Positions 1 to 64,000 of a stretch of 64,000 nucleotides of DNA are shown here, piece after piece. The DNA comes from Dehalococcoidia bacterium (GTDB taxonomy: Bacteria > Chloroflexota > Dehalococcoidia > GIF9 > UBA5629). Position 1 is the stretch's first letter. Each line of letters opens with the position of its first letter. The notes below the pieces were generated by a model. That model worked only from the letters and a program-made list of their open reading frames with translations, searched no databases and was not told the DNA's origin. The position numbers were made by a program, and so were the translations under genes. The DNA is taken from positions 96,001-160,000 of the forward strand of contig JBEKIW010000004.1 of assembly GCA_050011565.1 (NCBI GenBank). Reading direction: 5' to 3'.

Positions 1-429
1 ACCAAATGGGATGGCGCGCATGTCGAGACCGGATTTCGCGCCGGAGTTCAAGCCTATAAAGAGGCCGGAGTTAAAAATCCGCGTAAAGAAATTAGCATGG
101 CTGAAGTACATGACTGCTTCTCCATAACCGAAGCGGTAACTATGGAGGATTTGCAGTTCAGTCCCCGAGGAAAGGTTAAAGAAGATATCGAGGCTGGACG
201 TTTCAATCTGGACGGCGAGCAGCCTGTTCAGCCCGACGGCGGATTGAAATGTTTCGGGCATCCTATCGGTGCCTCCGGCCTGCGTATGATGTACGAGATG
301 TATAAGCAGCTGCAGGGCAAAGCCCAGTTGCCGGAACGACAGTTAAAGAACCCCAAGCTGGGATTAACTCATAATATGGGTGGCTTTCCGGCCATGAATA
401 TTGTTAGCGTGGCCATTGTTGGGTTATAA
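1..429 (+). CDS. Thiolase (SCP-x / acetyl-CoA C-acyltransferase-like), C-terminal part; gene starts before the window
   Basis: Frame is open from base 1. Motifs EVHDCFS and DGGLKCFGHPIGASG and the terminal GLTHNMGG are typical of SCP-x-type thiolases. Confidence 0.85.
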   Translation, partial: TKWDGAHVETGFRAGVQAYKEAGVKNPRKEISMAEVHDCFSITEAVTMEDLQFSPRGKVKEDIEAGRFNLDGEQPVQPDGGLKCFGHPIGASGLRMMYEMYKQLQGKAQLPERQLKNPKLGLTHNMGGFPAMNIVSVAIVGL

Positions 430-754
430 GACGGAAGAATGAACTTAAAAGGCAGGCTGTGGCTGATGGTGCGCCGGCGATATTTGACCTATATCAGGAA
501 AGGGTATATGCTGGGCAGTAATTTACGTCTGATGCTATTGACATGCTGTGGTATAATATTTGCCGTACCTCCGATTGTATTTTGTATTGAATATGCTATA
601 AACTGGTCACATGAATAAAAAACAAATCTTATTAGTGGAAGGGGGTGGTCGTATCGAGTGAATAAGACCAAGCATGCCGGGGCAAACATCGGTCGATGGT
701 GTTTGTCAGCAAATTTGTCCTTAAGAGGAAATGTTTTAGGAGGTTAATGGCTAA

Positions 755-2644
755 GTGAAAAAAGTTCTGTTCTTATTGTTTACCTGTCTCTTACTTGTAG
801 CGATTGTACTTCCTGCCTGTAAGCCTGGTCCAGCAGTTACCGGGCCAGTAATAAAGATAGGCGTCATCGGGCCGATGCAATATATACAGGGCGAGCATCA
901 CTGGTGGGGTGCTGAGATGGCTCGTGATGAAATAAATGCGGCAGGTGGTGTAAAGGTCCTCCCTGACCAGCCCCCGTATATGGTTGAGCTAATCAAAGCA
1001 GACTCCAATGAAATAAACAGCATTACCGATGCCTCCGCGGCCATGGAAAAGTTGATAACGGTAGACAAGGCACAATTTGTGGTCGGGGGCTTCAGGACGG
1101 AAGCTGTCTTCCCCATGCAGGAAGTCGCCATGGACAACAAGATAATTTTCATGAATTGTGGCGCGGCTACACTTGCACTACAAACGCCGGTGTTGACGAA
1201 TTATGACCGCTATAAGTACTACTTCAGAGTCACTCCATTCCAATCCGGCTATCTAGTCCAGAATGTGTTAATGTCAATGTCAATGGCCGAAAAAATAATA
1301 AAAGAGGATACCGGGATACAAAGGCCGTTGAATGCTGCTGTCTTTACTGAAGGGGCGCAGTGGGCTGATGCCATAACGTCAATCATGCAATCGCTGATTC
1401 CTACGAAGCTGGGTATGAAAGTCGTTGGCACATGGAGACCATCGCCTACAGCCACAGATTGTAATGCCGAGATGGCAGCTATACAAGCTGCTAACACCGA
1501 CATTATCGGTGAAGTTATATCCGGCCCGCTTGGTGTACCATATGCCAGGTCATGGGGCGAGCTGAAAGTACCGGCAGCTTCAGTGGGCATTAACGTTGAG
1601 TCCCAGGCTTTCACCTTCTGGGAAGCGACTCAGCATTTCGGCAACTTGGAGACTGGCCTGGTTACATTAGCTGAGAACACAGCGGTTACGCCGAAGACTG
1701 TCCCGTTCTACAATGCCTTTGTAGCGAAGACCGGACAGCCACCCATATATACTGGTGCCGGCACTTACGATGCCGTCTATACCTTGGCAGAAGCCATAAC
1801 CCGGGCAGGGACTCTGGATTCAGATGCCGTGGTTGCTGAGCTGGAAAAGACGGATAGAGTTGGGGCTGGGGCCCGCCTTGTATTTACGGGTATTGATGAT
1901 CCGTCGAAGGATCCTCACGACGTGACCTACGGTCCCGGATTTTCAACGGGTATCGCCGGGCAGTGGCAGGATGGAAAATTGGTAGGTGTCTGGCCGAACC
2001 CTAACTATGTCGGGTATGTTCCGAATGATGCCTGGAAAACGGTGTCATATGAGGGAATGGTTAAGTGGATACCACGCCCCGAGCTAATCGACAAGTTGAA
2101 GGCCGAGGCGGCTACGCAACCGGCGGCACCCCCAGCGGGAGAACAACCTGCAGCACCTCCGGCGGGAGAACAGCCGGCAGCACCTCCAGCAGCAGGATTA
2201 GCGACTTACACCAACACCGAGTATGGTTTCTCCGTTCAATATCCTGGTGACTGGGTAGCGCGACCAGAGCTCATCATTAAGCCTGAATTCCAAAAGGCTG
2301 CATACGGTGTATCTGGCTTTGTTCCAGGGTTTGTTGCTTATGCCTTTGCTAATCCTCCGGAGGAGTCTAAAGATTGGATCGTTACGTCTTTCAAGGCGAC
2401 AGGCAATACAATGCCTAAAGTGACCTCAGACATCAAACAGGAGACTCTGGCGGATGGTACTCAAGCTTACACGTATAAAGCAAGCTATGTATCTGCCACT
2501 GGATATGGGATAGAGTCGTACGTCCTCGATGCAGATAAGGGAACCACCCGGTTTCGTGTGAATGTATTTACTATACCTGATATGGCTCCTATGGATGAGG
2601 CGCTGGCTTCGCAAGTTGCTCACTCTTTGACCTTTACAAAGTAA
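755..2644 (+). CDS. Liv-type (HAAT) ABC substrate-binding lipoprotein fused via a Pro/Ala linker to a C-terminal PsbP-like domain
   Basis: Lipobox LPAC; IKIGVIGP...MARDEINAAGG and YDAVY..AEAI..AG motifs of LivK-like proteins; (PAAPPAGEQ)n linker; YTNTEYGFSVQYPGDW starts a PsbP-like domain. GTG start after AGGAGG. Confidence 0.85.
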   Translation: MKKVLFLLFTCLLLVAIVLPACKPGPAVTGPVIKIGVIGPMQYIQGEHHWWGAEMARDEINAAGGVKVLPDQPPYMVELIKADSNEINSITDASAAMEKLITVDKAQFVVGGFRTEAVFPMQEVAMDNKIIFMNCGAATLALQTPVLTNYDRYKYYFRVTPFQSGYLVQNVLMSMSMAEKIIKEDTGIQRPLNAAVFTEGAQWADAITSIMQSLIPTKLGMKVVGTWRPSPTATDCNAEMAAIQAANTDIIGEVISGPLGVPYARSWGELKVPAASVGINVESQAFTFWEATQHFGNLETGLVTLAENTAVTPKTVPFYNAFVAKTGQPPIYTGAGTYDAVYTLAEAITRAGTLDSDAVVAELEKTDRVGAGARLVFTGIDDPSKDPHDVTYGPGFSTGIAGQWQDGKLVGVWPNPNYVGYVPNDAWKTVSYEGMVKWIPRPELIDKLKAEAATQPAAPPAGEQPAAPPAGEQPAAPPAAGLATYTNTEYGFSVQYPGDWVARPELIIKPEFQKAAYGVSGFVPGFVAYAFANPPEESKDWIVTSFKATGNTMPKVTSDIKQETLADGTQAYTYKASYVSATGYGIESYVLDADKGTTRFRVNVFTIPDMAPMDEALASQVAHSLTFTK

Positions 2645-2659
2645 CCATTTTAAATATTA

Positions 2660-2691
2660 GCGAGACCCCAGGCCAACGCCTGGGGTCTCGC
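2660..2691 (+). terminator. Perfect 14-bp stem-loop after the substrate-binding gene (terminator or mRNA stabiliser, no U tract)
   Basis: gcgagaccccaggc-caac-gcctggggtctcgc. Confidence 0.6.
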
Positions 2692-2786
2692 CAGAGGCTT
2701 ATCAGACGAATTGCCGGTCGGCAGTTTTTGAGGACGGCAAGCCTAGATTGAGAATGTTATATGGCAAATTAGCAAAAGGAGATGCG

Positions 2787-3431
2787 ATGACGAACAAGAC
2801 ATACAAATTCGTAACAGTGTTAATGGTCATGCTGCTTGTTCTGGGTCTGGCCTTAGTGGCCTGCAAGGCACCGGCTGAAACAGTAACGCCACCGGCTCCA
2901 CCCGAACAACAAGCGACGCCACCGGCTGAACAACAAGCGACGCCACCGGCTGAACAACCAGCTACACCGCCGGCTGCACACCAACTGACATATACAGCTA
3001 AAACATATACTAATAGCCAGTATGGCTTCTCAATCCAGTACCCAAAGGATTGGGTAGAGCGCCCCGAAATCGCCAATGGGAGCCTTATCATTGCCTTCGG
3101 TGTACCCGGGTTCGTTCCTGGCGTAAGTATGAGTGTACGTGATGCAAATGAACCTATGACTGCCGATTGGGTCGTGGCAGCGAATACGGCTGAGGGGAAC
3201 ACGAAGGTTAAAGTTACGTCACCTCCGACAGAGACAACTCTGTTTGACGGCACGCCGGCAGTTCAGTACGTATCGAAGTTTACGTCTGGACAATACGACA
3301 TTGTTTCTTTTGCCACCAGCACAGACAAGAACGGCAAGCGGATTCGTGCCACTGTATGGACTATAGACGCGTTCTCTCCTTACGATGAGGCACTGTTCTC
3401 TGAGATAGCACACACCTTGTCAGTTAAATAA
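2787..3431 (+). CDS. PsbP-like domain lipoprotein with Pro-rich (TPPAEQQA)n linker
   Basis: ATG 2787 after AAGGAG; lipobox LVAC; YTNSQYGFSIQYPKDW; ends DEALFSEIAHTL, similar to the C-terminal domain of 755..2644. Confidence 0.8.
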   Translation: MTNKTYKFVTVLMVMLLVLGLALVACKAPAETVTPPAPPEQQATPPAEQQATPPAEQPATPPAAHQLTYTAKTYTNSQYGFSIQYPKDWVERPEIANGSLIIAFGVPGFVPGVSMSVRDANEPMTADWVVAANTAEGNTKVKVTSPPTETTLFDGTPAVQYVSKFTSGQYDIVSFATSTDKNGKRIRATVWTIDAFSPYDEALFSEIAHTLSVK

Positions 3432-3565
3432 GAAATCGTTTTAGTCCTGTATGGAGGCTGCAGGCCGGTTACAGTCTGTAGTCTCCATGAAGGTTAGCGG
3501 AACAAGTATGCCGTTTGGTACCGTAGAGTTAGGCAAGTAAGATTGAAGGTTAGGTAAGATAAGAT

Positions 3566-4438
3566 ATGGTTGAAGGAATTATAGTTCAGACTCTGGTGAA
3601 AGGAAGTGTATATGCGCTCCTGGCTCTCGGTTTCGCCCTAATCTTTGGGGTAGCCCGGGTGCTACAGCTGTCGCATACCGCGTTTTACATGCTGGCAGCC
3701 TACGGGATATTTGCTTTCGCCAGCTTACTCGGTTGGAGTCCGATTGTGTCCATTATCCTGTCTATAGTCATTACTACCGGGCTGGGGCTTCTGGTGTACA
3801 AGCTACTTATCGACCGTGTACGTGAGCACCACGTAACCGTGATGCTGATAACCCTGGCTGTAGCCATGATGTTTCAGCAGATCATGATTATTGCCTTCTC
3901 AGGTCAATATCGTTCAGCGCCGGCTTTTGTCACAGGATACTGGGAAATACTCGGCGTAAAAGTCGTCTTCCAGAATTTGCTGGTATTTGCTGGTGCGGCG
4001 GTTGTTCTGCTCATCGTATGGGCGCTTTTGTCAAAGACAAGACTGGGTATTGCCATCAGGGCTACCGCTCAGGACACCGAAATTGCCAATCTAATGGGGA
4101 TAAATGTCTCCACTATACTGTTCACGGTTATGGGTATTGCCGCGGCACTGGCCGCGGTTGCCGGCGTGCTGGTGGCTCCAACGTTGGTCCTTGAACCTGG
4201 TATGCTGTGGCCTCCATTCGTCATGGTCATGGCGATAATTACTCTGGGTGGTCTGGGAAGCGTCAAGGGAAGTGTCATCGGAGCTTTTATTCTGGCCCTG
4301 GTTGAAACCCTGGTTGTTTTCTTGCTGCCTACCGGTGCCTTTCTTAAGGGGGCCGCCGCCTTGCTGGTCATGGTGATAGTACTCATTGTAAGGCCTGAGG
4401 GTCTATTTGGCGTAGTTTTCGAAGAGGAGAGATTGTAA
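3566..4438 (+). CDS. livH: Branched-chain amino acid-type ABC permease (LivH family)
   Basis: GSVYALLALGFALIFGV, TRLGIAIRATAQD and LGGLGSVKG motifs. Confidence 0.9.
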   Translation: MVEGIIVQTLVKGSVYALLALGFALIFGVARVLQLSHTAFYMLAAYGIFAFASLLGWSPIVSIILSIVITTGLGLLVYKLLIDRVREHHVTVMLITLAVAMMFQQIMIIAFSGQYRSAPAFVTGYWEILGVKVVFQNLLVFAGAAVVLLIVWALLSKTRLGIAIRATAQDTEIANLMGINVSTILFTVMGIAAALAAVAGVLVAPTLVLEPGMLWPPFVMVMAIITLGGLGSVKGSVIGAFILALVETLVVFLLPTGAFLKGAAALLVMVIVLIVRPEGLFGVVFEEERL

Positions 4439-4439
4439 A

Positions 4440-5489
4440 TTGCTAAGTAGATTATTTAAAGATTTTCAGGGCGATGTAGTGGCCATACCGGGCAGGTTAA
4501 TAGCTTTAATTTTCTTTGTGCTCTTGTTTCTAATTCCTGCATTTACACAGCAGCCTTACATACTGCGTATGCTGATTTTTACGAATATGTTCGTTATCTT
4601 CGCCGTAAGCTGGGATTTTATATCCGGCTATACCGGCCAGTTGAACTTCGGTCATGCCCTCTTCTTCGGGGTGGCCGCCTACACGACAGCTTTGCTGAAC
4701 AGGGGAGGCGACCTGGGCCCGCACTGGCCAATATGGGTAACCATACCGCTGGGTGCCATTGCAGCGGTAATAGCCGGCGTTGTCATGTGTTTGCCGGCAT
4801 TGAGGTTGAGGGGACCCTATCTGGCTCTGGTAACCCTGGCGTTTCCACTTATTCTTCTCGGGGTTATTTTCTCTTTTACCAAGTTTACCGGTGGTGAGTT
4901 AGGAATTTCCGGTATTGACCGCATTTCCGATTCCAGAACAGTAGAGTACTACATCTCAGTGCTCGTCATGATCGTCTCGGTATTCATAATGTGGAAGCTT
5001 ACGGATGCCCAGAGCGGCCTGGTCAGGACAGGGATTATTCTTCATGCTATACGCGAGGATGAAATTGCAGCTCGCGCCAGCGGAATAAATACAATACGAT
5101 ATAAGCTGTTCGCCTTTGCTGTAGGCGGCTTCTTCGCCGGAATAGCAGGCGGCTTTTATGCGCACTTCCTGAGAATTGCCGGTCCTTCCTCCCTGGACCT
5201 TACATTGTCGTTCCAAGCCATAATATGGACTGTTTTCGGAGGTATTGTTAGCATTTACGGGGCGGTGGTGGGGGTTTATATACTTTATCCTCTGATGGAG
5301 TCCCTGCGTTCTATCTCGGAGTACCGGATGTTAATCTTTGCCGTCATAGTGATACTGATTCTTCTTTTCATGCCTGAAGGCATTGCCGTCTGGATACGGG
5401 ACAAGATTGAGAGACAATGTCCACGTTGCAAGCTGACTAATGTGTCATGGCGTCATACCTGTAGAGCTTGCAGCGCTGACCTGTACTAG
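4440..5489 (+). CDS. livM: ABC permease (LivM family) with a C-terminal zinc ribbon
   Basis: GYTGQLNFGHALFFG, LRGPYLALVTL, AIREDEIAA and MPEGI motifs; tail CPRC-X10-CRAC. Confidence 0.9.
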   Translation: MLSRLFKDFQGDVVAIPGRLIALIFFVLLFLIPAFTQQPYILRMLIFTNMFVIFAVSWDFISGYTGQLNFGHALFFGVAAYTTALLNRGGDLGPHWPIWVTIPLGAIAAVIAGVVMCLPALRLRGPYLALVTLAFPLILLGVIFSFTKFTGGELGISGIDRISDSRTVEYYISVLVMIVSVFIMWKLTDAQSGLVRTGIILHAIREDEIAARASGINTIRYKLFAFAVGGFFAGIAGGFYAHFLRIAGPSSLDLTLSFQAIIWTVFGGIVSIYGAVVGVYILYPLMESLRSISEYRMLIFAVIVILILLFMPEGIAVWIRDKIERQCPRCKLTNVSWRHTCRACSADLY

Positions 5490-5541
5490 GGGATGCTTGG
5501 ATAAGTAAAAGCTTACAATCTTCTGGGAAAAGCTAGAGATT

Positions 5542-6291
5542 CTAGAGGCCGAGATACGTCTTTCTGATAGTTTCGTCTTTGAGCAACTCTGCAGCTGTTC
5601 CTTGGGCGATGATATGGCCTCTTGACATAACGTAATTTCTTACTGAGAGGCTAAAAGCGAAACTGACATCTTGTTCAGCCAGTAAAATAGTAACACCCAG
5701 TTCGCGGTAAATCTCTTCTACACGTTTAAACAGGTCCTGCTTTAATTTTGGTGCCAGGCCGCTTGAGGGTTCGTCAACCATCATGAACTTAGGGCGACGC
5801 ATCAACGACCTGCCAATAGCCAGCATTTGACGTTCACCGCCGGATAGTGTTCCCGATATTTGATTCTGTCGTTCTTTCAGTCTGGGAAAGAGCTCATAGA
5901 CCTTTTCCATGCTACTATTAATTGCCTTCTGGTCCTTGACAAGATAAGCGCCGGCCAGCAGGTTATCTTTAACCGTCATTTCAACAAATGGCCTGCCTCG
6001 CTCCGGGCAAAGGAGCAGACCTCTTTTGGCTATATCAGATGCCGACAGATTTTCAATCCTCTCACCCTCGAACTCTATAATCCCATCGAAGGTTATATCA
6101 GCCTGTCTGGTTCCTTTTGAGACCTCTTTCTCCCACTTTATTAATCCTGCCATAGCCCTGAGTAAGGTGCTCTTTCCGGCACCGTTGGGGCCGACAAGGC
6201 TCACCAATTCGCCTTTTTCTACATTAAGGCTGGCGTCATCCAGCACCGTGGCCGTGTCGTAACGGACGGTTACGTTTTTAACTTCCAGCAA
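5542..6291 (-). CDS. livF: ABC ATPase (LivF family)
   Basis: Walker A GPNGAGKST, LFPRLKER, LSGGERQMLAIGR, DEPSSGLAP. Confidence 0.9.
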   Translation of the reverse strand: MLEVKNVTVRYDTATVLDDASLNVEKGELVSLVGPNGAGKSTLLRAMAGLIKWEKEVSKGTRQADITFDGIIEFEGERIENLSASDIAKRGLLLCPERGRPFVEMTVKDNLLAGAYLVKDQKAINSSMEKVYELFPRLKERQNQISGTLSGGERQMLAIGRSLMRRPKFMMVDEPSSGLAPKLKQDLFKRVEEIYRELGVTILLAEQDVSFAFSLSVRNYVMSRGHIIAQGTAAELLKDETIRKTYLGL

Positions 6292-7051
6292 TGAGCACCT
6301 CCTTACCTGTGTAAGCTTCGATTACTACGGGGTTTTTGGATATTTCTTCAGGTGTGCCTGTAGCGATGATTTCGCCAAAGCAAAGTACAATTACTCTGTC
6401 TACTATCTTCATCAGCTCACTAAGCTTGTGCTCTATGATAAGCATAGCCGGCCCTTCACTATGAAGCCGGCCGAATCTCCCGCCTTTGTGTAACCGTTTC
6501 ATTGATTTGGCCACAAGCTCGGTTTCGGCTGGGTTCAATCCGCCGAAAGGCTCATCGAGGATAAGCAACTCCGGTTCGGTGGCAATAGCTCTGGCTACCT
6601 CCAGCCGCTTTAAATCCCCGTGTGCTAGAATAGAAGCCGGTTCTAGAGCCATGTCGGCGATACCTACGAATTCCAAAGCGTCTCGTGCCTTTACCTCGAC
6701 TCTTTTGACCCATTCGCCTCGCTTGGATATCCTCGGGCAGAGACAACCTACCATAACGTTAGCTATGATAGGCAAATGGCGGAAAGGTTTTACTACCTGG
6801 AAAGTTCCCACCATACCTCTCTGGACAATATCCCACGATCGTTTTCTGGTTATATCTTTGCCGTCAAGTATGACTTTTCCTGAATCCGGCCTCAATATGC
6901 CGAGTAAGCAGCGTATGAGTGTGGTCTTGCCCGAACCGTTTGGCCCAATCAGGCCGACGATTTCATCTCTTTCTATCTTGAAGCTCACATTATTAACAGC
7001 AGATAGACCGCCGAAGGTCTTGGTTAAATTTTCGACTTCTAGAAACGCCAT
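6278..7051 (-). CDS. livG: ABC ATPase (LivG family)
   Basis: FGGLSAV, GPNGSGKTT, LLILDEP, IEH, and C-terminal NPVVIEAY. Confidence 0.9.
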   Translation of the reverse strand: MAFLEVENLTKTFGGLSAVNNVSFKIERDEIVGLIGPNGSGKTTLIRCLLGILRPDSGKVILDGKDITRKRSWDIVQRGMVGTFQVVKPFRHLPIIANVMVGCLCPRISKRGEWVKRVEVKARDALEFVGIADMALEPASILAHGDLKRLEVARAIATEPELLILDEPFGGLNPAETELVAKSMKRLHKGGRFGRLHSEGPAMLIIEHKLSELMKIVDRVIVLCFGEIIATGTPEEISKNPVVIEAYTGKEVLIAGS

Positions 7052-7058
7052 TTTATAG

Positions 7059-8768
7059 CTACTCCTCTCTCAGCTCACGACGAGATACTTTGCCGACATC
7101 TGTTTTAGGCACCTCGCCTCTGAACTCGACGATTGTGGGACACTTATAATCAGCTAGCCTCTCCTGGCAATATTTCATGATATCCAGCTCTGATAGCTTC
7201 CCTCTGGCTTCTGTCTCGAGGACAACTACTGCTTTTACTTTCTCTCCAACCTCGGGGTCGGGAACTCCGATTACACCCGTCTCCTTGATTTGAGGATGAG
7301 CCGCCAGGACTTCTTCTACCTCCCTGGCATATACAATCTTGCCCTTGTGCTTAATCATATCACGTTTTCTGTCGTAGAAAAAGAAATAGCCGTCTTGATC
7401 CATTCTGCACAAGTCGCCGGTACGAAGCCAGATTTCACCGTCTATATTGACAAATGTTTCACTGGTTGCCTCCGGGTTTTTCCAGTATCCTTTGGCTACT
7501 TGTGGACCCTTTATTATAAGCTCGCCTATCTCGCCAACAGAAAGAAAATTGTTGCTATCGGGGTCGACTATGGCAGCCACGGTATTAGGTAGAGGTACAC
7601 CGAAAGAGCCGACTTTTGTTTTGCCGAATGGGTTGACAATTCCCACAGAAGTTGTTTCAGTCATCCCCCAGCCCTCGTGGATTTTGGAGCCCGTCCTTTT
7701 CTCCCAGCCTTTAGCCGTGTCCTCAAGTAGGATGTCGGCGCCGGAGATAAGAACTTTGACGCGCTTCCAATTGACTCTGTCGGTGCGGTGGTAATCTCGA
7801 AGATATTCATATAAGGCCGCCACGCTGTAGAAAATAGTTGCATGGTAAGTTTCCATGGCGTTGAGTAAGTCGTCAAGGTCGATGGTGGTGAATATCACCA
7901 GGGTGTATCCCTGCGCCAGACCACCCGCCACCAACACCGCCTGGCCATAGATATGATAGAAGGGCAAATAAGCTAAAATGGTTTCCTTGCCTTCTTGCGT
8001 AACATCGCCCCAGAAATTTGCGGCTATATGTTCGGATACGTTAATGTTTTCGTGGGTTATCATAACACCTTTGGGTAGTCCCGTTGTCCCTCCGGTGTAG
8101 GGAAGAGTTACCAGGTCCTCCTTATTGTTGAATTCGATTTTCGGTGGATTGGGTGGATATTTCTTAATCAAGTCTTTGAATAGATAGAATCCCTCTCTAT
8201 GGTAGAGCTCGGCAGGCGGTGCTGCCATCTTCTGGTAGACGGCACGGAGTACGCTGCTGCCCATGAACCTTTTCAGCCACGGTATATAATCGGCGATATT
8301 TACCAGGATGACCTTATCCAGCTTGACTTCTGCCCGTTCGACGTTATCATAGAGATTATCCTGGCAGATAATTATGGTGGCGCCGCTGTCTTCAATTTGA
8401 TGTTTGATTTCGGGGCTGACATAGAAAGGACTGATGGCAGTTAAAATGGCTCCAGCCTTTAAAGCTCCGAAAAAGGCTATGATGAACTGGGGTGAGTTCA
8501 GAAGTAGTAAAGCGACTCTATCCCCCTTTTTAACTCCTAAGTCCTGGAGAGCTGTGGCGAATCTATCGACATGGTCTCTTAGCTCGCGGTAGCTCATCTT
8601 CCTGCCATAGAATATTACGGCAGTTCTATCCTTCCATTTGTCTGTGGCTTCGTTAAAGATGTCAACTGCGGACTTATCCGCCATTTTTATGTCCGCCGGC
8701 ACCTCCGGGAGATAGAACTTCAGCCACGGTCTGGATTCGTATATTGCCTTGTTGGTATCGGCCGCCAT
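7059..8768 (-). CDS. Long-chain fatty acid/acyl-CoA ligase (FadD-like)
   Basis: AMP-binding YTGGTTGLPKG, GWGMTET, RTGD and PKTDVGK motifs; ATG at 8768 after GGAGGAGG. Confidence 0.9.
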   Translation of the reverse strand: MAADTNKAIYESRPWLKFYLPEVPADIKMADKSAVDIFNEATDKWKDRTAVIFYGRKMSYRELRDHVDRFATALQDLGVKKGDRVALLLLNSPQFIIAFFGALKAGAILTAISPFYVSPEIKHQIEDSGATIIICQDNLYDNVERAEVKLDKVILVNIADYIPWLKRFMGSSVLRAVYQKMAAPPAELYHREGFYLFKDLIKKYPPNPPKIEFNNKEDLVTLPYTGGTTGLPKGVMITHENINVSEHIAANFWGDVTQEGKETILAYLPFYHIYGQAVLVAGGLAQGYTLVIFTTIDLDDLLNAMETYHATIFYSVAALYEYLRDYHRTDRVNWKRVKVLISGADILLEDTAKGWEKRTGSKIHEGWGMTETTSVGIVNPFGKTKVGSFGVPLPNTVAAIVDPDSNNFLSVGEIGELIIKGPQVAKGYWKNPEATSETFVNIDGEIWLRTGDLCRMDQDGYFFFYDRKRDMIKHKGKIVYAREVEEVLAAHPQIKETGVIGVPDPEVGEKVKAVVVLETEARGKLSELDIMKYCQERLADYKCPTIVEFRGEVPKTDVGKVSRRELREE

Positions 8769-9052
8769 TATGTCACCTCCTCCTTTATTTGGAGCAAAGT
8801 ATAGCACAGTGTTTGTATTTTGCCAATGTGACTGAGATGTTTGGTGGTTATATTAAAGTACGAACGAAATATACGCAGGATTGAGTTTTGCGAATTTAAC
8901 AGCGTTCGCCCTGGTACTTTCATAACAGCACCAAATTCTAAGCTAGAGCAGATTGTTGCCCATTTCTTTTGTTCGGTTGATAGGCTCTTTGCCGGCATCT
9001 AAGGCAGGCTTGTGAAAGGCTACATCAGTATCGCTTCAATGTCAAGCCGGTT

Positions 9053-10885
9053 TTACAGCTCGTCCTCTCTCAATTCCCGCCTAGATACTTTGCCGACATC
9101 TGTCTTTGGCACTTCACCCCTGAACTCTACGATTCTGGGACATTTATAGTGCGCCATATGTTCCGCGCAATATTTCATGATTTCTTCTTCGGAGACTTTG
9201 CCTCTGGCGTCCGTCTCGAGGACGACGATGGCTTTGACTTTCTCTCCGACGTTTTTGTCGGGAACCCCGATTACACCCGCCTCTTTGACCAGTGGATGCG
9301 CTTTCAGTACCTCCTCCACCTCCCTGGCGAATACCGCCAGGCCCTTATATTTAATCATGTCACGTTTTCTATCGTAGAAAAAGAAATAGCCTTCTTTGTC
9401 CATTCTGGCCAGGTCGCCGGTTCGAAGCCATGTTTCGCCGCCGATTTTGACGAACATTTTCTTCGTCTCTTCCGGATTATGCCAGTATCCTGGGGATATT
9501 TGTGGACCCCTGACGGCAAGCTCGCCTATCTCGCCAACAGGCAGAAATTTGGTGCTTTCAGGACTGAGTATTCCAGCTACTGTGTTACACATGGGGACGC
9601 CGAAAGAACCGACCTTCGGCCTGCCGTATGGACTACCCATTCCAATAGAGCTAGTCTCAGTCATACCCCAGCCCTCATGTATTTTAGTATTTGTCCGTTT
9701 CTCCCAACCTATCGCCGTATCTTCAAGAAGGGCATCGGCGCCGGAGACGAGAACTTTGAGGCGCTTCCAGTTAATTCTGTCCGTACGTTGATAATCTCTG
9801 AGGTACTCATACAAAGACGGGACGCTGAAGAAAATAGTTGCCTTGTAGCTTTCGATGGCATTTAAGATGTCGTCGAGGTCGGGGGTGGTGAATATCACCA
9901 GGGTGTAGCCCTGAGCCAGACCACCCAACATAATCACTGCCTGACCGTAGATATGGTAAAAGGGCAAATATGCCAGTATGGTCTCTTTGCCTTCCTGGAC
10001 AATATTTCCCCAGAACTCTGAGCCTATGTACCTGGCTGCAGTGATATTATAGTGGGTTATCATAGCTCCTTTGGGAAGTCCTGTTGTGCCGCCGGTATAG
10101 GGCAGGGTTACCAGGTCCTCATGAATATTGAACTTGATTTTTGGCGGCTTGGGCGGATATTTCTTAATCAAGTCCTGTAATTGATAAATTCCTTCTCTTT
10201 CATATATCTCAGAAGGTGGTGCTGCCATCTTCTGGTATACAGCCCTGAGTATGCTGCTGCCCAGGAACTTTTTTAGCCCGGGTAAATATTCTGCAATACT
10301 GGTCAGGATAACCTTATCCAGTTTGACTCCTGACCGTTCCACATTTTCATAAAGTATATCCTGGCAGACGATTATCCGGGCGCCGCTGTCTTCAATTTGA
10401 TGTTTGATTTCGGGACTAACATAAACAGGACTGATGGCAGTCAGTATAGCTCCAGCCTTCAGGGCGCCGAAATAGGCTATGATGAATTGAGGTGAGTTCA
10501 GGAGCAGTAAAGCAACCCTATCACCTTTTTTGACTCCCAGGTCCTGCAAGGCTGTGGCGAATCTATCGACGTGGTCTCTTAATTCGCGGTAGCTTATTTT
10601 TCTACCGTAGAATATTACGGCGGTCCTATCCTTCCATTTAGTTGTAGCTTCATCGAAGGTTTCGACTGCGGATTTTTCCGGTATTTTGACATCCGCGGGC
10701 ACCTCTTTGAGGTAAAACTTCAGCCATGGTCTTTTTTCATATATTGCCTTGTTTGGGTCAGCCTTTGGAGCAGCTTTCTTTACTTGAGCTTTCTTTAGTT
10801 GAGCTTTCTTTAGTTGAGCTTTCTTTAGTTGAGCTTTCTTTGGGTGAGCCTTCTTTGGGTGGGACTTCTTTGGGTGAGCCTTCAT
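9053..10885 (-). CDS. Long-chain fatty acid/acyl-CoA ligase paralogue with an N-terminal Lys-rich pentapeptide repeat
   Basis: Same AMP-binding motifs as the neighbouring ligase and closely similar to it; ATG at 10885 after AGGAGGAG. Confidence 0.9.
   Translation of the reverse strand: MKAHPKKSHPKKAHPKKAQLKKAQLKKAQLKKAQVKKAAPKADPNKAIYEKRPWLKFYLKEVPADVKIPEKSAVETFDEATTKWKDRTAVIFYGRKISYRELRDHVDRFATALQDLGVKKGDRVALLLLNSPQFIIAYFGALKAGAILTAISPVYVSPEIKHQIEDSGARIIVCQDILYENVERSGVKLDKVILTSIAEYLPGLKKFLGSSILRAVYQKMAAPPSEIYEREGIYQLQDLIKKYPPKPPKIKFNIHEDLVTLPYTGGTTGLPKGAMITHYNITAARYIGSEFWGNIVQEGKETILAYLPFYHIYGQAVIMLGGLAQGYTLVIFTTPDLDDILNAIESYKATIFFSVPSLYEYLRDYQRTDRINWKRLKVLVSGADALLEDTAIGWEKRTNTKIHEGWGMTETSSIGMGSPYGRPKVGSFGVPMCNTVAGILSPESTKFLPVGEIGELAVRGPQISPGYWHNPEETKKMFVKIGGETWLRTGDLARMDKEGYFFFYDRKRDMIKYKGLAVFAREVEEVLKAHPLVKEAGVIGVPDKNVGEKVKAIVVLETDARGKVSEEEIMKYCAEHMAHYKCPRIVEFRGEVPKTDVGKVSRRELREDEL
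10773..10882 (-). repeat. 15-bp tandem repeat encoding KKAHP/KKAQL pentapeptides
   Basis: About 7 copies of tgagctttctttagt / tgagccttctttggg. Confidence 0.9.
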
Positions 10886-11132
10886 TGTGTCGTCTCCTCC
10901 TAATTTGCTAAGCGTCAAGTATAACACATTATACTCGTATTTTGCTACTGTGTATGAAGTGCTGGTTATGCTGTTTTTAAGTCCGGAATATCCGGTTTAT
11001 TGCCACGCAGGCTCTGGAATTGATAAAATACGCTACTATAGATGATTGCGGCTTAAATTAGCAGGTAATACCTGGCGCCGTTCACAATATAATCAGATGG
11101 GTTCGTCAAACATTAACCACAAGGAGGCTCGA

Positions 11133-11630
11133 GTGAGAAACAATAAAAAACATTGGTTTCTGCTTTTGGGACTTATCGTCCTGCTGCTCAGTTCTGTCGT
11201 CGGTTGTGGTCAGCCGGGATTCACGGCATATACCAATGATTTGGGAGGGTATAGTATTAGTTATCCGCTCAGTTGGAAGGGCGAGGTTTCTAAAGACGGG
11301 ACAACATTCCTAATAGCATCTCCGACCCGCGTGGCTTCGGTCATGATATATGTAGCAGATTCCATGTCAGCTCAAACTGCTGCCCAACGTTGGCTTATGT
11401 CATTGGGAACACATTGGTCTGAAATAGCTCAAATAGAAAATAAACCAATGGAAGGCTTCTGGAACTGGTATGTTTCATATGACTATAATGCGGATACTGG
11501 CCCGTTTCACGGAGAGGCTTACTTCAAGAGCACTGCAGACCACCTCTATAGATTGGATACGGCAGCAGATTCGGCTGGATACAAGAATTATCCCTTCTCT
11601 ATGATAATCTCATCATTTAAGCTGAAGTGA
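11133..11630 (+). CDS. PsbP-like domain lipoprotein
   Basis: GTG start after AAGGAGG; lipobox VVGC; YTNDLGGYSISYPLSW; ends IISSFKLK. Confidence 0.7.
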   Translation: MRNNKKHWFLLLGLIVLLLSSVVGCGQPGFTAYTNDLGGYSISYPLSWKGEVSKDGTTFLIASPTRVASVMIYVADSMSAQTAAQRWLMSLGTHWSEIAQIENKPMEGFWNWYVSYDYNADTGPFHGEAYFKSTADHLYRLDTAADSAGYKNYPFSMIISSFKLK

Positions 11631-11872
11631 TTCATTCCGCTATAAATCACTCAGTCTAAATTTAACGGCCGCTATACATCCTCTTTAGATAGGGCTTCAC
11701 CTTATCAAGGTAACCAGCCATTTCTATAGGCTTCCGGTGACCGTCTATAACCCAATCTTCACCTAATTTTCACGCAATATTTGTATTTTCTTCGTCGTAT
11801 TTTCACATTTGTCTGTTATGCTATATAGTCAAAGGTCGAAAAGTTAAAGTAGAAAAGAATAAGGAGGCAGCC

Positions 11873-12316
11873 ATGTTGATACGTGACATAATGACAACTA
11901 ACGTAGTCTCGATTCCAAGCACTACTTCGTTAGCTGATGCCAGGAGAATAATGGATGTCCACGGGGTGAAGCATTTGCCGGTAATAGATAAGGAAAAACT
12001 GGTAGGCATGGTCACCCTGAATGCGCTGGACAAAGCAGGACCCTCTGCCATAACCACTTTCAGCAAGCAAGAGCTTAATTACCTGTTAAACAGGTTGACT
12101 GTCAAGGAAGTCATGAGCAGGGACCTGATCACCATTTCTCCAGATGACACCGTTGTGGAAGCAGTGGCTTTAGCCCGACTGAATAAGTCGAGGTTATTGC
12201 TGGCCATGGAGGACGGTCACCTGGTAGGGATAGTTACTACCAGCGATTTCTTCTATAACGTGCTTGACCGAATACTGGGTATAGGCCAGACCGATGCCAT
12301 GGTTTTAGCGCACTAA
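11873..12316 (+). CDS. CBS-pair protein (AcuB-like, no ACT domain)
   Basis: IRDIMT..., HLPVID..LVGMVT, VKEVMS..., LVGIVTTSD; AAGGAGG ribosome-binding site. Confidence 0.85.
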   Translation: MLIRDIMTTNVVSIPSTTSLADARRIMDVHGVKHLPVIDKEKLVGMVTLNALDKAGPSAITTFSKQELNYLLNRLTVKEVMSRDLITISPDDTVVEAVALARLNKSRLLLAMEDGHLVGIVTTSDFFYNVLDRILGIGQTDAMVLAH

Positions 12317-12341
12317 GTCAAAGGGGAGAGCTGAAATAGAA

Positions 12342-12384
12342 GGCGGATATCTGGTTTCGATGTCAGGTATCCGCCGCTATTTTT
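12342..12384 (+). terminator. Probable intrinsic terminator of the CBS gene
   Basis: Stem ggcggatatctg / caggtatccgcc followed by tattttt. Confidence 0.55.
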
Positions 12385-12421
12385 GTGCGAGCACGGATAC
12401 CAGCCGCCTTTCCTAAAAGAC

Positions 12422-12455
12422 GAGAAACCAGCGCTGGTCACGACGCTGGTTTCTC
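12422..12455. terminator. 12-bp stem-loop, possibly a bidirectional terminator
   Basis: gagaaaccagcg...cgctggtttctc with T-rich flanks on both strands. Confidence 0.55.
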
Positions 12456-12547
12456 TGTTTGGTTAAGGGGGCGATGACTCGCCTAATTAGTACAACGTAA
12501 TAAATCGACGAAAGTTTAGGCCGGCTACGGTTGAGGTTCAGAAAAAT

Positions 12548-12631
12548 TTATAACTGCTTTGGGATAATCATTTGTTCAGACCGCGAGCCACGAGCTCCCG
12601 GGAGAACACCCTTCCAGAACGCTCCTGGCAT
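12548..12631 (-). CDS. Putative 27-aa small protein MPGAFWKGVLPGARGSRSEQMIIPKQL
   Basis: Strong ribosome-binding site AGGAGGTG immediately before the ATG; hairpin downstream at 12422-12455. Too short for the ORF track. Confidence 0.4.
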   Translation of the reverse strand: MPGAFWKGVLPGARGSRSEQMIIPKQL

Positions 12632-12816
12632 GGCTCACCTCCTGTGACGTTAAGGTTCCCCTGAGAAATAAGATATCATACAAGCCCGCCAATAGCCATA
12701 GTGGGTTATATAATTGTCCGTTCGCTACTGCTAATGCCATTGCCCAAAATATACTTTAAAGACTATATATTTGTGTTGATTACGAGTCATAGAGAGTAAT
12801 TAAAGTTTGTTAGTAA

Positions 12817-13659
12817 AAATGGGTTAGTTCATTTGTAGAACTCTATTATTTCTCCTCTCCTAGGTTAATCTTTAGAGAAATTACTGATGAGCCACCCCAT
12901 CGTCTGTTGGCGACTTACGTAACTGAAACATTTGTACACAACCCAAGTGTTCTAAACGCCTGTTTTATAGAAACAGATTATTCTCACCTTTACTTCCTTG
13001 CATTGATAAACTCGTCACTTTTGTCTGAATATTTTTATCGAACAAGTCCAAAGTCGGGCAAGGGACTATTTCCGAAAGTATTAGTCGAAGACATTAGGAG
13101 ATTTCCCATACGCCGCGTCTCCTTTACCACACTTCGTGAACGGCGTGAGGCATTGGTCGGTCAAGGCCGCCAGCTTTACGAGGTAGATCCGTCAAGCGTA
13201 GTCGCGTTCGTGGAAGAGCGTCTTTCCGCTCAACCGGAAGAATCAGATGTGGTGCATGACCTGCTGGCTTTCCTGGCGGAGGAGATGATACGGCTCAACA
13301 AAGAGAAGCAGTCCAGGATTAAAGTGTTTTTATCCTGGCTTGAGAAGGAGATACTGAAAGGCTCCGTTGAAGACCAGAAGAACAAGACAAAGATAAAGGA
13401 CTTCTATAACAATACCTTTGAGGATTTGCTGGATGTGCTTAAGAAAAATAAGATTATCCCGGACCCGTGCCCGTCCAACATACGGGACATTATAGCCAGT
13501 GAATTTTCGGCGGCTGTGAATGCCCTTACTCCACTAAAGACTCGAATCAAAGTAACCGATGACCTCATTGACCAGATAGTCTATAGACTCTACAGCCTTA
13601 CCGATGATGAAATATCCATCGTGGAAGGCAGTATTACCACGACAACTCGAACAAAATGA
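12817..13659 (+). pseudogene. 5'-truncated type IIG/Eco57I-like restriction-modification protein (TaqI-like C-terminal specificity region)
   Basis: Frame reads YFSSPRLIFREI...YFLALINSSLL..YFY...FP...IRRFPI and ends DDLIDQIVYRLYSLTDDEISIVEG. No ribosome-binding site, stops upstream at about 12811-12816, and no MTase motifs I/IV. Confidence 0.65.
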
Positions 13660-13665
13660 GTTTGT

Positions 13666-13723
13666 GAGATTGCCACGTCGCTACACTCCTCGCAATGACA
13701 TGGGGAGAGAGTTCGCAATGACA
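13666..13723. repeat. REP-like palindromic element (GAGATTGCCACG...CTCGCAATGACA family)
   Basis: gagattgccacgtcgctacactcctcgcaatgaca plus a second tcgcaatgaca; intergenic between convergent genes. Confidence 0.6.
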
Positions 13724-13762
13724 GGTTAGGGCTTGGCGGTTATTTACCGGCAGGTTAGTAAA

Positions 13763-14911
13763 TCAGATTTTGGAGAACAACCTTCCCAACAAGGGACTTT
13801 CTATTAGAATGGCTCCATCGGGGCAGGTTTCCTGACAGCAGTAGCAGCGGATACAGCGGTCGTAGTTGTGCCTGGGCGGCTGGGACCTGTCACCTTCATA
13901 CCAATCGACGGCTTTGGGGTGGACGGGACACATCTTAACGCAGATACCGCATAGGTCACACCTGGCTTTATCGATAACGGGCCTCTGGGTTATTCTGTTT
14001 TTGATGAAGGTACTGAACCGGCCGCCGGTACTATGGGCTGGAGGCGTTCGGTTTACCTCAAAGCTGGGGTCGAAAAAGGAATCTATGTCTCCGCCTGTCA
14101 GCTCAATATTCTCAGCGTGGTATGTTCCCAGCTTGGCTGCTTCACCCGGCTGGCTGGTGGGTACGATGGCGGGATTAAGGTTAATAATACGGCAGGCTGT
14201 GGCATCCAGGGCTATGGGGTCGCTGGAGAATAACAGGACATTTAACTGCTTCGGCTTGCCGCTCCTGGGACCGTTACCCTCCATGGCTGTAATCCCATCC
14301 AAAATGTAAAGGCGTGGCTTTATAAGCGTATTCAAATCAACCAGCATGGTGGCGAAATCGTAGGGGTCAGGCAGTTTAACGTGGTACTGGCTCTTGAGCA
14401 GGCCAGGGATGCAGCCGAATTGATTCTTTACGGCTCCGGTAAATAGCGTAAGGCCGTGCGTTTTGAGCCGGGGCAAGCTTACCAGGCCGTCAGCCTCCAG
14501 CACGCCATTGGCAATGACGAATTTCTTGACCAGCAGGGCATTCTTATGGCTGACCGACTTCCCGGAATCGAAATCGGCTAATTTGAGCTCCAGCTCGTCA
14601 CCAACCTGCTTCAAGCCGGCTCGTCTGATATTGGGCTCGCATTTGCCGAAGGCCGGGGAGTCGCCATAAGACACGACGGCGCCGGCTTCTTTGAAGAGGC
14701 CGGCTACGGCTCTGAATACGGCAGTATGCGTGGTCACGCCGTTATTGGGACTGGTGCCAATCAATACATTGGGTTTCAGTACGATTCTGTCACCGGATTT
14801 GACGAAGGCGGAGACGCCACCGAGCAGGTCGAGCCCGGCTCGAACGGCTGTCAACACCTCATTACTATCGTAGGAAACGCATTTAACGAGCGCGACTTTT
14901 GATTTATTCAT
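13763..14911 (-). CDS. DUF362 domain iron-sulfur protein with a C-terminal 2x[4Fe-4S] ferredoxin
   Basis: VLKPN, LKTH..TGAVKN.FG, MEGNGP and DPIALD motifs; CDLCGICVKMCP and CIRCYCCQETCP. Confidence 0.85.
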   Translation of the reverse strand: MNKSKVALVKCVSYDSNEVLTAVRAGLDLLGGVSAFVKSGDRIVLKPNVLIGTSPNNGVTTHTAVFRAVAGLFKEAGAVVSYGDSPAFGKCEPNIRRAGLKQVGDELELKLADFDSGKSVSHKNALLVKKFVIANGVLEADGLVSLPRLKTHGLTLFTGAVKNQFGCIPGLLKSQYHVKLPDPYDFATMLVDLNTLIKPRLYILDGITAMEGNGPRSGKPKQLNVLLFSSDPIALDATACRIINLNPAIVPTSQPGEAAKLGTYHAENIELTGGDIDSFFDPSFEVNRTPPAHSTGGRFSTFIKNRITQRPVIDKARCDLCGICVKMCPVHPKAVDWYEGDRSQPPRHNYDRCIRCYCCQETCPDGAILIESPLLGRLFSKI

Positions 14912-14954
14912 GGGTGGTTCTTCCTGTCGGGTGAATGTTAAGACGATGGGGGAA

Positions 14955-14989
14955 CAAAAGTCAAAAGTTAAAAGCTAAAAGTCAAAAAT
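14955..14989. repeat. Heptamer tandem repeat (YAAAAGT) x5
   Basis: caaaagt caaaagt taaaagc taaaagt caaaaat. Confidence 0.7.
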
Positions 14990-15020
14990 TGGGGGATAAT
15001 TTTTACGTCAGCGTGCGGAG

Positions 15021-16271
15021 TCAGGCCTGGCTGTCCTTTTTCAGGATATAGTCCCGGACAATTTTAAGAGATGCTTCAACCAGCTCCGGTTCAATAGATT
15101 CAGGGACATCATCCGGTGTGTGATACACGAGGTCCTCACCGAATTTTCCGATATCAAAGCTAATACCCGCCATATTGATGGCTTCAACGCCGAGCTTGCC
15201 GAATTCAGCGGCATCCGTGCTGCCGGCACCGAAGGGCATAGAGGCGATTCGGGCGGGATAACCCAGCGATTTAGCAGTATCCACACAATCCTGCGCCATG
15301 GCACGGGACAGCCTCACGGTTGAATTCAGGTCTTTGTCCAGAAAAGTGAGGTCTTTGAGCTTGTAAAGCGTGTCGATATTAAAGACATAGGTCTTGGTGT
15401 TCAGCAATTCTTGGCCGTGTTTATTACAGAAGGCACGCGCGCCGCGGAGCCCGGCTTCCTCGGCATCGAAAGAGGCTACTATTAAGCGGGTGTGACGCAG
15501 AGGATTTTTGCCCGCTTTTTTAGCCTGATGGAATAGCCGGGCCGTCTCGCCGGCAACGGCTACGGCAATCATGTCATCGCCGGCAGCGGGAGATACCTCT
15601 CCCGTGGTGAAGAAGGCCAGCGGCAGCTGGAAAATGCCGCCGACCATCAGGGCCACAGGTACCCAGAGTAGGATCCCGTCGGGAACAGGGACTTGAAACA
15701 AGGCCAGCACGATCCAAATCAGCGAGACGAGGAAGCCGAGCAGCAAAAACAGTATGCCGGCGTTGATTAGCCTGGCATAGTATTTCGGGGCATAAGCCAG
15801 TAGCTGAAAGACATAGGCGGCGTCATGATGGGCGCTGACCACGACCTGCTGCTTTACCTCGCCTTCAGGTTCGATAGAGCCGTAGACGTTGTAGCCGGTG
15901 GCTTTGGGGAAATAGGGGTCGAGCAATTCCCAGTAGCGGACAAACTGGGCATAAAACATGAAGATTGCCAGGCCGTAGACGACAAGCGCCGTCAGCGGGA
16001 GCCCGAAATATAATAGAACAGCGCCGGCAAAATAAAGGACGACGAGGGCGGGGATATATTTCAGGAAGCTCTTAGGGTGGACCGTGAAATCTTCCACGTG
16101 CACCGAGCCCGGGTCACAGTGCTTAATGAATTCCTGTTTTATGCGGTCGGCGGCATTTTTACAGGCTTCCGTTCCAGCCAGGCGGTTGGGGTAGTTCTGA
16201 ACGACTTCATCGGTGAAGTTGAAGACTCGACGGACGTGGGTTTTGGTTATGTTCAGGCTGCGGGTTTTCAT
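15021..16271 (-). CDS. Membrane-embedded M28 family metallopeptidase
   Basis: SAHHD, GDD, AEEAGLRG, NID, TDA and YHTPDD zinc-ligand motifs, with inserted transmembrane helices. Confidence 0.85.
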   Translation of the reverse strand: MKTRSLNITKTHVRRVFNFTDEVVQNYPNRLAGTEACKNAADRIKQEFIKHCDPGSVHVEDFTVHPKSFLKYIPALVVLYFAGAVLLYFGLPLTALVVYGLAIFMFYAQFVRYWELLDPYFPKATGYNVYGSIEPEGEVKQQVVVSAHHDAAYVFQLLAYAPKYYARLINAGILFLLLGFLVSLIWIVLALFQVPVPDGILLWVPVALMVGGIFQLPLAFFTTGEVSPAAGDDMIAVAVAGETARLFHQAKKAGKNPLRHTRLIVASFDAEEAGLRGARAFCNKHGQELLNTKTYVFNIDTLYKLKDLTFLDKDLNSTVRLSRAMAQDCVDTAKSLGYPARIASMPFGAGSTDAAEFGKLGVEAINMAGISFDIGKFGEDLVYHTPDDVPESIEPELVEASLKIVRDYILKKDSQA

Positions 16272-16321
16272 GGCGTTGTCTGCTGCCTATGTTAAGGCGC
16301 AGGTGGATGGTTGTCAACTGG

Positions 16322-16398
16322 AAATCCCCCTTTATCCCCCTTTTTCAAAGGGGGAAATAGGCTTCTCCCTTTCCTAAAGGGAGATTGAGAGGGATTTT
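16322..16398. repeat. ~77-bp structured repeat element (CCCCCTTT..AAAGGGGG type), copy 1
   Basis: Terminal inverted aaatccc/gggattt enclosing two hairpins; near-identical copy at 17764-17840. Confidence 0.8.
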
Positions 16399-16576
16399 AC
16401 CTTCTTACAAATCCCCCTTTATCCGCTCGAGCGCATTTCCGTTATTTTTGACACTTTACTGAATAGGTTGTACCATTCTCTGCCCAATGATATGTATTTC
16501 CAACGACCGAGCGAGTCAAGATTCGGATGGCTTTCAGCTATTCGACCTTTCGCGAAGTCTATTTTAAGGAGGACTA

Positions 16577-17353
16577 ATGAAGCGTTATAAATACCTGTTA
16601 TTGTGTCTAACTATTGTCGTGTCTATTGTCTCACTGGGTGGTTGTCTTGTATCATCCTCTACTCAGTCTGAAATCCAACTACCAACCCCAAGCAGTACAC
16701 CGGCGATGCCGCAGATTGGGGCACTGGTTACCTTGCCCAGCTTTGCCGATTTGACGGATACCGTTAAGCGTTCGGTGGTAGCCATTGACACCGAGACCGT
16801 TGTTACCAGAAGATATATTCAGCGCACTATCCCGGGTGCCGGCTCGGGATGGATAATCGATGAAAGCGGCATCATCGTAACCAATAATCATGTAATCGAA
16901 GGTGCACAAACTATTACGGTGGAACTGGAAAACGGTAAGACGTACACTCCAGTAAGCATCAAAACTGACCCCGATTCCGATATAGCGATACTTAAGATTA
17001 ATGCCGGGAAGCTACCGGCTCTCAAAGTTGGTGATGCCTCGAAGCTGAGGGTTGGGGATTGGGTGGTAGCGGTAGGAAACGCGCTGGGAATGGGCATAAG
17101 TGTTAAAGACGGTATCGTCAGTCGTCTCGGCGTGAGCATTCAAATATCTCCAAGTGAAACGTATTCCAATCTAATTGAAACCAATGCCGCAATTAATCCC
17201 GGCAACAGCGGCGGTCCGCTGGTCAACCTGGCGGGAGAGGTAATCGGCATAACCAGCCTGAAACTCGCTATTGGCGGCGTCGAAGGGATGGGATATGCCA
17301 TAAATATAGAAGATGCGCTGCCGGTGATTCAGAGGCTATTCAAATCAATTTAG
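16577..17353 (+). CDS. Trypsin-like serine protease (HtrA family) lipoprotein lacking a PDZ domain
   Basis: GSGWII, TNNHV, DIAILK and INPGNSGGPL motifs; lipobox LGGC; ends right after the protease domain. Confidence 0.9.
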   Translation: MKRYKYLLLCLTIVVSIVSLGGCLVSSSTQSEIQLPTPSSTPAMPQIGALVTLPSFADLTDTVKRSVVAIDTETVVTRRYIQRTIPGAGSGWIIDESGIIVTNNHVIEGAQTITVELENGKTYTPVSIKTDPDSDIAILKINAGKLPALKVGDASKLRVGDWVVAVGNALGMGISVKDGIVSRLGVSIQISPSETYSNLIETNAAINPGNSGGPLVNLAGEVIGITSLKLAIGGVEGMGYAINIEDALPVIQRLFKSI

Positions 17354-17438
17354 TTTACCCGCTTAAATAGAAGCGATGATTTATGATTCTTGCTAATTGT
17401 GGTAAATTTTAGGCTGAATGAAATCAAAGGAGGGCTAT

Positions 17439-17636
17439 ATGGCGGCAAAAAGTGAATATCAACGGCAGCTAACTATTCTTTTAATATCTTTTCTGGCAGG
17501 CTATTTCGGTCTGGACCGTTTCTACCGGGGAGAAATAGCACTGGGCGTTATTAAGATGATAACATGTGGCGGCCTTGGAGTGTGGTATTTAGTGGATGTA
17601 GCTATTGCTGCCTATCAATTTGGAAAGCTTGACTAA
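17439..17636 (+). CDS. TM2 domain membrane protein
   Basis: G.FGLDRFY.G...G.IK.ITCGGLGVW.LVD; ATG after AAGGAGG. Confidence 0.85.
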   Translation: MAAKSEYQRQLTILLISFLAGYFGLDRFYRGEIALGVIKMITCGGLGVWYLVDVAIAAYQFGKLD

Positions 17637-17697
17637 TCCCGAAGCTAACCGTTAAATTAAGGCCTTTTCACCTGAGGGCAGGTGACAGCTAGAGCAA

Positions 17698-17840
17698 AAA
17701 TCCCCCTTAATCCCCCTTTTTCTAAGGGGGAGACGAAGAATAAAAGTTAGAAGTAGGGATTTAAGATCCCCCTTAACCCCCCTTTTCCAAAGGGGGAAAT
17801 AGACCTCTCCCTTTCGTAAAGGGAGATTGAGAGGGATTTT
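17698..17840. repeat. Structured CCCCCTT/AAGGGGG repeats: a partial copy and full copy 2
   Basis: 17698-17731 is a partial copy; 17764-17840 matches 16322-16398. Confidence 0.8.
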
Positions 17841-17842
17841 AG

Positions 17843-19132
17843 CTACATTGCCGGGTTCGTGACGTGTCCGAGAAATAAGATCGCCCCTGTTTGAATGTCC
17901 CGAATTAGAAAGATAAAGGGGCGGTCAATGGTCACATCAACAACGTTCAATTGTAACGATGTGGTTGTCATAACAACCGCCGTAGCGGCGGCTGCCTCCG
18001 TGCCGACTTCGTCGACAGAAACAAATGCCTTATGAATCACGTCCGATATGTATAGATCGCGCTTGCCGTCCATGCCTGAAAAATCAGCGTTCTCGGTAAA
18101 AGCCACCGGCATACCCATAGCACTGAGGGCTTTCTTCAGGCTGAAGTCGGAGGAGAATTCGTATTTGGGCATAGTCAACACGACTCGCTTGGAAGCTAAG
18201 CTGGCAATAATTCCGTCGACCTTACCGGCATCCAGAGACCTTTCAAACGTAGTGAACTGGCCGGGCTGAGGCAGCAGAATCACCATGGAAAGCTCGCTTC
18301 CGTCATAGGGCAATTCCACCGCCTGATAATCATCACCTTCTGCATAGGCAAACGATTTTGTCTGTTTCATCATTGGCACGGTGACTTCACTGCCGGAGAG
18401 CAAGTGAAAGGTGCCATCGGCGGTGGCATCTTTCTCGAAGGGGAACTGCCAGGCGGCGTTGAAGTAGATGGCGTTGGTCAGGACCAGGCGGGTCATGGCG
18501 TCGATAGCGCCCGGTGGAATCAGGTCTTTAATCCTGCCTTCCGTCTGGTCGCTTACCCAGTCGTTAATAGTGACGCGCGATGGTTCAGGTGCGTTTATGA
18601 AATCGAGCGTTCTGATGCCGGCGCCGTAGTTCTCAGCCAGGATATCGAGGAACTCCTGGAGAAAGGCGTAGCCCTTTTGTCCCCAGATGGCATTTACGAT
18701 ATTGAGTCTGAAGCCTTTCTCATCCTTGCCTTTGGCGCCCTGGCCACGCTGGCTTAGTTCTATATCCAGGCTATTGAGCGCCGGGTGAAGCAGTTCCTGC
18801 GGCAGAGTATAGTGGAGCGTGTTTGCCATTTGCTGCGCCGTATCGCCGCGGGCGCCGGCATAGGTCATAGCCAGTGCCAGCGAAATGCTGTAGGGTGAAA
18901 AGAAAACGTTTTCATCTCCTTTGATTTGTTGATAGGCGTCAAAGGCAAATGCGTTGTTGCCGTTTACCAGCGCGGCCAGGTCAGCCTGACTGGCGACTGG
19001 AGAAGTTATTCTTTGCTTATCCGATTTTACTGTCTGGCTTACCGGCTGCGCACCAGGCGGCACGATACAGGCTGAACTGCCAATCAACATCATAGCAACT
19101 AAAATAACCGAAACCAGCAAATTGTTTTTCAT
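17843..19132 (-). CDS. Serpin (probable lipoprotein, inhibitory-type hinge)
   Basis: NVFFSPYSIS, LVLTNAIYF...W, hinge GTEAAAAT, and DRPFIFLI motifs. Confidence 0.95.
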   Translation of the reverse strand: MKNNLLVSVILVAMMLIGSSACIVPPGAQPVSQTVKSDKQRITSPVASQADLAALVNGNNAFAFDAYQQIKGDENVFFSPYSISLALAMTYAGARGDTAQQMANTLHYTLPQELLHPALNSLDIELSQRGQGAKGKDEKGFRLNIVNAIWGQKGYAFLQEFLDILAENYGAGIRTLDFINAPEPSRVTINDWVSDQTEGRIKDLIPPGAIDAMTRLVLTNAIYFNAAWQFPFEKDATADGTFHLLSGSEVTVPMMKQTKSFAYAEGDDYQAVELPYDGSELSMVILLPQPGQFTTFERSLDAGKVDGIIASLASKRVVLTMPKYEFSSDFSLKKALSAMGMPVAFTENADFSGMDGKRDLYISDVIHKAFVSVDEVGTEAAAATAVVMTTTSLQLNVVDVTIDRPFIFLIRDIQTGAILFLGHVTNPAM

Positions 19133-19220
19133 GTTTTATTCCCTCCTAGTCTACTCTATCACCATGAATAACGAAGCGGCCTGGCAAAGGTTTAGCAAGC
19201 CACAGTGCGCAGGCGGTTTC

Positions 19221-19655
19221 TCAAGGTACACATATGATTTCCGGCTCGTGTTCCGGCTGCGGACGGGCACCTCCTTCAGCGAAGATGTGTACCGCCTGAT
19301 AAACATAGCACGCCCTGGACTTACACATACCATCCTCAAGGCAGATTTCCCTCAGAATTTCATCAGCCCGCTGCCGGTGAACCCTATAATCGAGGACGCC
19401 TTCCCGCATCAACTGATACAGGGCGTCGTGAACGAGAGAGCCACGCATGAAGTCTCTGGTATCGATGGTCGGTCCGCTGGGCCCGTCCCAGGCATAATAC
19501 TTGTTGATAGATAAAATCCCCTGCGGGGACAAGGACAGGAATTTAGCCAGTTTGCGCCTGATAGCCTTGAGAGGTTTGAGGTCGATTTTAATCGTGTAGT
19601 CTTTCATCACCTGGTACTTATAACTCGTCAGGTTCCTATAACAAACCTTTGACAT
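19221..19655 (-). CDS. DUF1353-like protein
   Basis: YAWDGPS...SLVHDALYQ...RQRADEIL motif; ATG after AGGAGGTG. Confidence 0.6.
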   Translation of the reverse strand: MSKVCYRNLTSYKYQVMKDYTIKIDLKPLKAIRRKLAKFLSLSPQGILSINKYYAWDGPSGPTIDTRDFMRGSLVHDALYQLMREGVLDYRVHRQRADEILREICLEDGMCKSRACYVYQAVHIFAEGGARPQPEHEPEIICVP

Positions 19656-19722
19656 GTTCACCACCTCCTATATTCCTTCAGTAACAGTGCCTTGTACGGC
19701 TCGCCTAAGAGGATTCATAAAT

Positions 19723-20670
19723 CTAGGTAACAGACTCCAGCACCTCTTGTATGGCTCTCTCTGTCAATTGCAGGAATGTATCATACGCTCCTAAATCCAA
19801 TTTCCCTTCCGCTATAATTTTACCGATAGGTCTATCCATAATGTTGGCTATAATATACTGACACAATGGGTCCATTAATTTCAGTGCCCAAAGTTCCCTC
19901 TCTGTAGGCGGCTCAATTATCTTCAGTTCCTCGGCTACTTTCAAATCCCATGGAATACTATTTTTCACATCCTCAACGTCTGCCTCATCCTGCCAGGGGA
20001 ATACCTCAGCTAAATACAGCACATGGGTATGAGGGTCGAATCTGAAAACTCCTCTGTCAGTGACCACGGCTGAAGGTCCTCCTCCAACTAAATTCGCCTT
20101 CTTCCTGGCATCGGGACTGCCATCGAGGAAACCTGCCTCGGTCATGTAGTCGAGTTTTTCCACCCATTGCCTTGGGTTAAACTCCGCGGTATACACTATT
20201 CTCCCCGCCGATGATGCTATGTCGGCTCCGCCGCCGCTACCATTCATCTTCATTTGTCGTCCAATTATATAACTAACATTAACATTTCCAAACATATCCA
20301 TTTGGGCAAACCCCAGATAAGACATATCAATAAAGCCCGATTGTTGGTCTATGAACGTCTCAGGAAGGCCCTGATGACACATAGCCATGGCGCCTGCCGA
20401 GTTATCAGCCGGGCTGATCAGGACGGAAACGCTGGCAAATCCCACATATCCTGCCTCGGCCACCAGTACTACATTTGGCGTATGTACCAGCTTGGCTATG
20501 GCACCGGCGAGGTCCGAAATGCCAATGCCAACAAACACAGTCTCTCTATCTTCCACTTCCCTTGACCCGGCGCAGCATACCAGCACCGGCGGCTCATATC
20601 TCTTCTTCATTGCATCGAGCTGCCGCCGTGAATATTTCTCTCGCGTGGTATATAAATGTCCCATTTTCAT
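19723..20670 (-). CDS. Family I CoA-transferase beta subunit (glutaconate CoA-transferase GctB-like)
   Basis: VFVGIG, xEAG with the catalytic Glu, AQMDMFGNVN, GSGGGADIAS and VVTDRGVF motifs. Confidence 0.85.
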   Translation of the reverse strand: MKMGHLYTTREKYSRRQLDAMKKRYEPPVLVCCAGSREVEDRETVFVGIGISDLAGAIAKLVHTPNVVLVAEAGYVGFASVSVLISPADNSAGAMAMCHQGLPETFIDQQSGFIDMSYLGFAQMDMFGNVNVSYIIGRQMKMNGSGGGADIASSAGRIVYTAEFNPRQWVEKLDYMTEAGFLDGSPDARKKANLVGGGPSAVVTDRGVFRFDPHTHVLYLAEVFPWQDEADVEDVKNSIPWDLKVAEELKIIEPPTERELWALKLMDPLCQYIIANIMDRPIGKIIAEGKLDLGAYDTFLQLTERAIQEVLESVT

Positions 20671-20698
20671 ACCTCTCTTATATTTTTATTAATATCCC

Positions 20699-21751
20699 TC
20701 ACCCGGGTATATTGTTTAGCTTATGTTCTGCTTTAGCCAGTCTATCCAGTTTTTCCCATCCTATCTTGTCGCAATATCCGAAGTGAGTTTTGGGGCCATA
20801 AACCCATTCATCGATCCACTTCAAAGCTCCTTCGCGACTCTGCCTCTGTAGTAAGAGTGACACGAAGCTTAGACCGTCCATTGTATAGCATCCAAAGCAA
20901 CCTGCAGGATGGCAATTAAAGGGAAGGTGGACAACGGCATCGGTGCAATAGGCTGGTATCACCGTCAGCCCCGGGTTCTCATATATCTTTTCGGTGGGAA
21001 CAATTTCCTCAGCAAGCAGCACTACATGTTTAGCTGCCCTGGCTTTCCAGTAATCCGTTCCTTTAAAGCCCCATATCTGACCATTTCCTCTTCGGTCTGC
21101 CTTCTGAACTGAGATGAAGGCGACATCCGGTTTGTAAGCCGGGATAAGCAGCAGCGGCTTGTTCTCATACGGGTCATTTATGACCTTGATATCTTTATTG
21201 TATTTGGGGATATCGGTGCCAAGTGAGGAGCGGCAGGGCATGAAGGGGACATTGATTGCCCCGGCCATGAGTCTCAGCGAAATTTCAAAATTCGTCCAGT
21301 CTACGATCTTGAGCCAGGGTAAATCAGACTTAACCTTATCTTTCGGCGTGGCTAAAACACCACCCGCCTCAACCGGGCGCGGTACACCCTCCTTTATACC
21401 GCGCTCCAGCGCCGGCGTGCCGGAAATACCACCCACCTGGCGCGTCATGTTATACGCTATATCTATCCTATCGAGCACCCCCAACTCTACCAGCAGGTCT
21501 ATACCCTCAAAATTTCCGCTCTCATCTATAATAGATAAATTTTTCTTTCCTTGACGTGCTATCTCCCTCATAATGGCTTCAGGCTGCCTGCACATGACAA
21601 AACCACCTATACAAAATGAATCTCCATCATGCAGAAACGTTTCCACTGCTTCCTTCTCCGTCATCACCTTACGCAATCTCTTTTTGTAATGTGCGTCTTT
21701 GGCTCTCTCCTCATAATTTATTGTTTCAAGCCCTTTTATTGCCATTTTCAC
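20699..21751 (-). CDS. Family I CoA-transferase alpha subunit (GctA-like)
   Basis: IGGF...R.P.AIMREIARQ, AGAINVPFMP.RSSLGTD, PDVAFISVQKAD..GN motifs. Confidence 0.85.
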   Translation of the reverse strand: MKMAIKGLETINYEERAKDAHYKKRLRKVMTEKEAVETFLHDGDSFCIGGFVMCRQPEAIMREIARQGKKNLSIIDESGNFEGIDLLVELGVLDRIDIAYNMTRQVGGISGTPALERGIKEGVPRPVEAGGVLATPKDKVKSDLPWLKIVDWTNFEISLRLMAGAINVPFMPCRSSLGTDIPKYNKDIKVINDPYENKPLLLIPAYKPDVAFISVQKADRRGNGQIWGFKGTDYWKARAAKHVVLLAEEIVPTEKIYENPGLTVIPAYCTDAVVHLPFNCHPAGCFGCYTMDGLSFVSLLLQRQSREGALKWIDEWVYGPKTHFGYCDKIGWEKLDRLAKAEHKLNNIPG

Positions 21752-21947
21752 AATGCCCCCTTTTATAAATTTTCTAGAAACTAGATTATCCAGTAGCTTT
21801 AAGGTTTTTTACTTCGATGGAGAACACCTGGTTTCTGGAATACCATGAGTTAGATAATCCGGTATCGACTTCAGGTGGGTTATACTATATCTCGCCAGCT
21901 TGTGATTACTGAGCTACTCAGGTTGTCACTACTAGGTCTTCTACGAA

Positions 21948-22024
21948 TGGTCGGGGTGGCCGGATTCGAACCGGCGACCACCTGAACCCCATTCAGGTGC
22001 GCTACCAGGCTGCGCTACACCCCG
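21948..22024 (-). tRNA. tRNA-Pro (anticodon GGG)
   Basis: Reverse complement CGGGGTGTAGCGCAGCCTGGTAGCGCACCTGAATGGGGTTCAGGTGGTCGCCGGTTCGAATCCGGCCACCCCGACCA: cloverleaf, GTTCGAATC T-loop, encoded CCA. Confidence 0.97.
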
Positions 22025-22119
22025 CGTGGCTTTGAATTAGTCAATATGGTATCATAAGTCCCTAATTAGAACAATCCAGGTTTAGCTTCAGTTAGTTTAA
22101 GCAGGAGAGGGTTCGAAAG

Positions 22120-23394
22120 TTGGCTAAGAAACATATTAAAACCGAAGTAAAACCGCTGCCTACCAAGCGGCAGTTGTCCAGGCACCGTCGCCAGCAGCGT
22201 ATCCAGCACATCATTTACATTGCCGGGACCGTATTTTTAGCTTTGCTCATTGCTTTCGTCGCCTATGGATACTGGGACGTTCAGATTAAACCGTTTCATC
22301 AGCCGGCGGCGAAAATTAATGGTACCACCTATGATATGGGCTATTACGTAAAGATGCTTGAGCTTTATAGTAAAGGGCAGGATGCTTCCCAGACCGCGAC
22401 CATGGCAGATAACCTTATCAAAGTCATGCAATATAACGAGGCAGTGGCTAGGTCAGCGCCGGAAGTCGGTATAAGTGTTAGCAATGATGAGATAAATAGC
22501 ACTTTGAAGACTTTGACACTTCCAAATGAGAAGGTGTACAGGGACGCAATTGGTTCTACAACTCTGGCAAACAAATTAGTTCAGAACTATTTTGATAAGG
22601 AAGTGCCGACCAGCACCGAACAGGTGGAGGTCCAGGCATTGTTCGTGGAAAGCGCCGATGTAGCCGACAAGCTAGCAGCCAGGATTGCGGCAGGAGATAA
22701 TTTTACGGCACTGGCGGAGGAATATTCGCTGGAACCGATTACTAAGGATAATGGCGGGAACCTGGGCTGGCTGCCTAAAGGTTTCGCCGATATGTTGCTG
22801 GGGAATTTAGGCAATTCGGCGCTCAAGGACCTTCCATTTACACTTGAGCCGGGACAGCTCAGCCAGCCGACTTTTGATGGGATGGTCAGTAAATCAATCG
22901 GTTACTGGGTGGTGCTAGTGACTGAAAAGGACCCTACAAAGGGTAGCCATGTCAGGGCTATTCTAACAGGAAGCCGGCATGATGCCGAGGCGATAAGAGC
23001 CAAGATAGTTGCCGGGGAGGATTTTGCGAGTCTGGTTAAAACCTATTCGCAGGATTACACTAGCGCTTCCGATAATGGCGATATGGGCTGGACGGGAGAA
23101 GGTACAATCACCAACAGGCTGGTTAGGGGGATGGCAGTGCCTCTCGAAATTGGCGCTGTAAGTCAACCGGCGGCTGATAGCTCTGTTCAAACCCTGGGAG
23201 GTTTTTGGCTGGTCAGAGTGTTGAACAAAGATGAAAACCGGGTGCTGGATGACAGTACCAGGCAAACGCTGAGAACGGGACTCTTTGAAAAATGGATGAC
23301 TGAGAAAATGAAGGATGATTCGGTGGAAACGTTACTAACCGAAGACCAGAAAGCGTGGGCAATAAACCTCGTTGTTAAGAGCAGGGGTCAATAA
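22120..23394 (+). CDS. PrsA/SurA-like peptidyl-prolyl isomerase with two parvulin domains and an N-terminal membrane anchor
   Basis: F.ALAEEYS...NGGNLGW and F.SLVKTYSQD...GDMGW motifs. Confidence 0.85.
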   Translation: MAKKHIKTEVKPLPTKRQLSRHRRQQRIQHIIYIAGTVFLALLIAFVAYGYWDVQIKPFHQPAAKINGTTYDMGYYVKMLELYSKGQDASQTATMADNLIKVMQYNEAVARSAPEVGISVSNDEINSTLKTLTLPNEKVYRDAIGSTTLANKLVQNYFDKEVPTSTEQVEVQALFVESADVADKLAARIAAGDNFTALAEEYSLEPITKDNGGNLGWLPKGFADMLLGNLGNSALKDLPFTLEPGQLSQPTFDGMVSKSIGYWVVLVTEKDPTKGSHVRAILTGSRHDAEAIRAKIVAGEDFASLVKTYSQDYTSASDNGDMGWTGEGTITNRLVRGMAVPLEIGAVSQPAADSSVQTLGGFWLVRVLNKDENRVLDDSTRQTLRTGLFEKWMTEKMKDDSVETLLTEDQKAWAINLVVKSRGQ

Positions 23395-23396
23395 CT

Positions 23397-24695
23397 ATGG
23401 CGGCCAGGAAGAGTATTAATATCGGTTTGATGGGGTTGGGTGTAATCGGCGGTGGCATGGTCAAGGTCCTGATGAATAAACCGGACACTTTGGCCAGAGA
23501 AGCCGGCAGCAAGCTGGTTCTTAAAAAGGTGTTGGAGAAGGACCTGGCTAAGCATGGCGCATTAGGCGTCGACCGCGCTATTTTTACCACAAGGGTCGAA
23601 GACCTGGTGGAGAACCCGGAAATAGACGTAATCGTGGAGCTTATGGGCGGCGAACATCCTGCCTTTGAATATATAAGGGACGCTCTAGCCCATGGCAAGC
23701 ATGTGGTTACCGCCAACAAAGAGGTCATGTCCAAGCACTGGGCGGAGCTTTTGACTGCAGCTCGTGACCATAACGCTTGTCTTCGCTATGAGGCAAGCGT
23801 TGGCGGAGGCATACCTCTAATTGCTCCCTTCCAGGAAGACCTGGTGGCTAACGATGTTTCAGCTATCTACGCCATCGTAAACGGCACTACCAACTATATT
23901 TTGACTCGAATGGCCAAGGAAGGGCTGGATTTTGCCGTGGCTTTGAAAAATGCGCAGGAATTAGGCTATGCCGAGGCTAACCCGACAAATGATATAGAAG
24001 GAATAGATGCGGCTTATAAGCTGGCTATATTAACGACCATAGCTTTCGGTACCGAAGTAAAGCCGGACAATGTGTATCACGAGGGAATTTCGCGGCTTCA
24101 GGCCCGTGATTTTCGCTATGCACGTGAACTGGGCTATGCCATAAAGCTGCTGGCTATTGCCAAAGGAAATAAGGATTCCATCGAAGCTCGTGTTCACCCT
24201 GTCTTTATACCGGAGGACTCGCTGCTGGCCAAGGTAGACGGAGTTTATAATGCCATTTTGGTCGAAGGCGACCTGGTCGGACAGGTTATCTTCTATGGTG
24301 AGGGAGCCGGTCCCAGGGCAACTTCGAGTGCCGTTGTTTCGGATATAATCAAGATAGCCCAGGATATTAATAACGGGAAACCCAGTGCACCGAGATTGCC
24401 TTTTGCCAGCGGGCGGACTGTTATGCCCATGGCCGAGATAAAGACTCGATACTATATGAGGATGAGCGTGGCTGACCAGCCGGGAGTTTTAGCACAGATT
24501 TCCAGGATACTGGGCGACCATGCCATCAGTATTTCTTCAGTGATTCAGAAGGAGACCGACGCGTCTACCAGGGTTGCCGAGATTGTGATAATGACTCATC
24601 CGGCGGAAGAGCAGGCAGTTCAGCAGGCGCTTAAAGAGACCAAGCATCTGGGTGTGGTCAAAGAAATCAGCAACTTCGTCAGAGTTGAGGCTTAG
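23397..24695 (+). CDS. hom: Homoserine dehydrogenase with ACT domain
   Basis: [37 protein letters not shown] and DQPGVLAQI motifs. Confidence 0.95.
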
Positions 24696-24703
24696 GTGTA
24701 ACC

Positions 24704-25756
24704 ATGGAACGCGGAGTTTTGTTCAGATACCGTGATTTGCTACCGGTTACTCAAGCCACGCCCATGATAACCCTGGGTGAGGGCAGTACCCCCCTGGTCA
24801 GGTCGCTTTACCTGGAGAAGGAGCTTGGCTGCGGCGGGCTTTATTTTAAGCTCGAGGGGTGTAATCCTACCGGCTCTTTCAAGGACCGGGGCATGGTGGT
24901 GGCTATAGCCAAGGCTGTGGAAGAAGGCAGTCGCAGCGTCATTTGTGCGTCTACCGGAAATACCAGCGCCTCGGCTGCTGCCTACGGAGCCAGATTCGGC
25001 CTCGATGTGGTGGTTATGGTGCCCAAAGGTAAGATAGCCCTGGGTAAGATGGCTCAGGCGATTGCTTACGGGGCCAAGATTATCGCCGTACAGGGCAACT
25101 TCGACCAGGCGCTGCAGATAGTCCGCAGCCTGGCGGAAAAGCATCCGGTTACGCTGGTCAATTCGCTAAACCCGTATAGAATTCAAGGTCAGAAGACGGC
25201 GGCGTTTGAGATTGTGGATGATTTGGGTGATGCTCCCGACTACTTTTTTATCCCCGTTGGTAATGCCGGAAATATTACCGCCTACTGGAAAGGTTTTGTA
25301 GAATACAAAAAGGCGGGCAGGGCTAGCCGGACTCCGAAGATGATGGGCTTTCAGGCTGAAGGTGCCGCGCCCATAGTCAAGGGCAAGGTCATCGACAGGC
25401 CGAAAACCTTAGCGACGGCAATCCGCATCGGTAACCCAGCCAGCTGGAAGGGGGCAGTGGCGGCTCGAGATGAATCCGGCGGCGTAATCGATTCAGTGAC
25501 TGACGATGAGATTCTGGCTGCCTATAAGCTTCTGGCGAGGAAGGAAGGCGTTTTCGGCGAACCGGCCTCAGCGGCGTCGGTGGCCGGGCTTATCAAGATG
25601 GTCAAACAGGGGTTGAATCTTTCCGGTAAAAAAGTGGTCTGTATCATCACCGGCACCGGGCTGAAAGACCCAAACCTGCCGGCAAAGTTCGCCGAGCCTT
25701 TTCCAGAATTGCCCGCTGACATAAAAGCAGTTGAGCGAACCTTAGGGTGGAGTTGA
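24704..25756 (+). CDS. thrC: Threonine synthase
   Basis: [27 protein letters not shown] and EPASAAS motifs. Confidence 0.95.
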
Positions 25757-25792
25757 CATTAGCCGCCACCGCAAGTATAAAGAGACCTGCCA

Positions 25793-26371
25793 ATGCCTAG
25801 AGTAAGAACAGCCAGCGTCGGTGAATTCTATCAGCATTATCCCAAAGTAGCGGCTATACTTACGGTAAACGCCGGAGGCAAGAAGAACGCCATGGCCGCC
25901 GCCTGGCACAGCGCCATTTCCTATAAGCCTCCGCTTTATGGAGTGGCTGTATCACCCAAGAGGTATACTTATAAACTTATCGTAGAATCCGGAGAGTTCG
26001 GCATTAACTTCATGCCCTTTGAAGCTGCCGAGCTTATCGCTTCGGTCGGCGGCAGCGGCGGCAGTGAAATGGATAAGTTTCGTAAGTTTAATGTAGCGGA
26101 AGAGAAGCCCTTGAAAACGACGGTGCCAATACTGAGAGAGGCATATGCCGCTTATGAGTGCAAACTTGTGGATAATAAAACCTATGGCGACCATGCCTGG
26201 ATGGTGGGTGAAATTGTGGCGGTGCATTTTACCGACGATTTATTCACTGACAAGGGAACACTTGATGTTAGCAAGCTGAATCCGGCGCTTTATCTGGGAG
26301 CTGAACTTTACATAACTGCTAAGAGAGAATCGGTTCGATTGCTGGACCGGGAGACTTACGGAAGGCGTTAG
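25793..26371 (+). CDS. Flavin reductase family protein
   Basis: NAMAAAW...PPL, YT..LI.ESGEF.IN, ECKL...GDH...GEIV motifs. Confidence 0.85.
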
Positions 26372-26399
26372 AAAAAAGTTATCTAAGAGGAGGGCAGCA

Positions 26400-26966
26400 G
26401 TGGTTGACATGCCTAAGATCGAAGCCGCGGTACTTTCTATAATTAAGGCCATCGGGGAGGACCCTCAAAGGGAAGGCCTGCGGGATACGCCGCAGCGCAT
26501 TGCTGACATGTATACTGAGCTTTTTTCGGGTTTGAATATGGATGCCAAAGCGGAGTTGACCGTGGGTTTTGAGGTGGGACATCATGAAATGGTGATACTC
26601 AGAGATATTCCTTTTTACTCTATGTGCGAGCATCATTTTTTACCGTTTTATGGAGTGGCTCATGTGGGCTATATTCCCAGTGAAGAGGGGCGGGTTGTCG
26701 GGGTGAGCAAGCTGGCGCGGGTAGTGGATATCTTTGCTAAACGGCTTCAATTGCAGGAGCGGATGACGTCACAGATTGCCGATGCCATTTGCGAAGCTCT
26801 GCAACCGGACGGTGTGGCGGTGGTCATTCAAGCCGAGCATTTATGCATGACCATGCGCGGCATTAAGAAGCCGGGGAGCAACGTTATAACTTCGGCCACC
26901 AGGGGACTTTTCCGCAGCAGAGCGGCCACACGCGCCGAGTTCCTGTCGTTAGTCCAAGGCAGATAA
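26400..26966 (+). CDS. folE: GTP cyclohydrolase I
   Basis: [32 protein letters not shown] and HLCMTMRG motifs. Confidence 0.97.
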
Positions 26967-26989
26967 TTTATTCATGGCGCAGGGACTCG

Positions 26990-27658
26990 ATGGGTACTGT
27001 ATCGAAAGCTAAAATGGAAGCTAAAAACCTGATACCACCGTTTATCTCAGAGGTCAAGGGATTTCTTGACGAGGACGAGGGCTTAAGGTTGTTTGAACTG
27101 GCCTCCGAAGCTTGTTCGCTTGGCCCCTGTCTCGAGATTGGCAGCTTTTGTGGGAAGTCCACTATATATATTGGGACTGCCTGTAAAATAAAGGGGAGGA
27201 CGTTGTTCTCAATCGACCATCATCGAGGTTCGGAGGAACAACAACCCGGCCAGCCTTACTTCGATTCTGACCTTATGGATAGCGAGTCCGGCCTGATTGA
27301 CAGCCTTCCTTATTTTCGTGCCGTCATAAAAAAGGCCGGATTGGACGATGTTGTGGTGCCCATGGTAACCAAATCCCATGTCGCAGCTAAAGATTGGGAG
27401 ACGCCTTTGGGCTTAGTGTTCATAGACGGTGGCCACAGCTACGAAACAGTTATTACAGACTATGAGTGCTGGTGTCCGCATTTGCTGCTTGGTGGGTTCC
27501 TTGTCTTCCATGACGTCTTTTTAGACCCGGCTGAAGGCGGGCGGGCTCCTTATGAAGTTTACAAGCTGGCGCTGGCCTCAGGTCAGTTTGAAGAACTGCC
27601 GATGACGAAGACATTAGGTGCGCTACGGTATTGCCAGCCCATGATGGTCAAGAAGTAG
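26990..27658 (+). CDS. Class I SAM-dependent methyltransferase (Methyltransf_24-like)
   Basis: LEIGSFCGKST, IDHHRGSEE, FIDGGHSY and FHD motifs. Confidence 0.85.
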   Translation: MGTVSKAKMEAKNLIPPFISEVKGFLDEDEGLRLFELASEACSLGPCLEIGSFCGKSTIYIGTACKIKGRTLFSIDHHRGSEEQQPGQPYFDSDLMDSESGLIDSLPYFRAVIKKAGLDDVVVPMVTKSHVAAKDWETPLGLVFIDGGHSYETVITDYECWCPHLLLGGFLVFHDVFLDPAEGGRAPYEVYKLALASGQFEELPMTKTLGALRYCQPMMVKK

Positions 27659-28654
27659 ACTTGTCGCCGACATAGGCCGGAGCATATCGGCCGCTAGGAC
27701 TACCGCTGCCGATGTCCAGGTTGGCTTTTCTTCAGGCCAGATCTCCTTGGTTGGCAATGCTATGCCGTAGAAGTAGGCGCCGTCATCATCCCGCAACTGG
27801 TGAATCCAATTATAAACAGTTGCCGAGTCTTTGTATTCGCCGTGTACAGCCAGGGCAATAGACAGCTCACTTGTTTCAGCGGCCGTGACCCATCCCTGTT
27901 CCAGGCTACAGAGACAGCCAAATCCATCGATGACGAATTTATCCCACCAACTGGACAAACGACGCTTGGCATCGTCGCCGTCGACGACACGGCACATCGC
28001 CGGGTAATACCAGTCCATAGCAAATGTAAATCTATTTTCCTGCGGTGTGGTAAGTACACAGGGCAGTTTATTAATTGCTTTTACCAGAGCGGCATTTGCC
28101 ATTTTCCAGTCAGTTCTGTCCTCCTCCAAGATTGAGGCAATAGAAAGAGCGCTCTTAATACTCAAATATGTTGAGCTACAACTACTTATTAATGCCGTGG
28201 GATATATAGTGCCGGCGCTATCTCTAGCCCAGTAGATTTCGCCATTAGGTCCTCTCATATCTAGTACGAAGTCGATAGCAGCCCGTACAGCCGGCCACAC
28301 CTTCTTGAGAGAAGCAACATCACCGGTGCTCAGGTAATGGTGCCATACCCCTACGGCAATATATGAAATGCTATGTGAAACCTTGTAGGTTTCAAGCGGT
28401 TCACCATCTTTGTACGACGCATACCAGCTCCCATCCTCAAGTTGAATTTCGGATAGCCACTCATAGGCTCGCCGTGCTTCGCCATGAAAATTCCCCACAT
28501 CTAACGCCATCGCGTTTTCAACATGTGTCCACGTGTCTGTAATCCCCCCCTGGAACCAGGGGATTGAGCCATCTGCCTGTTGTACGTCCACTATGGAGCC
28601 AACCGTAGGGTTCAGATATTCTCGTGAGAGATAATTATCAAGCTTCAACGTCAT
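27623..28654 (-). CDS. Prenyltransferase/squalene-oxidase-repeat-like (alpha/alpha barrel) protein
   Basis: QW-like repeats QQADGSIPW, QLEDGSW and DDDGAY; motifs W.HVE.AMAL, FAMDWYYP, WVT.AETSEL and IWPEE..TWT. Confidence 0.7.
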   Translation of the reverse strand: MTLKLDNYLSREYLNPTVGSIVDVQQADGSIPWFQGGITDTWTHVENAMALDVGNFHGEARRAYEWLSEIQLEDGSWYASYKDGEPLETYKVSHSISYIAVGVWHHYLSTGDVASLKKVWPAVRAAIDFVLDMRGPNGEIYWARDSAGTIYPTALISSCSSTYLSIKSALSIASILEEDRTDWKMANAALVKAINKLPCVLTTPQENRFTFAMDWYYPAMCRVVDGDDAKRRLSSWWDKFVIDGFGCLCSLEQGWVTAAETSELSIALAVHGEYKDSATVYNWIHQLRDDDGAYFYGIALPTKEIWPEEKPTWTSAAVVLAADMLRPMSATSLLLDHHGLAIP

Positions 28655-28680
28655 TTGGATTGCTCCTTAGGTATTATATC

Positions 28681-29931
28681 TTATTGTGCCTTAAAACTCC
28701 TTTGGCGCTCAATAGCTTCTCCATAGACCTCAGCGGTATGTACAGCGGTGTTTTTCCAGTTAAACATCCCCATTACACGTCTATGTCCCATTTCAGCGAG
28801 GTGTGTGCGCTTATCCGGGTTATCCAGCAGGCCTGAAATTGCCTGGACCAGCGCACCGGTATCAGCCGGAGGTACGAGTATGCCGGCATCTCCAACAATC
28901 TCGGGTAGAGCGCCGGCAGTTGTCGAAATTACGGGTGTTCTACAGCACATGGCCTCAGCCGCCGGCAAGCCAAACCCTTCGTAGACAGACGGCACCACCA
29001 CCATTGTAGCCGTGGAGTAGTGCCGTACCAGTTCATCGGTGGCTATCTGACCTAGATGCGTAACGCAATCAGCTATACCTAAGCTATCGATTAGGCCCTG
29101 CGTGTAGCCGTTTTTCATTGGCTTCCCGACTATAGTGAGCTCTATTTTTCGTTCTAGCTTTAATGCGGCCACAGCTTCCAGCAGGTATTTCAGCCCTTTC
29201 AAAGGTGTATCTCCGCTGTTGATTACAAGCAGGCGATTTATCGAGCGTTTAGTGTCCGTAGCTTGATTGAATACGGAGCTATCAACCCCGTCATAGATTA
29301 CCCGGAGACTATCCTCCGGCAATTGGAAAATGTCGATTATCTGGCGATAAGAATTTTGAGAGCCGGTTATGAAGTGCGAAAGTTTCTTAGCCACTTTAAT
29401 TTGCATATTAGCAAACGCGTACCATCTCCTGATACCCATTTTTTGCCATAAGGACTTAGCTGCTTTGATAGCCAGGTCCCGGTCGATGGCAATAGGGTGA
29501 TGAATGGTGGTTACTACAGGAATACCTAGTTCCTGTATTTTGGGTATGCTGTAAGACAAACTCTGATTGTCGTGAATGACGTCATATTTCTTATACCGGT
29601 TGCCGTTTCGTAAATAACTATAGGCACGCATGCCGAAGGTAAGTGGCTCGGTAAAAAATCCACAGCATTCACCCAGCCATTCAACGAAGTTAGGCGAGGA
29701 GGTTAGTCTTTTAGGATTTATTAGAAAACGTTGCTTTTCCGGTAATGAATACAGGTCGAGGCTGGGCAGTTTGATTAGCTTTATGCCATCATCAAGTTCC
29801 GGGTAGGGTGGGCCGGCAATTACCTCTATATCATGACCGAGTTCTCTAAGAAAACGACTTAGATAGCGGACGTAGATGCCTTGTCCGCCTGAATAGCGAT
29901 AACATCTATAACTGAGCAAGCAGATGTGCAT
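28681..29931 (-). CDS. Glycosyltransferase family 4
   Basis: SGGQGIY, HDNQSL and PSVYEGFGLPAAEAM motifs. Confidence 0.9.
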   Translation of the reverse strand: MHICLLSYRCYRYSGGQGIYVRYLSRFLRELGHDIEVIAGPPYPELDDGIKLIKLPSLDLYSLPEKQRFLINPKRLTSSPNFVEWLGECCGFFTEPLTFGMRAYSYLRNGNRYKKYDVIHDNQSLSYSIPKIQELGIPVVTTIHHPIAIDRDLAIKAAKSLWQKMGIRRWYAFANMQIKVAKKLSHFITGSQNSYRQIIDIFQLPEDSLRVIYDGVDSSVFNQATDTKRSINRLLVINSGDTPLKGLKYLLEAVAALKLERKIELTIVGKPMKNGYTQGLIDSLGIADCVTHLGQIATDELVRHYSTATMVVVPSVYEGFGLPAAEAMCCRTPVISTTAGALPEIVGDAGILVPPADTGALVQAISGLLDNPDKRTHLAEMGHRRVMGMFNWKNTAVHTAEVYGEAIERQRSFKAQ

Positions 29932-30122
29932 TTGACAATTCGCCTGAATGTAAGGTTATCAAAGCAAAGAAGCACAAAAATCCGAGGACATTTTACCTGT
30001 GTTGGCTAGATATATCAATAGGCTGTAAGGGTCAGGTACGTTGGTCACTCTTTGGCCTTCTTCCCGGCCAGCGACGCGACTTTCAATATGTACCCTTTTT
30101 TACTGCCTCTCGCGAAAAGAAA

Positions 30123-31373
30123 CTAGGCATTCCTATTCATGTATTTTTGGAAGTCGATTGCCTCGATATAGACATCCGCCGTGTGTTTGGCTGTATTCCG
30201 CCAGTTGAACCTCTGTACTATCCTGCGTCGCCCTATCTGGCTGAGGTGTTTACGTTTGTCCGGGTTGACTATAAGCGTCGAAATGGCATTGACAAGAGCT
30301 TTCGCGTCGGCTGGTGGCACCAGTATACCGGCGTCCCCCACAACCTCAGGCAGGGCGCCGGCAGTTGTCGAGACTGTCGGAGCGCCGCAAGCCATGGCCT
30401 CAGCAGCCGGTAAACCGAAACCTTCATACACCGACGGTACGATTACCAGCCCGGCCAGTCGGTACTGGTTCACAAGCTCAGGAGTGTCAATCTCATCGAT
30501 GAACTTTACATAATCTCTAATGCCAAGCGTATTGATAAGTCTCTGCGTAGTGCGGTTATCTGTTCCTTTTGCCACTACTATTAGCTCAAGGTCGTGTTTC
30601 TGACGCAGTACAGCCAGCGCTTCCAGCATAAATCTTAGACCTTTGACGGGTGTATCTCTGCTGATAACAACCAGGAGCCTGTTATCGAGGCGGGAAACCT
30701 TTGTAGACGGGCTGAAAATATCGGTGTCAATCCCATTGTATACGACCCGTAGCTTGTCTTCAGATATTCTGAACGTGTCAGCGATATGCTGGCGGGCAGT
30801 CTGTGAAACCGTAATGATGTGAGAAAGCCTGCGAGCTACTTTCATCTGCATGTTGATGAAGGAGAACCATCTCCTGAGGCCTAACTTATCTTTAAGTGAA
30901 GTTGCTGACTGAACGGCTAAGTCACGGTCAATGGTCACCGGGTGATGGATGGTTTCGACAACAGGCAATCCGAGTTCCTGAATTTTAAGGATGCCGTATG
31001 ACATAGTCTGATTATCATGGATGATGTCGTATTTATTGTTTCCACCCTGACGCATAAGGTCGTAGGCTCGCATACCGAAGGCCAGAGGTTCCGAGAAGTA
31101 ACCACTCATGGTGCCCGCCCATTCGACCAGGCTGGCATATGTATTTAATTTTCTGGGATCAATGAACAGGCGTCGCACGGATGACATTGAGTAAAGGTCA
31201 AGGCTCGGCAACTTAATAAGTCGCACTTCGTCGTCCAATTCGGGATAGGGTGGTCCAGAAACCACGTCAACCTGGTGACCGAGGTCGCGCAGTGACCGGC
31301 TTAAGTAGCGAAGATAAATGCCCTGGCCTCCTGAATAGCGATAACTTCGGTAGCTAAGCAAGCAGATACGCAT
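30123..31373 (-). CDS. Glycosyltransferase family 4 (tandem paralogue)
   Basis: Same motifs and same 416-aa length as the neighbouring gene. Confidence 0.9.
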   Translation of the reverse strand: MRICLLSYRSYRYSGGQGIYLRYLSRSLRDLGHQVDVVSGPPYPELDDEVRLIKLPSLDLYSMSSVRRLFIDPRKLNTYASLVEWAGTMSGYFSEPLAFGMRAYDLMRQGGNNKYDIIHDNQTMSYGILKIQELGLPVVETIHHPVTIDRDLAVQSATSLKDKLGLRRWFSFINMQMKVARRLSHIITVSQTARQHIADTFRISEDKLRVVYNGIDTDIFSPSTKVSRLDNRLLVVISRDTPVKGLRFMLEALAVLRQKHDLELIVVAKGTDNRTTQRLINTLGIRDYVKFIDEIDTPELVNQYRLAGLVIVPSVYEGFGLPAAEAMACGAPTVSTTAGALPEVVGDAGILVPPADAKALVNAISTLIVNPDKRKHLSQIGRRRIVQRFNWRNTAKHTADVYIEAIDFQKYMNRNA

Positions 31374-31476
31374 TTACACTAACCGCCTCAATATTAAACA
31401 GAGTCGATGAAAAACAGAAAAACTGATGACATTTTACCCGTGCCTGCCACGCTTATCAAAATGTATTCGCGGATAG

Positions 31477-32043
31477 TCACAGAATATGTGTCAGGAGGAC
31501 TCTGAGGCCAATGGCAATAAGAATGACGCCCCCTATAGCCTCGGCGTATTTACCTAACCAGGTACTTACTTTTCTCCCCAGTGTAAAGCCGGCTATGGTG
31601 ACGCCGAAGGCCACCACTCCAATGATTGAGCAAGCGATAGCGATGTTTACCTCAAGAAAGGCAAATGTCAGTCCGACTGCAAGGGCATCTATGCTCGTGG
31701 CAACTGCCAGAGTCACCAGAATAAGGCCTTTGCTAATGTCGACTCTCTTTTGACTGTCCGAGTGATGAAACGATTCCCATATCATTCTGCCTCCGACTAG
31801 CGCCAGCAAAATGAAGGCCACCCAGTGGTCGTAGCCTGAGATAAAATTTACGACAGTCCGTCCTGCCAACCATCCCAAAGCCGGCATAATGGCCTGGAAA
31901 GCTCCGAAGGTAGCTGCAGTACGCAGTATTGGGGCGAAAGAAAAGGTTTTTATGTAGATACTGCCGCTAAGGGCTACAGCAAAACAATCGGCAGACAACG
32001 CCAGGGCAATTAGCAGGATAGACAGAATATCTAATTCAGGCAC
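31477..32043 (-). CDS. mntP: Manganese efflux pump MntP family
   Basis: LSADCFAV, FGAFQAIMP, DHWVAF.LL and ATSIDALAVG motifs. Confidence 0.9.
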   Translation of the reverse strand: MPELDILSILLIALALSADCFAVALSGSIYIKTFSFAPILRTAATFGAFQAIMPALGWLAGRTVVNFISGYDHWVAFILLALVGGRMIWESFHHSDSQKRVDISKGLILVTLAVATSIDALAVGLTFAFLEVNIAIACSIIGVVAFGVTIAGFTLGRKVSTWLGKYAEAIGGVILIAIGLRVLLTHIL

Positions 32044-32094
32044 AGTCCAATAAGTATGCCATCATATAACTGAATATGGCAACGTCATCATTGC

Positions 32095-32514
32095 CTATTC
32101 GCCTAAAAGCTGCAGCACAATTTCCCTTGACCTGGCGCGGTTATCAAAGTCAACTACTATAATTTGCTGCCAGGTTCCCAGCATCATTTTCTTATTGGCA
32201 AAAGGCACGACCAGTGATGGGCCTTGAAGTGAAGCTCTCACGTGGGAGTATCCGTTGCCGTCTCCCCATCTCTGATCATGCTGGTAAGCAATGTTCAAAG
32301 GCGCACTCCGGTCCCACATGTCTTTGTAATCATTGAGCACCCCGCTCTCATACTCAATAGTGGTTACGCCGGCTGTTGACCCGGTTATGAAAATGGTCGC
32401 TATTCCACTATTTATATTGGAATTTTTTATTTCTTTGGCAATGTCAGCGGTTATGTCTATCATATCGCAATTTCCTTTAGTGCTGATGTGTATGGTTTTG
32501 CTCTGCGTGGTCAT
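32095..32514 (-). CDS. yjbQ: YjbQ / UPF0047 protein (secondary thiamine-phosphate synthase family)
   Basis: GSTAGVTTIE, DGNGYSHVRAS and LGTWQQI...DFD motifs; ATGA overlap with pyrK. Confidence 0.9.
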   Translation of the reverse strand: MTTQSKTIHISTKGNCDMIDITADIAKEIKNSNINSGIATIFITGSTAGVTTIEYESGVLNDYKDMWDRSAPLNIAYQHDQRWGDGNGYSHVRASLQGPSLVVPFANKKMMLGTWQQIIVVDFDNRARSREIVLQLLGE

Positions 32515-33299
32515 ATTCTTACCTCCTCCAACAGAACTTCGTCCAGGTTGAAAACAGGGCCATCTCGGCATACCTGTTTCATACCCTTTTTAGTTTTTAT
32601 GCTGCAAGCAAAGCAAGCTCCTATACCGCACCCTATCCTTACTTCCAGCGATACTTGAATTGAGTTCTTGCCCCGCCATTGTTTACTTTGTTTGGCTATC
32701 GACTGGTACATGGCTAACGGTCCGCAGGCGTAGACTTGGTCAGCCCAATCAACATATTTAGGTAGTACGTCGGTTACCTTTCCTTTCTCTCCATAGCTGC
32801 CATCTTCGGTGGTAATAAGCGTCTCGATTCCCTCCGGCAAGAGTTCCTTAGGGTACAGTACCTCCTTCGTGCGGGCGCCTAGGAGCAGATTCACAAGCTT
32901 GCCGTTGCGTAATGCTTTTTGAGCCAGGAAGACCAAAGGGGCGATACCTATACCGCCAGCTGCCAGCAGTATTTTCTTTGATGCCGGCTGGACAGAAAAG
33001 CCGTTACCCAGAGGTCCAAGCAAGTCCAGCTTTTCACCTTTCCGGCGTTGTGAAAGCCAATGTGTTCCCGCACCCACGACGGCGAAAAGAATGGAGATTT
33101 GATTCGGGTCAACCCCGTGAATGCTCAGGGGACGGCGCAATATGAGTTCTCGGCCGCAACTTATGGTAACGAATTGCCCCGGTCGGGCCTCTGCAGCAAT
33201 ATCAGGAGCTTCAACTCGAATGACATGATGCCCTGGCATTAACTCAATGTTAGAGATAACGGTAGCCAAGACCTGTTTCAATTGGTTCGGCCTTTCCAC
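32511..33299 (-). CDS. pyrK: Dihydroorotate dehydrogenase electron-transfer subunit
   Basis: PGQFV, RRPLSI, GPLGNGF, GGIGIAP, ACGP, and the 2Fe-2S motif CGIGACFAC...VCRDGPVF. Confidence 0.92.
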   Translation of the reverse strand: MERPNQLKQVLATVISNIELMPGHHVIRVEAPDIAAEARPGQFVTISCGRELILRRPLSIHGVDPNQISILFAVVGAGTHWLSQRRKGEKLDLLGPLGNGFSVQPASKKILLAAGGIGIAPLVFLAQKALRNGKLVNLLLGARTKEVLYPKELLPEGIETLITTEDGSYGEKGKVTDVLPKYVDWADQVYACGPLAMYQSIAKQSKQWRGKNSIQVSLEVRIGCGIGACFACSIKTKKGMKQVCRDGPVFNLDEVLLEEVRI

Positions 33300-33308
33300 T
33301 CACTAAGT

Positions 33309-36300
33309 TTACTGGATGTCGGCATGATAGCTTTGCAGGGACTTAACTTCCAGTTTACCATTTCGATATGCAGCTATGCCCTTGGCGGCGGCTACGGCAG
33401 CAGCCAGTGTTGTTATATATGTTACCTTATGCTTAATTGCGGTCTTGCGGATGTACGAATCGTCATATTTGCTCAGCTTCCCGCTAGGAGTATTGATTAC
33501 AAGCTGAATTTCTTTGTTTTTGATGCCGTCGGCGATATTGGGCCGTCCTTCATGCATCTTGAGTATCAGGTCAGACTTGATGCCGTGTCTGGCTAAAAAT
33601 CTGTGAGTGCCGCGTGTTGCCTTAATTTTAAAACCAAGCTCGGAGAACCGCCTGGCTACTTCCAGTGCCGCTGGCAAGTCCTTGCTGAACAGGCTTATCA
33701 GTGCAGTTCCCTCGATGGGGAGTATTTGTTGTGCCGCTACCTGTGCTTTAAAGAAGGCCAGGCCAAAGGAATTAGCGATTCCCAGTACTTCTCCGGTCGA
33801 TCGCATTTCCGGTCCCAGAATAGGGTCCACCTCAGGAAACATAGGAAACGGGAATACTGCTTCCTTGATGCCGAAGTGGGGGATACGGCGTTGTTTGAGA
33901 TTAAGCTCTGAGAGCGTCTTACCTAGCATGATCTGGGTTGCCAGACGCGCCATGGAGATATTACATGCCTTCGAGACCAGCGGTACTGTTCGCGATGCTC
34001 GGGGATTGGCTTCCAGCACATAAAGAATATCCTTCGCTATGGCGTATTGAATATTCATAAGGCCTATCACGTTAAGCTCTGTGGCGATTGTCCTGGTATA
34101 TTGGTTGATAGTATCGATATGATGTTGAGGTATGGTGACAGGTGGGATGACACAGGCAGAATCACCCGAATGGATGCCAGCTAGCTCGATATGCTCCATG
34201 ACTGCGGGCACGAAGGCATCAGTCCCATCGGCTATAGCATCAGCCTCCGTCTCGATGGCATTTTCCAGGAATTTGTCAATCAAAATAGGGCGGTCAGGTG
34301 TTACGTCTACTGCTGCAGCGACGTATTCTTTCAGCATAGCCTCATCGTGTACTACCTCCATGCCGCGACCACCGAGCACGTATGACGGCCTGACCATTAA
34401 TGGATACCCGATTCGTTTAGCTACCTTGAGTGCTTCCTTCAAATTGCTGGCCATGCCGGACTCCGGCATTGGAATTTTAAGCTTTTGCATCATTTGGCGG
34501 AAACGGTCTCTATCTTCGGCAAGGTCTATCGTTTCAGGCGACGTGCCCAAGATTTTGACACCGGCTTCGGCTAACTCGTTAGCAATGTTCAGCGGTGTTT
34601 GGCCGCCGAACTGGACTATAACACCCTGTGGCTTTTCCTTTTCATATATACTCAAAACATCTTCAACGGTGAGTGGTTCGAAGTAGAGCTTATCTGAAGT
34701 GTCATAATCAGTTGACACTGTTTCGGGGTTACAATTGACCATGATAGTCTCGTATCCTTCATCCCGCAGTGTAAAAGCTGCATGAACGCAGCAGTAGTCG
34801 AATTCTATACCCTGGCCGATGCGGTTAGGCCCGCCGCCCAACACCATTACCTTGCGCCTGTGGCTGCTTGCGGTCTTGTCCGGTGCGTTGTAGGTTGAGA
34901 AGTAGTAGGCTGCATTTTCGACGCCGCTGACCGGCACAGGCTCCCAGCCTTCAACTACCCCGAGTAAAGTGCGTTTCCGGCGAATCTCTTTTTCCGGCAC
35001 GTCGAGAATCTGTGATAAATAGCGGTCTGAGAATCCATCTTTCTTGGCTTGTGTAAGCAAAGCCTCCGGCAGTGTCTTGCCCCTGTATTTGAGGATTTCC
35101 TCCTCCAGTTCTACGAGCTCCTTCATCTGGTCGATGAACCAGGGCTTAATGTAGGTCTTCTCGTAGAGTTTCTGAACATCCGCGCCTTTGCGCAGAGCCT
35201 CATACATTATGAACTGTCGCTCGCTGGTTGCTTCGTTCAGCATAGCCATCAGCTCGTCCAGGGACTTCTTGTGAAAGTCCCGGGCAAAACCGAAGCCGTA
35301 TCGACCGTTCTCCAAAGAGCGGACTGATTTTTGAAGTGCTTCCTTGTATGTTTTACCTATGCTCATAACCTCGCCAACGGCGCGCATTTGAGTGCCGAGT
35401 TTATCTTCGGCATCCTTGAATTTCTCGAACGCCCAGCGGGCGAATTTTACAACTACGTAATCACCTGACGGCGTGTACTTCTCCAGAGTGCCGTCACGCC
35501 AATAGGGGATTTCATCGAGTGTCAAGCCGGCAGCCAACTTGGCAGAAACGAAGGCGATGGGGAAGCCGGTTGCCTTAGAAGCCAGCGCCGATGAGCGGGA
35601 AGTCCTGGGGTTTATCTCAATCACCACCACACGGCCTGTTTTGGCGTCGTGCGCAAATTGAATGTTGGTGCCACCTATAACGCGTATTGCCTCCACGATT
35701 CTATAAGAATATTCCTGGAGGCGTTTTTGCAACTTCGTATCGATGGTGAGCATGGGAGCCACACAAAAAGAGTCCCCGGTATGAACACCCATGGCATCTA
35801 CGTTTTCGATAAAACATACGGTAATCATCTGGTTTTTAGAATCGCGGACTACTTCCAGTTCCAGCTCTTCCCACCCCAGAACTGATTCCTCCACCAGCAC
35901 CTGCCCGATAAGGCTCGCCGAAATGCCTCGGCTAGCAACGGTGCGTAATTCTTCAACATTGTAGACCAGGCCACCGCCGGTACCTCCCATGGTATAAGCT
36001 GGGCGGATAACTACTGGATAGCCGAGCTCAGCCGCGACCTTTTCTGCGTCCTCTACGCTGTAGACCGCCTGGCTTTGAGGCATTTCTATGCCCAAGCGGT
36101 TCATTGTCTCCTTAAAGGCGGTACGGTCCTCACCGCTTTTAATGGCGTCGACATCGACACCAATGACTCGGACTCCATATTTTTCAAGGACTCCCGAACG
36201 TGCCAGCTCAGAGCTGAGATTAAGACCTGTTTGGCCACCCAGGTTTGGCAGCAGGGCATCAGGCCGTTCCTTTTCAATAATCTGAGTCATCATTTCCAGA

Positions 36301-36509
36301 TTGAGAGGTTCAATATAGGTGACGTCTGCCATTCCCGGGTCGGTCATAATAGTCGCCGGATTTGAATTCACCAGTACAATTTCATAGCCCAGACTTCTAA
36401 GTGCTTTACAGGCTTGAGTTCCGGAATAATCGAATTCGCAGGCCTGCCCTATTACGATAGGTCCGGAGCCGATAATCATCACCTTTTTGATGTCGTTACG
36501 TCTGGGCAC
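33309..36509 (-). CDS. carB: Carbamoyl-phosphate synthase large subunit
   Basis: IGSGPIVIGQACEFDYSG, GPNRIGQGIEFDYCC, and C-terminal MGS domain. Confidence 0.97.
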   Translation of the reverse strand: MPRRNDIKKVMIIGSGPIVIGQACEFDYSGTQACKALRSLGYEIVLVNSNPATIMTDPGMADVTYIEPLNLEMMTQIIEKERPDALLPNLGGQTGLNLSSELARSGVLEKYGVRVIGVDVDAIKSGEDRTAFKETMNRLGIEMPQSQAVYSVEDAEKVAAELGYPVVIRPAYTMGGTGGGLVYNVEELRTVASRGISASLIGQVLVEESVLGWEELELEVVRDSKNQMITVCFIENVDAMGVHTGDSFCVAPMLTIDTKLQKRLQEYSYRIVEAIRVIGGTNIQFAHDAKTGRVVVIEINPRTSRSSALASKATGFPIAFVSAKLAAGLTLDEIPYWRDGTLEKYTPSGDYVVVKFARWAFEKFKDAEDKLGTQMRAVGEVMSIGKTYKEALQKSVRSLENGRYGFGFARDFHKKSLDELMAMLNEATSERQFIMYEALRKGADVQKLYEKTYIKPWFIDQMKELVELEEEILKYRGKTLPEALLTQAKKDGFSDRYLSQILDVPEKEIRRKRTLLGVVEGWEPVPVSGVENAAYYFSTYNAPDKTASSHRRKVMVLGGGPNRIGQGIEFDYCCVHAAFTLRDEGYETIMVNCNPETVSTDYDTSDKLYFEPLTVEDVLSIYEKEKPQGVIVQFGGQTPLNIANELAEAGVKILGTSPETIDLAEDRDRFRQMMQKLKIPMPESGMASNLKEALKVAKRIGYPLMVRPSYVLGGRGMEVVHDEAMLKEYVAAAVDVTPDRPILIDKFLENAIETEADAIADGTDAFVPAVMEHIELAGIHSGDSACVIPPVTIPQHHIDTINQYTRTIATELNVIGLMNIQYAIAKDILYVLEANPRASRTVPLVSKACNISMARLATQIMLGKTLSELNLKQRRIPHFGIKEAVFPFPMFPEVDPILGPEMRSTGEVLGIANSFGLAFFKAQVAAQQILPIEGTALISLFSKDLPAALEVARRFSELGFKIKATRGTHRFLARHGIKSDLILKMHEGRPNIADGIKNKEIQLVINTPSGKLSKYDDSYIRKTAIKHKVTYITTLAAAVAAAKGIAAYRNGKLEVKSLQSYHADIQ

Positions 36510-36526
36510 AAAGTACCTCCGCTTTT

Positions 36527-37854
36527 TTATTCTGATTTATAGACTACCTGTCCGGCCGCTATAGTTATTCGCACTTTGCCTTTAAAATGGCAACCGTGGA
36601 AAGGCGTGTTCTTCCCTTTAGAAGCGAAGTCACTTTTGTCGACCACCCATTCCTTATTCGGGTCGAAAATGGTGACATCAGCTCGGCAGCCTGGCTTAAG
36701 CGACCCAAGTTCTCCAAATCTGGTGCCGATAATTCTGGCTGGCTCGAATGTGAGCTTAGATATTATAGTCTTCAGGTCTAGCCGGCCGTCTTGCACCAGG
36801 CTCATCAGGCAGGCGAAAGCTGTTTCTAAGCCACTGATACCGAAGGCTGCCAGCCCGAACTCGCACATTTTGTCTACCAGAGTATGAGGAGCATGGTCAG
36901 TGGCAATGGCATCGATGGTGCCATCCTTCAGCCCCTGGATTAGAGCAGTTATATCTTCTTTGGTCCGCAACGGCGGGTTGACTTTGGCGTTGGTGTCATA
37001 TGTCAGTTGTTTGTTCTTTTTTAGCTGGCCGCCCATTACTCTCTCTTCAGTCAAAGTCAGGTGGTGGGGAGTAACTTCGGCAGTGACTGCCATGCCTTTC
37101 TCTTTGGCACGGCGGACAAGTTCTACCGAGCCCTCCGTGCTGACATGGGCAATATGGAGCCGGGCGCCGGTCATCTGTGCCAACGATATGTCCCGTGCAA
37201 CCACGATCTCCTCAGCAGCTTTAGGCATACCCTTCAGCCCGAGGCGAGCCGACACCCAGCCATCGTTCATAAAGCCGCCATCGCTTAATTCCTTATCCTC
37301 GCAGTGGTCAATAATCGGCAAACCCAGGGACTGGCTGTAGTCCATAGCCAGGGACATAATCCGTGAGCTGGCTACCGGGTTACCGTCGTCACTGAAACCG
37401 ATAACTCCGGCCTCAGCTAGCTCGTTCATTTCAGTCAGCTCTTTGCCCTGCCTGGCTTTGGTTATGCAGCCTATCGGTAGCACCTGAACTATTCCCTCAG
37501 CTTCAGCCACCTTCTTTACATAATCTATGGAAGCCTGACTATCAATTGGTGGATTTGTATTGGGCATACAGCAGACGGTGGTAAACCCGCCTTTAGCTGC
37601 CGCTTTAGTGCCGGTGCTAATAGTTTCCTTGTCTTCAAAGCCTGGCTCGCGGAGATGGCAGTGCAGGTCAATGAATCCAGGACAGACAACAAGGCCCGTG
37701 GCGTCTATAGTCTTTAAGTCGGAATGATTTGGTGCTGTTCCTTTATCCCCAATCCAGGTGATTTTGCCTTTGGCGATGAGCAAATCGGCAACTTTATCTA
37801 TTCCTTGACCAGGGTCGAGGATACGGCCGCCGCTTATTAGTAGGGTAGCAGCCA

Positions 37855-37855
<1 letters not shown>
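36527..37855 (-). CDS. pyrC: Dihydroorotase
   Basis: DLHCHLREPG, MPNT.P, KVNPPLR and ATDHAPH motifs. Confidence 0.95.
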
Positions 37856-39540
<1,685 letters not shown>

Positions 39541-39551
39541 ACTTACATCAC

Positions 39552-39580
39552 AGTATAACATATTGGGGGCGGGGATGCAA
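39552..39580 (-). promoter_or_regulatory. Sigma70-type promoter of the pyr operon
   Basis: TTGCAT-17 bp-TATACT, with TG immediately upstream of the -10. Confidence 0.7.
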
Positions 39581-39601
39581 TAAGCCTGGCGGCAGGAATC
39601 G

Positions 39602-40558
39602 CTAAAAAAACTGAACTATGGCTTTACCGAAGACTGGTCCTACGAAGTGGCGCATGAATGGTATGAACCCCGTACCGTACTGTCTGGCAAGTTGCTTTGA
39701 ATAATCTCGGATATAGTCGGCAAAGCTTCTGTGCTGGAAATTAAGTAGCTTCTGGGACTTTGTCGTATCATACCAGTCCAGGTAATAGGGCTCTTTGGTG
39801 AATTTACGAGCTGGCGGCACAGGCAATCCCATAACACCAAGTATACGTCTTATCATATCTTGGTACAGCATCCTTTCTTCAGGGCCGCCGCTGATGATTA
39901 AAGTATTACCTTTAACGGAATCAAAATTTTTAACGGCATTGAATATAGCTGATGCTGTATCATCTGGATGGCAATATTCCACCCTATTATTCAATGGGAC
40001 AGTGAACATCCGTTTGAGGTCACTTATCGAGAAGTTCAGGTACATGGTTGCGGTAAGGCGTAAAATGACATAGTCAATCCCTGATTCCTTGATAATATTT
40101 TCAGCCTGGAGCTTAGTCTCACCGTAGGCCCCTTTAGGATTAGCATCATGTTCTTCAGGGCACAGTGGCTTGGTAACATTTGGTGTAGGGCCAAAGGCAG
40201 CGACTGAGGAAGTAAATACAAATGGAATTGGTCTATCCATCTGTTTTAAATGCTCAACGATTATCCTGGTACCGCCCACATTGACCCGAGACGCCAGTTC
40301 AGGTTTTTCGTAGGCTACAGGTGGCAGGATACCGGCCATATGGACTACAGCATTAACTCCTTCCAGCGCTTTCTGAACCGAATCAGGACGTGTTATGTCT
40401 CCCCAGTAGATTTCAGTTTTTTCTCCGAGTCTTTTTACGCTATTTCTGTTACCGGGCGTGTCCAAATCGAACACACGAACTTGAAACCCGCCTTTTATAA
40501 AGGCTTTGCCGACATTTATTCCCAACCTGCCGGCTCCCCCTGTGATAAGCACTCGCAT
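39602..40558 (-). CDS. NAD-dependent epimerase/dehydratase (extended SDR)
   Basis: ITGGAGRLG, VVHMAG, FTSS and YGETK motifs. Confidence 0.85.
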   Translation of the reverse strand: MRVLITGGAGRLGINVGKAFIKGGFQVRVFDLDTPGNRNSVKRLGEKTEIYWGDITRPDSVQKALEGVNAVVHMAGILPPVAYEKPELASRVNVGGTRIIVEHLKQMDRPIPFVFTSSVAAFGPTPNVTKPLCPEEHDANPKGAYGETKLQAENIIKESGIDYVILRLTATMYLNFSISDLKRMFTVPLNNRVEYCHPDDTASAIFNAVKNFDSVKGNTLIISGGPEERMLYQDMIRRILGVMGLPVPPARKFTKEPYYLDWYDTTKSQKLLNFQHRSFADYIRDYSKQLARQYGTGFIPFMRHFVGPVFGKAIVQFF

Positions 40559-40577
40559 GTTGTTCTCCTTTAAGTTA

Positions 40578-41444
40578 CTAATCGATATCGGTTAGAGTTT
40601 TCACCAGCCAGCCCGTCCACTGAGAACGCAAGCTGCCAGCCAGAAGTGGAGTAGTGTGGAAACCGCCTTTGGCCAGAATCAGTTCCTTAGGCTCACAAGC
40701 CGATTCATAGACAACTGCGTACTTTCGATATGGCGTTACCCTGTCGCCTTCACAAAAGACAAAGAGCTTAGAGCAATCCTCGAGCTTTTCAAGTACCGCA
40801 GACATCTTCATTTGCGGGAAGACATCCATGAACTTCTGCCAGTCAACCCTTACCTTGAAACAACCTAGGTACATCCAGACTCTGCATATCAGGGCGGCAA
40901 CCCCTTTCAACCAGGGAAAAGCGCCGTGTTTGGGGTATTCCATAATAACTTTGAACTCACGTCCCCATCGACCGAAGTTTTTCTCCCCGCCAATCGGCAG
41001 CGCGCTGTCTATTTCAGGCGGGCAGGCTAATGCAACCAATGCACGTGGTTTATCAACTTTATCCGCAGCCATAATTGCTGACATAGCGCCCAGGCTGTGT
41101 CCGGCAATACCCATTCGTTGGCTATCCACTTCGGGGAGTTGACATAAAACATTCCAGGCATCAACTATGTCTGCCGCCATCTTCCCGTCGACAGCGCCTT
41201 CACTGGCACCATGACCACGGAAGTCGAAGATGAGACTGGCGATTCCCTGAGCCGCCATTATTCGAGCCGCCGGCTCCATAACTCGATAGGCAGCACCAAA
41301 GCCGTGGCATAATACGGCGCCGGGCACCGGCTTACTGGCACTGGCTTGCTTCGGGAGAATAATTTTGCCCTTGAGCTGCAATCCATGGCTTCCGAAAACA
41401 ATTGGGAACTCTTTAATTTCAGTCGTTTTTTCTACATCTTTCAT
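40578..41444 (-). CDS. Alpha/beta hydrolase
   Basis: LCHGF, DFRGHGAS, nucleophile GHSLG, and D/H triad candidates. Confidence 0.85.
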   Translation of the reverse strand: MKDVEKTTEIKEFPIVFGSHGLQLKGKIILPKQASASKPVPGAVLCHGFGAAYRVMEPAARIMAAQGIASLIFDFRGHGASEGAVDGKMAADIVDAWNVLCQLPEVDSQRMGIAGHSLGAMSAIMAADKVDKPRALVALACPPEIDSALPIGGEKNFGRWGREFKVIMEYPKHGAFPWLKGVAALICRVWMYLGCFKVRVDWQKFMDVFPQMKMSAVLEKLEDCSKLFVFCEGDRVTPYRKYAVVYESACEPKELILAKGGFHTTPLLAGSLRSQWTGWLVKTLTDID

Positions 41445-41598
41445 AATTAAACCTTGCCGTTAAATGCCTAGATAAAGTTTAAAGTATTGGCTTCACTAAG
41501 TAATCCAGAGTGTGGCTGGTTTTATCAACAAAAAAGGGGTGACTTGTAGGTCAGACTTCCTGGTGATGCCCCGTCATACAAAAGTATGACCGGTTAGT

Positions 41599-42402
41599 TT
41601 ATTTCACGATTAAGGTGGTAATTAACCAGTTAAGTATGTTGCTACCCCAGAACAAAGTTACTATGGCAGCCAGGGACAAAAAAGGGCCGAAAGGTATGGC
41701 ATCTTTTCGTCCTTTCAGTTTGAGCAACAGTAAAATCGCAGCCGTCAAGCCGCCGACAATCACGGCAATGAACATAGCCAGAATAACCAATGGGAAGCCG
41801 GTGACAAAGCCTATAAGTGCCGCCAGCTTGATATCTCCCCACCCCATACCGCCTCGATAGAGGAGCCTGGGAAGAAGTAGCAGCAAAAAGCCAATGCCGC
41901 CGCCAATTGCAGCATCAACAATCCATAGCCGAAAGCCCCCACCTACGATATCAACCGGTTCGAAGCCGAATATGGAACCCAGAGCGGCTACAACTAAGGC
42001 GATAACTATTCCCGGGTAAACTAGCTTATTAGGCAATACGCTGTGCTCCAGGTCTATCAGTAGAAGGGAGATAAATAAGCAGCAATATAAGGCGACCAAT
42101 GCCAGTTCCCATCCAAGACCATAATGCCAGTAGAGAAAAGCAAACAAAATGGCGGTACCTAACTCCACCCAGAGCAACCGCTGAGGTATAGTGGCACCGC
42201 AATTGCGGCAACGACCTCTAAGCCATATATAACTGAATATGGGGATATTATCGCTGCCCGGAATTCGGTACTGGCATTCCGAACAATGCGATGGTGGCGA
42301 GATAATAGATTTACCTGCCGGCAGGCGGTCAGCAACTACATTGATAAAGCTGCCTAAAGCGGCGCCGACCATGAAGAATAAAACTACCCATAAAATAGTC
42401 AT
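41599..42402 (-). CDS. pilD: Type IV prepilin peptidase (A24A)
   Basis: GSFINV, S.C..C, GRCRNC, ID.EH..LP, GMGWGDIKL and IPFGPFL motifs. Confidence 0.93.
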   Translation of the reverse strand: MTILWVVLFFMVGAALGSFINVVADRLPAGKSIISPPSHCSECQYRIPGSDNIPIFSYIWLRGRCRNCGATIPQRLLWVELGTAILFAFLYWHYGLGWELALVALYCCLFISLLLIDLEHSVLPNKLVYPGIVIALVVAALGSIFGFEPVDIVGGGFRLWIVDAAIGGGIGFLLLLLPRLLYRGGMGWGDIKLAALIGFVTGFPLVILAMFIAVIVGGLTAAILLLLKLKGRKDAIPFGPFLSLAAIVTLFWGSNILNWLITTLIVK

Positions 42403-43283
42403 TTGCTGAGTTCAATCCTGTCCGCGATGCCCTCCATCATATCCAGCAGGAGAAGACAGTTTCGAAGCGGTTTACCGATTCCAGTAATAATCTTGATTAT
42501 TTCCTGAACTTGCCAGGCGGCAACTACTGCCGGTGTAGCTGACGGATTACCGATTTTCACTTCAATGCCCTGCTCTGGAAATCTGTCTGGGGAACCATAA
42601 ATGCAACAAAGCCCCGCATCTTCCGGGAAAATGGTGGTTAGTTGACCGCAGAAGCCGGCAATGGTTCCATGTACCAGTGGAATCCCCAGGCTCCGACAGG
42701 CGCTCTCAACCGCGAAACGGGATGGTAGGTTGTCCAGCCCATCGGCCACAACCCTGGCACCCTTGAGTAATCTACGAGCATTCTCTTTGGTAAGTTTCTC
42801 TATAAATGTGGTAACCGTCACTGCTGAATTTATTCGGGCTATTCTTTTTGCCGCTTCAAGAGCCTTATATTTACCCAGGTTCTTCTCCGTAGACATCACC
42901 TGCCGGTTTAAATTCTGTTCGGCAAAGCAGTCATTATCGATTATGGTTATGTGGCCAATTCCCTGCCTGGCCAGAAGTTCTATTATGGTACCGCCTAATC
43001 CCCCGGCTCCCACGACAGCTACAGCTGATTGCAATAGTTTAATTTGCCCATCAAGGCCGACGGTGCCTATATTGCGGAGATACCGCCACGGTGTAACACC
43101 CTTTTTTAATGCCGCTATTTCTACGTCTCTAACCGCGATTCCTTGTGCCCGCGCAATAGAAGTCACTGCTTTCAGGCCGATAGCAGGGCATGTACGACCA
43201 TCAGGCTCAATATATGTCACCGCACGTTTGTCAATTTGCTGGCTAATATGTTTGCCCACTATAAGTTGCTTTCCCCAAGACAT
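42399..43283 (-). CDS. HesA/MoeB/ThiF family adenylyltransferase
   Basis: RYLRNIG, VVGAGGLG, D.D...QNLNRQ, DGLDN and NPSATP motifs. Confidence 0.9.
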   Translation of the reverse strand: MSWGKQLIVGKHISQQIDKRAVTYIEPDGRTCPAIGLKAVTSIARAQGIAVRDVEIAALKKGVTPWRYLRNIGTVGLDGQIKLLQSAVAVVGAGGLGGTIIELLARQGIGHITIIDNDCFAEQNLNRQVMSTEKNLGKYKALEAAKRIARINSAVTVTTFIEKLTKENARRLLKGARVVADGLDNLPSRFAVESACRSLGIPLVHGTIAGFCGQLTTIFPEDAGLCCIYGSPDRFPEQGIEVKIGNPSATPAVVAAWQVQEIIKIITGIGKPLRNCLLLLDMMEGIADRIELSK

Positions 43284-43409
43284 TCAAATATGGCAGTTAA
43301 TATGATAGCAAAATAGGATGCATTTAGCATTCAAGGAGATAAGAGGACAGAGGGTAGGTCGGAGCATCTGCTCTGACCGCTATCTATGTGGTATATAAGT
43401 TACAGGTAT

Positions 43410-45932
43410 TTATTTTGAGCCACCTACTAATTGGTCAAGTGCCGGTATTAGCGTAGACCGGTCCGGGCTTTGGTCCAACTTGTCCCTCCATTCAGCAGCT
43501 ATGCCGGGGAGTGCTGTTGTAAATTTTGGGCTCATTGTAGTGAGCTTTAAAATGGCTCGGAAAAGGTCGGCAACATCGTTGTTTGGCACCAACAGCATCG
43601 CAGTGTTGAATTCATCGAGGCCCATATCGGGATTGTCACTAAACAGGATGGTGATTCCAAGCAGGGCATGGGCAGTCCAGTCGTCCGGCTTTTCTTGAGT
43701 GTAGATTTCCAAAGAATCTCCCAGTGGGCTGACCATATCGTACGCCATGAGGTTATTGCACAGGTCAATAAAATAACTTAAATTGGATGGGTTATCTGTT
43801 ATCGGTTGTGTAATCTTAAGCGCAGCCTCTTTATTTTTCCCTTCCCTGGCTAGAAGAAGACCGGAAATGAAAGATGTCTGTGCCCATTCGGGGTCTAAAG
43901 ATGCTGCATAGTCGAGCTTTGTTCGGGCTTCATCCAGGTCACCTTTGGTGATTAGCGCCAGCGACCATTTATCCAATATGACGGCGTTGCCTGGGAACAA
44001 CTGCGATGCCTTATCATATAAAGACATGGCTACAGGCCATTTATCAGCGGCTCCCGACCAAGCCCAATATGTGCAAATATCAGCCAGGGAATAGTGCTCA
44101 TAGGCGACATAACGCCTTAGCTCGACTGCCTTGTATTGAGCTTCGGCAGCCATAGCTAAAACTTCTGTTTTGAAAGATTGTTCCTTGATATGCCTGGCAA
44201 CGTAATAGCTATACTGTCCAAGCGAATGCCAGTAAGTAGCTTCTTCAGGGTACATCCTGGTTGCCTGGTCAAGAGCATAAATAGCCTGCCCGCTGCCGGC
44301 GATTTGTAGCTTCAGCCCCTTCTCCAGGTAGATATCGGCTAAGAACGGCCTGATAGCAATACCGAGACCGACAATTATCAAGGCTAAAACGCAGCCGAGG
44401 GATATCACCAATCTCGTCCCGGTAACACGAGACGTTGCGGTCGTTGCGGTCTGAGCCGCGTCTGTCAGCCGTACCTTTGACGGCGCTTTGTTCCGAATGA
44501 ACCCACCGATGGCACAGGTCATGGCCAGTATCAGCCAGAACACGAGCTCGGGTGATATTGTGGAGAGGTTAAAAAAGATATCGGCCATATACTGAACCAT
44601 GCCAGCCGCCATAGCTATTAAAAGCAGTTTATCAATGTCCGCTGTCGCCCTGCGGAGATAGCGAAAACAAAGATAGAAGAAGGCGGCTAAAATGGAGAGA
44701 AAGCTAATGAGCCCCAGCAGCCCCATTGTCGTGGCCAGATATAGGTAGTCGTTATGAGGGCGATCTACCAAAAGCGACCGGTAAGTGTATTCGCTTTCAA
44801 GTTTTTCGGGGAAAAATAGCTGAAAGTTAATCGTGAATGTCTCGGGCCCGTAGCCGATAACCTTTCGCAGAACGTGCAGTCTATCGTTGGAAAATGGGAC
44901 TTCTGGCGACTTTAGGACTATGTCAATTGCGCTGTGCCAAAATTGTACTCTCAGCCCCAGAGTATAAAGTCCCACCTCTTCTGAGATTGGAGCGGGTTCT
45001 GACTCTTGTGGTGTAGCGGACTCAGTGCTGGGTTGTGAAGATAGCAACGGTGCCAGAAGCAAACCGGCTACTATTACTAGAGCCAGCAGAGACACTGCGC
45101 CCAGGCTCAGTATTAGCCTCTTTCGCTTAACCACGCCCCATATTATTATGAAGACAATTAGCGATATGACATACAGCAAAATAGTTATGGAATATTGTGC
45201 CAGCCACAGGCACCAGAACTGAAGTGCCAACAGAACAGAGAGACTGACCAATATACCAACATTGTTACCTTCTTTTCTCTTGCTCCACGTATATACTATA
45301 AGAGCTAGATTGAATGGAATGACCATGGCTAGGAAGCTGCTGAGGAAAAGTGGATTGCCTACGGTAGAAGATACCCTGACAGCAAATGGATTTGGAAATG
45401 GATTTGGTAACACCCTGGATATTGCATCCGGTAAGTAATATTGCAGGATGCCTGTAAGTGAGACGATAGCCGACGAAACCAGCAATATATAAACAGCTCT
45501 TAGCAGCTGTGCCCTATTTCGGATTTGCTGCGCCACTATCAGGAAAAAAAGTATCCAGCAAATCAAAGTAAGCAGCCCTGCTTTTCTGAAATAGCTTCCC
45601 CAGAAGCTTATGGCCGGGGTTATGGAAGCTGCTGTGGACAGGACCGCCAGCAGTCCGAATACCAGTATGGAAAGGTGCAGCGGTGAGGGAAAGATAGCTA
45701 TCCAGTTCAGCCTCCTATGACCGGCCGGGCTCAGTATCCAGTCAGCCAGCCACAGCGCCAGCATAGCCGATACCAGGAACTGAAACAAGGCAGCTTTATT
45801 TAGAATAAAAACCTGATGGCTTAGAGGGTTGAAGAAGAGGGGGATTAAGAAGATAGTAGCCAGCCAGGTTATCTCAAGAGCCCGCTTGAAAAAATTAGGC
45901 CGGATGTTTGGCTGTTCCATGATGGCTGTCAT
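43410..45932 (-). CDS. O-antigen ligase (Wzy_C)-like membrane protein with TPR repeats; candidate pilin oligosaccharyltransferase
   Basis: Multiple TM helices, RVSSTVGNP, R..FW, IGYGPETF, DRPHNDYL...GLLG, and C-terminal TPRs. Start uncertain (45920-45950). Confidence 0.8.
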   Translation of the reverse strand: MTAIMEQPNIRPNFFKRALEITWLATIFLIPLFFNPLSHQVFILNKAALFQFLVSAMLALWLADWILSPAGHRRLNWIAIFPSPLHLSILVFGLLAVLSTAASITPAISFWGSYFRKAGLLTLICWILFFLIVAQQIRNRAQLLRAVYILLVSSAIVSLTGILQYYLPDAISRVLPNPFPNPFAVRVSSTVGNPLFLSSFLAMVIPFNLALIVYTWSKRKEGNNVGILVSLSVLLALQFWCLWLAQYSITILLYVISLIVFIIIWGVVKRKRLILSLGAVSLLALVIVAGLLLAPLLSSQPSTESATPQESEPAPISEEVGLYTLGLRVQFWHSAIDIVLKSPEVPFSNDRLHVLRKVIGYGPETFTINFQLFFPEKLESEYTYRSLLVDRPHNDYLYLATTMGLLGLISFLSILAAFFYLCFRYLRRATADIDKLLLIAMAAGMVQYMADIFFNLSTISPELVFWLILAMTCAIGGFIRNKAPSKVRLTDAAQTATTATSRVTGTRLVISLGCVLALIIVGLGIAIRPFLADIYLEKGLKLQIAGSGQAIYALDQATRMYPEEATYWHSLGQYSYYVARHIKEQSFKTEVLAMAAEAQYKAVELRRYVAYEHYSLADICTYWAWSGAADKWPVAMSLYDKASQLFPGNAVILDKWSLALITKGDLDEARTKLDYAASLDPEWAQTSFISGLLLAREGKNKEAALKITQPITDNPSNLSYFIDLCNNLMAYDMVSPLGDSLEIYTQEKPDDWTAHALLGITILFSDNPDMGLDEFNTAMLLVPNNDVADLFRAILKLTTMSPKFTTALPGIAAEWRDKLDQSPDRSTLIPALDQLVGGSK

Positions 45933-45996
45933 TATAGACTTTCCTAGCAAACCTTGTTTATTTGAGGCTCCATCAATATTTGAGGTTCCATCAATA

Positions 45997-46037
45997 CAGT
46001 ACTATTGTCCTATTATGTGAATAGGACTAATCTCCTA
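45997..46037. promoter_or_regulatory. Two TAGKAC-N4-GTCCTA-like palindromic boxes upstream of the pilin promoter
   Basis: CAGTAC-TATT-GTCCTA and TAGGAC-TAAT-CTCCTA; putative -35 TTGACT at 46071. Confidence 0.5.
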
Positions 46038-46149
46038 TCTCTACATGTACCAAATCACTATGCAAATACATTGACTTGTAGCCTATGGGTAATATAAGAT
46101 ACGAAGTATATTATTGTACGCATGAACAATGAGAAAGGAGGTGAATGTA

Positions 46150-46524
46150 ATGCGTAAATTATTGAAGGCGATAGGAAAAATCCATAGTGGGAGAATGGGT
46201 GAGGGTGGCTTTACCCTCATCGAGTTACTGGTTGTCATCGGCATCCTGGCAGCTCTAGCTGGTGTAGTCACACTGGCTGTCGGTCGGTTCATCGGCGCTG
46301 GCACGTGCCAGGCTTGTTTAACCGACCGTCACAACGTGCAGACGGCTGTAGTAGCTTTTATGGCACAAAACTTGGGAGCTACACCAGCCAATCCTGCACA
46401 AACTAGCGCTGATCTGGCGCCATACATGGTAGATAAGCCGAAGTATAACTGGACGTGGAATACAACCAGTGGTAACCTCATTGAGACCTGCGGCGGTGTG
46501 ACATCAGGCGTATGTACCCCGTAA
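46150..46524 (+). CDS. pilA: Probable major type IV pilin
   Basis: G|FTLIELLVVI class III signal peptide; AAGGAGGTG ribosome-binding site; own promoter and terminator; 104-aa mature protein. Confidence 0.85.
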   Translation: MRKLLKAIGKIHSGRMGEGGFTLIELLVVIGILAALAGVVTLAVGRFIGAGTCQACLTDRHNVQTAVVAFMAQNLGATPANPAQTSADLAPYMVDKPKYNWTWNTTSGNLIETCGGVTSGVCTP

Positions 46525-46578
46525 ACAGAAGTAATCAGAAAAGCGACATATAGGGCGATATAGTAGCCATAGAGGTTC

Positions 46579-46610
46579 GGGGCAGACCTGGAGGTCTGCC
46601 CCTTTGTTTT
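46579..46610 (+). terminator. Intrinsic terminator of the pilin gene
   Basis: ggggcagacc-tgga-ggtctgcccc-tttgtttt. Confidence 0.85.
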
Positions 46611-46685
46611 ATTTAAGGCATTTCCTATACCGCAAGGCTCCAGATTTGATGCCCCTTTCTTATCTATCATTCCTGATTTTATCCT

Positions 46686-46890
46686 GTTATCCTGAGGCTT
46701 TTTGACCATCATCTTGGGCGCAGCGAAGGATCTGTGTAATTAATTAATGAACCAGACCCTTCACTTCGTTCGGGGTGGCAAAATATAAGCTCAGGGTGGC
46801 AAAATACAGGTTTCGGAGGGCAACTGGGGTAGATTCTTCATCGCTTCGCTCCTCAGAATGACAGGATGGCAGGCTTTCTCACAATGACAG
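46686..46890. repeat. Cluster of degenerate REP-like elements (TGTCATCCTGAG...GAAGGATCT / AGATTCTTC...CTCAGAATGACA family)
   Basis: gcgcagcgaaggatct, agacccttcacttcgttcggggtggca and agattcttcatcgcttcgctcctcagaatgaca, lying between convergent genes. Confidence 0.55.
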
Positions 46891-46916
46891 GATGACGGGC
46901 GCTTACCTTGTTGGGG

Positions 46917-48314
46917 TTATTGCAGAGTCAAGGTGAACTGCCACTGATTGTATTGCATCTCGCTCATGTTTGATATCATGACTGAGGAGAACTGGCCGGA
47001 GTTCGTTAAGGCGCGGACATAGTCCACAACTGTGGTGTCATCGGGTGCTATGCCGGTTACGGTCAGCGTCCCTGCGGAATAATCAATGGAATTCAAATCG
47101 ATAATGCCGGGCAACAGGCTGGTTACCTTGCTCAGGACGTTATTTGCCGTAGCTCGTTGTGCTTTAGCGCTATCCAACGCCTGAGTAAAGACAGCGCCGG
47201 CATTATGAGCTTTATCAATTTGTGCCTGCAATTGCTTGATTGCTGTCTGAGTGGTTTGCCTATTTTCAATCTGAGTCTGTATGCTGTTGACTTGTGTCAT
47301 CAAACCTATGGTTTGCCTATATGACTGTAAGGTGGTTATACCGAACAGCAGGAGCATTATGATTGCCAGCACGATAAATGCCCAAGAAGCAAGTTGAATA
47401 ACGGGAAATGACTTGGGCAGATAGACTTCAGGGGTGACATTCAGGTTGACCCGTGCCGGGCTGATATCAACCCGCGTCTGTCTTAGAGCCAGGCCTATAT
47501 TAGTCGCATATTCACTTGTATTTAGACTATCGGCATAGGATAACAATTGAGGCAATGGCTTAACTCGATACTCCAATGTTCCTGCCAGCATCTCACCCAG
47601 CTCACCGCTGACGAAAGCTGCCATGCGGTTGGTGATTTCACCACCTTTGTGGCTTGAGTTATAGAAGGCAATCGTCCTGTCCAGCTCTTCTTTTACCTCG
47701 GCTATTTTCTCATCTGGCGAAGCTGCGTCATCCGGGAATGGCAGGCTGCGCAGCAATTCGGGTATGCCATCAATCACGGCAACGATGTCAAATCCAACTG
47801 GCTGGGCATTTATTATTAAAGAATCCCTTTCATCGGCGACTCTGGCCAAAGCCAGCGGCCTGACATCAATGACCTCGGGTTGTAACCCCGCCTGACGCAA
47901 TGTTTCCAGCACGGAATCAACATTACTACGCGGCATACCGACAAGACAGATGGCGGTCTCTATATCTGACAGGCTTATTGCCTGCCACGATGTATAAAGC
48001 TCGTTCAGAGGTACCGGCATCGCCCTCTCCATTTCCTGGCGAACCGCCTGGTCTAGCAGGTTCTTCGGTAATTTTGGGACTTTAACCACACGGTATATAG
48101 AATGAATGCCGCTGATGCCGACCATAACCCTCTTTTCGCTGATGCCGTGGGCGGCCATCAGCTCGCTGATACGCTGGCCGACAGTAACCGGGTTAGTGAT
48201 GATGCCGTCATGTATCAAGCCTGCCTCCAGCGGCAAGCTGGCTGCCATTTCCACCTGCTTTCCCTTGACCACCATCAATTTTATTGAGTTATCTTCAATA
48301 TCTAAAGTGACCAT
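46917..48314 (-). CDS. PilM-PilN fusion protein
   Basis: N-terminal TLDIE..SIK, MPVPL.E, AGL.P..IDV.PLALAR (PilM); then VNLN..P, a TM helix, coiled coil and PilN-like LTVTG.A. Confidence 0.8.
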   Translation of the reverse strand: MVTLDIEDNSIKLMVVKGKQVEMAASLPLEAGLIHDGIITNPVTVGQRISELMAAHGISEKRVMVGISGIHSIYRVVKVPKLPKNLLDQAVRQEMERAMPVPLNELYTSWQAISLSDIETAICLVGMPRSNVDSVLETLRQAGLQPEVIDVRPLALARVADERDSLIINAQPVGFDIVAVIDGIPELLRSLPFPDDAASPDEKIAEVKEELDRTIAFYNSSHKGGEITNRMAAFVSGELGEMLAGTLEYRVKPLPQLLSYADSLNTSEYATNIGLALRQTRVDISPARVNLNVTPEVYLPKSFPVIQLASWAFIVLAIIMLLLFGITTLQSYRQTIGLMTQVNSIQTQIENRQTTQTAIKQLQAQIDKAHNAGAVFTQALDSAKAQRATANNVLSKVTSLLPGIIDLNSIDYSAGTLTVTGIAPDDTTVVDYVRALTNSGQFSSVMISNMSEMQYNQWQFTLTLQ

Positions 48315-48323
48315 GGCTGCTGC

Positions 48324-48902
48324 TTAACTGCCTCCATAACATAGTACATCCATTACCACGGTGGCTGTGTCGTACTCTCCCTCTACTCCGGTAATCGTAA
48401 ATGTCACTCGGTTTATCTGGGATGTCGGCAGCTTCGTATCAAGTCCCAGGAGGAAGTTCTGGAACAGAGATACTTGCCCTTTGAGATTAAGCGTAATGGT
48501 CAATATCGGACCTATACTTCCAGGCGGTGTCGAAGTTGCTACCTTGGTTGCTGTGATGTATATATCATTGACCTCAGCCAGTTTTCGCAGGCTATCGAGT
48601 ATTTGTGGCGACCCCTGGGGGCTGGGGAAAGTGGCTTTAGCCGATTCTGTATCAGCTGTAGCCTGTGCCAGATCAGCTTCGAATTTAGCTTTTGGCGTTT
48701 GCACCGGGGTTACTATTTTCTGCAGGTTGGACAGGGTGGCTTCTAATTGACTTTGCCTTTCCGGCTGTTGTTGATTGACTACAAATAGGGGTACAAATAT
48801 GACCAAAAAAATGCCGATAACCAGCACTAGCTGGCTGATACGGCCCAGCTTGGGCAGCCTATCCAGAAAGCCTTTCTTCTTTTCCTGTCCGGGTTCCATC
48901 AT
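48324..48902 (-). CDS. PilO-like pilus alignment protein
   Basis: TM helix, coiled coil, P...ILDSLRKLA and LKG...FQNFL; position next to pilMN. Confidence 0.7.
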   Translation of the reverse strand: MMEPGQEKKKGFLDRLPKLGRISQLVLVIGIFLVIFVPLFVVNQQQPERQSQLEATLSNLQKIVTPVQTPKAKFEADLAQATADTESAKATFPSPQGSPQILDSLRKLAEVNDIYITATKVATSTPPGSIGPILTITLNLKGQVSLFQNFLLGLDTKLPTSQINRVTFTITGVEGEYDTATVVMDVLCYGGS

Positions 48903-49191
48903 TTTTGACTATCTTGTTATATAGATTTCTTTCCTGCCTTCAAGCCAGTCTAGTGTAGCACTTTTGCTCTAAAAAAAACAGAGGTAAAGATTTCTAAGGC
49001 CGGTTGGGGGAGAATGACGGGTTAAAAGTTAAAAAATGAGGTAACAAATTTTGCATCCATGTTCGGCATTCAGTTTTTTAGCTTTTGACTTGATACTACG
49101 AGTATCACCAGGCACGTGGCCTGTACATGTCTGCATTGCAAGGATTTAACCATGGGTTCCTTTTTGATTAATTTCTATTTCCGCCGGTCTC

Positions 49192-51237
49192 CTACTGAAC
49201 GCTATACATCATGCTGCCTACATCGAACTCCGAGCCAGGAGTAACTGCCGTGCTGGTAACCGAGAAGACTATATATACTATCATGATTCCATCGCTCACG
49301 GTCTGCGCACGAACCTGGGCCTGGGTATCGCCCGGCTGCACTATGCCGGATAGAGAGTTGTTATCTTTGTCTTTATTATATATATCCAAATCAACACCGC
49401 CGATTGTTCCCGTGGCCTCTCCATCCAGGGCAGACGGAGTAAATCCGGTGGACGTTGAATATGAATTGAATACATTATTATAGTAGTTATTGTCGCCGGA
49501 ATTATGGTCTCCTAGATAGACAAAGCCAGCAGAATGTTGCCCCTTGAACTGGAAAGAGTCGGGGGTAATTTGTGGATCGCCCTCGGCGACGAAGTAACCC
49601 ACCTTGGCATCGATGTTAGTAGAGGGAGCTTGAAAGCCAGAAATGGTGAATGTGGCTGAAACAGTGCTGCCGTTCCCCCAGAGATAGGCAAGATTGTCAT
49701 ATGTGTAGATTTGGTGTACCCCTACTGCCGTCTGTTGGCTGGAATAAATGATAATCATCGACCAGCCGGCGTTGGCTGCCTGGTACTTTAAATCCGAGGC
49801 ACACGTAGTAGCGGGGGTTGCGTTAACGGCACCCACGGTGAACATCGTGTTTCTGATGCCCGTAGGGGTTATCGCTTTTACCCTGTCGGAAACGTCGGCA
49901 AAACCGGCGTACTGGTAACCGTTTGAACCAGAGGTTGCCATATTGTAATATCTGTCAGCCGTTACTGTTCCGTCTGTTCCCACCAAATGTCCATTAACCT
50001 TGAGTGTCACTTGTGTATCGGGATTACTAGTGCTCAACCAGCCTGTCCAGTAAAGATATGCTTTCTCTATTTTGGCGTCTGATGGCCCGAAATCAGCATT
50101 GATTGTGGCACTGCTTTCTGTGTAGTATTTGCCGAGACAGTTCCATTCGCAATCATAATTACAGGGTGGTCCCGCTTTATAATTGGGATTACGAGTAGTC
50201 CCGGCATTATACCAGCAACATGTCATCAGGCTATTACCGATAGCTATATAATCTCCCTGGACAGCTGAGGCGCTGCCGGTAGTACCGCCGATATAGCGTG
50301 TCATCCCTTTGGGGGCGTAAGCCTCGATTGTGGTGTTATCAGTAGCGCCGGGTGTAAAGCTTGTGGACTTAACGTGATAGAAGCCTGAGATAGTATCCCA
50401 GGCAATGCTCTGATTGCCCAGCTGTATCCAGGGGAAAAATCCGTTGGCTCGTTTAAAAGGTGTAACGGTGTACTTGAAGGACAGCTGTACGCTGGGTGGG
50501 TACTTATCTGCCGGTATCAAACCACCTCCAGGAGGAAGAGGGGCGATGTCGGAGAGGTCTTTAAAAGTTCTACCCAAATAGTCCCATTTATAAATGGTGC
50601 CGCCGCGCCAGAACTGCTGGGAGGTATAATTCTTGACATATTGGTAGTTAGTTCCTGGCCCACCGATGGGAACGCCATTAATTTTTACATTACTAGTAAG
50701 ACTGTTAATACTGTATCCTTGAGGTAGCCAGACGCTAATATTGTCAAGTGGTGTTGTGGCAGCCGCAGTGGTGCTGACCTGGATAACGTAGGTGGAGTTA
50801 TCACTAATATTAAGAGCGCTAATAAGTGTCCAGTTGGCAGCACCGCTCGTAGGTTGCGTGTCTGGATAGCCAGTGAGGCCCTTTAAAAGCCAGGGAGTGC
50901 TAATATTCACCTGCACATCGTCATTGTTTACTTTCACTCTCTGAGCCGTCTGATTATCACTCAGCCAATATGTTATCCCAGATGTTGGCCAATAAAGTGT
51001 GGGATTGATTATTTTCGTTCGAGCATCACTTTGCAGATACCACATGGCGTTGTCTATACCGGCATCGGCGGCATACAGTTCCCGCGTGTGCAGGTTCACG
51101 CTTTGGGTGGCCTTGAGGTTGGTGGTGGCGAGAGAAAGAGTGGGGACAATGGCTGCGGCTCCGAGTAGCATCAGTAACAGCGCCATTGGTAAAGTTTGTC
51201 CGGCTTCTTTTGGCAACATTCGTCTTAGTAGCTTCAT
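49192..51237 (-). CDS. Large PilX-like minor pilin with C-terminal adhesin-like domains
   Basis: EAG|QTLPMALL...YAADAGID.A (PilX-type N-terminus); Thr/Ser/Asn-rich beta domains; SSATI...AYLYWTG. Confidence 0.7.
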   Translation of the reverse strand: MKLLRRMLPKEAGQTLPMALLLMLLGAAAIVPTLSLATTNLKATQSVNLHTRELYAADAGIDNAMWYLQSDARTKIINPTLYWPTSGITYWLSDNQTAQRVKVNNDDVQVNISTPWLLKGLTGYPDTQPTSGAANWTLISALNISDNSTYVIQVSTTAAATTPLDNISVWLPQGYSINSLTSNVKINGVPIGGPGTNYQYVKNYTSQQFWRGGTIYKWDYLGRTFKDLSDIAPLPPGGGLIPADKYPPSVQLSFKYTVTPFKRANGFFPWIQLGNQSIAWDTISGFYHVKSTSFTPGATDNTTIEAYAPKGMTRYIGGTTGSASAVQGDYIAIGNSLMTCCWYNAGTTRNPNYKAGPPCNYDCEWNCLGKYYTESSATINADFGPSDAKIEKAYLYWTGWLSTSNPDTQVTLKVNGHLVGTDGTVTADRYYNMATSGSNGYQYAGFADVSDRVKAITPTGIRNTMFTVGAVNATPATTCASDLKYQAANAGWSMIIIYSSQQTAVGVHQIYTYDNLAYLWGNGSTVSATFTISGFQAPSTNIDAKVGYFVAEGDPQITPDSFQFKGQHSAGFVYLGDHNSGDNNYYNNVFNSYSTSTGFTPSALDGEATGTIGGVDLDIYNKDKDNNSLSGIVQPGDTQAQVRAQTVSDGIMIVYIVFSVTSTAVTPGSEFDVGSMMYSVQ

Positions 51238-51239
51238 GT

Positions 51240-51776
51240 TCAACCTCCCCAATCCGTTGGTCGCGGGCTTATCTGATAAGTATCCTGCACATATCTTGTG
51301 CCATTCAACGAGGCTCTTATGTTCACAGTCAACTTCATTAAAGTAGTATCCCAGGTACAGTTAGTGTAGGCGGGGACGATATATTGAGCGATTAAAATTG
51401 CAGGTCCACCATTAAGACTACGCGTCAGCGTATTACCGTTGAGAATATATTGAATATCATTGTTATATTGAGTACCACTGATATTGTTCCAATCGCTCCA
51501 TTTAAGAGACAGGAAAACACCGGGTGTATTGCTGCTCACTACCTGCGCCATGACAGCATCGCGGGTAATCCAGTGACCGGCGTTCTGCACCTGGCGCAGA
51601 TTTACATTCCATTCGTCATTCTGCGAGGTGGTTCTCGTTATGGTGATTATGGATGCCGACATAACGCCGATAATAGCGCCGGCTATAGCCAGCGCCACCA
51701 ACATCTCGATGAGAGTAAACCCCTTCTCAGTTATCTTCGGCATTGTCTTTCTCTTTTCGCCGCTGTATGCCTTCAT
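51240..51776 (-). CDS. Minor type IV pilin (PilW-like)
   Basis: EKG|FTLIEMLVAL; alternative start at 51743. Confidence 0.85.
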   Translation of the reverse strand: MKAYSGEKRKTMPKITEKGFTLIEMLVALAIAGAIIGVMSASIITITRTTSQNDEWNVNLRQVQNAGHWITRDAVMAQVVSSNTPGVFLSLKWSDWNNISGTQYNNDIQYILNGNTLTRSLNGGPAILIAQYIVPAYTNCTWDTTLMKLTVNIRASLNGTRYVQDTYQISPRPTDWGG

Positions 51777-51840
51777 TTTGTCCAGATAATTTAGCTGCGA
51801 CCTGCAGTCCCGGCTCTTTCTGTGCTAGCGATAGCAGTGC

Positions 51841-52272
51841 TCATTGTCCGATCTTGTACTTATAGCCCTCCAGAGTGAAGTCTGGCTTTGGCTTGGTGCC
51901 ATGGGTAACAGTAACTGTTATTTTCTGGAGTCCTTCATCGGCACCAGTATGGAGGCCCTGAGGGTCCAGGGGTACGAACGCAATCCCTATGTGATATCCG
52001 GCAGGTTCTGTGATTTTGGTATATTGTCCGGTAACGCTGTAATTTTGTTGCTTTATAGACTCCATTTGCGATTTAGCTAAGCCTTCGGCGGATACTTGAT
52101 CCTGGCCGACCATTACCGCCTTAGATGAGGTTGACACAGCGACAAGGAAGACACCGGCAACTGCGGCTAAAAGGGCGAGCGCTATCAGGACTTCCACCAG
52201 ATTAAAACCTTGCTCGCCGTTGAGGGCAGAGCGGAAGCTCGGAAATGACCACCGGTGCCGGCTTTTAGTCAT
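51841..52272 (-). CDS. Minor type IV pilin (PilV-like)
   Basis: EQG|FNLVEVLIAL, A..LAKSQMESIK and LQKITVTV motifs. Confidence 0.85.
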   Translation of the reverse strand: MTKSRHRWSFPSFRSALNGEQGFNLVEVLIALALLAAVAGVFLVAVSTSSKAVMVGQDQVSAEGLAKSQMESIKQQNYSVTGQYTKITEPAGYHIGIAFVPLDPQGLHTGADEGLQKITVTVTHGTKPKPDFTLEGYKYKIGQ

Positions 52273-53490
52273 CTAGCCACCTGCTCCTCCTACCAGGCTA
52301 AGGGAGCTGTAGATGGGCATAAAAACAGCCAGGGCGAGGAAGCCAACTCCCACCCCCATGGCTATGGTCATCACCGGCTCAATCATGCCGAGCATGGTCT
52401 GTGTCCTTCTGTCGGCTTCGATTTCAAAGTTTTCAGCTACCATAATTAGTGACTCGTCCAGACTGCCTGTTTCCTCACCTACCTTGGTCATTTCCACCAT
52501 CATAGGCAAAAAGACAGGGTTGTTGCTCATTGGTTTAGACATTCCCTGGCCTCTGAGCATGCCCTGTTCCACCTGGCTCAAAGCTCTGGATACAACTCGA
52601 TTGCCAGTGGCTTGAATGGTCAGAGCCATAACTTCAGGAATTGGCAGACCGGCGCGAAATAACACCGATAAGCTGCGGCAAGCCCGTGCCAGCTCAGTTA
52701 ACAGATTCAGCCGACCGAGCAACGGCAACCGCAACATAATCCTATCGCGGTTATAACGTCCGGTTGGCGTCCGGCCGTAAAAGAAACCGACTGCAATCAA
52801 AGCGATGATGCCCACGAATAAAAATACGCCAAAATGTTGCAGGAAACCCATACTGGCGAGGAGAATCCTGGTGGGTAGAGGTAGCTCGCCGCCCAACGTG
52901 CTGAACATCTTAATCAGTGGCGGCAGCAGGACGGTGAGCATGATTATGGCAACAACGATTGCCAAACAGAAGACAATAACGGGATACATCATGGCCTGCT
53001 TGATTTTAGACATAGATGCGGTCAGACGCTCGGTGTAAGTAGCTAAGCTCTTAAGTACGGTTTCCAGCGAGCCAGTCTGCTCACCGACGCTAATCATCTT
53101 GCAGTAAAGCTTAGAAAAGACCTGAGGATGCTGGGCCAGAGCCAGCGATAGCGATTTGCCTCCTCGGAGGTCGTTGATTACTGCAAGAAGCACTCTCTTT
53201 AGCCCTGAGTCGGTTGACTGGTTTTGGAGCAACTCCAGGGCCTGGATGATACCGACGCCTGATTCCAAAAGCAGCGCCAGTTGCCGGGAGAAGGTAACCA
53301 TCTCCGCCGACTTAACCTTTTTCCGGAAAAATCCACCTGAGGATGAAAACAAGCGTGTGTCTGGCTTAAGGCTGACCACCCGGTAGCCGATGTTAGACAA
53401 CATATCCGCGGCTGCGCGCTCATCAGCCGCTGAAATCCTTCCCTTTACCATTTGCCGGTCTGCGGCATATCCTTGATAGGTATAGTCCAT
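52273..53490 (-). CDS. pilC: Type IV pilus platform protein (GspF/PilC)
   Basis: FSRQLALLLESG, GEQTGSL, AMMYP, LPLPT, GEETGSL and IEP motifs. Confidence 0.93.
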   Translation of the reverse strand: MDYTYQGYAADRQMVKGRISAADERAAADMLSNIGYRVVSLKPDTRLFSSSGGFFRKKVKSAEMVTFSRQLALLLESGVGIIQALELLQNQSTDSGLKRVLLAVINDLRGGKSLSLALAQHPQVFSKLYCKMISVGEQTGSLETVLKSLATYTERLTASMSKIKQAMMYPVIVFCLAIVVAIIMLTVLLPPLIKMFSTLGGELPLPTRILLASMGFLQHFGVFLFVGIIALIAVGFFYGRTPTGRYNRDRIMLRLPLLGRLNLLTELARACRSLSVLFRAGLPIPEVMALTIQATGNRVVSRALSQVEQGMLRGQGMSKPMSNNPVFLPMMVEMTKVGEETGSLDESLIMVAENFEIEADRRTQTMLGMIEPVMTIAMGVGVGFLALAVFMPIYSSLSLVGGAGG

Positions 53491-53567
53491 ATCACTAACC
53501 TCCAAATTAGATAACGAGGCTAACGCCCCACGGCCATATTTCAGAGCCGCCAGTATATTTCATTGCT

Positions 53568-55976
53568 TTAATCACCTACGGAATAGGCGTTGCGTAGCAC
53601 TTCATACGGTGTGGTGATGCCGGCCCCGGCCTTAAGCATGCCGTCTTTGGACAGAGTTATCATTCCTTCCTCAATCGCCTGGGCACGAATGTCAGCAGCA
53701 GTAGCACCGGTAACAATCAATCGCCTGATTTCATCGCTCATGGTCAGAATTTCAAAAAGACCTGTCCTACCCAGATAACCGGTGTACGTACATAATTTGC
53801 AGCCGGCACCGTAATCGAACTCGAGTCGTTCCTCACCTGTTTCGCGGTAATAAGCTTTCTGCTCTACCAGAGGCGCTTCGACCTTGCGAGCGCAGCTGGT
53901 ACAGACCCGCCGAACCATTCGTTGGGCCGCGATACAGATAACGGCTGAGCATATGAGGAAAGGCTCAACACCGAGGTCGATAAGTCGAAATAGTACGCCT
54001 ACCGTATCATTGGCATGGACTGAAGATAGCACCAGATGGCCGGTTAGAGCAGACTGGGTGGCTATGTCAGCGGTCTCACTATCTCGAATCTCACCGACCA
54101 GTATAACGTCGGGATCAAGCCGTACTATAGCCCGCAATCCACTGGCAAAGGTTACACCGGCCTTGGTATTTATTTGTATCTGGTTTATACCCTGGAAACG
54201 ATACTCCACGGGGTCTTCGATGGTAATGATGTTGCGGCCTACCTTATCGAGTGAGTTGACCGCAGCATAAAGCGTTGTTGTCTTGCCGGCGCCGGTAGGG
54301 CCACTGAGCAATAGCATGCCATAAGGTGCCATAAGCATACGCTCGAACTGTTCCTGGCTCTCCGGCAGGAAACCTAGTTGAGACAGAGATAGGGCGGCCA
54401 TTGATTTATCCAGAAGGCGAAGTACTGCCGTTTCACCGTGGACAGTGCTGATACTGGCTACCCGAATGTCAATATCTTTGCCCGTGGCGACAAGTGAGAA
54501 CTGACCATCTTGAGGGCGGCGTGGGTCAGCGATATTCATACCGGCCAGAATTTTAATGCGGGAAATAAGCGGTCCGTGAGCACCAATGGGCAGTGAGGTG
54601 ACCTCGTGAAGTATACCATCGATACGATATCGGACACGTAACCTATCTTCTTCAGGTTCGATATGAATATCGGAAGCACGGGCTTTTACCGCCTCTTCAA
54701 CTAATAAATTAAGCGCCTTGGCTATCGGAGAACCATCGGCTATCTCGGCAGCAGCTTTATCTACAGGTATTATCCCTGAGGCTACTGCTGCCAGGTTGAA
54801 CTGTTTGTCTATTTCGCCAAACTTGCCTATTTCGCCAAACTGTTTGCCTACTTCGCCAGGGGTTTTGTAGTTGAAATCAATGGCTGCTTGCACATCCGCG
54901 AGTGTTGCCGGCACCGGCTCGATTCTCATTTTGGTTCTAGCAGCCAGGGCTTGTATAGCCAAAATATCGCCAGGGTTGACCATGGCTACACGTAAAGTAT
55001 TATCGTTAACCGCCAATGGTACTGCATTATACTTTCTAGCCAGTTTTTCGGGGATGATACTAAGGACTTCCGGCGACGGGGCTTGAATCGGTACGTTAAT
55101 TTTAGCGGCGCCGGAAACCAGCCCGGTAACCACCGGCGGTTCAGCGCGTATCGATTCAGCTACTTTGACTGCGCCTGTTTCCTTGCTTGCTTGTGCAGCT
55201 GCCTTTTTAGCTGTATGGGGTTCAGCGGCTGGTTTCTCTTGTGTTGCCTTACCAATTTCAAAGACTTTTATCTGCTGTTTCTCGGCGAATTGCCTGGCTT
55301 CATCGCTGAGTTTCGGTGATGCCACAATCAGACTGCGGACAATGCCCGTGTCTTTAGCTCTAGAATCAATTAAAGATAACGGCTCTATACCCACCTCATC
55401 GTCCGCCGAGAGAAAATCTATGCTGACTGGATGGGTAATAAGGCCATCGTCCACATAGGCCAAGACATCAAAGATATGCTCGGCTTCTGATATGCCATTT
55501 ACCTTAACTTTTTCCTCGGTTTTGTAGCCACGTTCGGTCAATGATTTTAGTAGCTGGGCTCTAGTGCCGAATTCAACAGGCTTGTGGTGTTTGGCTGCGG
55601 GTGGCGCTGCACTCAGGAATGCATTTAGACCCTTTTCATCAAAAACTTTTATGCTTTCTTGCTGGGCGAAGTTGGCGGCCATGGCACCAAGTTTGGGTAT
55701 AGCGATAAAGACTCTGTCAGCTATGCCGGCATCATTTGCTTTCTCATCGAAATTGAATAGTGCACCCAGGCCTACTTCTTCACGCTGGCTGACAGATGAC
55801 CCGATGGCTACATCGTAACTGAAAAGGCCATCGTCTTTATGTGCCATCATAGCAAACTTATGCTCAGTTCCCGAACTGCCCTTGACTTTAGCATCCATGG
55901 TTACTTCGTAGCCATGCTGCTTCAGGCGTTGCGCGAACTGGCTCTCGCGTGTTTGTTGGGAATCTGCCTTCGCCAT
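53568..55976 (-). CDS. pilB: Type IV pilus extension ATPase (PilB/GspE) with an N-terminal tandem PD-(D/E)xK-fold module
   Basis: ASDIHIEP, PQDG, GPTGAGKTTT, TIEDPVE, DPDVILVGEIRD, TGHLVLS, and tetracysteine motif; T2SSE_N-like IPEKLARKYNAVP; extra ~240-aa N-terminus. Confidence 0.92.
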   Translation of the reverse strand: MAKADSQQTRESQFAQRLKQHGYEVTMDAKVKGSSGTEHKFAMMAHKDDGLFSYDVAIGSSVSQREEVGLGALFNFDEKANDAGIADRVFIAIPKLGAMAANFAQQESIKVFDEKGLNAFLSAAPPAAKHHKPVEFGTRAQLLKSLTERGYKTEEKVKVNGISEAEHIFDVLAYVDDGLITHPVSIDFLSADDEVGIEPLSLIDSRAKDTGIVRSLIVASPKLSDEARQFAEKQQIKVFEIGKATQEKPAAEPHTAKKAAAQASKETGAVKVAESIRAEPPVVTGLVSGAAKINVPIQAPSPEVLSIIPEKLARKYNAVPLAVNDNTLRVAMVNPGDILAIQALAARTKMRIEPVPATLADVQAAIDFNYKTPGEVGKQFGEIGKFGEIDKQFNLAAVASGIIPVDKAAAEIADGSPIAKALNLLVEEAVKARASDIHIEPEEDRLRVRYRIDGILHEVTSLPIGAHGPLISRIKILAGMNIADPRRPQDGQFSLVATGKDIDIRVASISTVHGETAVLRLLDKSMAALSLSQLGFLPESQEQFERMLMAPYGMLLLSGPTGAGKTTTLYAAVNSLDKVGRNIITIEDPVEYRFQGINQIQINTKAGVTFASGLRAIVRLDPDVILVGEIRDSETADIATQSALTGHLVLSSVHANDTVGVLFRLIDLGVEPFLICSAVICIAAQRMVRRVCTSCARKVEAPLVEQKAYYRETGEERLEFDYGAGCKLCTYTGYLGRTGLFEILTMSDEIRRLIVTGATAADIRAQAIEEGMITLSKDGMLKAGAGITTPYEVLRNAYSVGD

Positions 55977-56022
55977 TTGTAATTTCGCCTCGTTTTAAAA
56001 ACAAGTATATCCCGAGACACAC

Positions 56023-56061
56023 AACCCCATGAAGCCAAATTTTCATTGGTTTCACGGGGTT
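56023..56061 (-). terminator. Stem-loop between Roadblock gene 1 and pilB
   Basis: aaccccatgaagccaa...ttggtttcacggggtt; weak U tract. Confidence 0.45.
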
Positions 56062-56085
56062 TATCTCTTTGTCGTCGTTTTAAAT

Positions 56086-56511
56086 TCAGGGGGCTATAGT
56101 TCCCATACCATCCCTTCGGGGCAACGGCTCATGTCCGGGCAGCGCCCGCTCCAGTCTTGGGGCATAATTGTTGTTAGCCATGCGTATCATGCCCAGCGGC
56201 ACGGTGCTAGGGGCACTGACAACCATAAAGCAAGCCCCGTCAGCTATGGGTTTTATCACCTGGTAGGTGAAGGCGGTACTGAAAATGACATCGTCGAGCT
56301 TGCCAAATTCAGTAGTCGATTGTTTGAAGGCATCGATTGCTCCATTAATCGTCTGAATAAACCCGCCCAGCGAGTCGGGTGGCAGTTTATTATCGGGTGA
56401 GTCCCAGGATGAAAGCAACATCCCATCATTATCGGCAACTGCTATCACCCAGGTTCCTGCCAGTCCCCCCGCCATCTCAGACAACAACTCCTTCATATTG
56501 GTATTAGGCAT
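56086..56511 (-). CDS. Roadblock/LC7 (MglB-like) protein 1
   Basis: Pattern helix-LAG.W...VADNDGMLL, long helix, beta strands, and the PLGMIR terminal helix; GGAGGTG ribosome-binding site. Confidence 0.75.
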   Translation of the reverse strand: MPNTNMKELLSEMAGGLAGTWVIAVADNDGMLLSSWDSPDNKLPPDSLGGFIQTINGAIDAFKQSTTEFGKLDDVIFSTAFTYQVIKPIADGACFMVVSAPSTVPLGMIRMANNNYAPRLERALPGHEPLPRRDGMGTIAP

Positions 56512-56597
56512 TAAAGCTCACCTCCTTTCTCCACTTTTCCGGTATCGAAAATAACTCCATTCTCCAAGCTTTTCAGATACAAAATCAACTTGGTTCA

Positions 56598-56662
56598 AGT
56601 GTAAGCAAGTCAAGTATGTTTGTCAAGCAAAACGATAGGTTCTATGTAGCACTTTAGTCCTA
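56598..56662 (-). promoter_or_regulatory. Promoter plus upstream palindromic box
   Basis: TTGACA-17-TACACT; box TAGCAC-TTTA-GTCCTA lies 20 bp upstream of the -35. Confidence 0.65.
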
Positions 56663-56717
56663 TGTGGAACTTAGTGGAATACCGTAGCGATACAGGTTAA
56701 CAACTGCAGGTTTGACT

Positions 56718-57113
56718 TCAGGTGGCTATTGGCTCGCGGCCGGGAATGGCCTGCTCCAGCCTGGGGACATAATTTTTGAACGCGGTACGTATCGAACCCA
56801 GAGATATCGTCCTCGACGCGTCCGCTACTATAAAGCAAGAACCATTGCAAATCGGCTTAAGCATCATATAACTTAAGGATGTACCCAGTACGATATCATC
56901 GAGCTTGCTGAATCCATTGGACGATTGTTTGAACGTGCTGATGGTGGACTTAATCTGTTGAATGAACTCACCCAGCGCTTCAGGTGAGAGCTTATTTTCG
57001 GATGACTCCCAGTAAGCAAGAACCATGCAATCACTGTCTGTTACTGCTAACAGCCGGATTCCCTCGAGTCCACTTGCCATTTCAGCCAACAGGTCCTTCA
57101 TGCTGATTGCCAT
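56718..57113 (-). CDS. Roadblock/LC7 protein 2 (lacks the C-terminal tail)
   Basis: Paralogue: LEGIRLLAVTDSDCMVL...SLGSIR. Confidence 0.75.
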   Translation of the reverse strand: MAISMKDLLAEMASGLEGIRLLAVTDSDCMVLAYWESSENKLSPEALGEFIQQIKSTISTFKQSSNGFSKLDDIVLGTSLSYMMLKPICNGSCFIVADASRTISLGSIRTAFKNYVPRLEQAIPGREPIAT

Positions 57114-57308
57114 TGTAGATTAGTTCCTCTTTAATCCGATTATTGTTATCTTACAGCGTTGAGTGAATTAGCTCTCAAATATTTGCCTGATATCTGCTTC
57201 CGCCGTCTATCTCTGGTATCATCGCAAGTAAGGATTATTTTTGAAGAATAACACACACTGTAATATATAAATTACGTAGGTAGTGTGTCTTTGCTGGTCT
57301 GTTTAACT

Positions 57309-57734
57309 TCAGGGGATGATGGTCCCCATGCCGTCCTTGCGCGGCGATGGCTGGCGGCCGGGCAGAGATTGCTCCAGTCTCGGGGCATAATTGTTGATAG
57401 TCGTACGTATCATGCCCAGAGGCACACTCCTGGGAGCGCTAACTACTATAAAGCAGGTGGCATCAGCTATAGGCTTAATTATCTGGTGGACCTGAGTGGT
57501 ACTGAATATGATATCCTTGAAGCTGCTGAAGCCTACTGGCGACTGTTTAAATATGACCACCGCGTTATTAAATATCTGCATAAATCCGCCCAATGCTTCG
57601 GGAGAAACTTTATTATCGGGCCCCTGCCAGGTTGCCAGGACCATGCTATCACTATCTATTACCGTAACCTGCCAGATTCCTGGCACTCCCCGTGCCATTT
57701 CGGACACTATATCCTTCATATTACCGTCTGGCAC
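57309..57734 (-). CDS. Roadblock/LC7 protein 3
   Basis: VPGIWQVTVIDSDSMVL...PLGMIR; GTG start after AAGGAGGT. Confidence 0.75.
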   Translation of the reverse strand: MPDGNMKDIVSEMARGVPGIWQVTVIDSDSMVLATWQGPDNKVSPEALGGFMQIFNNAVVIFKQSPVGFSSFKDIIFSTTQVHQIIKPIADATCFIVVSAPRSVPLGMIRTTINNYAPRLEQSLPGRQPSPRKDGMGTIIP

Positions 57735-57791
57735 TAAGTGTTACCTCCTTTCTTAAATTAAAGATGTTTAATCTAAATAAGTTGTCTGGCT

Positions 57792-58217
57792 TCAGGAAAC
57801 GACTGTTCCAATGCTATCCCTTCGCGGCAGTGCCTCATGCCCGGGCAGAGCCTGCTCCAGTTTGGGGGTATAATTATTAGCTGCCATGCGTATCATTCCC
57901 AGCGGCACGGTGTTTGGGGCATTGACTACCATAAAGCACGCCCCATTGGCCATGGGCTTTATCACGACGGAGGAAAAACCCATACTGAATATGACATCAT
58001 CGAGCTGACCGAATCCGGTAGTCGATTGTTTGAAAGCATCGATTGCTTCATTAACCGTTTGAATAAACCCGCCCAGCATTTCAGGTGGGAGTTTATTCCC
58101 GGGCGAGCTCCAGGATGAAAGCAGCATCCCATCACTATCGGCGACTATAATCACCCAGGCTCCTTCCAGTCCCCCGGCCATTTCTGACAATATGTCCTTC
58201 ATTTTTATATCAGGCAT
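57792..58217 (-). CDS. Roadblock/LC7 protein 4
   Basis: LEGAWVIIVADSDGMLL...PLGMIR; closest to protein 1. Confidence 0.75.
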   Translation of the reverse strand: MPDIKMKDILSEMAGGLEGAWVIIVADSDGMLLSSWSSPGNKLPPEMLGGFIQTVNEAIDAFKQSTTGFGQLDDVIFSMGFSSVVIKPMANGACFMVVNAPNTVPLGMIRMAANNYTPKLEQALPGHEALPRRDSIGTVVS

Positions 58218-58334
58218 TAAAGACCACCCCCTTTCGCTTTATTCCTGACCATGGAAGATAATCTAAGTTCCATATCTAACCAATAAATCACCCGCGCTTC
58301 CTGTATCGAGCGCCGGTATATTTAATTTCATCAA

Positions 58335-58400
58335 AGTGTAGGCATGTTCTCGTACGTTTGTCAAGTTCGTTAACGTATTGGATATAGTACCTTAGTCCTA
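58335..58400 (-). promoter_or_regulatory. Promoter plus upstream palindromic box
   Basis: TTGACA-18-TACACT; box TAGTAC-CTTA-GTCCTA lies 20 bp upstream of the -35. Confidence 0.65.
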
Positions 58401-58479
58401 TAGACTACTTTGGGAGGGATAGATGAATGTACCCAATTCATGCTGTATGAGGGTGAGGGTAGCTACGGACGCCAGTATT

Positions 58480-59841
58480 TTAAGCTAATTTACCGGGGTC
58501 GCTAACTTCGATGGTTTTGATTCTCTGATATTGGGCAAATTGCCTGGCTTCCTGACTGAGCTGGGGGCAGACCAGTAACAGCTTGTCATGAATACCGACG
58601 TCGTAGGCCCTGGTGTCAAATGAAGATACAGTATTGAAACTGATTTCGTCATGCGCTATCAAGATATTTATAGCTAATGTGTGGTTGATGATGCCATCAT
58701 TTTTGATAGCCAGTATATCGAAGACATGCTCTACTCCGGACCTACCCATGATTTTGGCTTTTTCCTCAAAACTATAGCCGGAATTTTTCAAGTGTTCCAA
58801 GAGTTTAGCTTTGGTTTCAAAGACGAAAGGCTGGTTGCCCGATTGCTTTTGTGTCGCTAGCGGGGGCGATTTCAAAAGGAGTTCTATGTCCTTTGCCTCA
58901 ATGACTTTAATCCGCTGTTGCCGGGCAAATTGACCGGCTTCGGGGCTGAGCTTGGGAACGACCACCAAAACCTTATCGTGTATGCCCAGGTCATATACCT
59001 TGTTATCGAAGGCAAAAACTTCGGCTAAACTTATTTCTTGTCCCTGGCTGTCGACAAGTATGCCAACGCCGATGGTGTAATTTACCAGGCCATCGCTACG
59101 CTGTGCCAGGATATCCAGTACATGTTTAGCTCCGGACTTAGTAGTACCATTGACTTTGGCACTTTCAATAACATCATAGCCCCGGCTTCTGAGAAAATCT
59201 GCGAATCTCGGTTTCTCAGTGAGTTCGAATTGAAGCTGGCGTTTTTTACCTGCATTTAGGCGATAGGAATATAGAACTATCTCTTTGGCTTCGCCTTCCG
59301 GGAATAAGTATGAGCACTGGAGGCACTGCATATTGAAGGCAGCGTCTTTTGAAATCGCACCGCATTCACGGCATTTGTAGCTGATGCCCAGACTCTGATA
59401 GTCGGTGCCGAGAAACCTGAGCTCCTGTCGGCATTTGGGGCAGACGTATTTACCGTTATTTGCGTAATCTTCTTCAAGGCTGTTATTGCGGCAGGCAAGA
59501 TGTTCCAGTATTCTACCTTTGGCTATGTTGCCTGAGCCGCACTTGGGGCAGCCAAGTCCTGGTTTTAAATTTGGAGACTGGCATTTGGGACAAAATCGAA
59601 TATTTTCATGTAAATTTCTCTCCAGAATGTCCTCATTAGCCAGAAATTCCAGGGTGTTTACGGCCTCCAAAGTTGTTGACTCAAGGATTTTTTCTGCTTG
59701 AGGGTAACCGAAACCATCCTTGGTCGACGCGTTGATGCTGGGTTTGACTTCGCTTATTCTCCCGGACATAATCTCCTGGATAAGCTTCATAGCCTTATTA
59801 TTTTGCTTTACCATTCTAACTGCATCAATGACTTCGACCAT
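58480..59841 (-). CDS. TackOD1-like multi-zinc-ribbon protein with two C-terminal Mrr-like PD-(D/E)xK-fold domains
   Basis: GYP...LE.LA..DILER, then CPKC, CPKC, HLAC, CPKC, CREC, CLQC; twice GY...K..G.SG..H..DILA...D.GI.D...P.LS.EA.QFA..Q.IK. Confidence 0.7.
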   Translation of the reverse strand: MVEVIDAVRMVKQNNKAMKLIQEIMSGRISEVKPSINASTKDGFGYPQAEKILESTTLEAVNTLEFLANEDILERNLHENIRFCPKCQSPNLKPGLGCPKCGSGNIAKGRILEHLACRNNSLEEDYANNGKYVCPKCRQELRFLGTDYQSLGISYKCRECGAISKDAAFNMQCLQCSYLFPEGEAKEIVLYSYRLNAGKKRQLQFELTEKPRFADFLRSRGYDVIESAKVNGTTKSGAKHVLDILAQRSDGLVNYTIGVGILVDSQGQEISLAEVFAFDNKVYDLGIHDKVLVVVPKLSPEAGQFARQQRIKVIEAKDIELLLKSPPLATQKQSGNQPFVFETKAKLLEHLKNSGYSFEEKAKIMGRSGVEHVFDILAIKNDGIINHTLAINILIAHDEISFNTVSSFDTRAYDVGIHDKLLLVCPQLSQEARQFAQYQRIKTIEVSDPGKLA

Positions 59842-59875
59842 TATTTTCCCTCGATACTTAAGTTCCAGCTAAGAA

Positions 59876-60030
59876 AGTTTAAATGAAACGTAGCCAAGTT
59901 GCAATACATTTATCTGGCTTCATACAACATTTGGTCATGTTTGAGGTAGTACATTAGTCCCGAAAGGGCATTATGCAGCCGTATTTTGTACCAGGAGCAG
60001 TTTGACAACCGTAAAGCATTAATATAAAAT
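59876..60030. promoter_or_regulatory. Divergent promoters with a central palindromic box
   Basis: Minus strand TTGCAA-17-TAAACT; plus strand TTGACA(60002)-17-TAAAAT; box TAGTAC-ATTA-GTCCCG at 59947-59962. Confidence 0.6.
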
Positions 60031-60065
60031 AGTACCTAACTAGCAGTTGTTTAAAACAACAACAA

Positions 60066-60268
60066 TGATAGATTTGCAAGGTTTCACAAATGTTCGCGAT
60101 GCTGCCAGGCAGATTGGCATACACGAGGAATCGCTACGGCGGCTTCTGAGGCAGGGGAGTCCGTCCGGGGAGAAAATAGGTGGCCAGTGGTTCATAAGCA
60201 AGGAGCAACTGGCTCTATTTGCTAACACATATAATGCCAAGACCGGTAAAAGAATGAAGCTTATATGA
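60066..60268 (+). CDS. Small MerR/excisionase-like (HTH_17, BldC-like) DNA-binding protein
   Basis: NVRDAARQIGIHEESLRRLLRQG...EKIGGQWFI. Confidence 0.8.
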
Positions 60269-60277
60269 AGGTGCGCT

Positions 60278-63200
60278 ATTAGCAGAAAAACTTACATCGG
60301 CAGTTTCAAAATAATTCTGTCCTTGGTATTGCTGTCCAGTTTGATATCTCTGGCTGACGTTAAACAAGTTTCGGCGAACCCGGGCACGCTATTGTGGACT
60401 ACCGTTGATACACCGAGCCTGCTGAATAACGTCATAGTCAGCCCATCGGAGATAAATTTTATTGCCATTGGCTCTGATGACAACACTTTTTATGCTGTGG
60501 ATATACCGGACTTCAATACTTCCGGTAGCCGCGGCAGATTATTTAAATCGAGAGATGGCGGTGTTACCTGGCCGAATGAACTGAGCGCCCAACTGATAGC
60601 CGCCGGTGCTTCTATGCCGGTCTGGAATATAGCCGTAGCTCCGGATGACGTGAACTTCCTTGTTGCCATAACCGATGGCAGCGTCCCGCCGCCCCTCGTC
60701 GGGCCAAAGCAGGTATATATCTCCATGGATGGTGGAGCCACTTGGCAGAATGCCAATTTCGCTGCTGCCGCTGGCGAATGGATTAGCTGTGTGGACATTT
60801 CTGTTATGTACGGTGGAACTAACCGTGATATTGCCATAGGCACCAGAACTGGCACCGGGGCGGGCAAAGTATACGTCAGAAAGTCCACTAGTTTCGGTGC
60901 CTGGGCAGACCAAGGTCTAGTGCCATCCGACGTGGTAGCGCTGAAGTTCTCGCCTGCGTATACCAGCGATTCCAGCCTGGTGGTTGTCTCATCGGACACA
61001 GGCACTTTTTTACGTGTTGGCTTCCGCGACACAGCAAATAACACTACCGACTGGGTTGCTTGGGGTGCGCCGGCAGAGATTAGCACTACAGGAATATCAC
61101 CTACAGCAGCGCAGATTATAACTGCTGACCTGGAGCTGCCGTCGGACTTCTCAGGGCAGGATGTTGCCTTGCGTCATTTTTATGTTAGCACCGACGCCAC
61201 TCCGAACGTTCTGGGCGGTGTTTACCGCGTTGACGATAATGTGCCCAACCTCATAAATCCACCAACCCCGGGCAGGATTTCCAGCATTGCTTATTTTGGC
61301 TCTACCACTGCAGGTACGCTTCTCGCAGGCGAAGTCACTGCTGGAGAACTTGCTCCTACTCCTTCTTCATATGGGGTTCATGTATGGCGGACTTCAAATC
61401 CTAACGTAACTGTAGGTACGCCTACATGGCTAAGTTCTGATGCCCGCAGGTCTCCAACTGGCGGCGCTGGTTCCGGTTTAGCCAACGCTCAAGTGTCCTC
61501 GAGCCCCGATGGGAGCAGGGCTTACTGTGGTACCAACTCGGCCTGTCTGGGTATATTTACCGTCCCAACTGGCGCAGTTGTTTGTTCAACGTGGCCTGAT
61601 GGCTACCTTAATGGAGTCGCACTTGATGAATCTGCCTTCTCGGTCAGCCCTTATTCGCTGGCTTATTCACAGCAGCTCGCTGCCTACAGCAAGACAGAAG
61701 ATACCGATATCGGCAAGATCTGGAACCAGCTTAGCCTTATAGATACTGAAATGGACTCACTCTCTGATGTTGCGGCTCTGGAAGCTCCCGAAACTGGTGA
61801 GAATCTAGCTCCCGTGGATTACAATGTACTCTATCTGTTTTCTATAAACGCGAACATACCTGTAAGTTTAAGTTTCGATAGCCTGTGGCGGAGCACCAGT
61901 GACCCGCTGGGCAGGACATGGGAGAGAGTATTGTGCATTGCCACCAGTGACACGGGCACAATACTCCGCGTTAAACAGACGTCTTACGAAGAAACGGATA
62001 GAAGCGACGTCATCGTTTTCGCCGACCTTGGTCCTGAGGTAGTCGGTATTTCCGCGAATGAGGGACAAGCATGGGACATTCGTAGTCTAACCACCGTAAC
62101 CGATTTAGCTCTAGCCAGCGATGCAATCATTTATGTTCTAAACAATACGGTCATATACAAGTATGAACGGGAAGGTACCAATTGGGTGTTTAAAAATAAG
62201 GTAAATACCGGTCTTGATGCTGGACATACTATAGCAGTACCGTTGAAAAACCCTTCAGGTGCAGACATAGTGCTGGTGGGTGAGGCTGGGACGCCTAACG
62301 GTTTGGGCAGGATAGCCTATGCCGATTTCTCCCAGCCTATTGTGACAGTCAATCCGCCTATATCCGAGCGAATAGCACCACCGATAGCCGGTGATGCACA
62401 TGTCATTTTCGATGATAAATATGAGCAGAATGGAATAATATACAATGCCACACGTGACCCCATCGGTGGGAACGGCAAGATCTACCGCTGGACTATTGGT
62501 AAAAGCACCGCCTGGAGTGAACTGGAGCCCCCAAACAGTGCTTTCTACGGTCTGGTTCAACGGAATGATGTTCTGTACGGGGCATGGAAAAAGCCAGAGG
62601 TTCCAGCAATTGCTGCTAATAGTGCCGGCGTTGACCGGACGCTTTATCCCCGACGTTTTGTGCCGCCACCTCCAGAATGGGATTACCTGACTGAGGGGCT
62701 TCTCGCCGGCGTCGGCGTCATTTTCACTCGTGAGCCTAGTTCACTTAAGATATCAAGCAATAAGTTCAACAGCTTGTGGGCAATTGATAACAACACCTAT
62801 AATTTTGCCAACAATACAGGTCGCCTCTGGGAATATACAGATACTTTAGCTAAAGTAGGACCATGGACAACCTCGCCAGCAAGTGGTGATTTCATTCCTG
62901 TTGACCCGGTGTCAGGTAGGGCTTTAGAGGTAAATTTCGCGTGGCGAAGCCTCAGCAATGCTTTGGCATATGAATTAGAGATAGCTAATGACAGCGATTT
63001 CACTATAGTAGTGTTGCGAAACGAGTATATTGTCCCGGTTGACTCGCTGTCGCCAGAAGTTTATTTCCCGGCTGGCGGACTGGTGCCCACACCTCTGTCT
63101 GGTATTGCCGCTTTTGGGAATCTTGAAGCTGGTCACACCTATTATTGGCGGGTCAGGGCAAGGACTACTGTTAATGGTGAAGCTACACGAAGCCCCTGGT

Positions 63201-64000
63201 CAGCGACGATGTATTTTACGGTAGGGGCTGGTTTGCCAATAGCGTCACGATATCCGACTATGACTTTATTCAGCCCTATGTATGGTGCTAAAAACGTATC
63301 CAATTCTCCGGCTTTTTCCTGGTCAGGAATGCCCGGAACCACCAAATACGAGTTTGTTCTGGCTAAAGATGCCGCCTTGCAAAAGGTGATAGTTAAAGTT
63401 GATGTACCTTCGACGTCATACCTTTACGATGGCAAGCTCGATTACAATACTGGCTATTATTGGCAGGTGCGTGCAATTGAGCCTGTGGTCAGCGACCCCA
63501 GCCCGATAGGCACCTTCACTGTGGTTGCTGAGCAGAAACCTGTAACGCCGGTAGTAGAAACACCCGCGCCGATACCTTCCTGGGTTTGGTGGATAATCGC
63601 CATATTTGCTGCTCTGGTGGTGGCTATAATTGCATTTACGATGGTAAAGCCCAGCTACGTGAGACCCGCCGGGGGCGGTAAGCTGTTTAAGATAGAACCT
63701 ATCTCTAAAGCCGAAAGCGGTAAGCTGGAAAAGGTAGAACCTCTCTTAGGCAAACCTAAGAACCCTATCGCTAAAATCTGGGGTTCCATAATCATGGCAA
63801 TCAGGCGATGGCGTTACTTGAGGAAGCGTGGTGACGGCGAGCCTGTGGAACCTATCTCTAAAGCCGAAGGCGGTAAGCTAGATAACGTGAAACCTATCGT
63901 TAACAAACTTAAGAGCCGTATCGCCAAAATCTGGGCGTCCATAACCATGGCAGTCAGGCGATGGGGAAACTTCAAGAGGCGTGCTGATACCGAGTCTGAG
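60278..64000 (+). CDS. Large Asp-box beta-propeller + FN3 cell-surface (S-layer-like) protein with a C-terminal TM helix and repeated cytoplasmic tail; runs off the window
   Basis: I translated 1241 stop-free codons. They contain a signal peptide, SRDGGVTW, SMDGGATW, DESAFS...WNQLSLIDT, LEAGHTYYWRVRA, YYWQVRA, and the TM segment WVWWIIAIFAALVVAIIAF. Absent from the ORF track because there is no stop in the window. Confidence 0.85.
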   Translation, partial: MSRKTYIGSFKIILSLVLLSSLISLADVKQVSANPGTLLWTTVDTPSLLNNVIVSPSEINFIAIGSDDNTFYAVDIPDFNTSGSRGRLFKSRDGGVTWPNELSAQLIAAGASMPVWNIAVAPDDVNFLVAITDGSVPPPLVGPKQVYISMDGGATWQNANFAAAAGEWISCVDISVMYGGTNRDIAIGTRTGTGAGKVYVRKSTSFGAWADQGLVPSDVVALKFSPAYTSDSSLVVVSSDTGTFLRVGFRDTANNTTDWVAWGAPAEISTTGISPTAAQIITADLELPSDFSGQDVALRHFYVSTDATPNVLGGVYRVDDNVPNLINPPTPGRISSIAYFGSTTAGTLLAGEVTAGELAPTPSSYGVHVWRTSNPNVTVGTPTWLSSDARRSPTGGAGSGLANAQVSSSPDGSRAYCGTNSACLGIFTVPTGAVVCSTWPDGYLNGVALDESAFSVSPYSLAYSQQLAAYSKTEDTDIGKIWNQLSLIDTEMDSLSDVAALEAPETGENLAPVDYNVLYLFSINANIPVSLSFDSLWRSTSDPLGRTWERVLCIATSDTGTILRVKQTSYEETDRSDVIVFADLGPEVVGISANEGQAWDIRSLTTVTDLALASDAIIYVLNNTVIYKYEREGTNWVFKNKVNTGLDAGHTIAVPLKNPSGADIVLVGEAGTPNGLGRIAYADFSQPIVTVNPPISERIAPPIAGDAHVIFDDKYEQNGIIYNATRDPIGGNGKIYRWTIGKSTAWSELEPPNSAFYGLVQRNDVLYGAWKKPEVPAIAANSAGVDRTLYPRRFVPPPPEWDYLTEGLLAGVGVIFTREPSSLKISSNKFNSLWAIDNNTYNFANNTGRLWEYTDTLAKVGPWTTSPASGDFIPVDPVSGRALEVNFAWRSLSNALAYELEIANDSDFTIVVLRNEYIVPVDSLSPEVYFPAGGLVPTPLSGIAAFGNLEAGHTYYWRVRARTTVNGEATRSPWSATMYFTVGAGLPIASRYPTMTLFSPMYGAKNVSNSPAFSWSGMPGTTKYEFVLAKDAALQKVIVKVDVPSTSYLYDGKLDYNTGYYWQVRAIEPVVSDPSPIGTFTVVAEQKPVTPVVETPAPIPSWVWWIIAIFAALVVAIIAFTMVKPSYVRPAGGGKLFKIEPISKAESGKLEKVEPLLGKPKNPIAKIWGSIIMAIRRWRYLRKRGDGEPVEPISKAEGGKLDNVKPIVNKLKSRIAKIWASITMAVRRWGNFKRRADTESE
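63695..64000 (+). repeat. 153-bp (51-aa) tandem repeat in the cytoplasmic tail
   Basis: gaacctatctctaaagccgaa occurs at 63695 and 63848. Confidence 0.85.

What the first reader, a model, noticed from the sequence alone, without database searches (positions are those of the whole stretch)
53568..60268. Candidate undescribed type IV pilus control system: PilB and a Zn-ribbon protein share a tandem pseudo-nuclease module, with four Roadblock proteins between them
Seen: PilB residues ~10-242 and residues ~209-453 of the 58480..59841 protein are collinear two-domain modules. Repeat 1 reads FAQRLKQHGYEV..AKVKG-SSGTEH..DG...FNFDEK..D.GI.D....PKL...A..FAQQ..IKV in PilB and FADFLRSRGYDV..AKVNG..SGAKH..DG...FAFDNK..D.GI.D....PKL...A..FARQ..IKV in the partner. 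The linkers are PVEFGT and PFVFET. Repeat 2 has LL..L...GY..EEK.K..G.S..EH.FD.LA...DG.I.H...DE...D.RA.D.GI...P.LS.EARQFA..Q.IK..E in both. Four Roadblock/LC7 paralogues sit between the two genes, all on the same strand as the pil genes. Known: Roadblock/MglB proteins regulate NTPases and type IV pilus polarity in Myxococcus through the MglA GTPase, and TackOD1-type Zn-ribbon proteins are mainly known from archaeal signalling. Inference: a signalling module in which the shared domain pair docks the Zn-ribbon protein and/or Roadblock dimers onto the pilus motor. I do not know of a described system with this architecture.
Basis: partly seen in the sequence, partly recalled or inferred. Interest (0 to 1): 0.88.

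Follow-up and report, generated by a model that had tools for sequence, protein, structure and literature searches.

The report
Pilus motor with shared dead-nuclease module
A peat Dehalococcoidales bacterium carries a type IV pilus operon whose motor ATPase and an upstream zinc-ribbon signalling protein share a tandem, probably inactive nuclease-fold module, with four Roadblock-fold genes between them; this is a conserved but untested accessory layer, part of a wider module also found in archaea.

Summary
PilB residues 9-241 align with residues 208-446 of the upstream 453-aa protein at 41% identity, E 4e-56. That protein is TackOD1 plus two Mrr-like restriction-endonuclease-fold domains ("RE2"). 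The four genes between them have the Roadblock/MglB fold.

RE2 lacks the canonical (D/E/Q)xK in 43 of 43 modules. It was found only in this class: 42 of 301 class genomes, and nothing outside the class among 401 phylum genomes.

The parts are modular:
- RE2-PilB alone is the commonest form.
- TackOD1-RE2 sits directly upstream of an RE2-less PilB in 7 of 7 related loci.
- Roadblock genes sit directly upstream of RE2-PilB in 5 of 5 genomes that have them.
- All three occur together in the window and in 4 related MAG loci.

REC-TackOD1-RE2 paralogues, and thaumarchaeal TackOD1-RE genes, instead precede a shared GT2 glycosyltransferase. TackOD1 and Roadblock genes in archaeal pilus loci are already in print. 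The RE domain and its fusion to PilB appeared in none of my literature searches.

The mechanism, whether docking, shared sensing or transcription control, is inferred and not shown.

The parts
58480..59841 (-). TackOD1-RE2 protein (453 aa): N-terminal TackOD1 zinc-ribbon domain plus two REase-fold domains
   Evidence: Pfam TackOD1 126.7 bits and Mrr_cat 28.1 bits. AlphaFold pLDDT 86, pTM 0.70. 471 homologues, all unnamed or misnamed.
59257..59808 (-). TackOD1 domain (residues 12-195), with 11 invariant Cys forming five CxxC motifs and one HxxC
   Evidence: Invariant C84, C87, C98, C101, H114, C117, C134, C137, C157, C160, C173, C176 in 62 homologues. This matches the description in PMC5847659 (passage read).
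58867..59217 (-). REase-fold repeat 1 of the partner protein (residues ~209-325)
   Evidence: Foldseek hits AF1548 (1y88), MspJI and R2 endonuclease domains. No [DEQ]xK in beta-3.
58483..58824 (-). REase-fold repeat 2 of the partner protein (residues ~340-453)
57792..58217 (-). Roadblock-fold paralogue a (141 aa)
   Evidence: Alignment of the four paralogues, 50-74% identity to this one. JGI names close homologues Roadblock/LC7/MglB family.
57309..57734 (-). Roadblock-fold paralogue b (141 aa, GTG start)
   Evidence: Its orthologue holds the same (second) position in 5 of 5 related MAG loci.
56718..57113 (-). Roadblock-fold paralogue c (131 aa; lacks the C-terminal tail of the others)
56086..56511 (-). 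Roadblock-fold paralogue d (141 aa), directly upstream of pilB
   Evidence: AlphaFold pLDDT 80. Foldseek MglB 3t1r/1j3w TM 0.74-0.78, E 1e-8.
53568..55976 (-). PilB extension ATPase (802 aa) with an N-terminal RE2 extension
   Evidence: T2SSE 416 bits and MshEN 61 bits. Walker A and four invariant Cys in 22 homologues. Followed by pilC.
55251..55949 (-). RE2 module of PilB (residues ~10-242; repeat 1 = 10-125, repeat 2 = 135-242)
   Evidence: Groups with the PilB-type modules of other genomes, not with the neighbouring gene's module. Repeat 1 has Ala in place of the conserved Asp.
52273..53505 (-). PilC platform protein
   Evidence: Pfam T2SSF, 187.6 bits.
46917..52272 (-). Rest of the pilus operon: two N_methyl pilins (51841-52272, 51240-51776), a 686-aa protein, a 192-aa PilO-like protein and a PilM-PilN fusion (46917-48314)
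   Evidence: Pfam N_methyl, PilM_2 and PilN. Same order in related loci.
41599..42402 (-). Prepilin peptidase (PilD)
   Evidence: Pfam A24_N_bact and Peptidase_A24.

Best explanation
This is a Dehalococcoidia-specific cytoplasmic accessory layer on an otherwise ordinary type IV pilus operon.

Shown:
- The extension ATPase PilB carries an N-terminal tandem of two restriction-endonuclease-fold domains (RE2) that lack the canonical catalytic (D/E/Q)xK.
- An old paralogue of the same tandem forms the C-terminal half of a TackOD1 zinc-ribbon protein encoded at the head of the operon.
- Four conserved Roadblock-fold paralogues lie between the two genes.
- TackOD1-RE is a response-regulator output architecture. 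Paralogues with a receiver domain exist in the same family. One-RE versions occur in Thaumarchaeota, Bathyarchaeota and WOR-3.

Inferred:
- TackOD1-RE proteins are post-translational regulators of envelope machines encoded immediately downstream, either PilB or a GT2 polysaccharide synthase.
- The RE fold is the handle by which they and PilB communicate. This would be by homotypic RE2-RE2 association, or by competing for one site on the pilus platform.
- The Roadblock proteins act as GTPase-independent dimeric adaptors on the RE2-bearing N-terminus of PilB, tuning assembly, placement or activity of the motor.
For: Homology and fold:
- RE2, TackOD1; Roadblock.

Loss of the catalytic motif:
- 0 of 43 modules have [DEQ]xK in beta-3 of either repeat.
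- Relatives also hit Pfam NA-iREase1, an inactive-REase family.
- The modules are acidic: median pI 5.3 (PilB type) and 5.9 (TackOD1 type).

Linkage to pili:
- The stand-alone TackOD1-RE2 gene lies in a pilus cluster in 16 of 16 fetched class loci and in 4 of 4 complete MAG loci.
- In 7 of 7 loci of the same and a neighbouring family it ends 19-27 nt before a short PilB.
- RE2 is fused to PilB in 30 of the 42 module-bearing genomes (my reading of the table; confirmed in 23 loci). Such a fusion argues for coupling at the protein level.
- In the whole genome the module occurs only in these two genes.

Old paralogy rather than a recent copy:
- PilB-type and TackOD1-type modules fall on the two sides of one branch (SH-aLRT 98; 43 rows).

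Roadblock genes:
- The family was found in 5 of 301 class genomes. In all 5 it lies directly upstream of an RE2-PilB.
- The four-gene array keeps its paralogue order in 5 of 5 MAG loci.
- No small Ras, Arf or Roc GTPase was found. All hits lie in frames of 366-625 aa.

Signalling input:
- Response_reg-TackOD1-Mrr_cat occurs in 6 of 10 long representatives and in 3 of 3 loci of the window's own family. Neighbours were scanned in one of these (L031) and are a GAF histidine kinase and an OmpR-type regulator. Their homologues lie in the other two loci.

Literature (passages read):
- arCOG06883/TackOD1 and Roadblock arCOG02603 genes lie in archaeal pilus loci (PMC4858521, PMC5847659).
Against: - No physical interaction has been shown by any search.
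- The GT2 synthase that follows REC-TackOD1-RE2 and thaumarchaeal TackOD1-RE has no RE domain (no RE2 BLAST hit; Pfam). Target recognition therefore cannot be RE-RE in every context.
- PilB of 7 related genomes works without its own RE2, so RE2 on PilB is dispensable in those lineages.
- About 70 of the 113 class genomes with a close PilB have none of these parts.
- The former active-site Asp is kept in 40/43 and 38/43 repeats and in 11/11 TackOD1-RE proteins. A Lys and an Asp in helix alpha-2 are also nearly invariant. This fits a working pocket, for ligand, metal or non-canonical catalysis, better than a mere docking scaffold.
- TackOD1 is basic (pI 8.2) and zinc-ribbon-rich, so DNA binding is not excluded.
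- The one complete thaumarchaeal locus I could fetch (L086) showed no pilus operon within about 7 kb. Only a PIN-T2SSE-KH ATPase lay about 3.5 kb upstream.
Confidence: 0.42

Rival explanations
1. RE2 is a shared sensor pocket, not a docking handle. The degenerate nuclease site binds a metal, nucleotide or other small ligand. PilB and the TackOD1 protein then respond in parallel to the same signal without touching each other.
For: The residues of the former active site are conserved: Asp in 40/43 and 38/43 repeats, Glu in 25-26/43 and His/Tyr in nearly all. A Lys and an Asp in helix alpha-2 are nearly invariant and invariant in 11/11 cross-domain TackOD1-RE proteins. This reading also explains why RE-less targets (GT2) and RE2-less PilBs exist.
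Against: In REC-TackOD1-RE2 the receiver domain is already the input, so a second sensor is less economical. No ligand is suggested by any search. Foldseek matches are to nuclease domains only.
Confidence: 0.2
2. TackOD1-RE2 is a DNA-binding transcription regulator of the genes just downstream (pilB-pilC-pilins, or the GT2 operon). The copy of RE2 on PilB is unrelated to that role.
For: It is a response-regulator output architecture (PMC5847659). It always lies upstream of its presumed target and on the same strand. The TackOD1 part is basic (pI 8.2) with zinc ribbons. The REase fold often binds DNA (recalled).
Against: RE2 itself is acidic. The REC-TackOD1-RE2 operon already encodes an OmpR-type DNA-binding regulator. 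A DNA-binding module fused to a pilus ATPase in 30 genomes has no obvious rationale.
Confidence: 0.15
3. RE2 is a working nuclease or DNA-handling module, for example for DNA taken up by the pilus or for defence against pilus-dependent phages.
For: The PD-(D/E)xK fold is present and two acidic residues are retained. Lys relocation is known in some PD-(D/E)xK enzymes (recalled).
Against: 0 of 43 modules have the beta-3 (D/E/Q)xK. The window's PilB repeat 1 has even lost the Asp. The modules are acidic. PilB is cytoplasmic (established knowledge of the family).
Confidence: 0.05
4. The Roadblock proteins act as MglB-like GTPase-activating proteins for a polarity GTPase, as in Myxococcus and Thermus.
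For: The best structural matches are MglB. MglA/MglB are known to control pilus polarity (recalled).
Against: Ras, Arf and Roc models hit only frames of 366-625 aa in a 99.2%-complete genome. No GTPase gene appears in any of the 9 Roadblock-bearing pilus loci (judged only by BLAST with the window's proteins, so a novel neighbour could have been missed).
Confidence: 0.05
5. The adjacency is historical. The parts share ancestry but have no joint function.
For: The components occur separately in many genomes.
Against: Synteny is kept across families and at 70-82% protein identity. All four Roadblock paralogues and both RE2 genes keep open frames. Roadblock genes lie next to RE2-PilB in 5 of 5 genomes.
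Confidence: 0.08

Closest known systems
arCOG06883 / TackOD1 proteins of thaumarchaeal type IV pilus loci (Makarova, Koonin and Albers 2016, PMC4858521; Galperin et al. 2018, PMC5847659; passages read)
   Same: Same Pfam domain (126.7 bits), with the same five CxxC motifs plus HxxC. Also seen as a response-regulator output and also encoded in pilus loci. Archaeal members carry a homologous C-terminal RE domain (10 of 10 representatives of 307-358 aa; three named as Bathyarchaeota, Nitrososphaerales and WOR-3).
   Different: Here the host is a bacterium with a PilB/PilC/PilM-N type pilus. The RE domain is duplicated in tandem, and a paralogous tandem is fused to PilB itself. The papers' main texts do not mention a restriction-endonuclease domain (0 occurrences). 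Their supplements could not be read.
MglA/MglB polarity module (structures 3t1r, 1j3w, 6izw)
   Same: Roadblock fold, TM 0.74-0.78. Genetic link to type IV pili.
   Different: No MglA-like GTPase was found. Sequence similarity is below Pfam's cut-off. There are four paralogues in an array, three with a conserved disordered C-terminal tail.
Roadblock/LC7 proteins (arCOG02603) encoded in archaeal type IV pilus loci (PMC4858521, passage read)
   Same: Roadblock genes inside pilus loci with no function assigned.
   Different: Bacterial host. Always directly upstream of a PilB that bears RE2 (5 of 5 genomes). Homology to arCOG02603 was not tested.
c-di-GMP control of PilB/MshE (MshEN domain) and of cellulose synthase (PilZ); FimX-PilZ-PilB adaptors (recalled, not from a call)
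   Same: Works like: one signalling module addresses both a pilus ATPase and a processive GT2 synthase. Adaptors act on the N-terminus of PilB. This PilB also has an MshEN domain.
   Different: Unrelated folds. The input here is a receiver domain or unknown, not a cyclic dinucleotide. Nothing has been tested.
Inactive restriction-endonuclease domains such as Pfam NA-iREase1 (PF22722) and Mrr_cat (PF04471)
   Same: PD-(D/E)xK fold without the catalytic Lys motif. Relatives hit both families.
   Different: Tandem arrangement. Fusion partners are PilB and TackOD1, not NACHT NTPases. The family is small: 208 representatives among 1.84 billion proteins.

Membership tests
PilB / GspE-type pilus extension ATPase (Pfam T2SSE) | T2SSE ATPase domain with Walker A, N-terminal MshEN/N1 domain, tetracysteine motif, pilC next door | tested here: met
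   T2SSE 416.2 bits and MshEN 61.1 bits. GPTGAGKTTT and C692, C695, C726, C729 invariant in 22 homologues. T2SSF gene downstream.
TackOD1 (PF18551) | Score above Pfam's gathering cut-off, with 11 conserved Cys as five CxxC plus HxxC | tested here: met
   126.7 bits against 32. Invariant Cys/His pattern in 62 homologues. Description in PMC5847659.
TackOD1 response regulators | N-terminal receiver (REC) domain | tested here: not met
   The window's protein starts with TackOD1 at residue 12. REC-bearing paralogues exist in 3 of 3 checked loci of the same family but not in this genome.
Mrr_cat / PD-(D/E)xK nucleases | alpha-beta-beta-beta-alpha-beta core fold | tested here: met
   Secondary structure of the model. 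Foldseek 1y88 E 7.9e-6, MspJI, R2 endonuclease, Cdn1/Can2 nuclease domains. Pfam 28.1 and 23.7 bits against 21.
Mrr_cat / PD-(D/E)xK nucleases | Catalytic Asp in beta-2 plus (D/E/Q)xK in beta-3 | tested here: not met
   Asp present in 40/43 and 38/43 repeats, but [DEQ]xK in 0/43 and 0/43. Positions were assigned from the model's strands and recalled Mrr consensus, not from a structural superposition.
Roadblock/LC7/MglB (PF03259) | Sequence match above Pfam's cut-off | tested here: not met
   Best 15.1 bits against 23. JGI nevertheless names close homologues with this family.
Roadblock/LC7/MglB (PF03259) | alpha-beta-beta-alpha-beta-beta-beta-alpha fold | tested here: met
   Model elements H2-16, E22-27, E32-37, H46-63, E75-78, E82-89, E94-101, H106-123. 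MglB TM 0.74-0.78; 129 PDB chains at E <= 0.001.
MglA/MglB polarity system | A cognate small Ras-like GTPase (MglA) in the genome | tested here: not met
   Pfam Ras, Arf and Roc hit only frames of 366-625 aa. No MglA-specific model was used.
MglA/MglB polarity system | GAP activity and dimer formation | not testable with these tools
   Needs biochemistry.

The most novel reading that the evidence does not exclude
The degenerate REase fold is a dedicated motor adaptor shared by Bacteria and Archaea. TackOD1-RE proteins would be two-component outputs that act directly, not through transcription, on envelope-polymer machines (the pilus ATPase or a GT2 polysaccharide synthase). In Dehalococcoidia they would grip PilB through RE-RE contacts. 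Roadblock dimers would regulate a secretion-type ATPase with no GTPase involved. This would be a new post-translational route for switching pili and exopolysaccharide, and would give TackOD1 its first function.
Probability: 0.2. Interest if true: 0.8.

Novelty: new variant of a known kind. Interest (0 to 1): 0.6.

Why it matters
Type IV pilus motors are controlled in model bacteria by c-di-GMP, Pil-Chp and MglA/MglB. Nothing is known for Dehalococcoidia, and the function of TackOD1 is called obscure in the paper that named it (PMC5847659).

The fusion of the RE module to PilB is a natural hint that TackOD1-RE proteins act on the motor protein itself. That gives a concrete, cheap test: binding and ATPase assays with three small soluble parts.

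The recurrence of TackOD1-RE in front of a GT2 synthase that is 41% identical between Thaumarchaeota and Dehalococcoidia suggests a wider regulator of surface polymers that crossed the domain boundary.

The RE2-PilB form is also present in 10 of 10 sampled genomes of one family (9 of them single-contig), so experimentally tractable relatives may exist.

Tried and rejected
- Complex prediction of the full TackOD1-RE2 protein with PilB 1-245: ipSAE 0.02 and 0.02, 'no answer'. No verdict either way.
- Sequence search of solved structures with profiles of the partner family and of the Roadblock paralogues: no significant hit. Only zinc-ribbon noise for the former and E > 0.5 for the latter.
- Search for expression: no RNA holder listed. 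DNA holders are peat and sediment metagenomes, two of which may be the source.
- Protein atlas on the RE2 part: best scores 0.88-0.89, to small archaeal Mrr_cat-like clusters. These are below the 0.9 mark and are leads only.
- Mrr_cat in the own genome: only PilB's own repeat, at 19.4 bits. There was therefore no bona fide Mrr to align against.
- Test of whether the 107-aa ORF after the thaumarchaeal GT2 is a small RE protein: probability 0.1; rejected.
- Lone fifth Roadblock copy in one MAG (L085): its neighbours are metabolic genes, which is uninformative.
- Promoter and terminator scan of 53400-60400: 13 promoter-like sites against 11.5 expected, not above chance. No operon boundaries are claimed.
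- A recent in-genome duplication as the source of the shared module: rejected by the tree.
- A hybrid PAS-GAF histidine kinase 3.7 kb beyond the window: separated from the operon by integrase-like genes, so not taken as the input.
- Literature searches: found no description of an REase-like N-terminus of PilB or of pilus regulation in Dehalococcoidia. These cover open-access full text only.
- Supplements of PMC4858521 (Table S4) and PMC5847659 (Table S5, Fig. S7) could not be read and may list domain or neighbourhood details.

Full report
OBSERVATION

The region holds six minus-strand genes at the coordinates given:
- a 453-aa protein (58480-59841)
- four proteins of 131-141 aa (57792-58217, 57309-57734, 56718-57113, 56086-56511)
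- an 802-aa PilB (53568-55976)

BLASTP aligns PilB 9-241 with residues 208-446 of the 453-aa protein at 41% identity (99/239), E 4e-56. A second match, shifted by one repeat (37%, E 1e-16), shows that each module is a tandem of two related domains.

Pfam finds:
- on the 453-aa protein, TackOD1 (126.7 bits) and Mrr_cat (28.1 bits)
- on PilB, Mrr_cat (23.7 bits), MshEN and T2SSE

In the whole 2.0-Mb genome (8 contigs, 99.2% complete) the module occurs only in these two genes.

WHAT THE PARTS ARE

TackOD1-RE2 protein. An AlphaFold model built on 62 homologues has pLDDT 86 and pTM 0.70.
- Each half of the shared module shows helix, three strands, helix, strand, helix, strand.
- Foldseek against the PDB returns restriction-endonuclease-fold proteins: AF1548 (1y88, E 7.9e-6), MspJI, the R2 endonuclease domain, Cdn1/Can2 nuclease domains and EndoMS.
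- I call the tandem RE2.

Catalytic motif, across 43 modules from 40 loci and the window:
- The beta-2 Asp is kept in 40/43 (repeat 1) and 38/43 (repeat 2).
- Strand beta-3 has no (D/E/Q)xK in 0/43 and 0/43.
- The window's PilB repeat 1 has Ala for the Asp.
- Relatives also hit Pfam's inactive-REase family NA-iREase1.
- The modules are acidic: median pI 5.3 and 5.9.

'Pseudo-nuclease' is therefore likely. A nearly invariant Lys and Asp in helix alpha-2, and the retained acidic pair, leave a ligand-binding or non-canonical site open.

TackOD1 half. It has the five CxxC motifs plus HxxC that Galperin et al. describe (PMC5847659, passage read).

Small proteins.
- They miss Pfam's Roadblock cut-off (15.1 against 23 bits).
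- The model of the pilB-proximal one (pLDDT 80) matches MglB at TM 0.74-0.78, E about 1e-8, followed by LAMTOR/MP1-p14 and Asgard Roadblock proteins.
- JGI names close homologues Roadblock/LC7/MglB.

Downstream genes: PilC, two pilins, a 686-aa protein, a PilO-like protein and a PilM-PilN fusion. A prepilin peptidase, a major-pilin-like gene and a Wzy_C/TPR protein lie nearby. A PilT-like gene is on another contig.

DISTRIBUTION

The partner protein has 471 homologues at E <= 0.001. The best 120 are full-length or nearly so, none is usefully named, and where labelled they are Dehalococcoidia or Chloroflexota.

Read against 1.84 billion representatives, the RE2 module has only 208 relatives at E <= 0.001.

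Of 301 genomes sampled from the class, 42 carry the module. Reading that table:
- 30 have it at the N-terminus of a PilB-sized frame.
- 21 have a stand-alone TackOD1-RE2 (one interrupted by an in-frame TGA).
- 4 have a longer form.
- 10 have both PilB-type and stand-alone forms.

In 401 genomes sampled from the phylum, 24 match. All are labelled own, same family, same order or same class.

A close PilB core (E <= 1e-100) is present in 113 of the 301 class genomes. Roughly 70 pilus-bearing genomes therefore have none of these parts.

NEIGHBOURHOODS

Searches used BLAST of the window's proteins against ORFs of the fetched loci.

(a) Seven loci of the same and a neighbouring family. The order is a large surface protein (divergent), TackOD1-RE2, then 19-27 nt later a short PilB of 518-526 aa without RE2, then PilC and the rest. 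There are no Roadblock genes.

(b) Nine further loci. TackOD1-RE2 lies elsewhere in the pilus cluster, next to the prepilin peptidase or a pilin. Where the contig allows, RE2-PilB is 10-20 kb away. Every one of the 16 stand-alone loci contains pilus genes.

(c) The Roadblock profile finds 5 of 301 class genomes. In all five the genes (1, 2, 2, 2 and 4 copies) lie directly upstream of an RE2-PilB. Four of the five have no TackOD1 protein.

(d) One family (10 sampled genomes, 9 of them single-contig) has RE2-PilB only.

(e) A scan of all species genomes with the four paralogues found six loci in five 'uncultured Dehalococcoidales' MAGs.
   - Four loci repeat the window exactly: surface protein, TackOD1-RE2, four Roadblock genes in the same paralogue order, RE2-PilB, PilC and so on, at 70-86% protein identity.
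   - One is cut at the contig end before the Roadblock array.
   - One is a lone copy among metabolic genes.

HISTORY OF THE MODULE

A likelihood tree of 43 modules puts all 24 PilB-type modules on one side of a branch (SH-aLRT 98). The 19 TackOD1-type modules fall on the other side. The window's two copies fall in different groups.

The shared module is thus an old paralogy, not a recent local copy. The window's PilB core is closest (66-73%) to the RE2-less PilBs of its own family. Those relatives have probably lost RE2; this is inference.

A WIDER FAMILY

Long representatives. Of 10 scanned:
- 8 carry TackOD1 plus Mrr_cat, and 6 of these also have Response_reg.
- 1 is a PilB fragment.
- 1 is an unrelated Ig-repeat protein.

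Three loci of the window's own family encode REC-TackOD1-RE2. In L031 the scanned operon is:
- GAF histidine kinase
- OmpR-type regulator
- REC-TackOD1-RE2
- membrane GT2 glycosyltransferase
- sugar epimerase

Homologues of these genes lie in the other two loci.

Short representatives. Ten of ten proteins of 307-358 aa are TackOD1 plus a single RE domain. Three clusters are named WOR-3 bacterium, Bathyarchaeota and Nitrososphaerales/Thaumarchaeota.

Thaumarchaeal context. In the one complete thaumarchaeal locus I could fetch (L086), TackOD1-RE is followed by a GT2 glycosyltransferase, not by pilus genes. A second, short contig (L087) holds the gene's 3' part followed by the same GT2. That GT2 is 41% identical (E about 1e-103) to the Dehalococcoidia GT2.

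So a TackOD1-RE plus GT2 gene pair is shared across the two domains. TackOD1-RE precedes either a pilus ATPase or a polysaccharide synthase.

LITERATURE (passages read)

- Makarova, Koonin and Albers 2016 (PMC4858521) list arCOG06883 'double Zn-ribbon' proteins mostly in thaumarchaeal pilus loci. They also note Roadblock proteins (arCOG02603) 'often encoded in a variety of T4P loci', both uncharacterised.
- Galperin et al. 2018 (PMC5847659) name TackOD1 and give the architectures TackOD1, REC-TackOD1 and REC-wHTH-TackOD1. They note it in 'some bacteria' and call its function obscure.
- Neither main text contains 'restriction endonuclease' or 'Mrr'.
- Searches for an REase-like N-terminus of PilB, or for pilus regulation in Dehalococcoidia, found nothing relevant.

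MECHANISM

Shown: the domain content, the loss of the canonical catalytic motif, the conserved synteny, the fusion of RE2 to PilB, the link to receiver domains, and the absence of a detectable small Ras-like GTPase.

Inferred:
- TackOD1-RE proteins are post-translational outputs acting on the machine encoded downstream.
- RE2 is the contact or competition surface with PilB.
- The Roadblock dimers are GTPase-independent adaptors on the PilB N-terminus.

Points against:
- The GT2 target has no RE domain.
- Some PilBs do without RE2.
- The conserved pocket residues suit a sensor.

I therefore put 0.42 on this reading. The rivals are a shared-sensor reading (0.2) and a transcription-factor reading (0.15). 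An active nuclease, an MglB-like GAP and no joint function are minor alternatives.

VERDICT

This is a real, conserved and lineage-restricted accessory layer of a type IV pilus operon.
- Its individual ingredients have been noticed before, uncharacterised, in archaeal pilus loci.
- The RE module, its fusion to PilB, the bacterial Roadblock arrays without a GTPase and the cross-domain GT2 pairing were not found in print by my searches.
- It is a new variant of a known kind, of moderate to good interest (0.6). The main reason is that it turns the unknown function of TackOD1 into a simple binding experiment.

Noticed in passing
L031:6183-13049; L029 and L030 (same order); L086:6517-8968; L087:3-2061: A TackOD1-RE gene directly followed by a membrane GT2 glycosyltransferase occurs in three Dehalococcoidia genomes (with REC, a GAF kinase and an OmpR regulator) and in two thaumarchaeal contigs. 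The GT2 proteins are 41% identical across the two domains (E about 1e-103).
   Followed up: partly
L044:1570-4866 (G100:C72); also G295:C222, an 1105-aa frame: One PilB of about 1100 aa carries the RE2 module twice (four REase-fold domains), with a single Roadblock gene upstream.
   Followed up: no
window 56086-56140, 57309-57363, 57792-57846 (C-terminal ends of three Roadblock genes): Three of the four paralogues, and their orthologues in metagenomes, end in a conserved tail modelled as disordered (consensus LPGxEPxPRRDGMGTxxP). The third paralogue and the two-gene arrays of another family lack it. It could be a short docking motif.
   Followed up: no
window 60323-64000 (+), runs off the window: A protein of more than 1226 aa, predicted to be surface-exposed or membrane-anchored, is transcribed divergently from the operon. 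It keeps this position in the same and a neighbouring family (34-63% identity). Only a weak Ig-like Pfam hit was found.
   Followed up: partly
window 43410-45950 (-): An 846-aa membrane protein with Wzy_C (O-antigen-ligase-like) and TPR hits lies between the prepilin peptidase and the major-pilin-like gene. It may be a pilin glycosylation enzyme.
   Followed up: no
L032:17333-18693 (G014:C2): In one nearly closed (2-contig) genome the TackOD1-RE2 gene is interrupted by a single in-frame TGA, while RE2-PilB 14 kb away is intact. This could be a pseudogene, a recoding event or a sequencing error.
   Followed up: no
L082:2772-5193; L084:9207-9763: In two related MAGs PilB (590 + 213 aa) and the third Roadblock paralogue (121 + 57 aa) are each split into two frames. 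These are frameshifts or assembly errors.
   Followed up: no
L088:2588-8572 (G000:C4, 0.6-6.6 kb beyond the window's end): Integrase- and resolvase-like genes are followed by a 956-aa hybrid PAS-GAF-HisKA-HATPase-REC kinase just past the surface-protein gene. It is probably unrelated to the operon.
   Followed up: partly
window 58335-58364 and 56598-56626 (-): Identical promoter-like hexamers (TTGACA, 17-18 nt, TACACT) precede the first and the fourth Roadblock genes. This is consistent with a duplicated upstream region. The scan as a whole is not above chance.
   Followed up: no
L024:16334-18229 (G241:C10): One PilB (631 aa) carries only a single RE domain, an intermediate between the RE2-bearing and RE2-less forms.
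   Followed up: no
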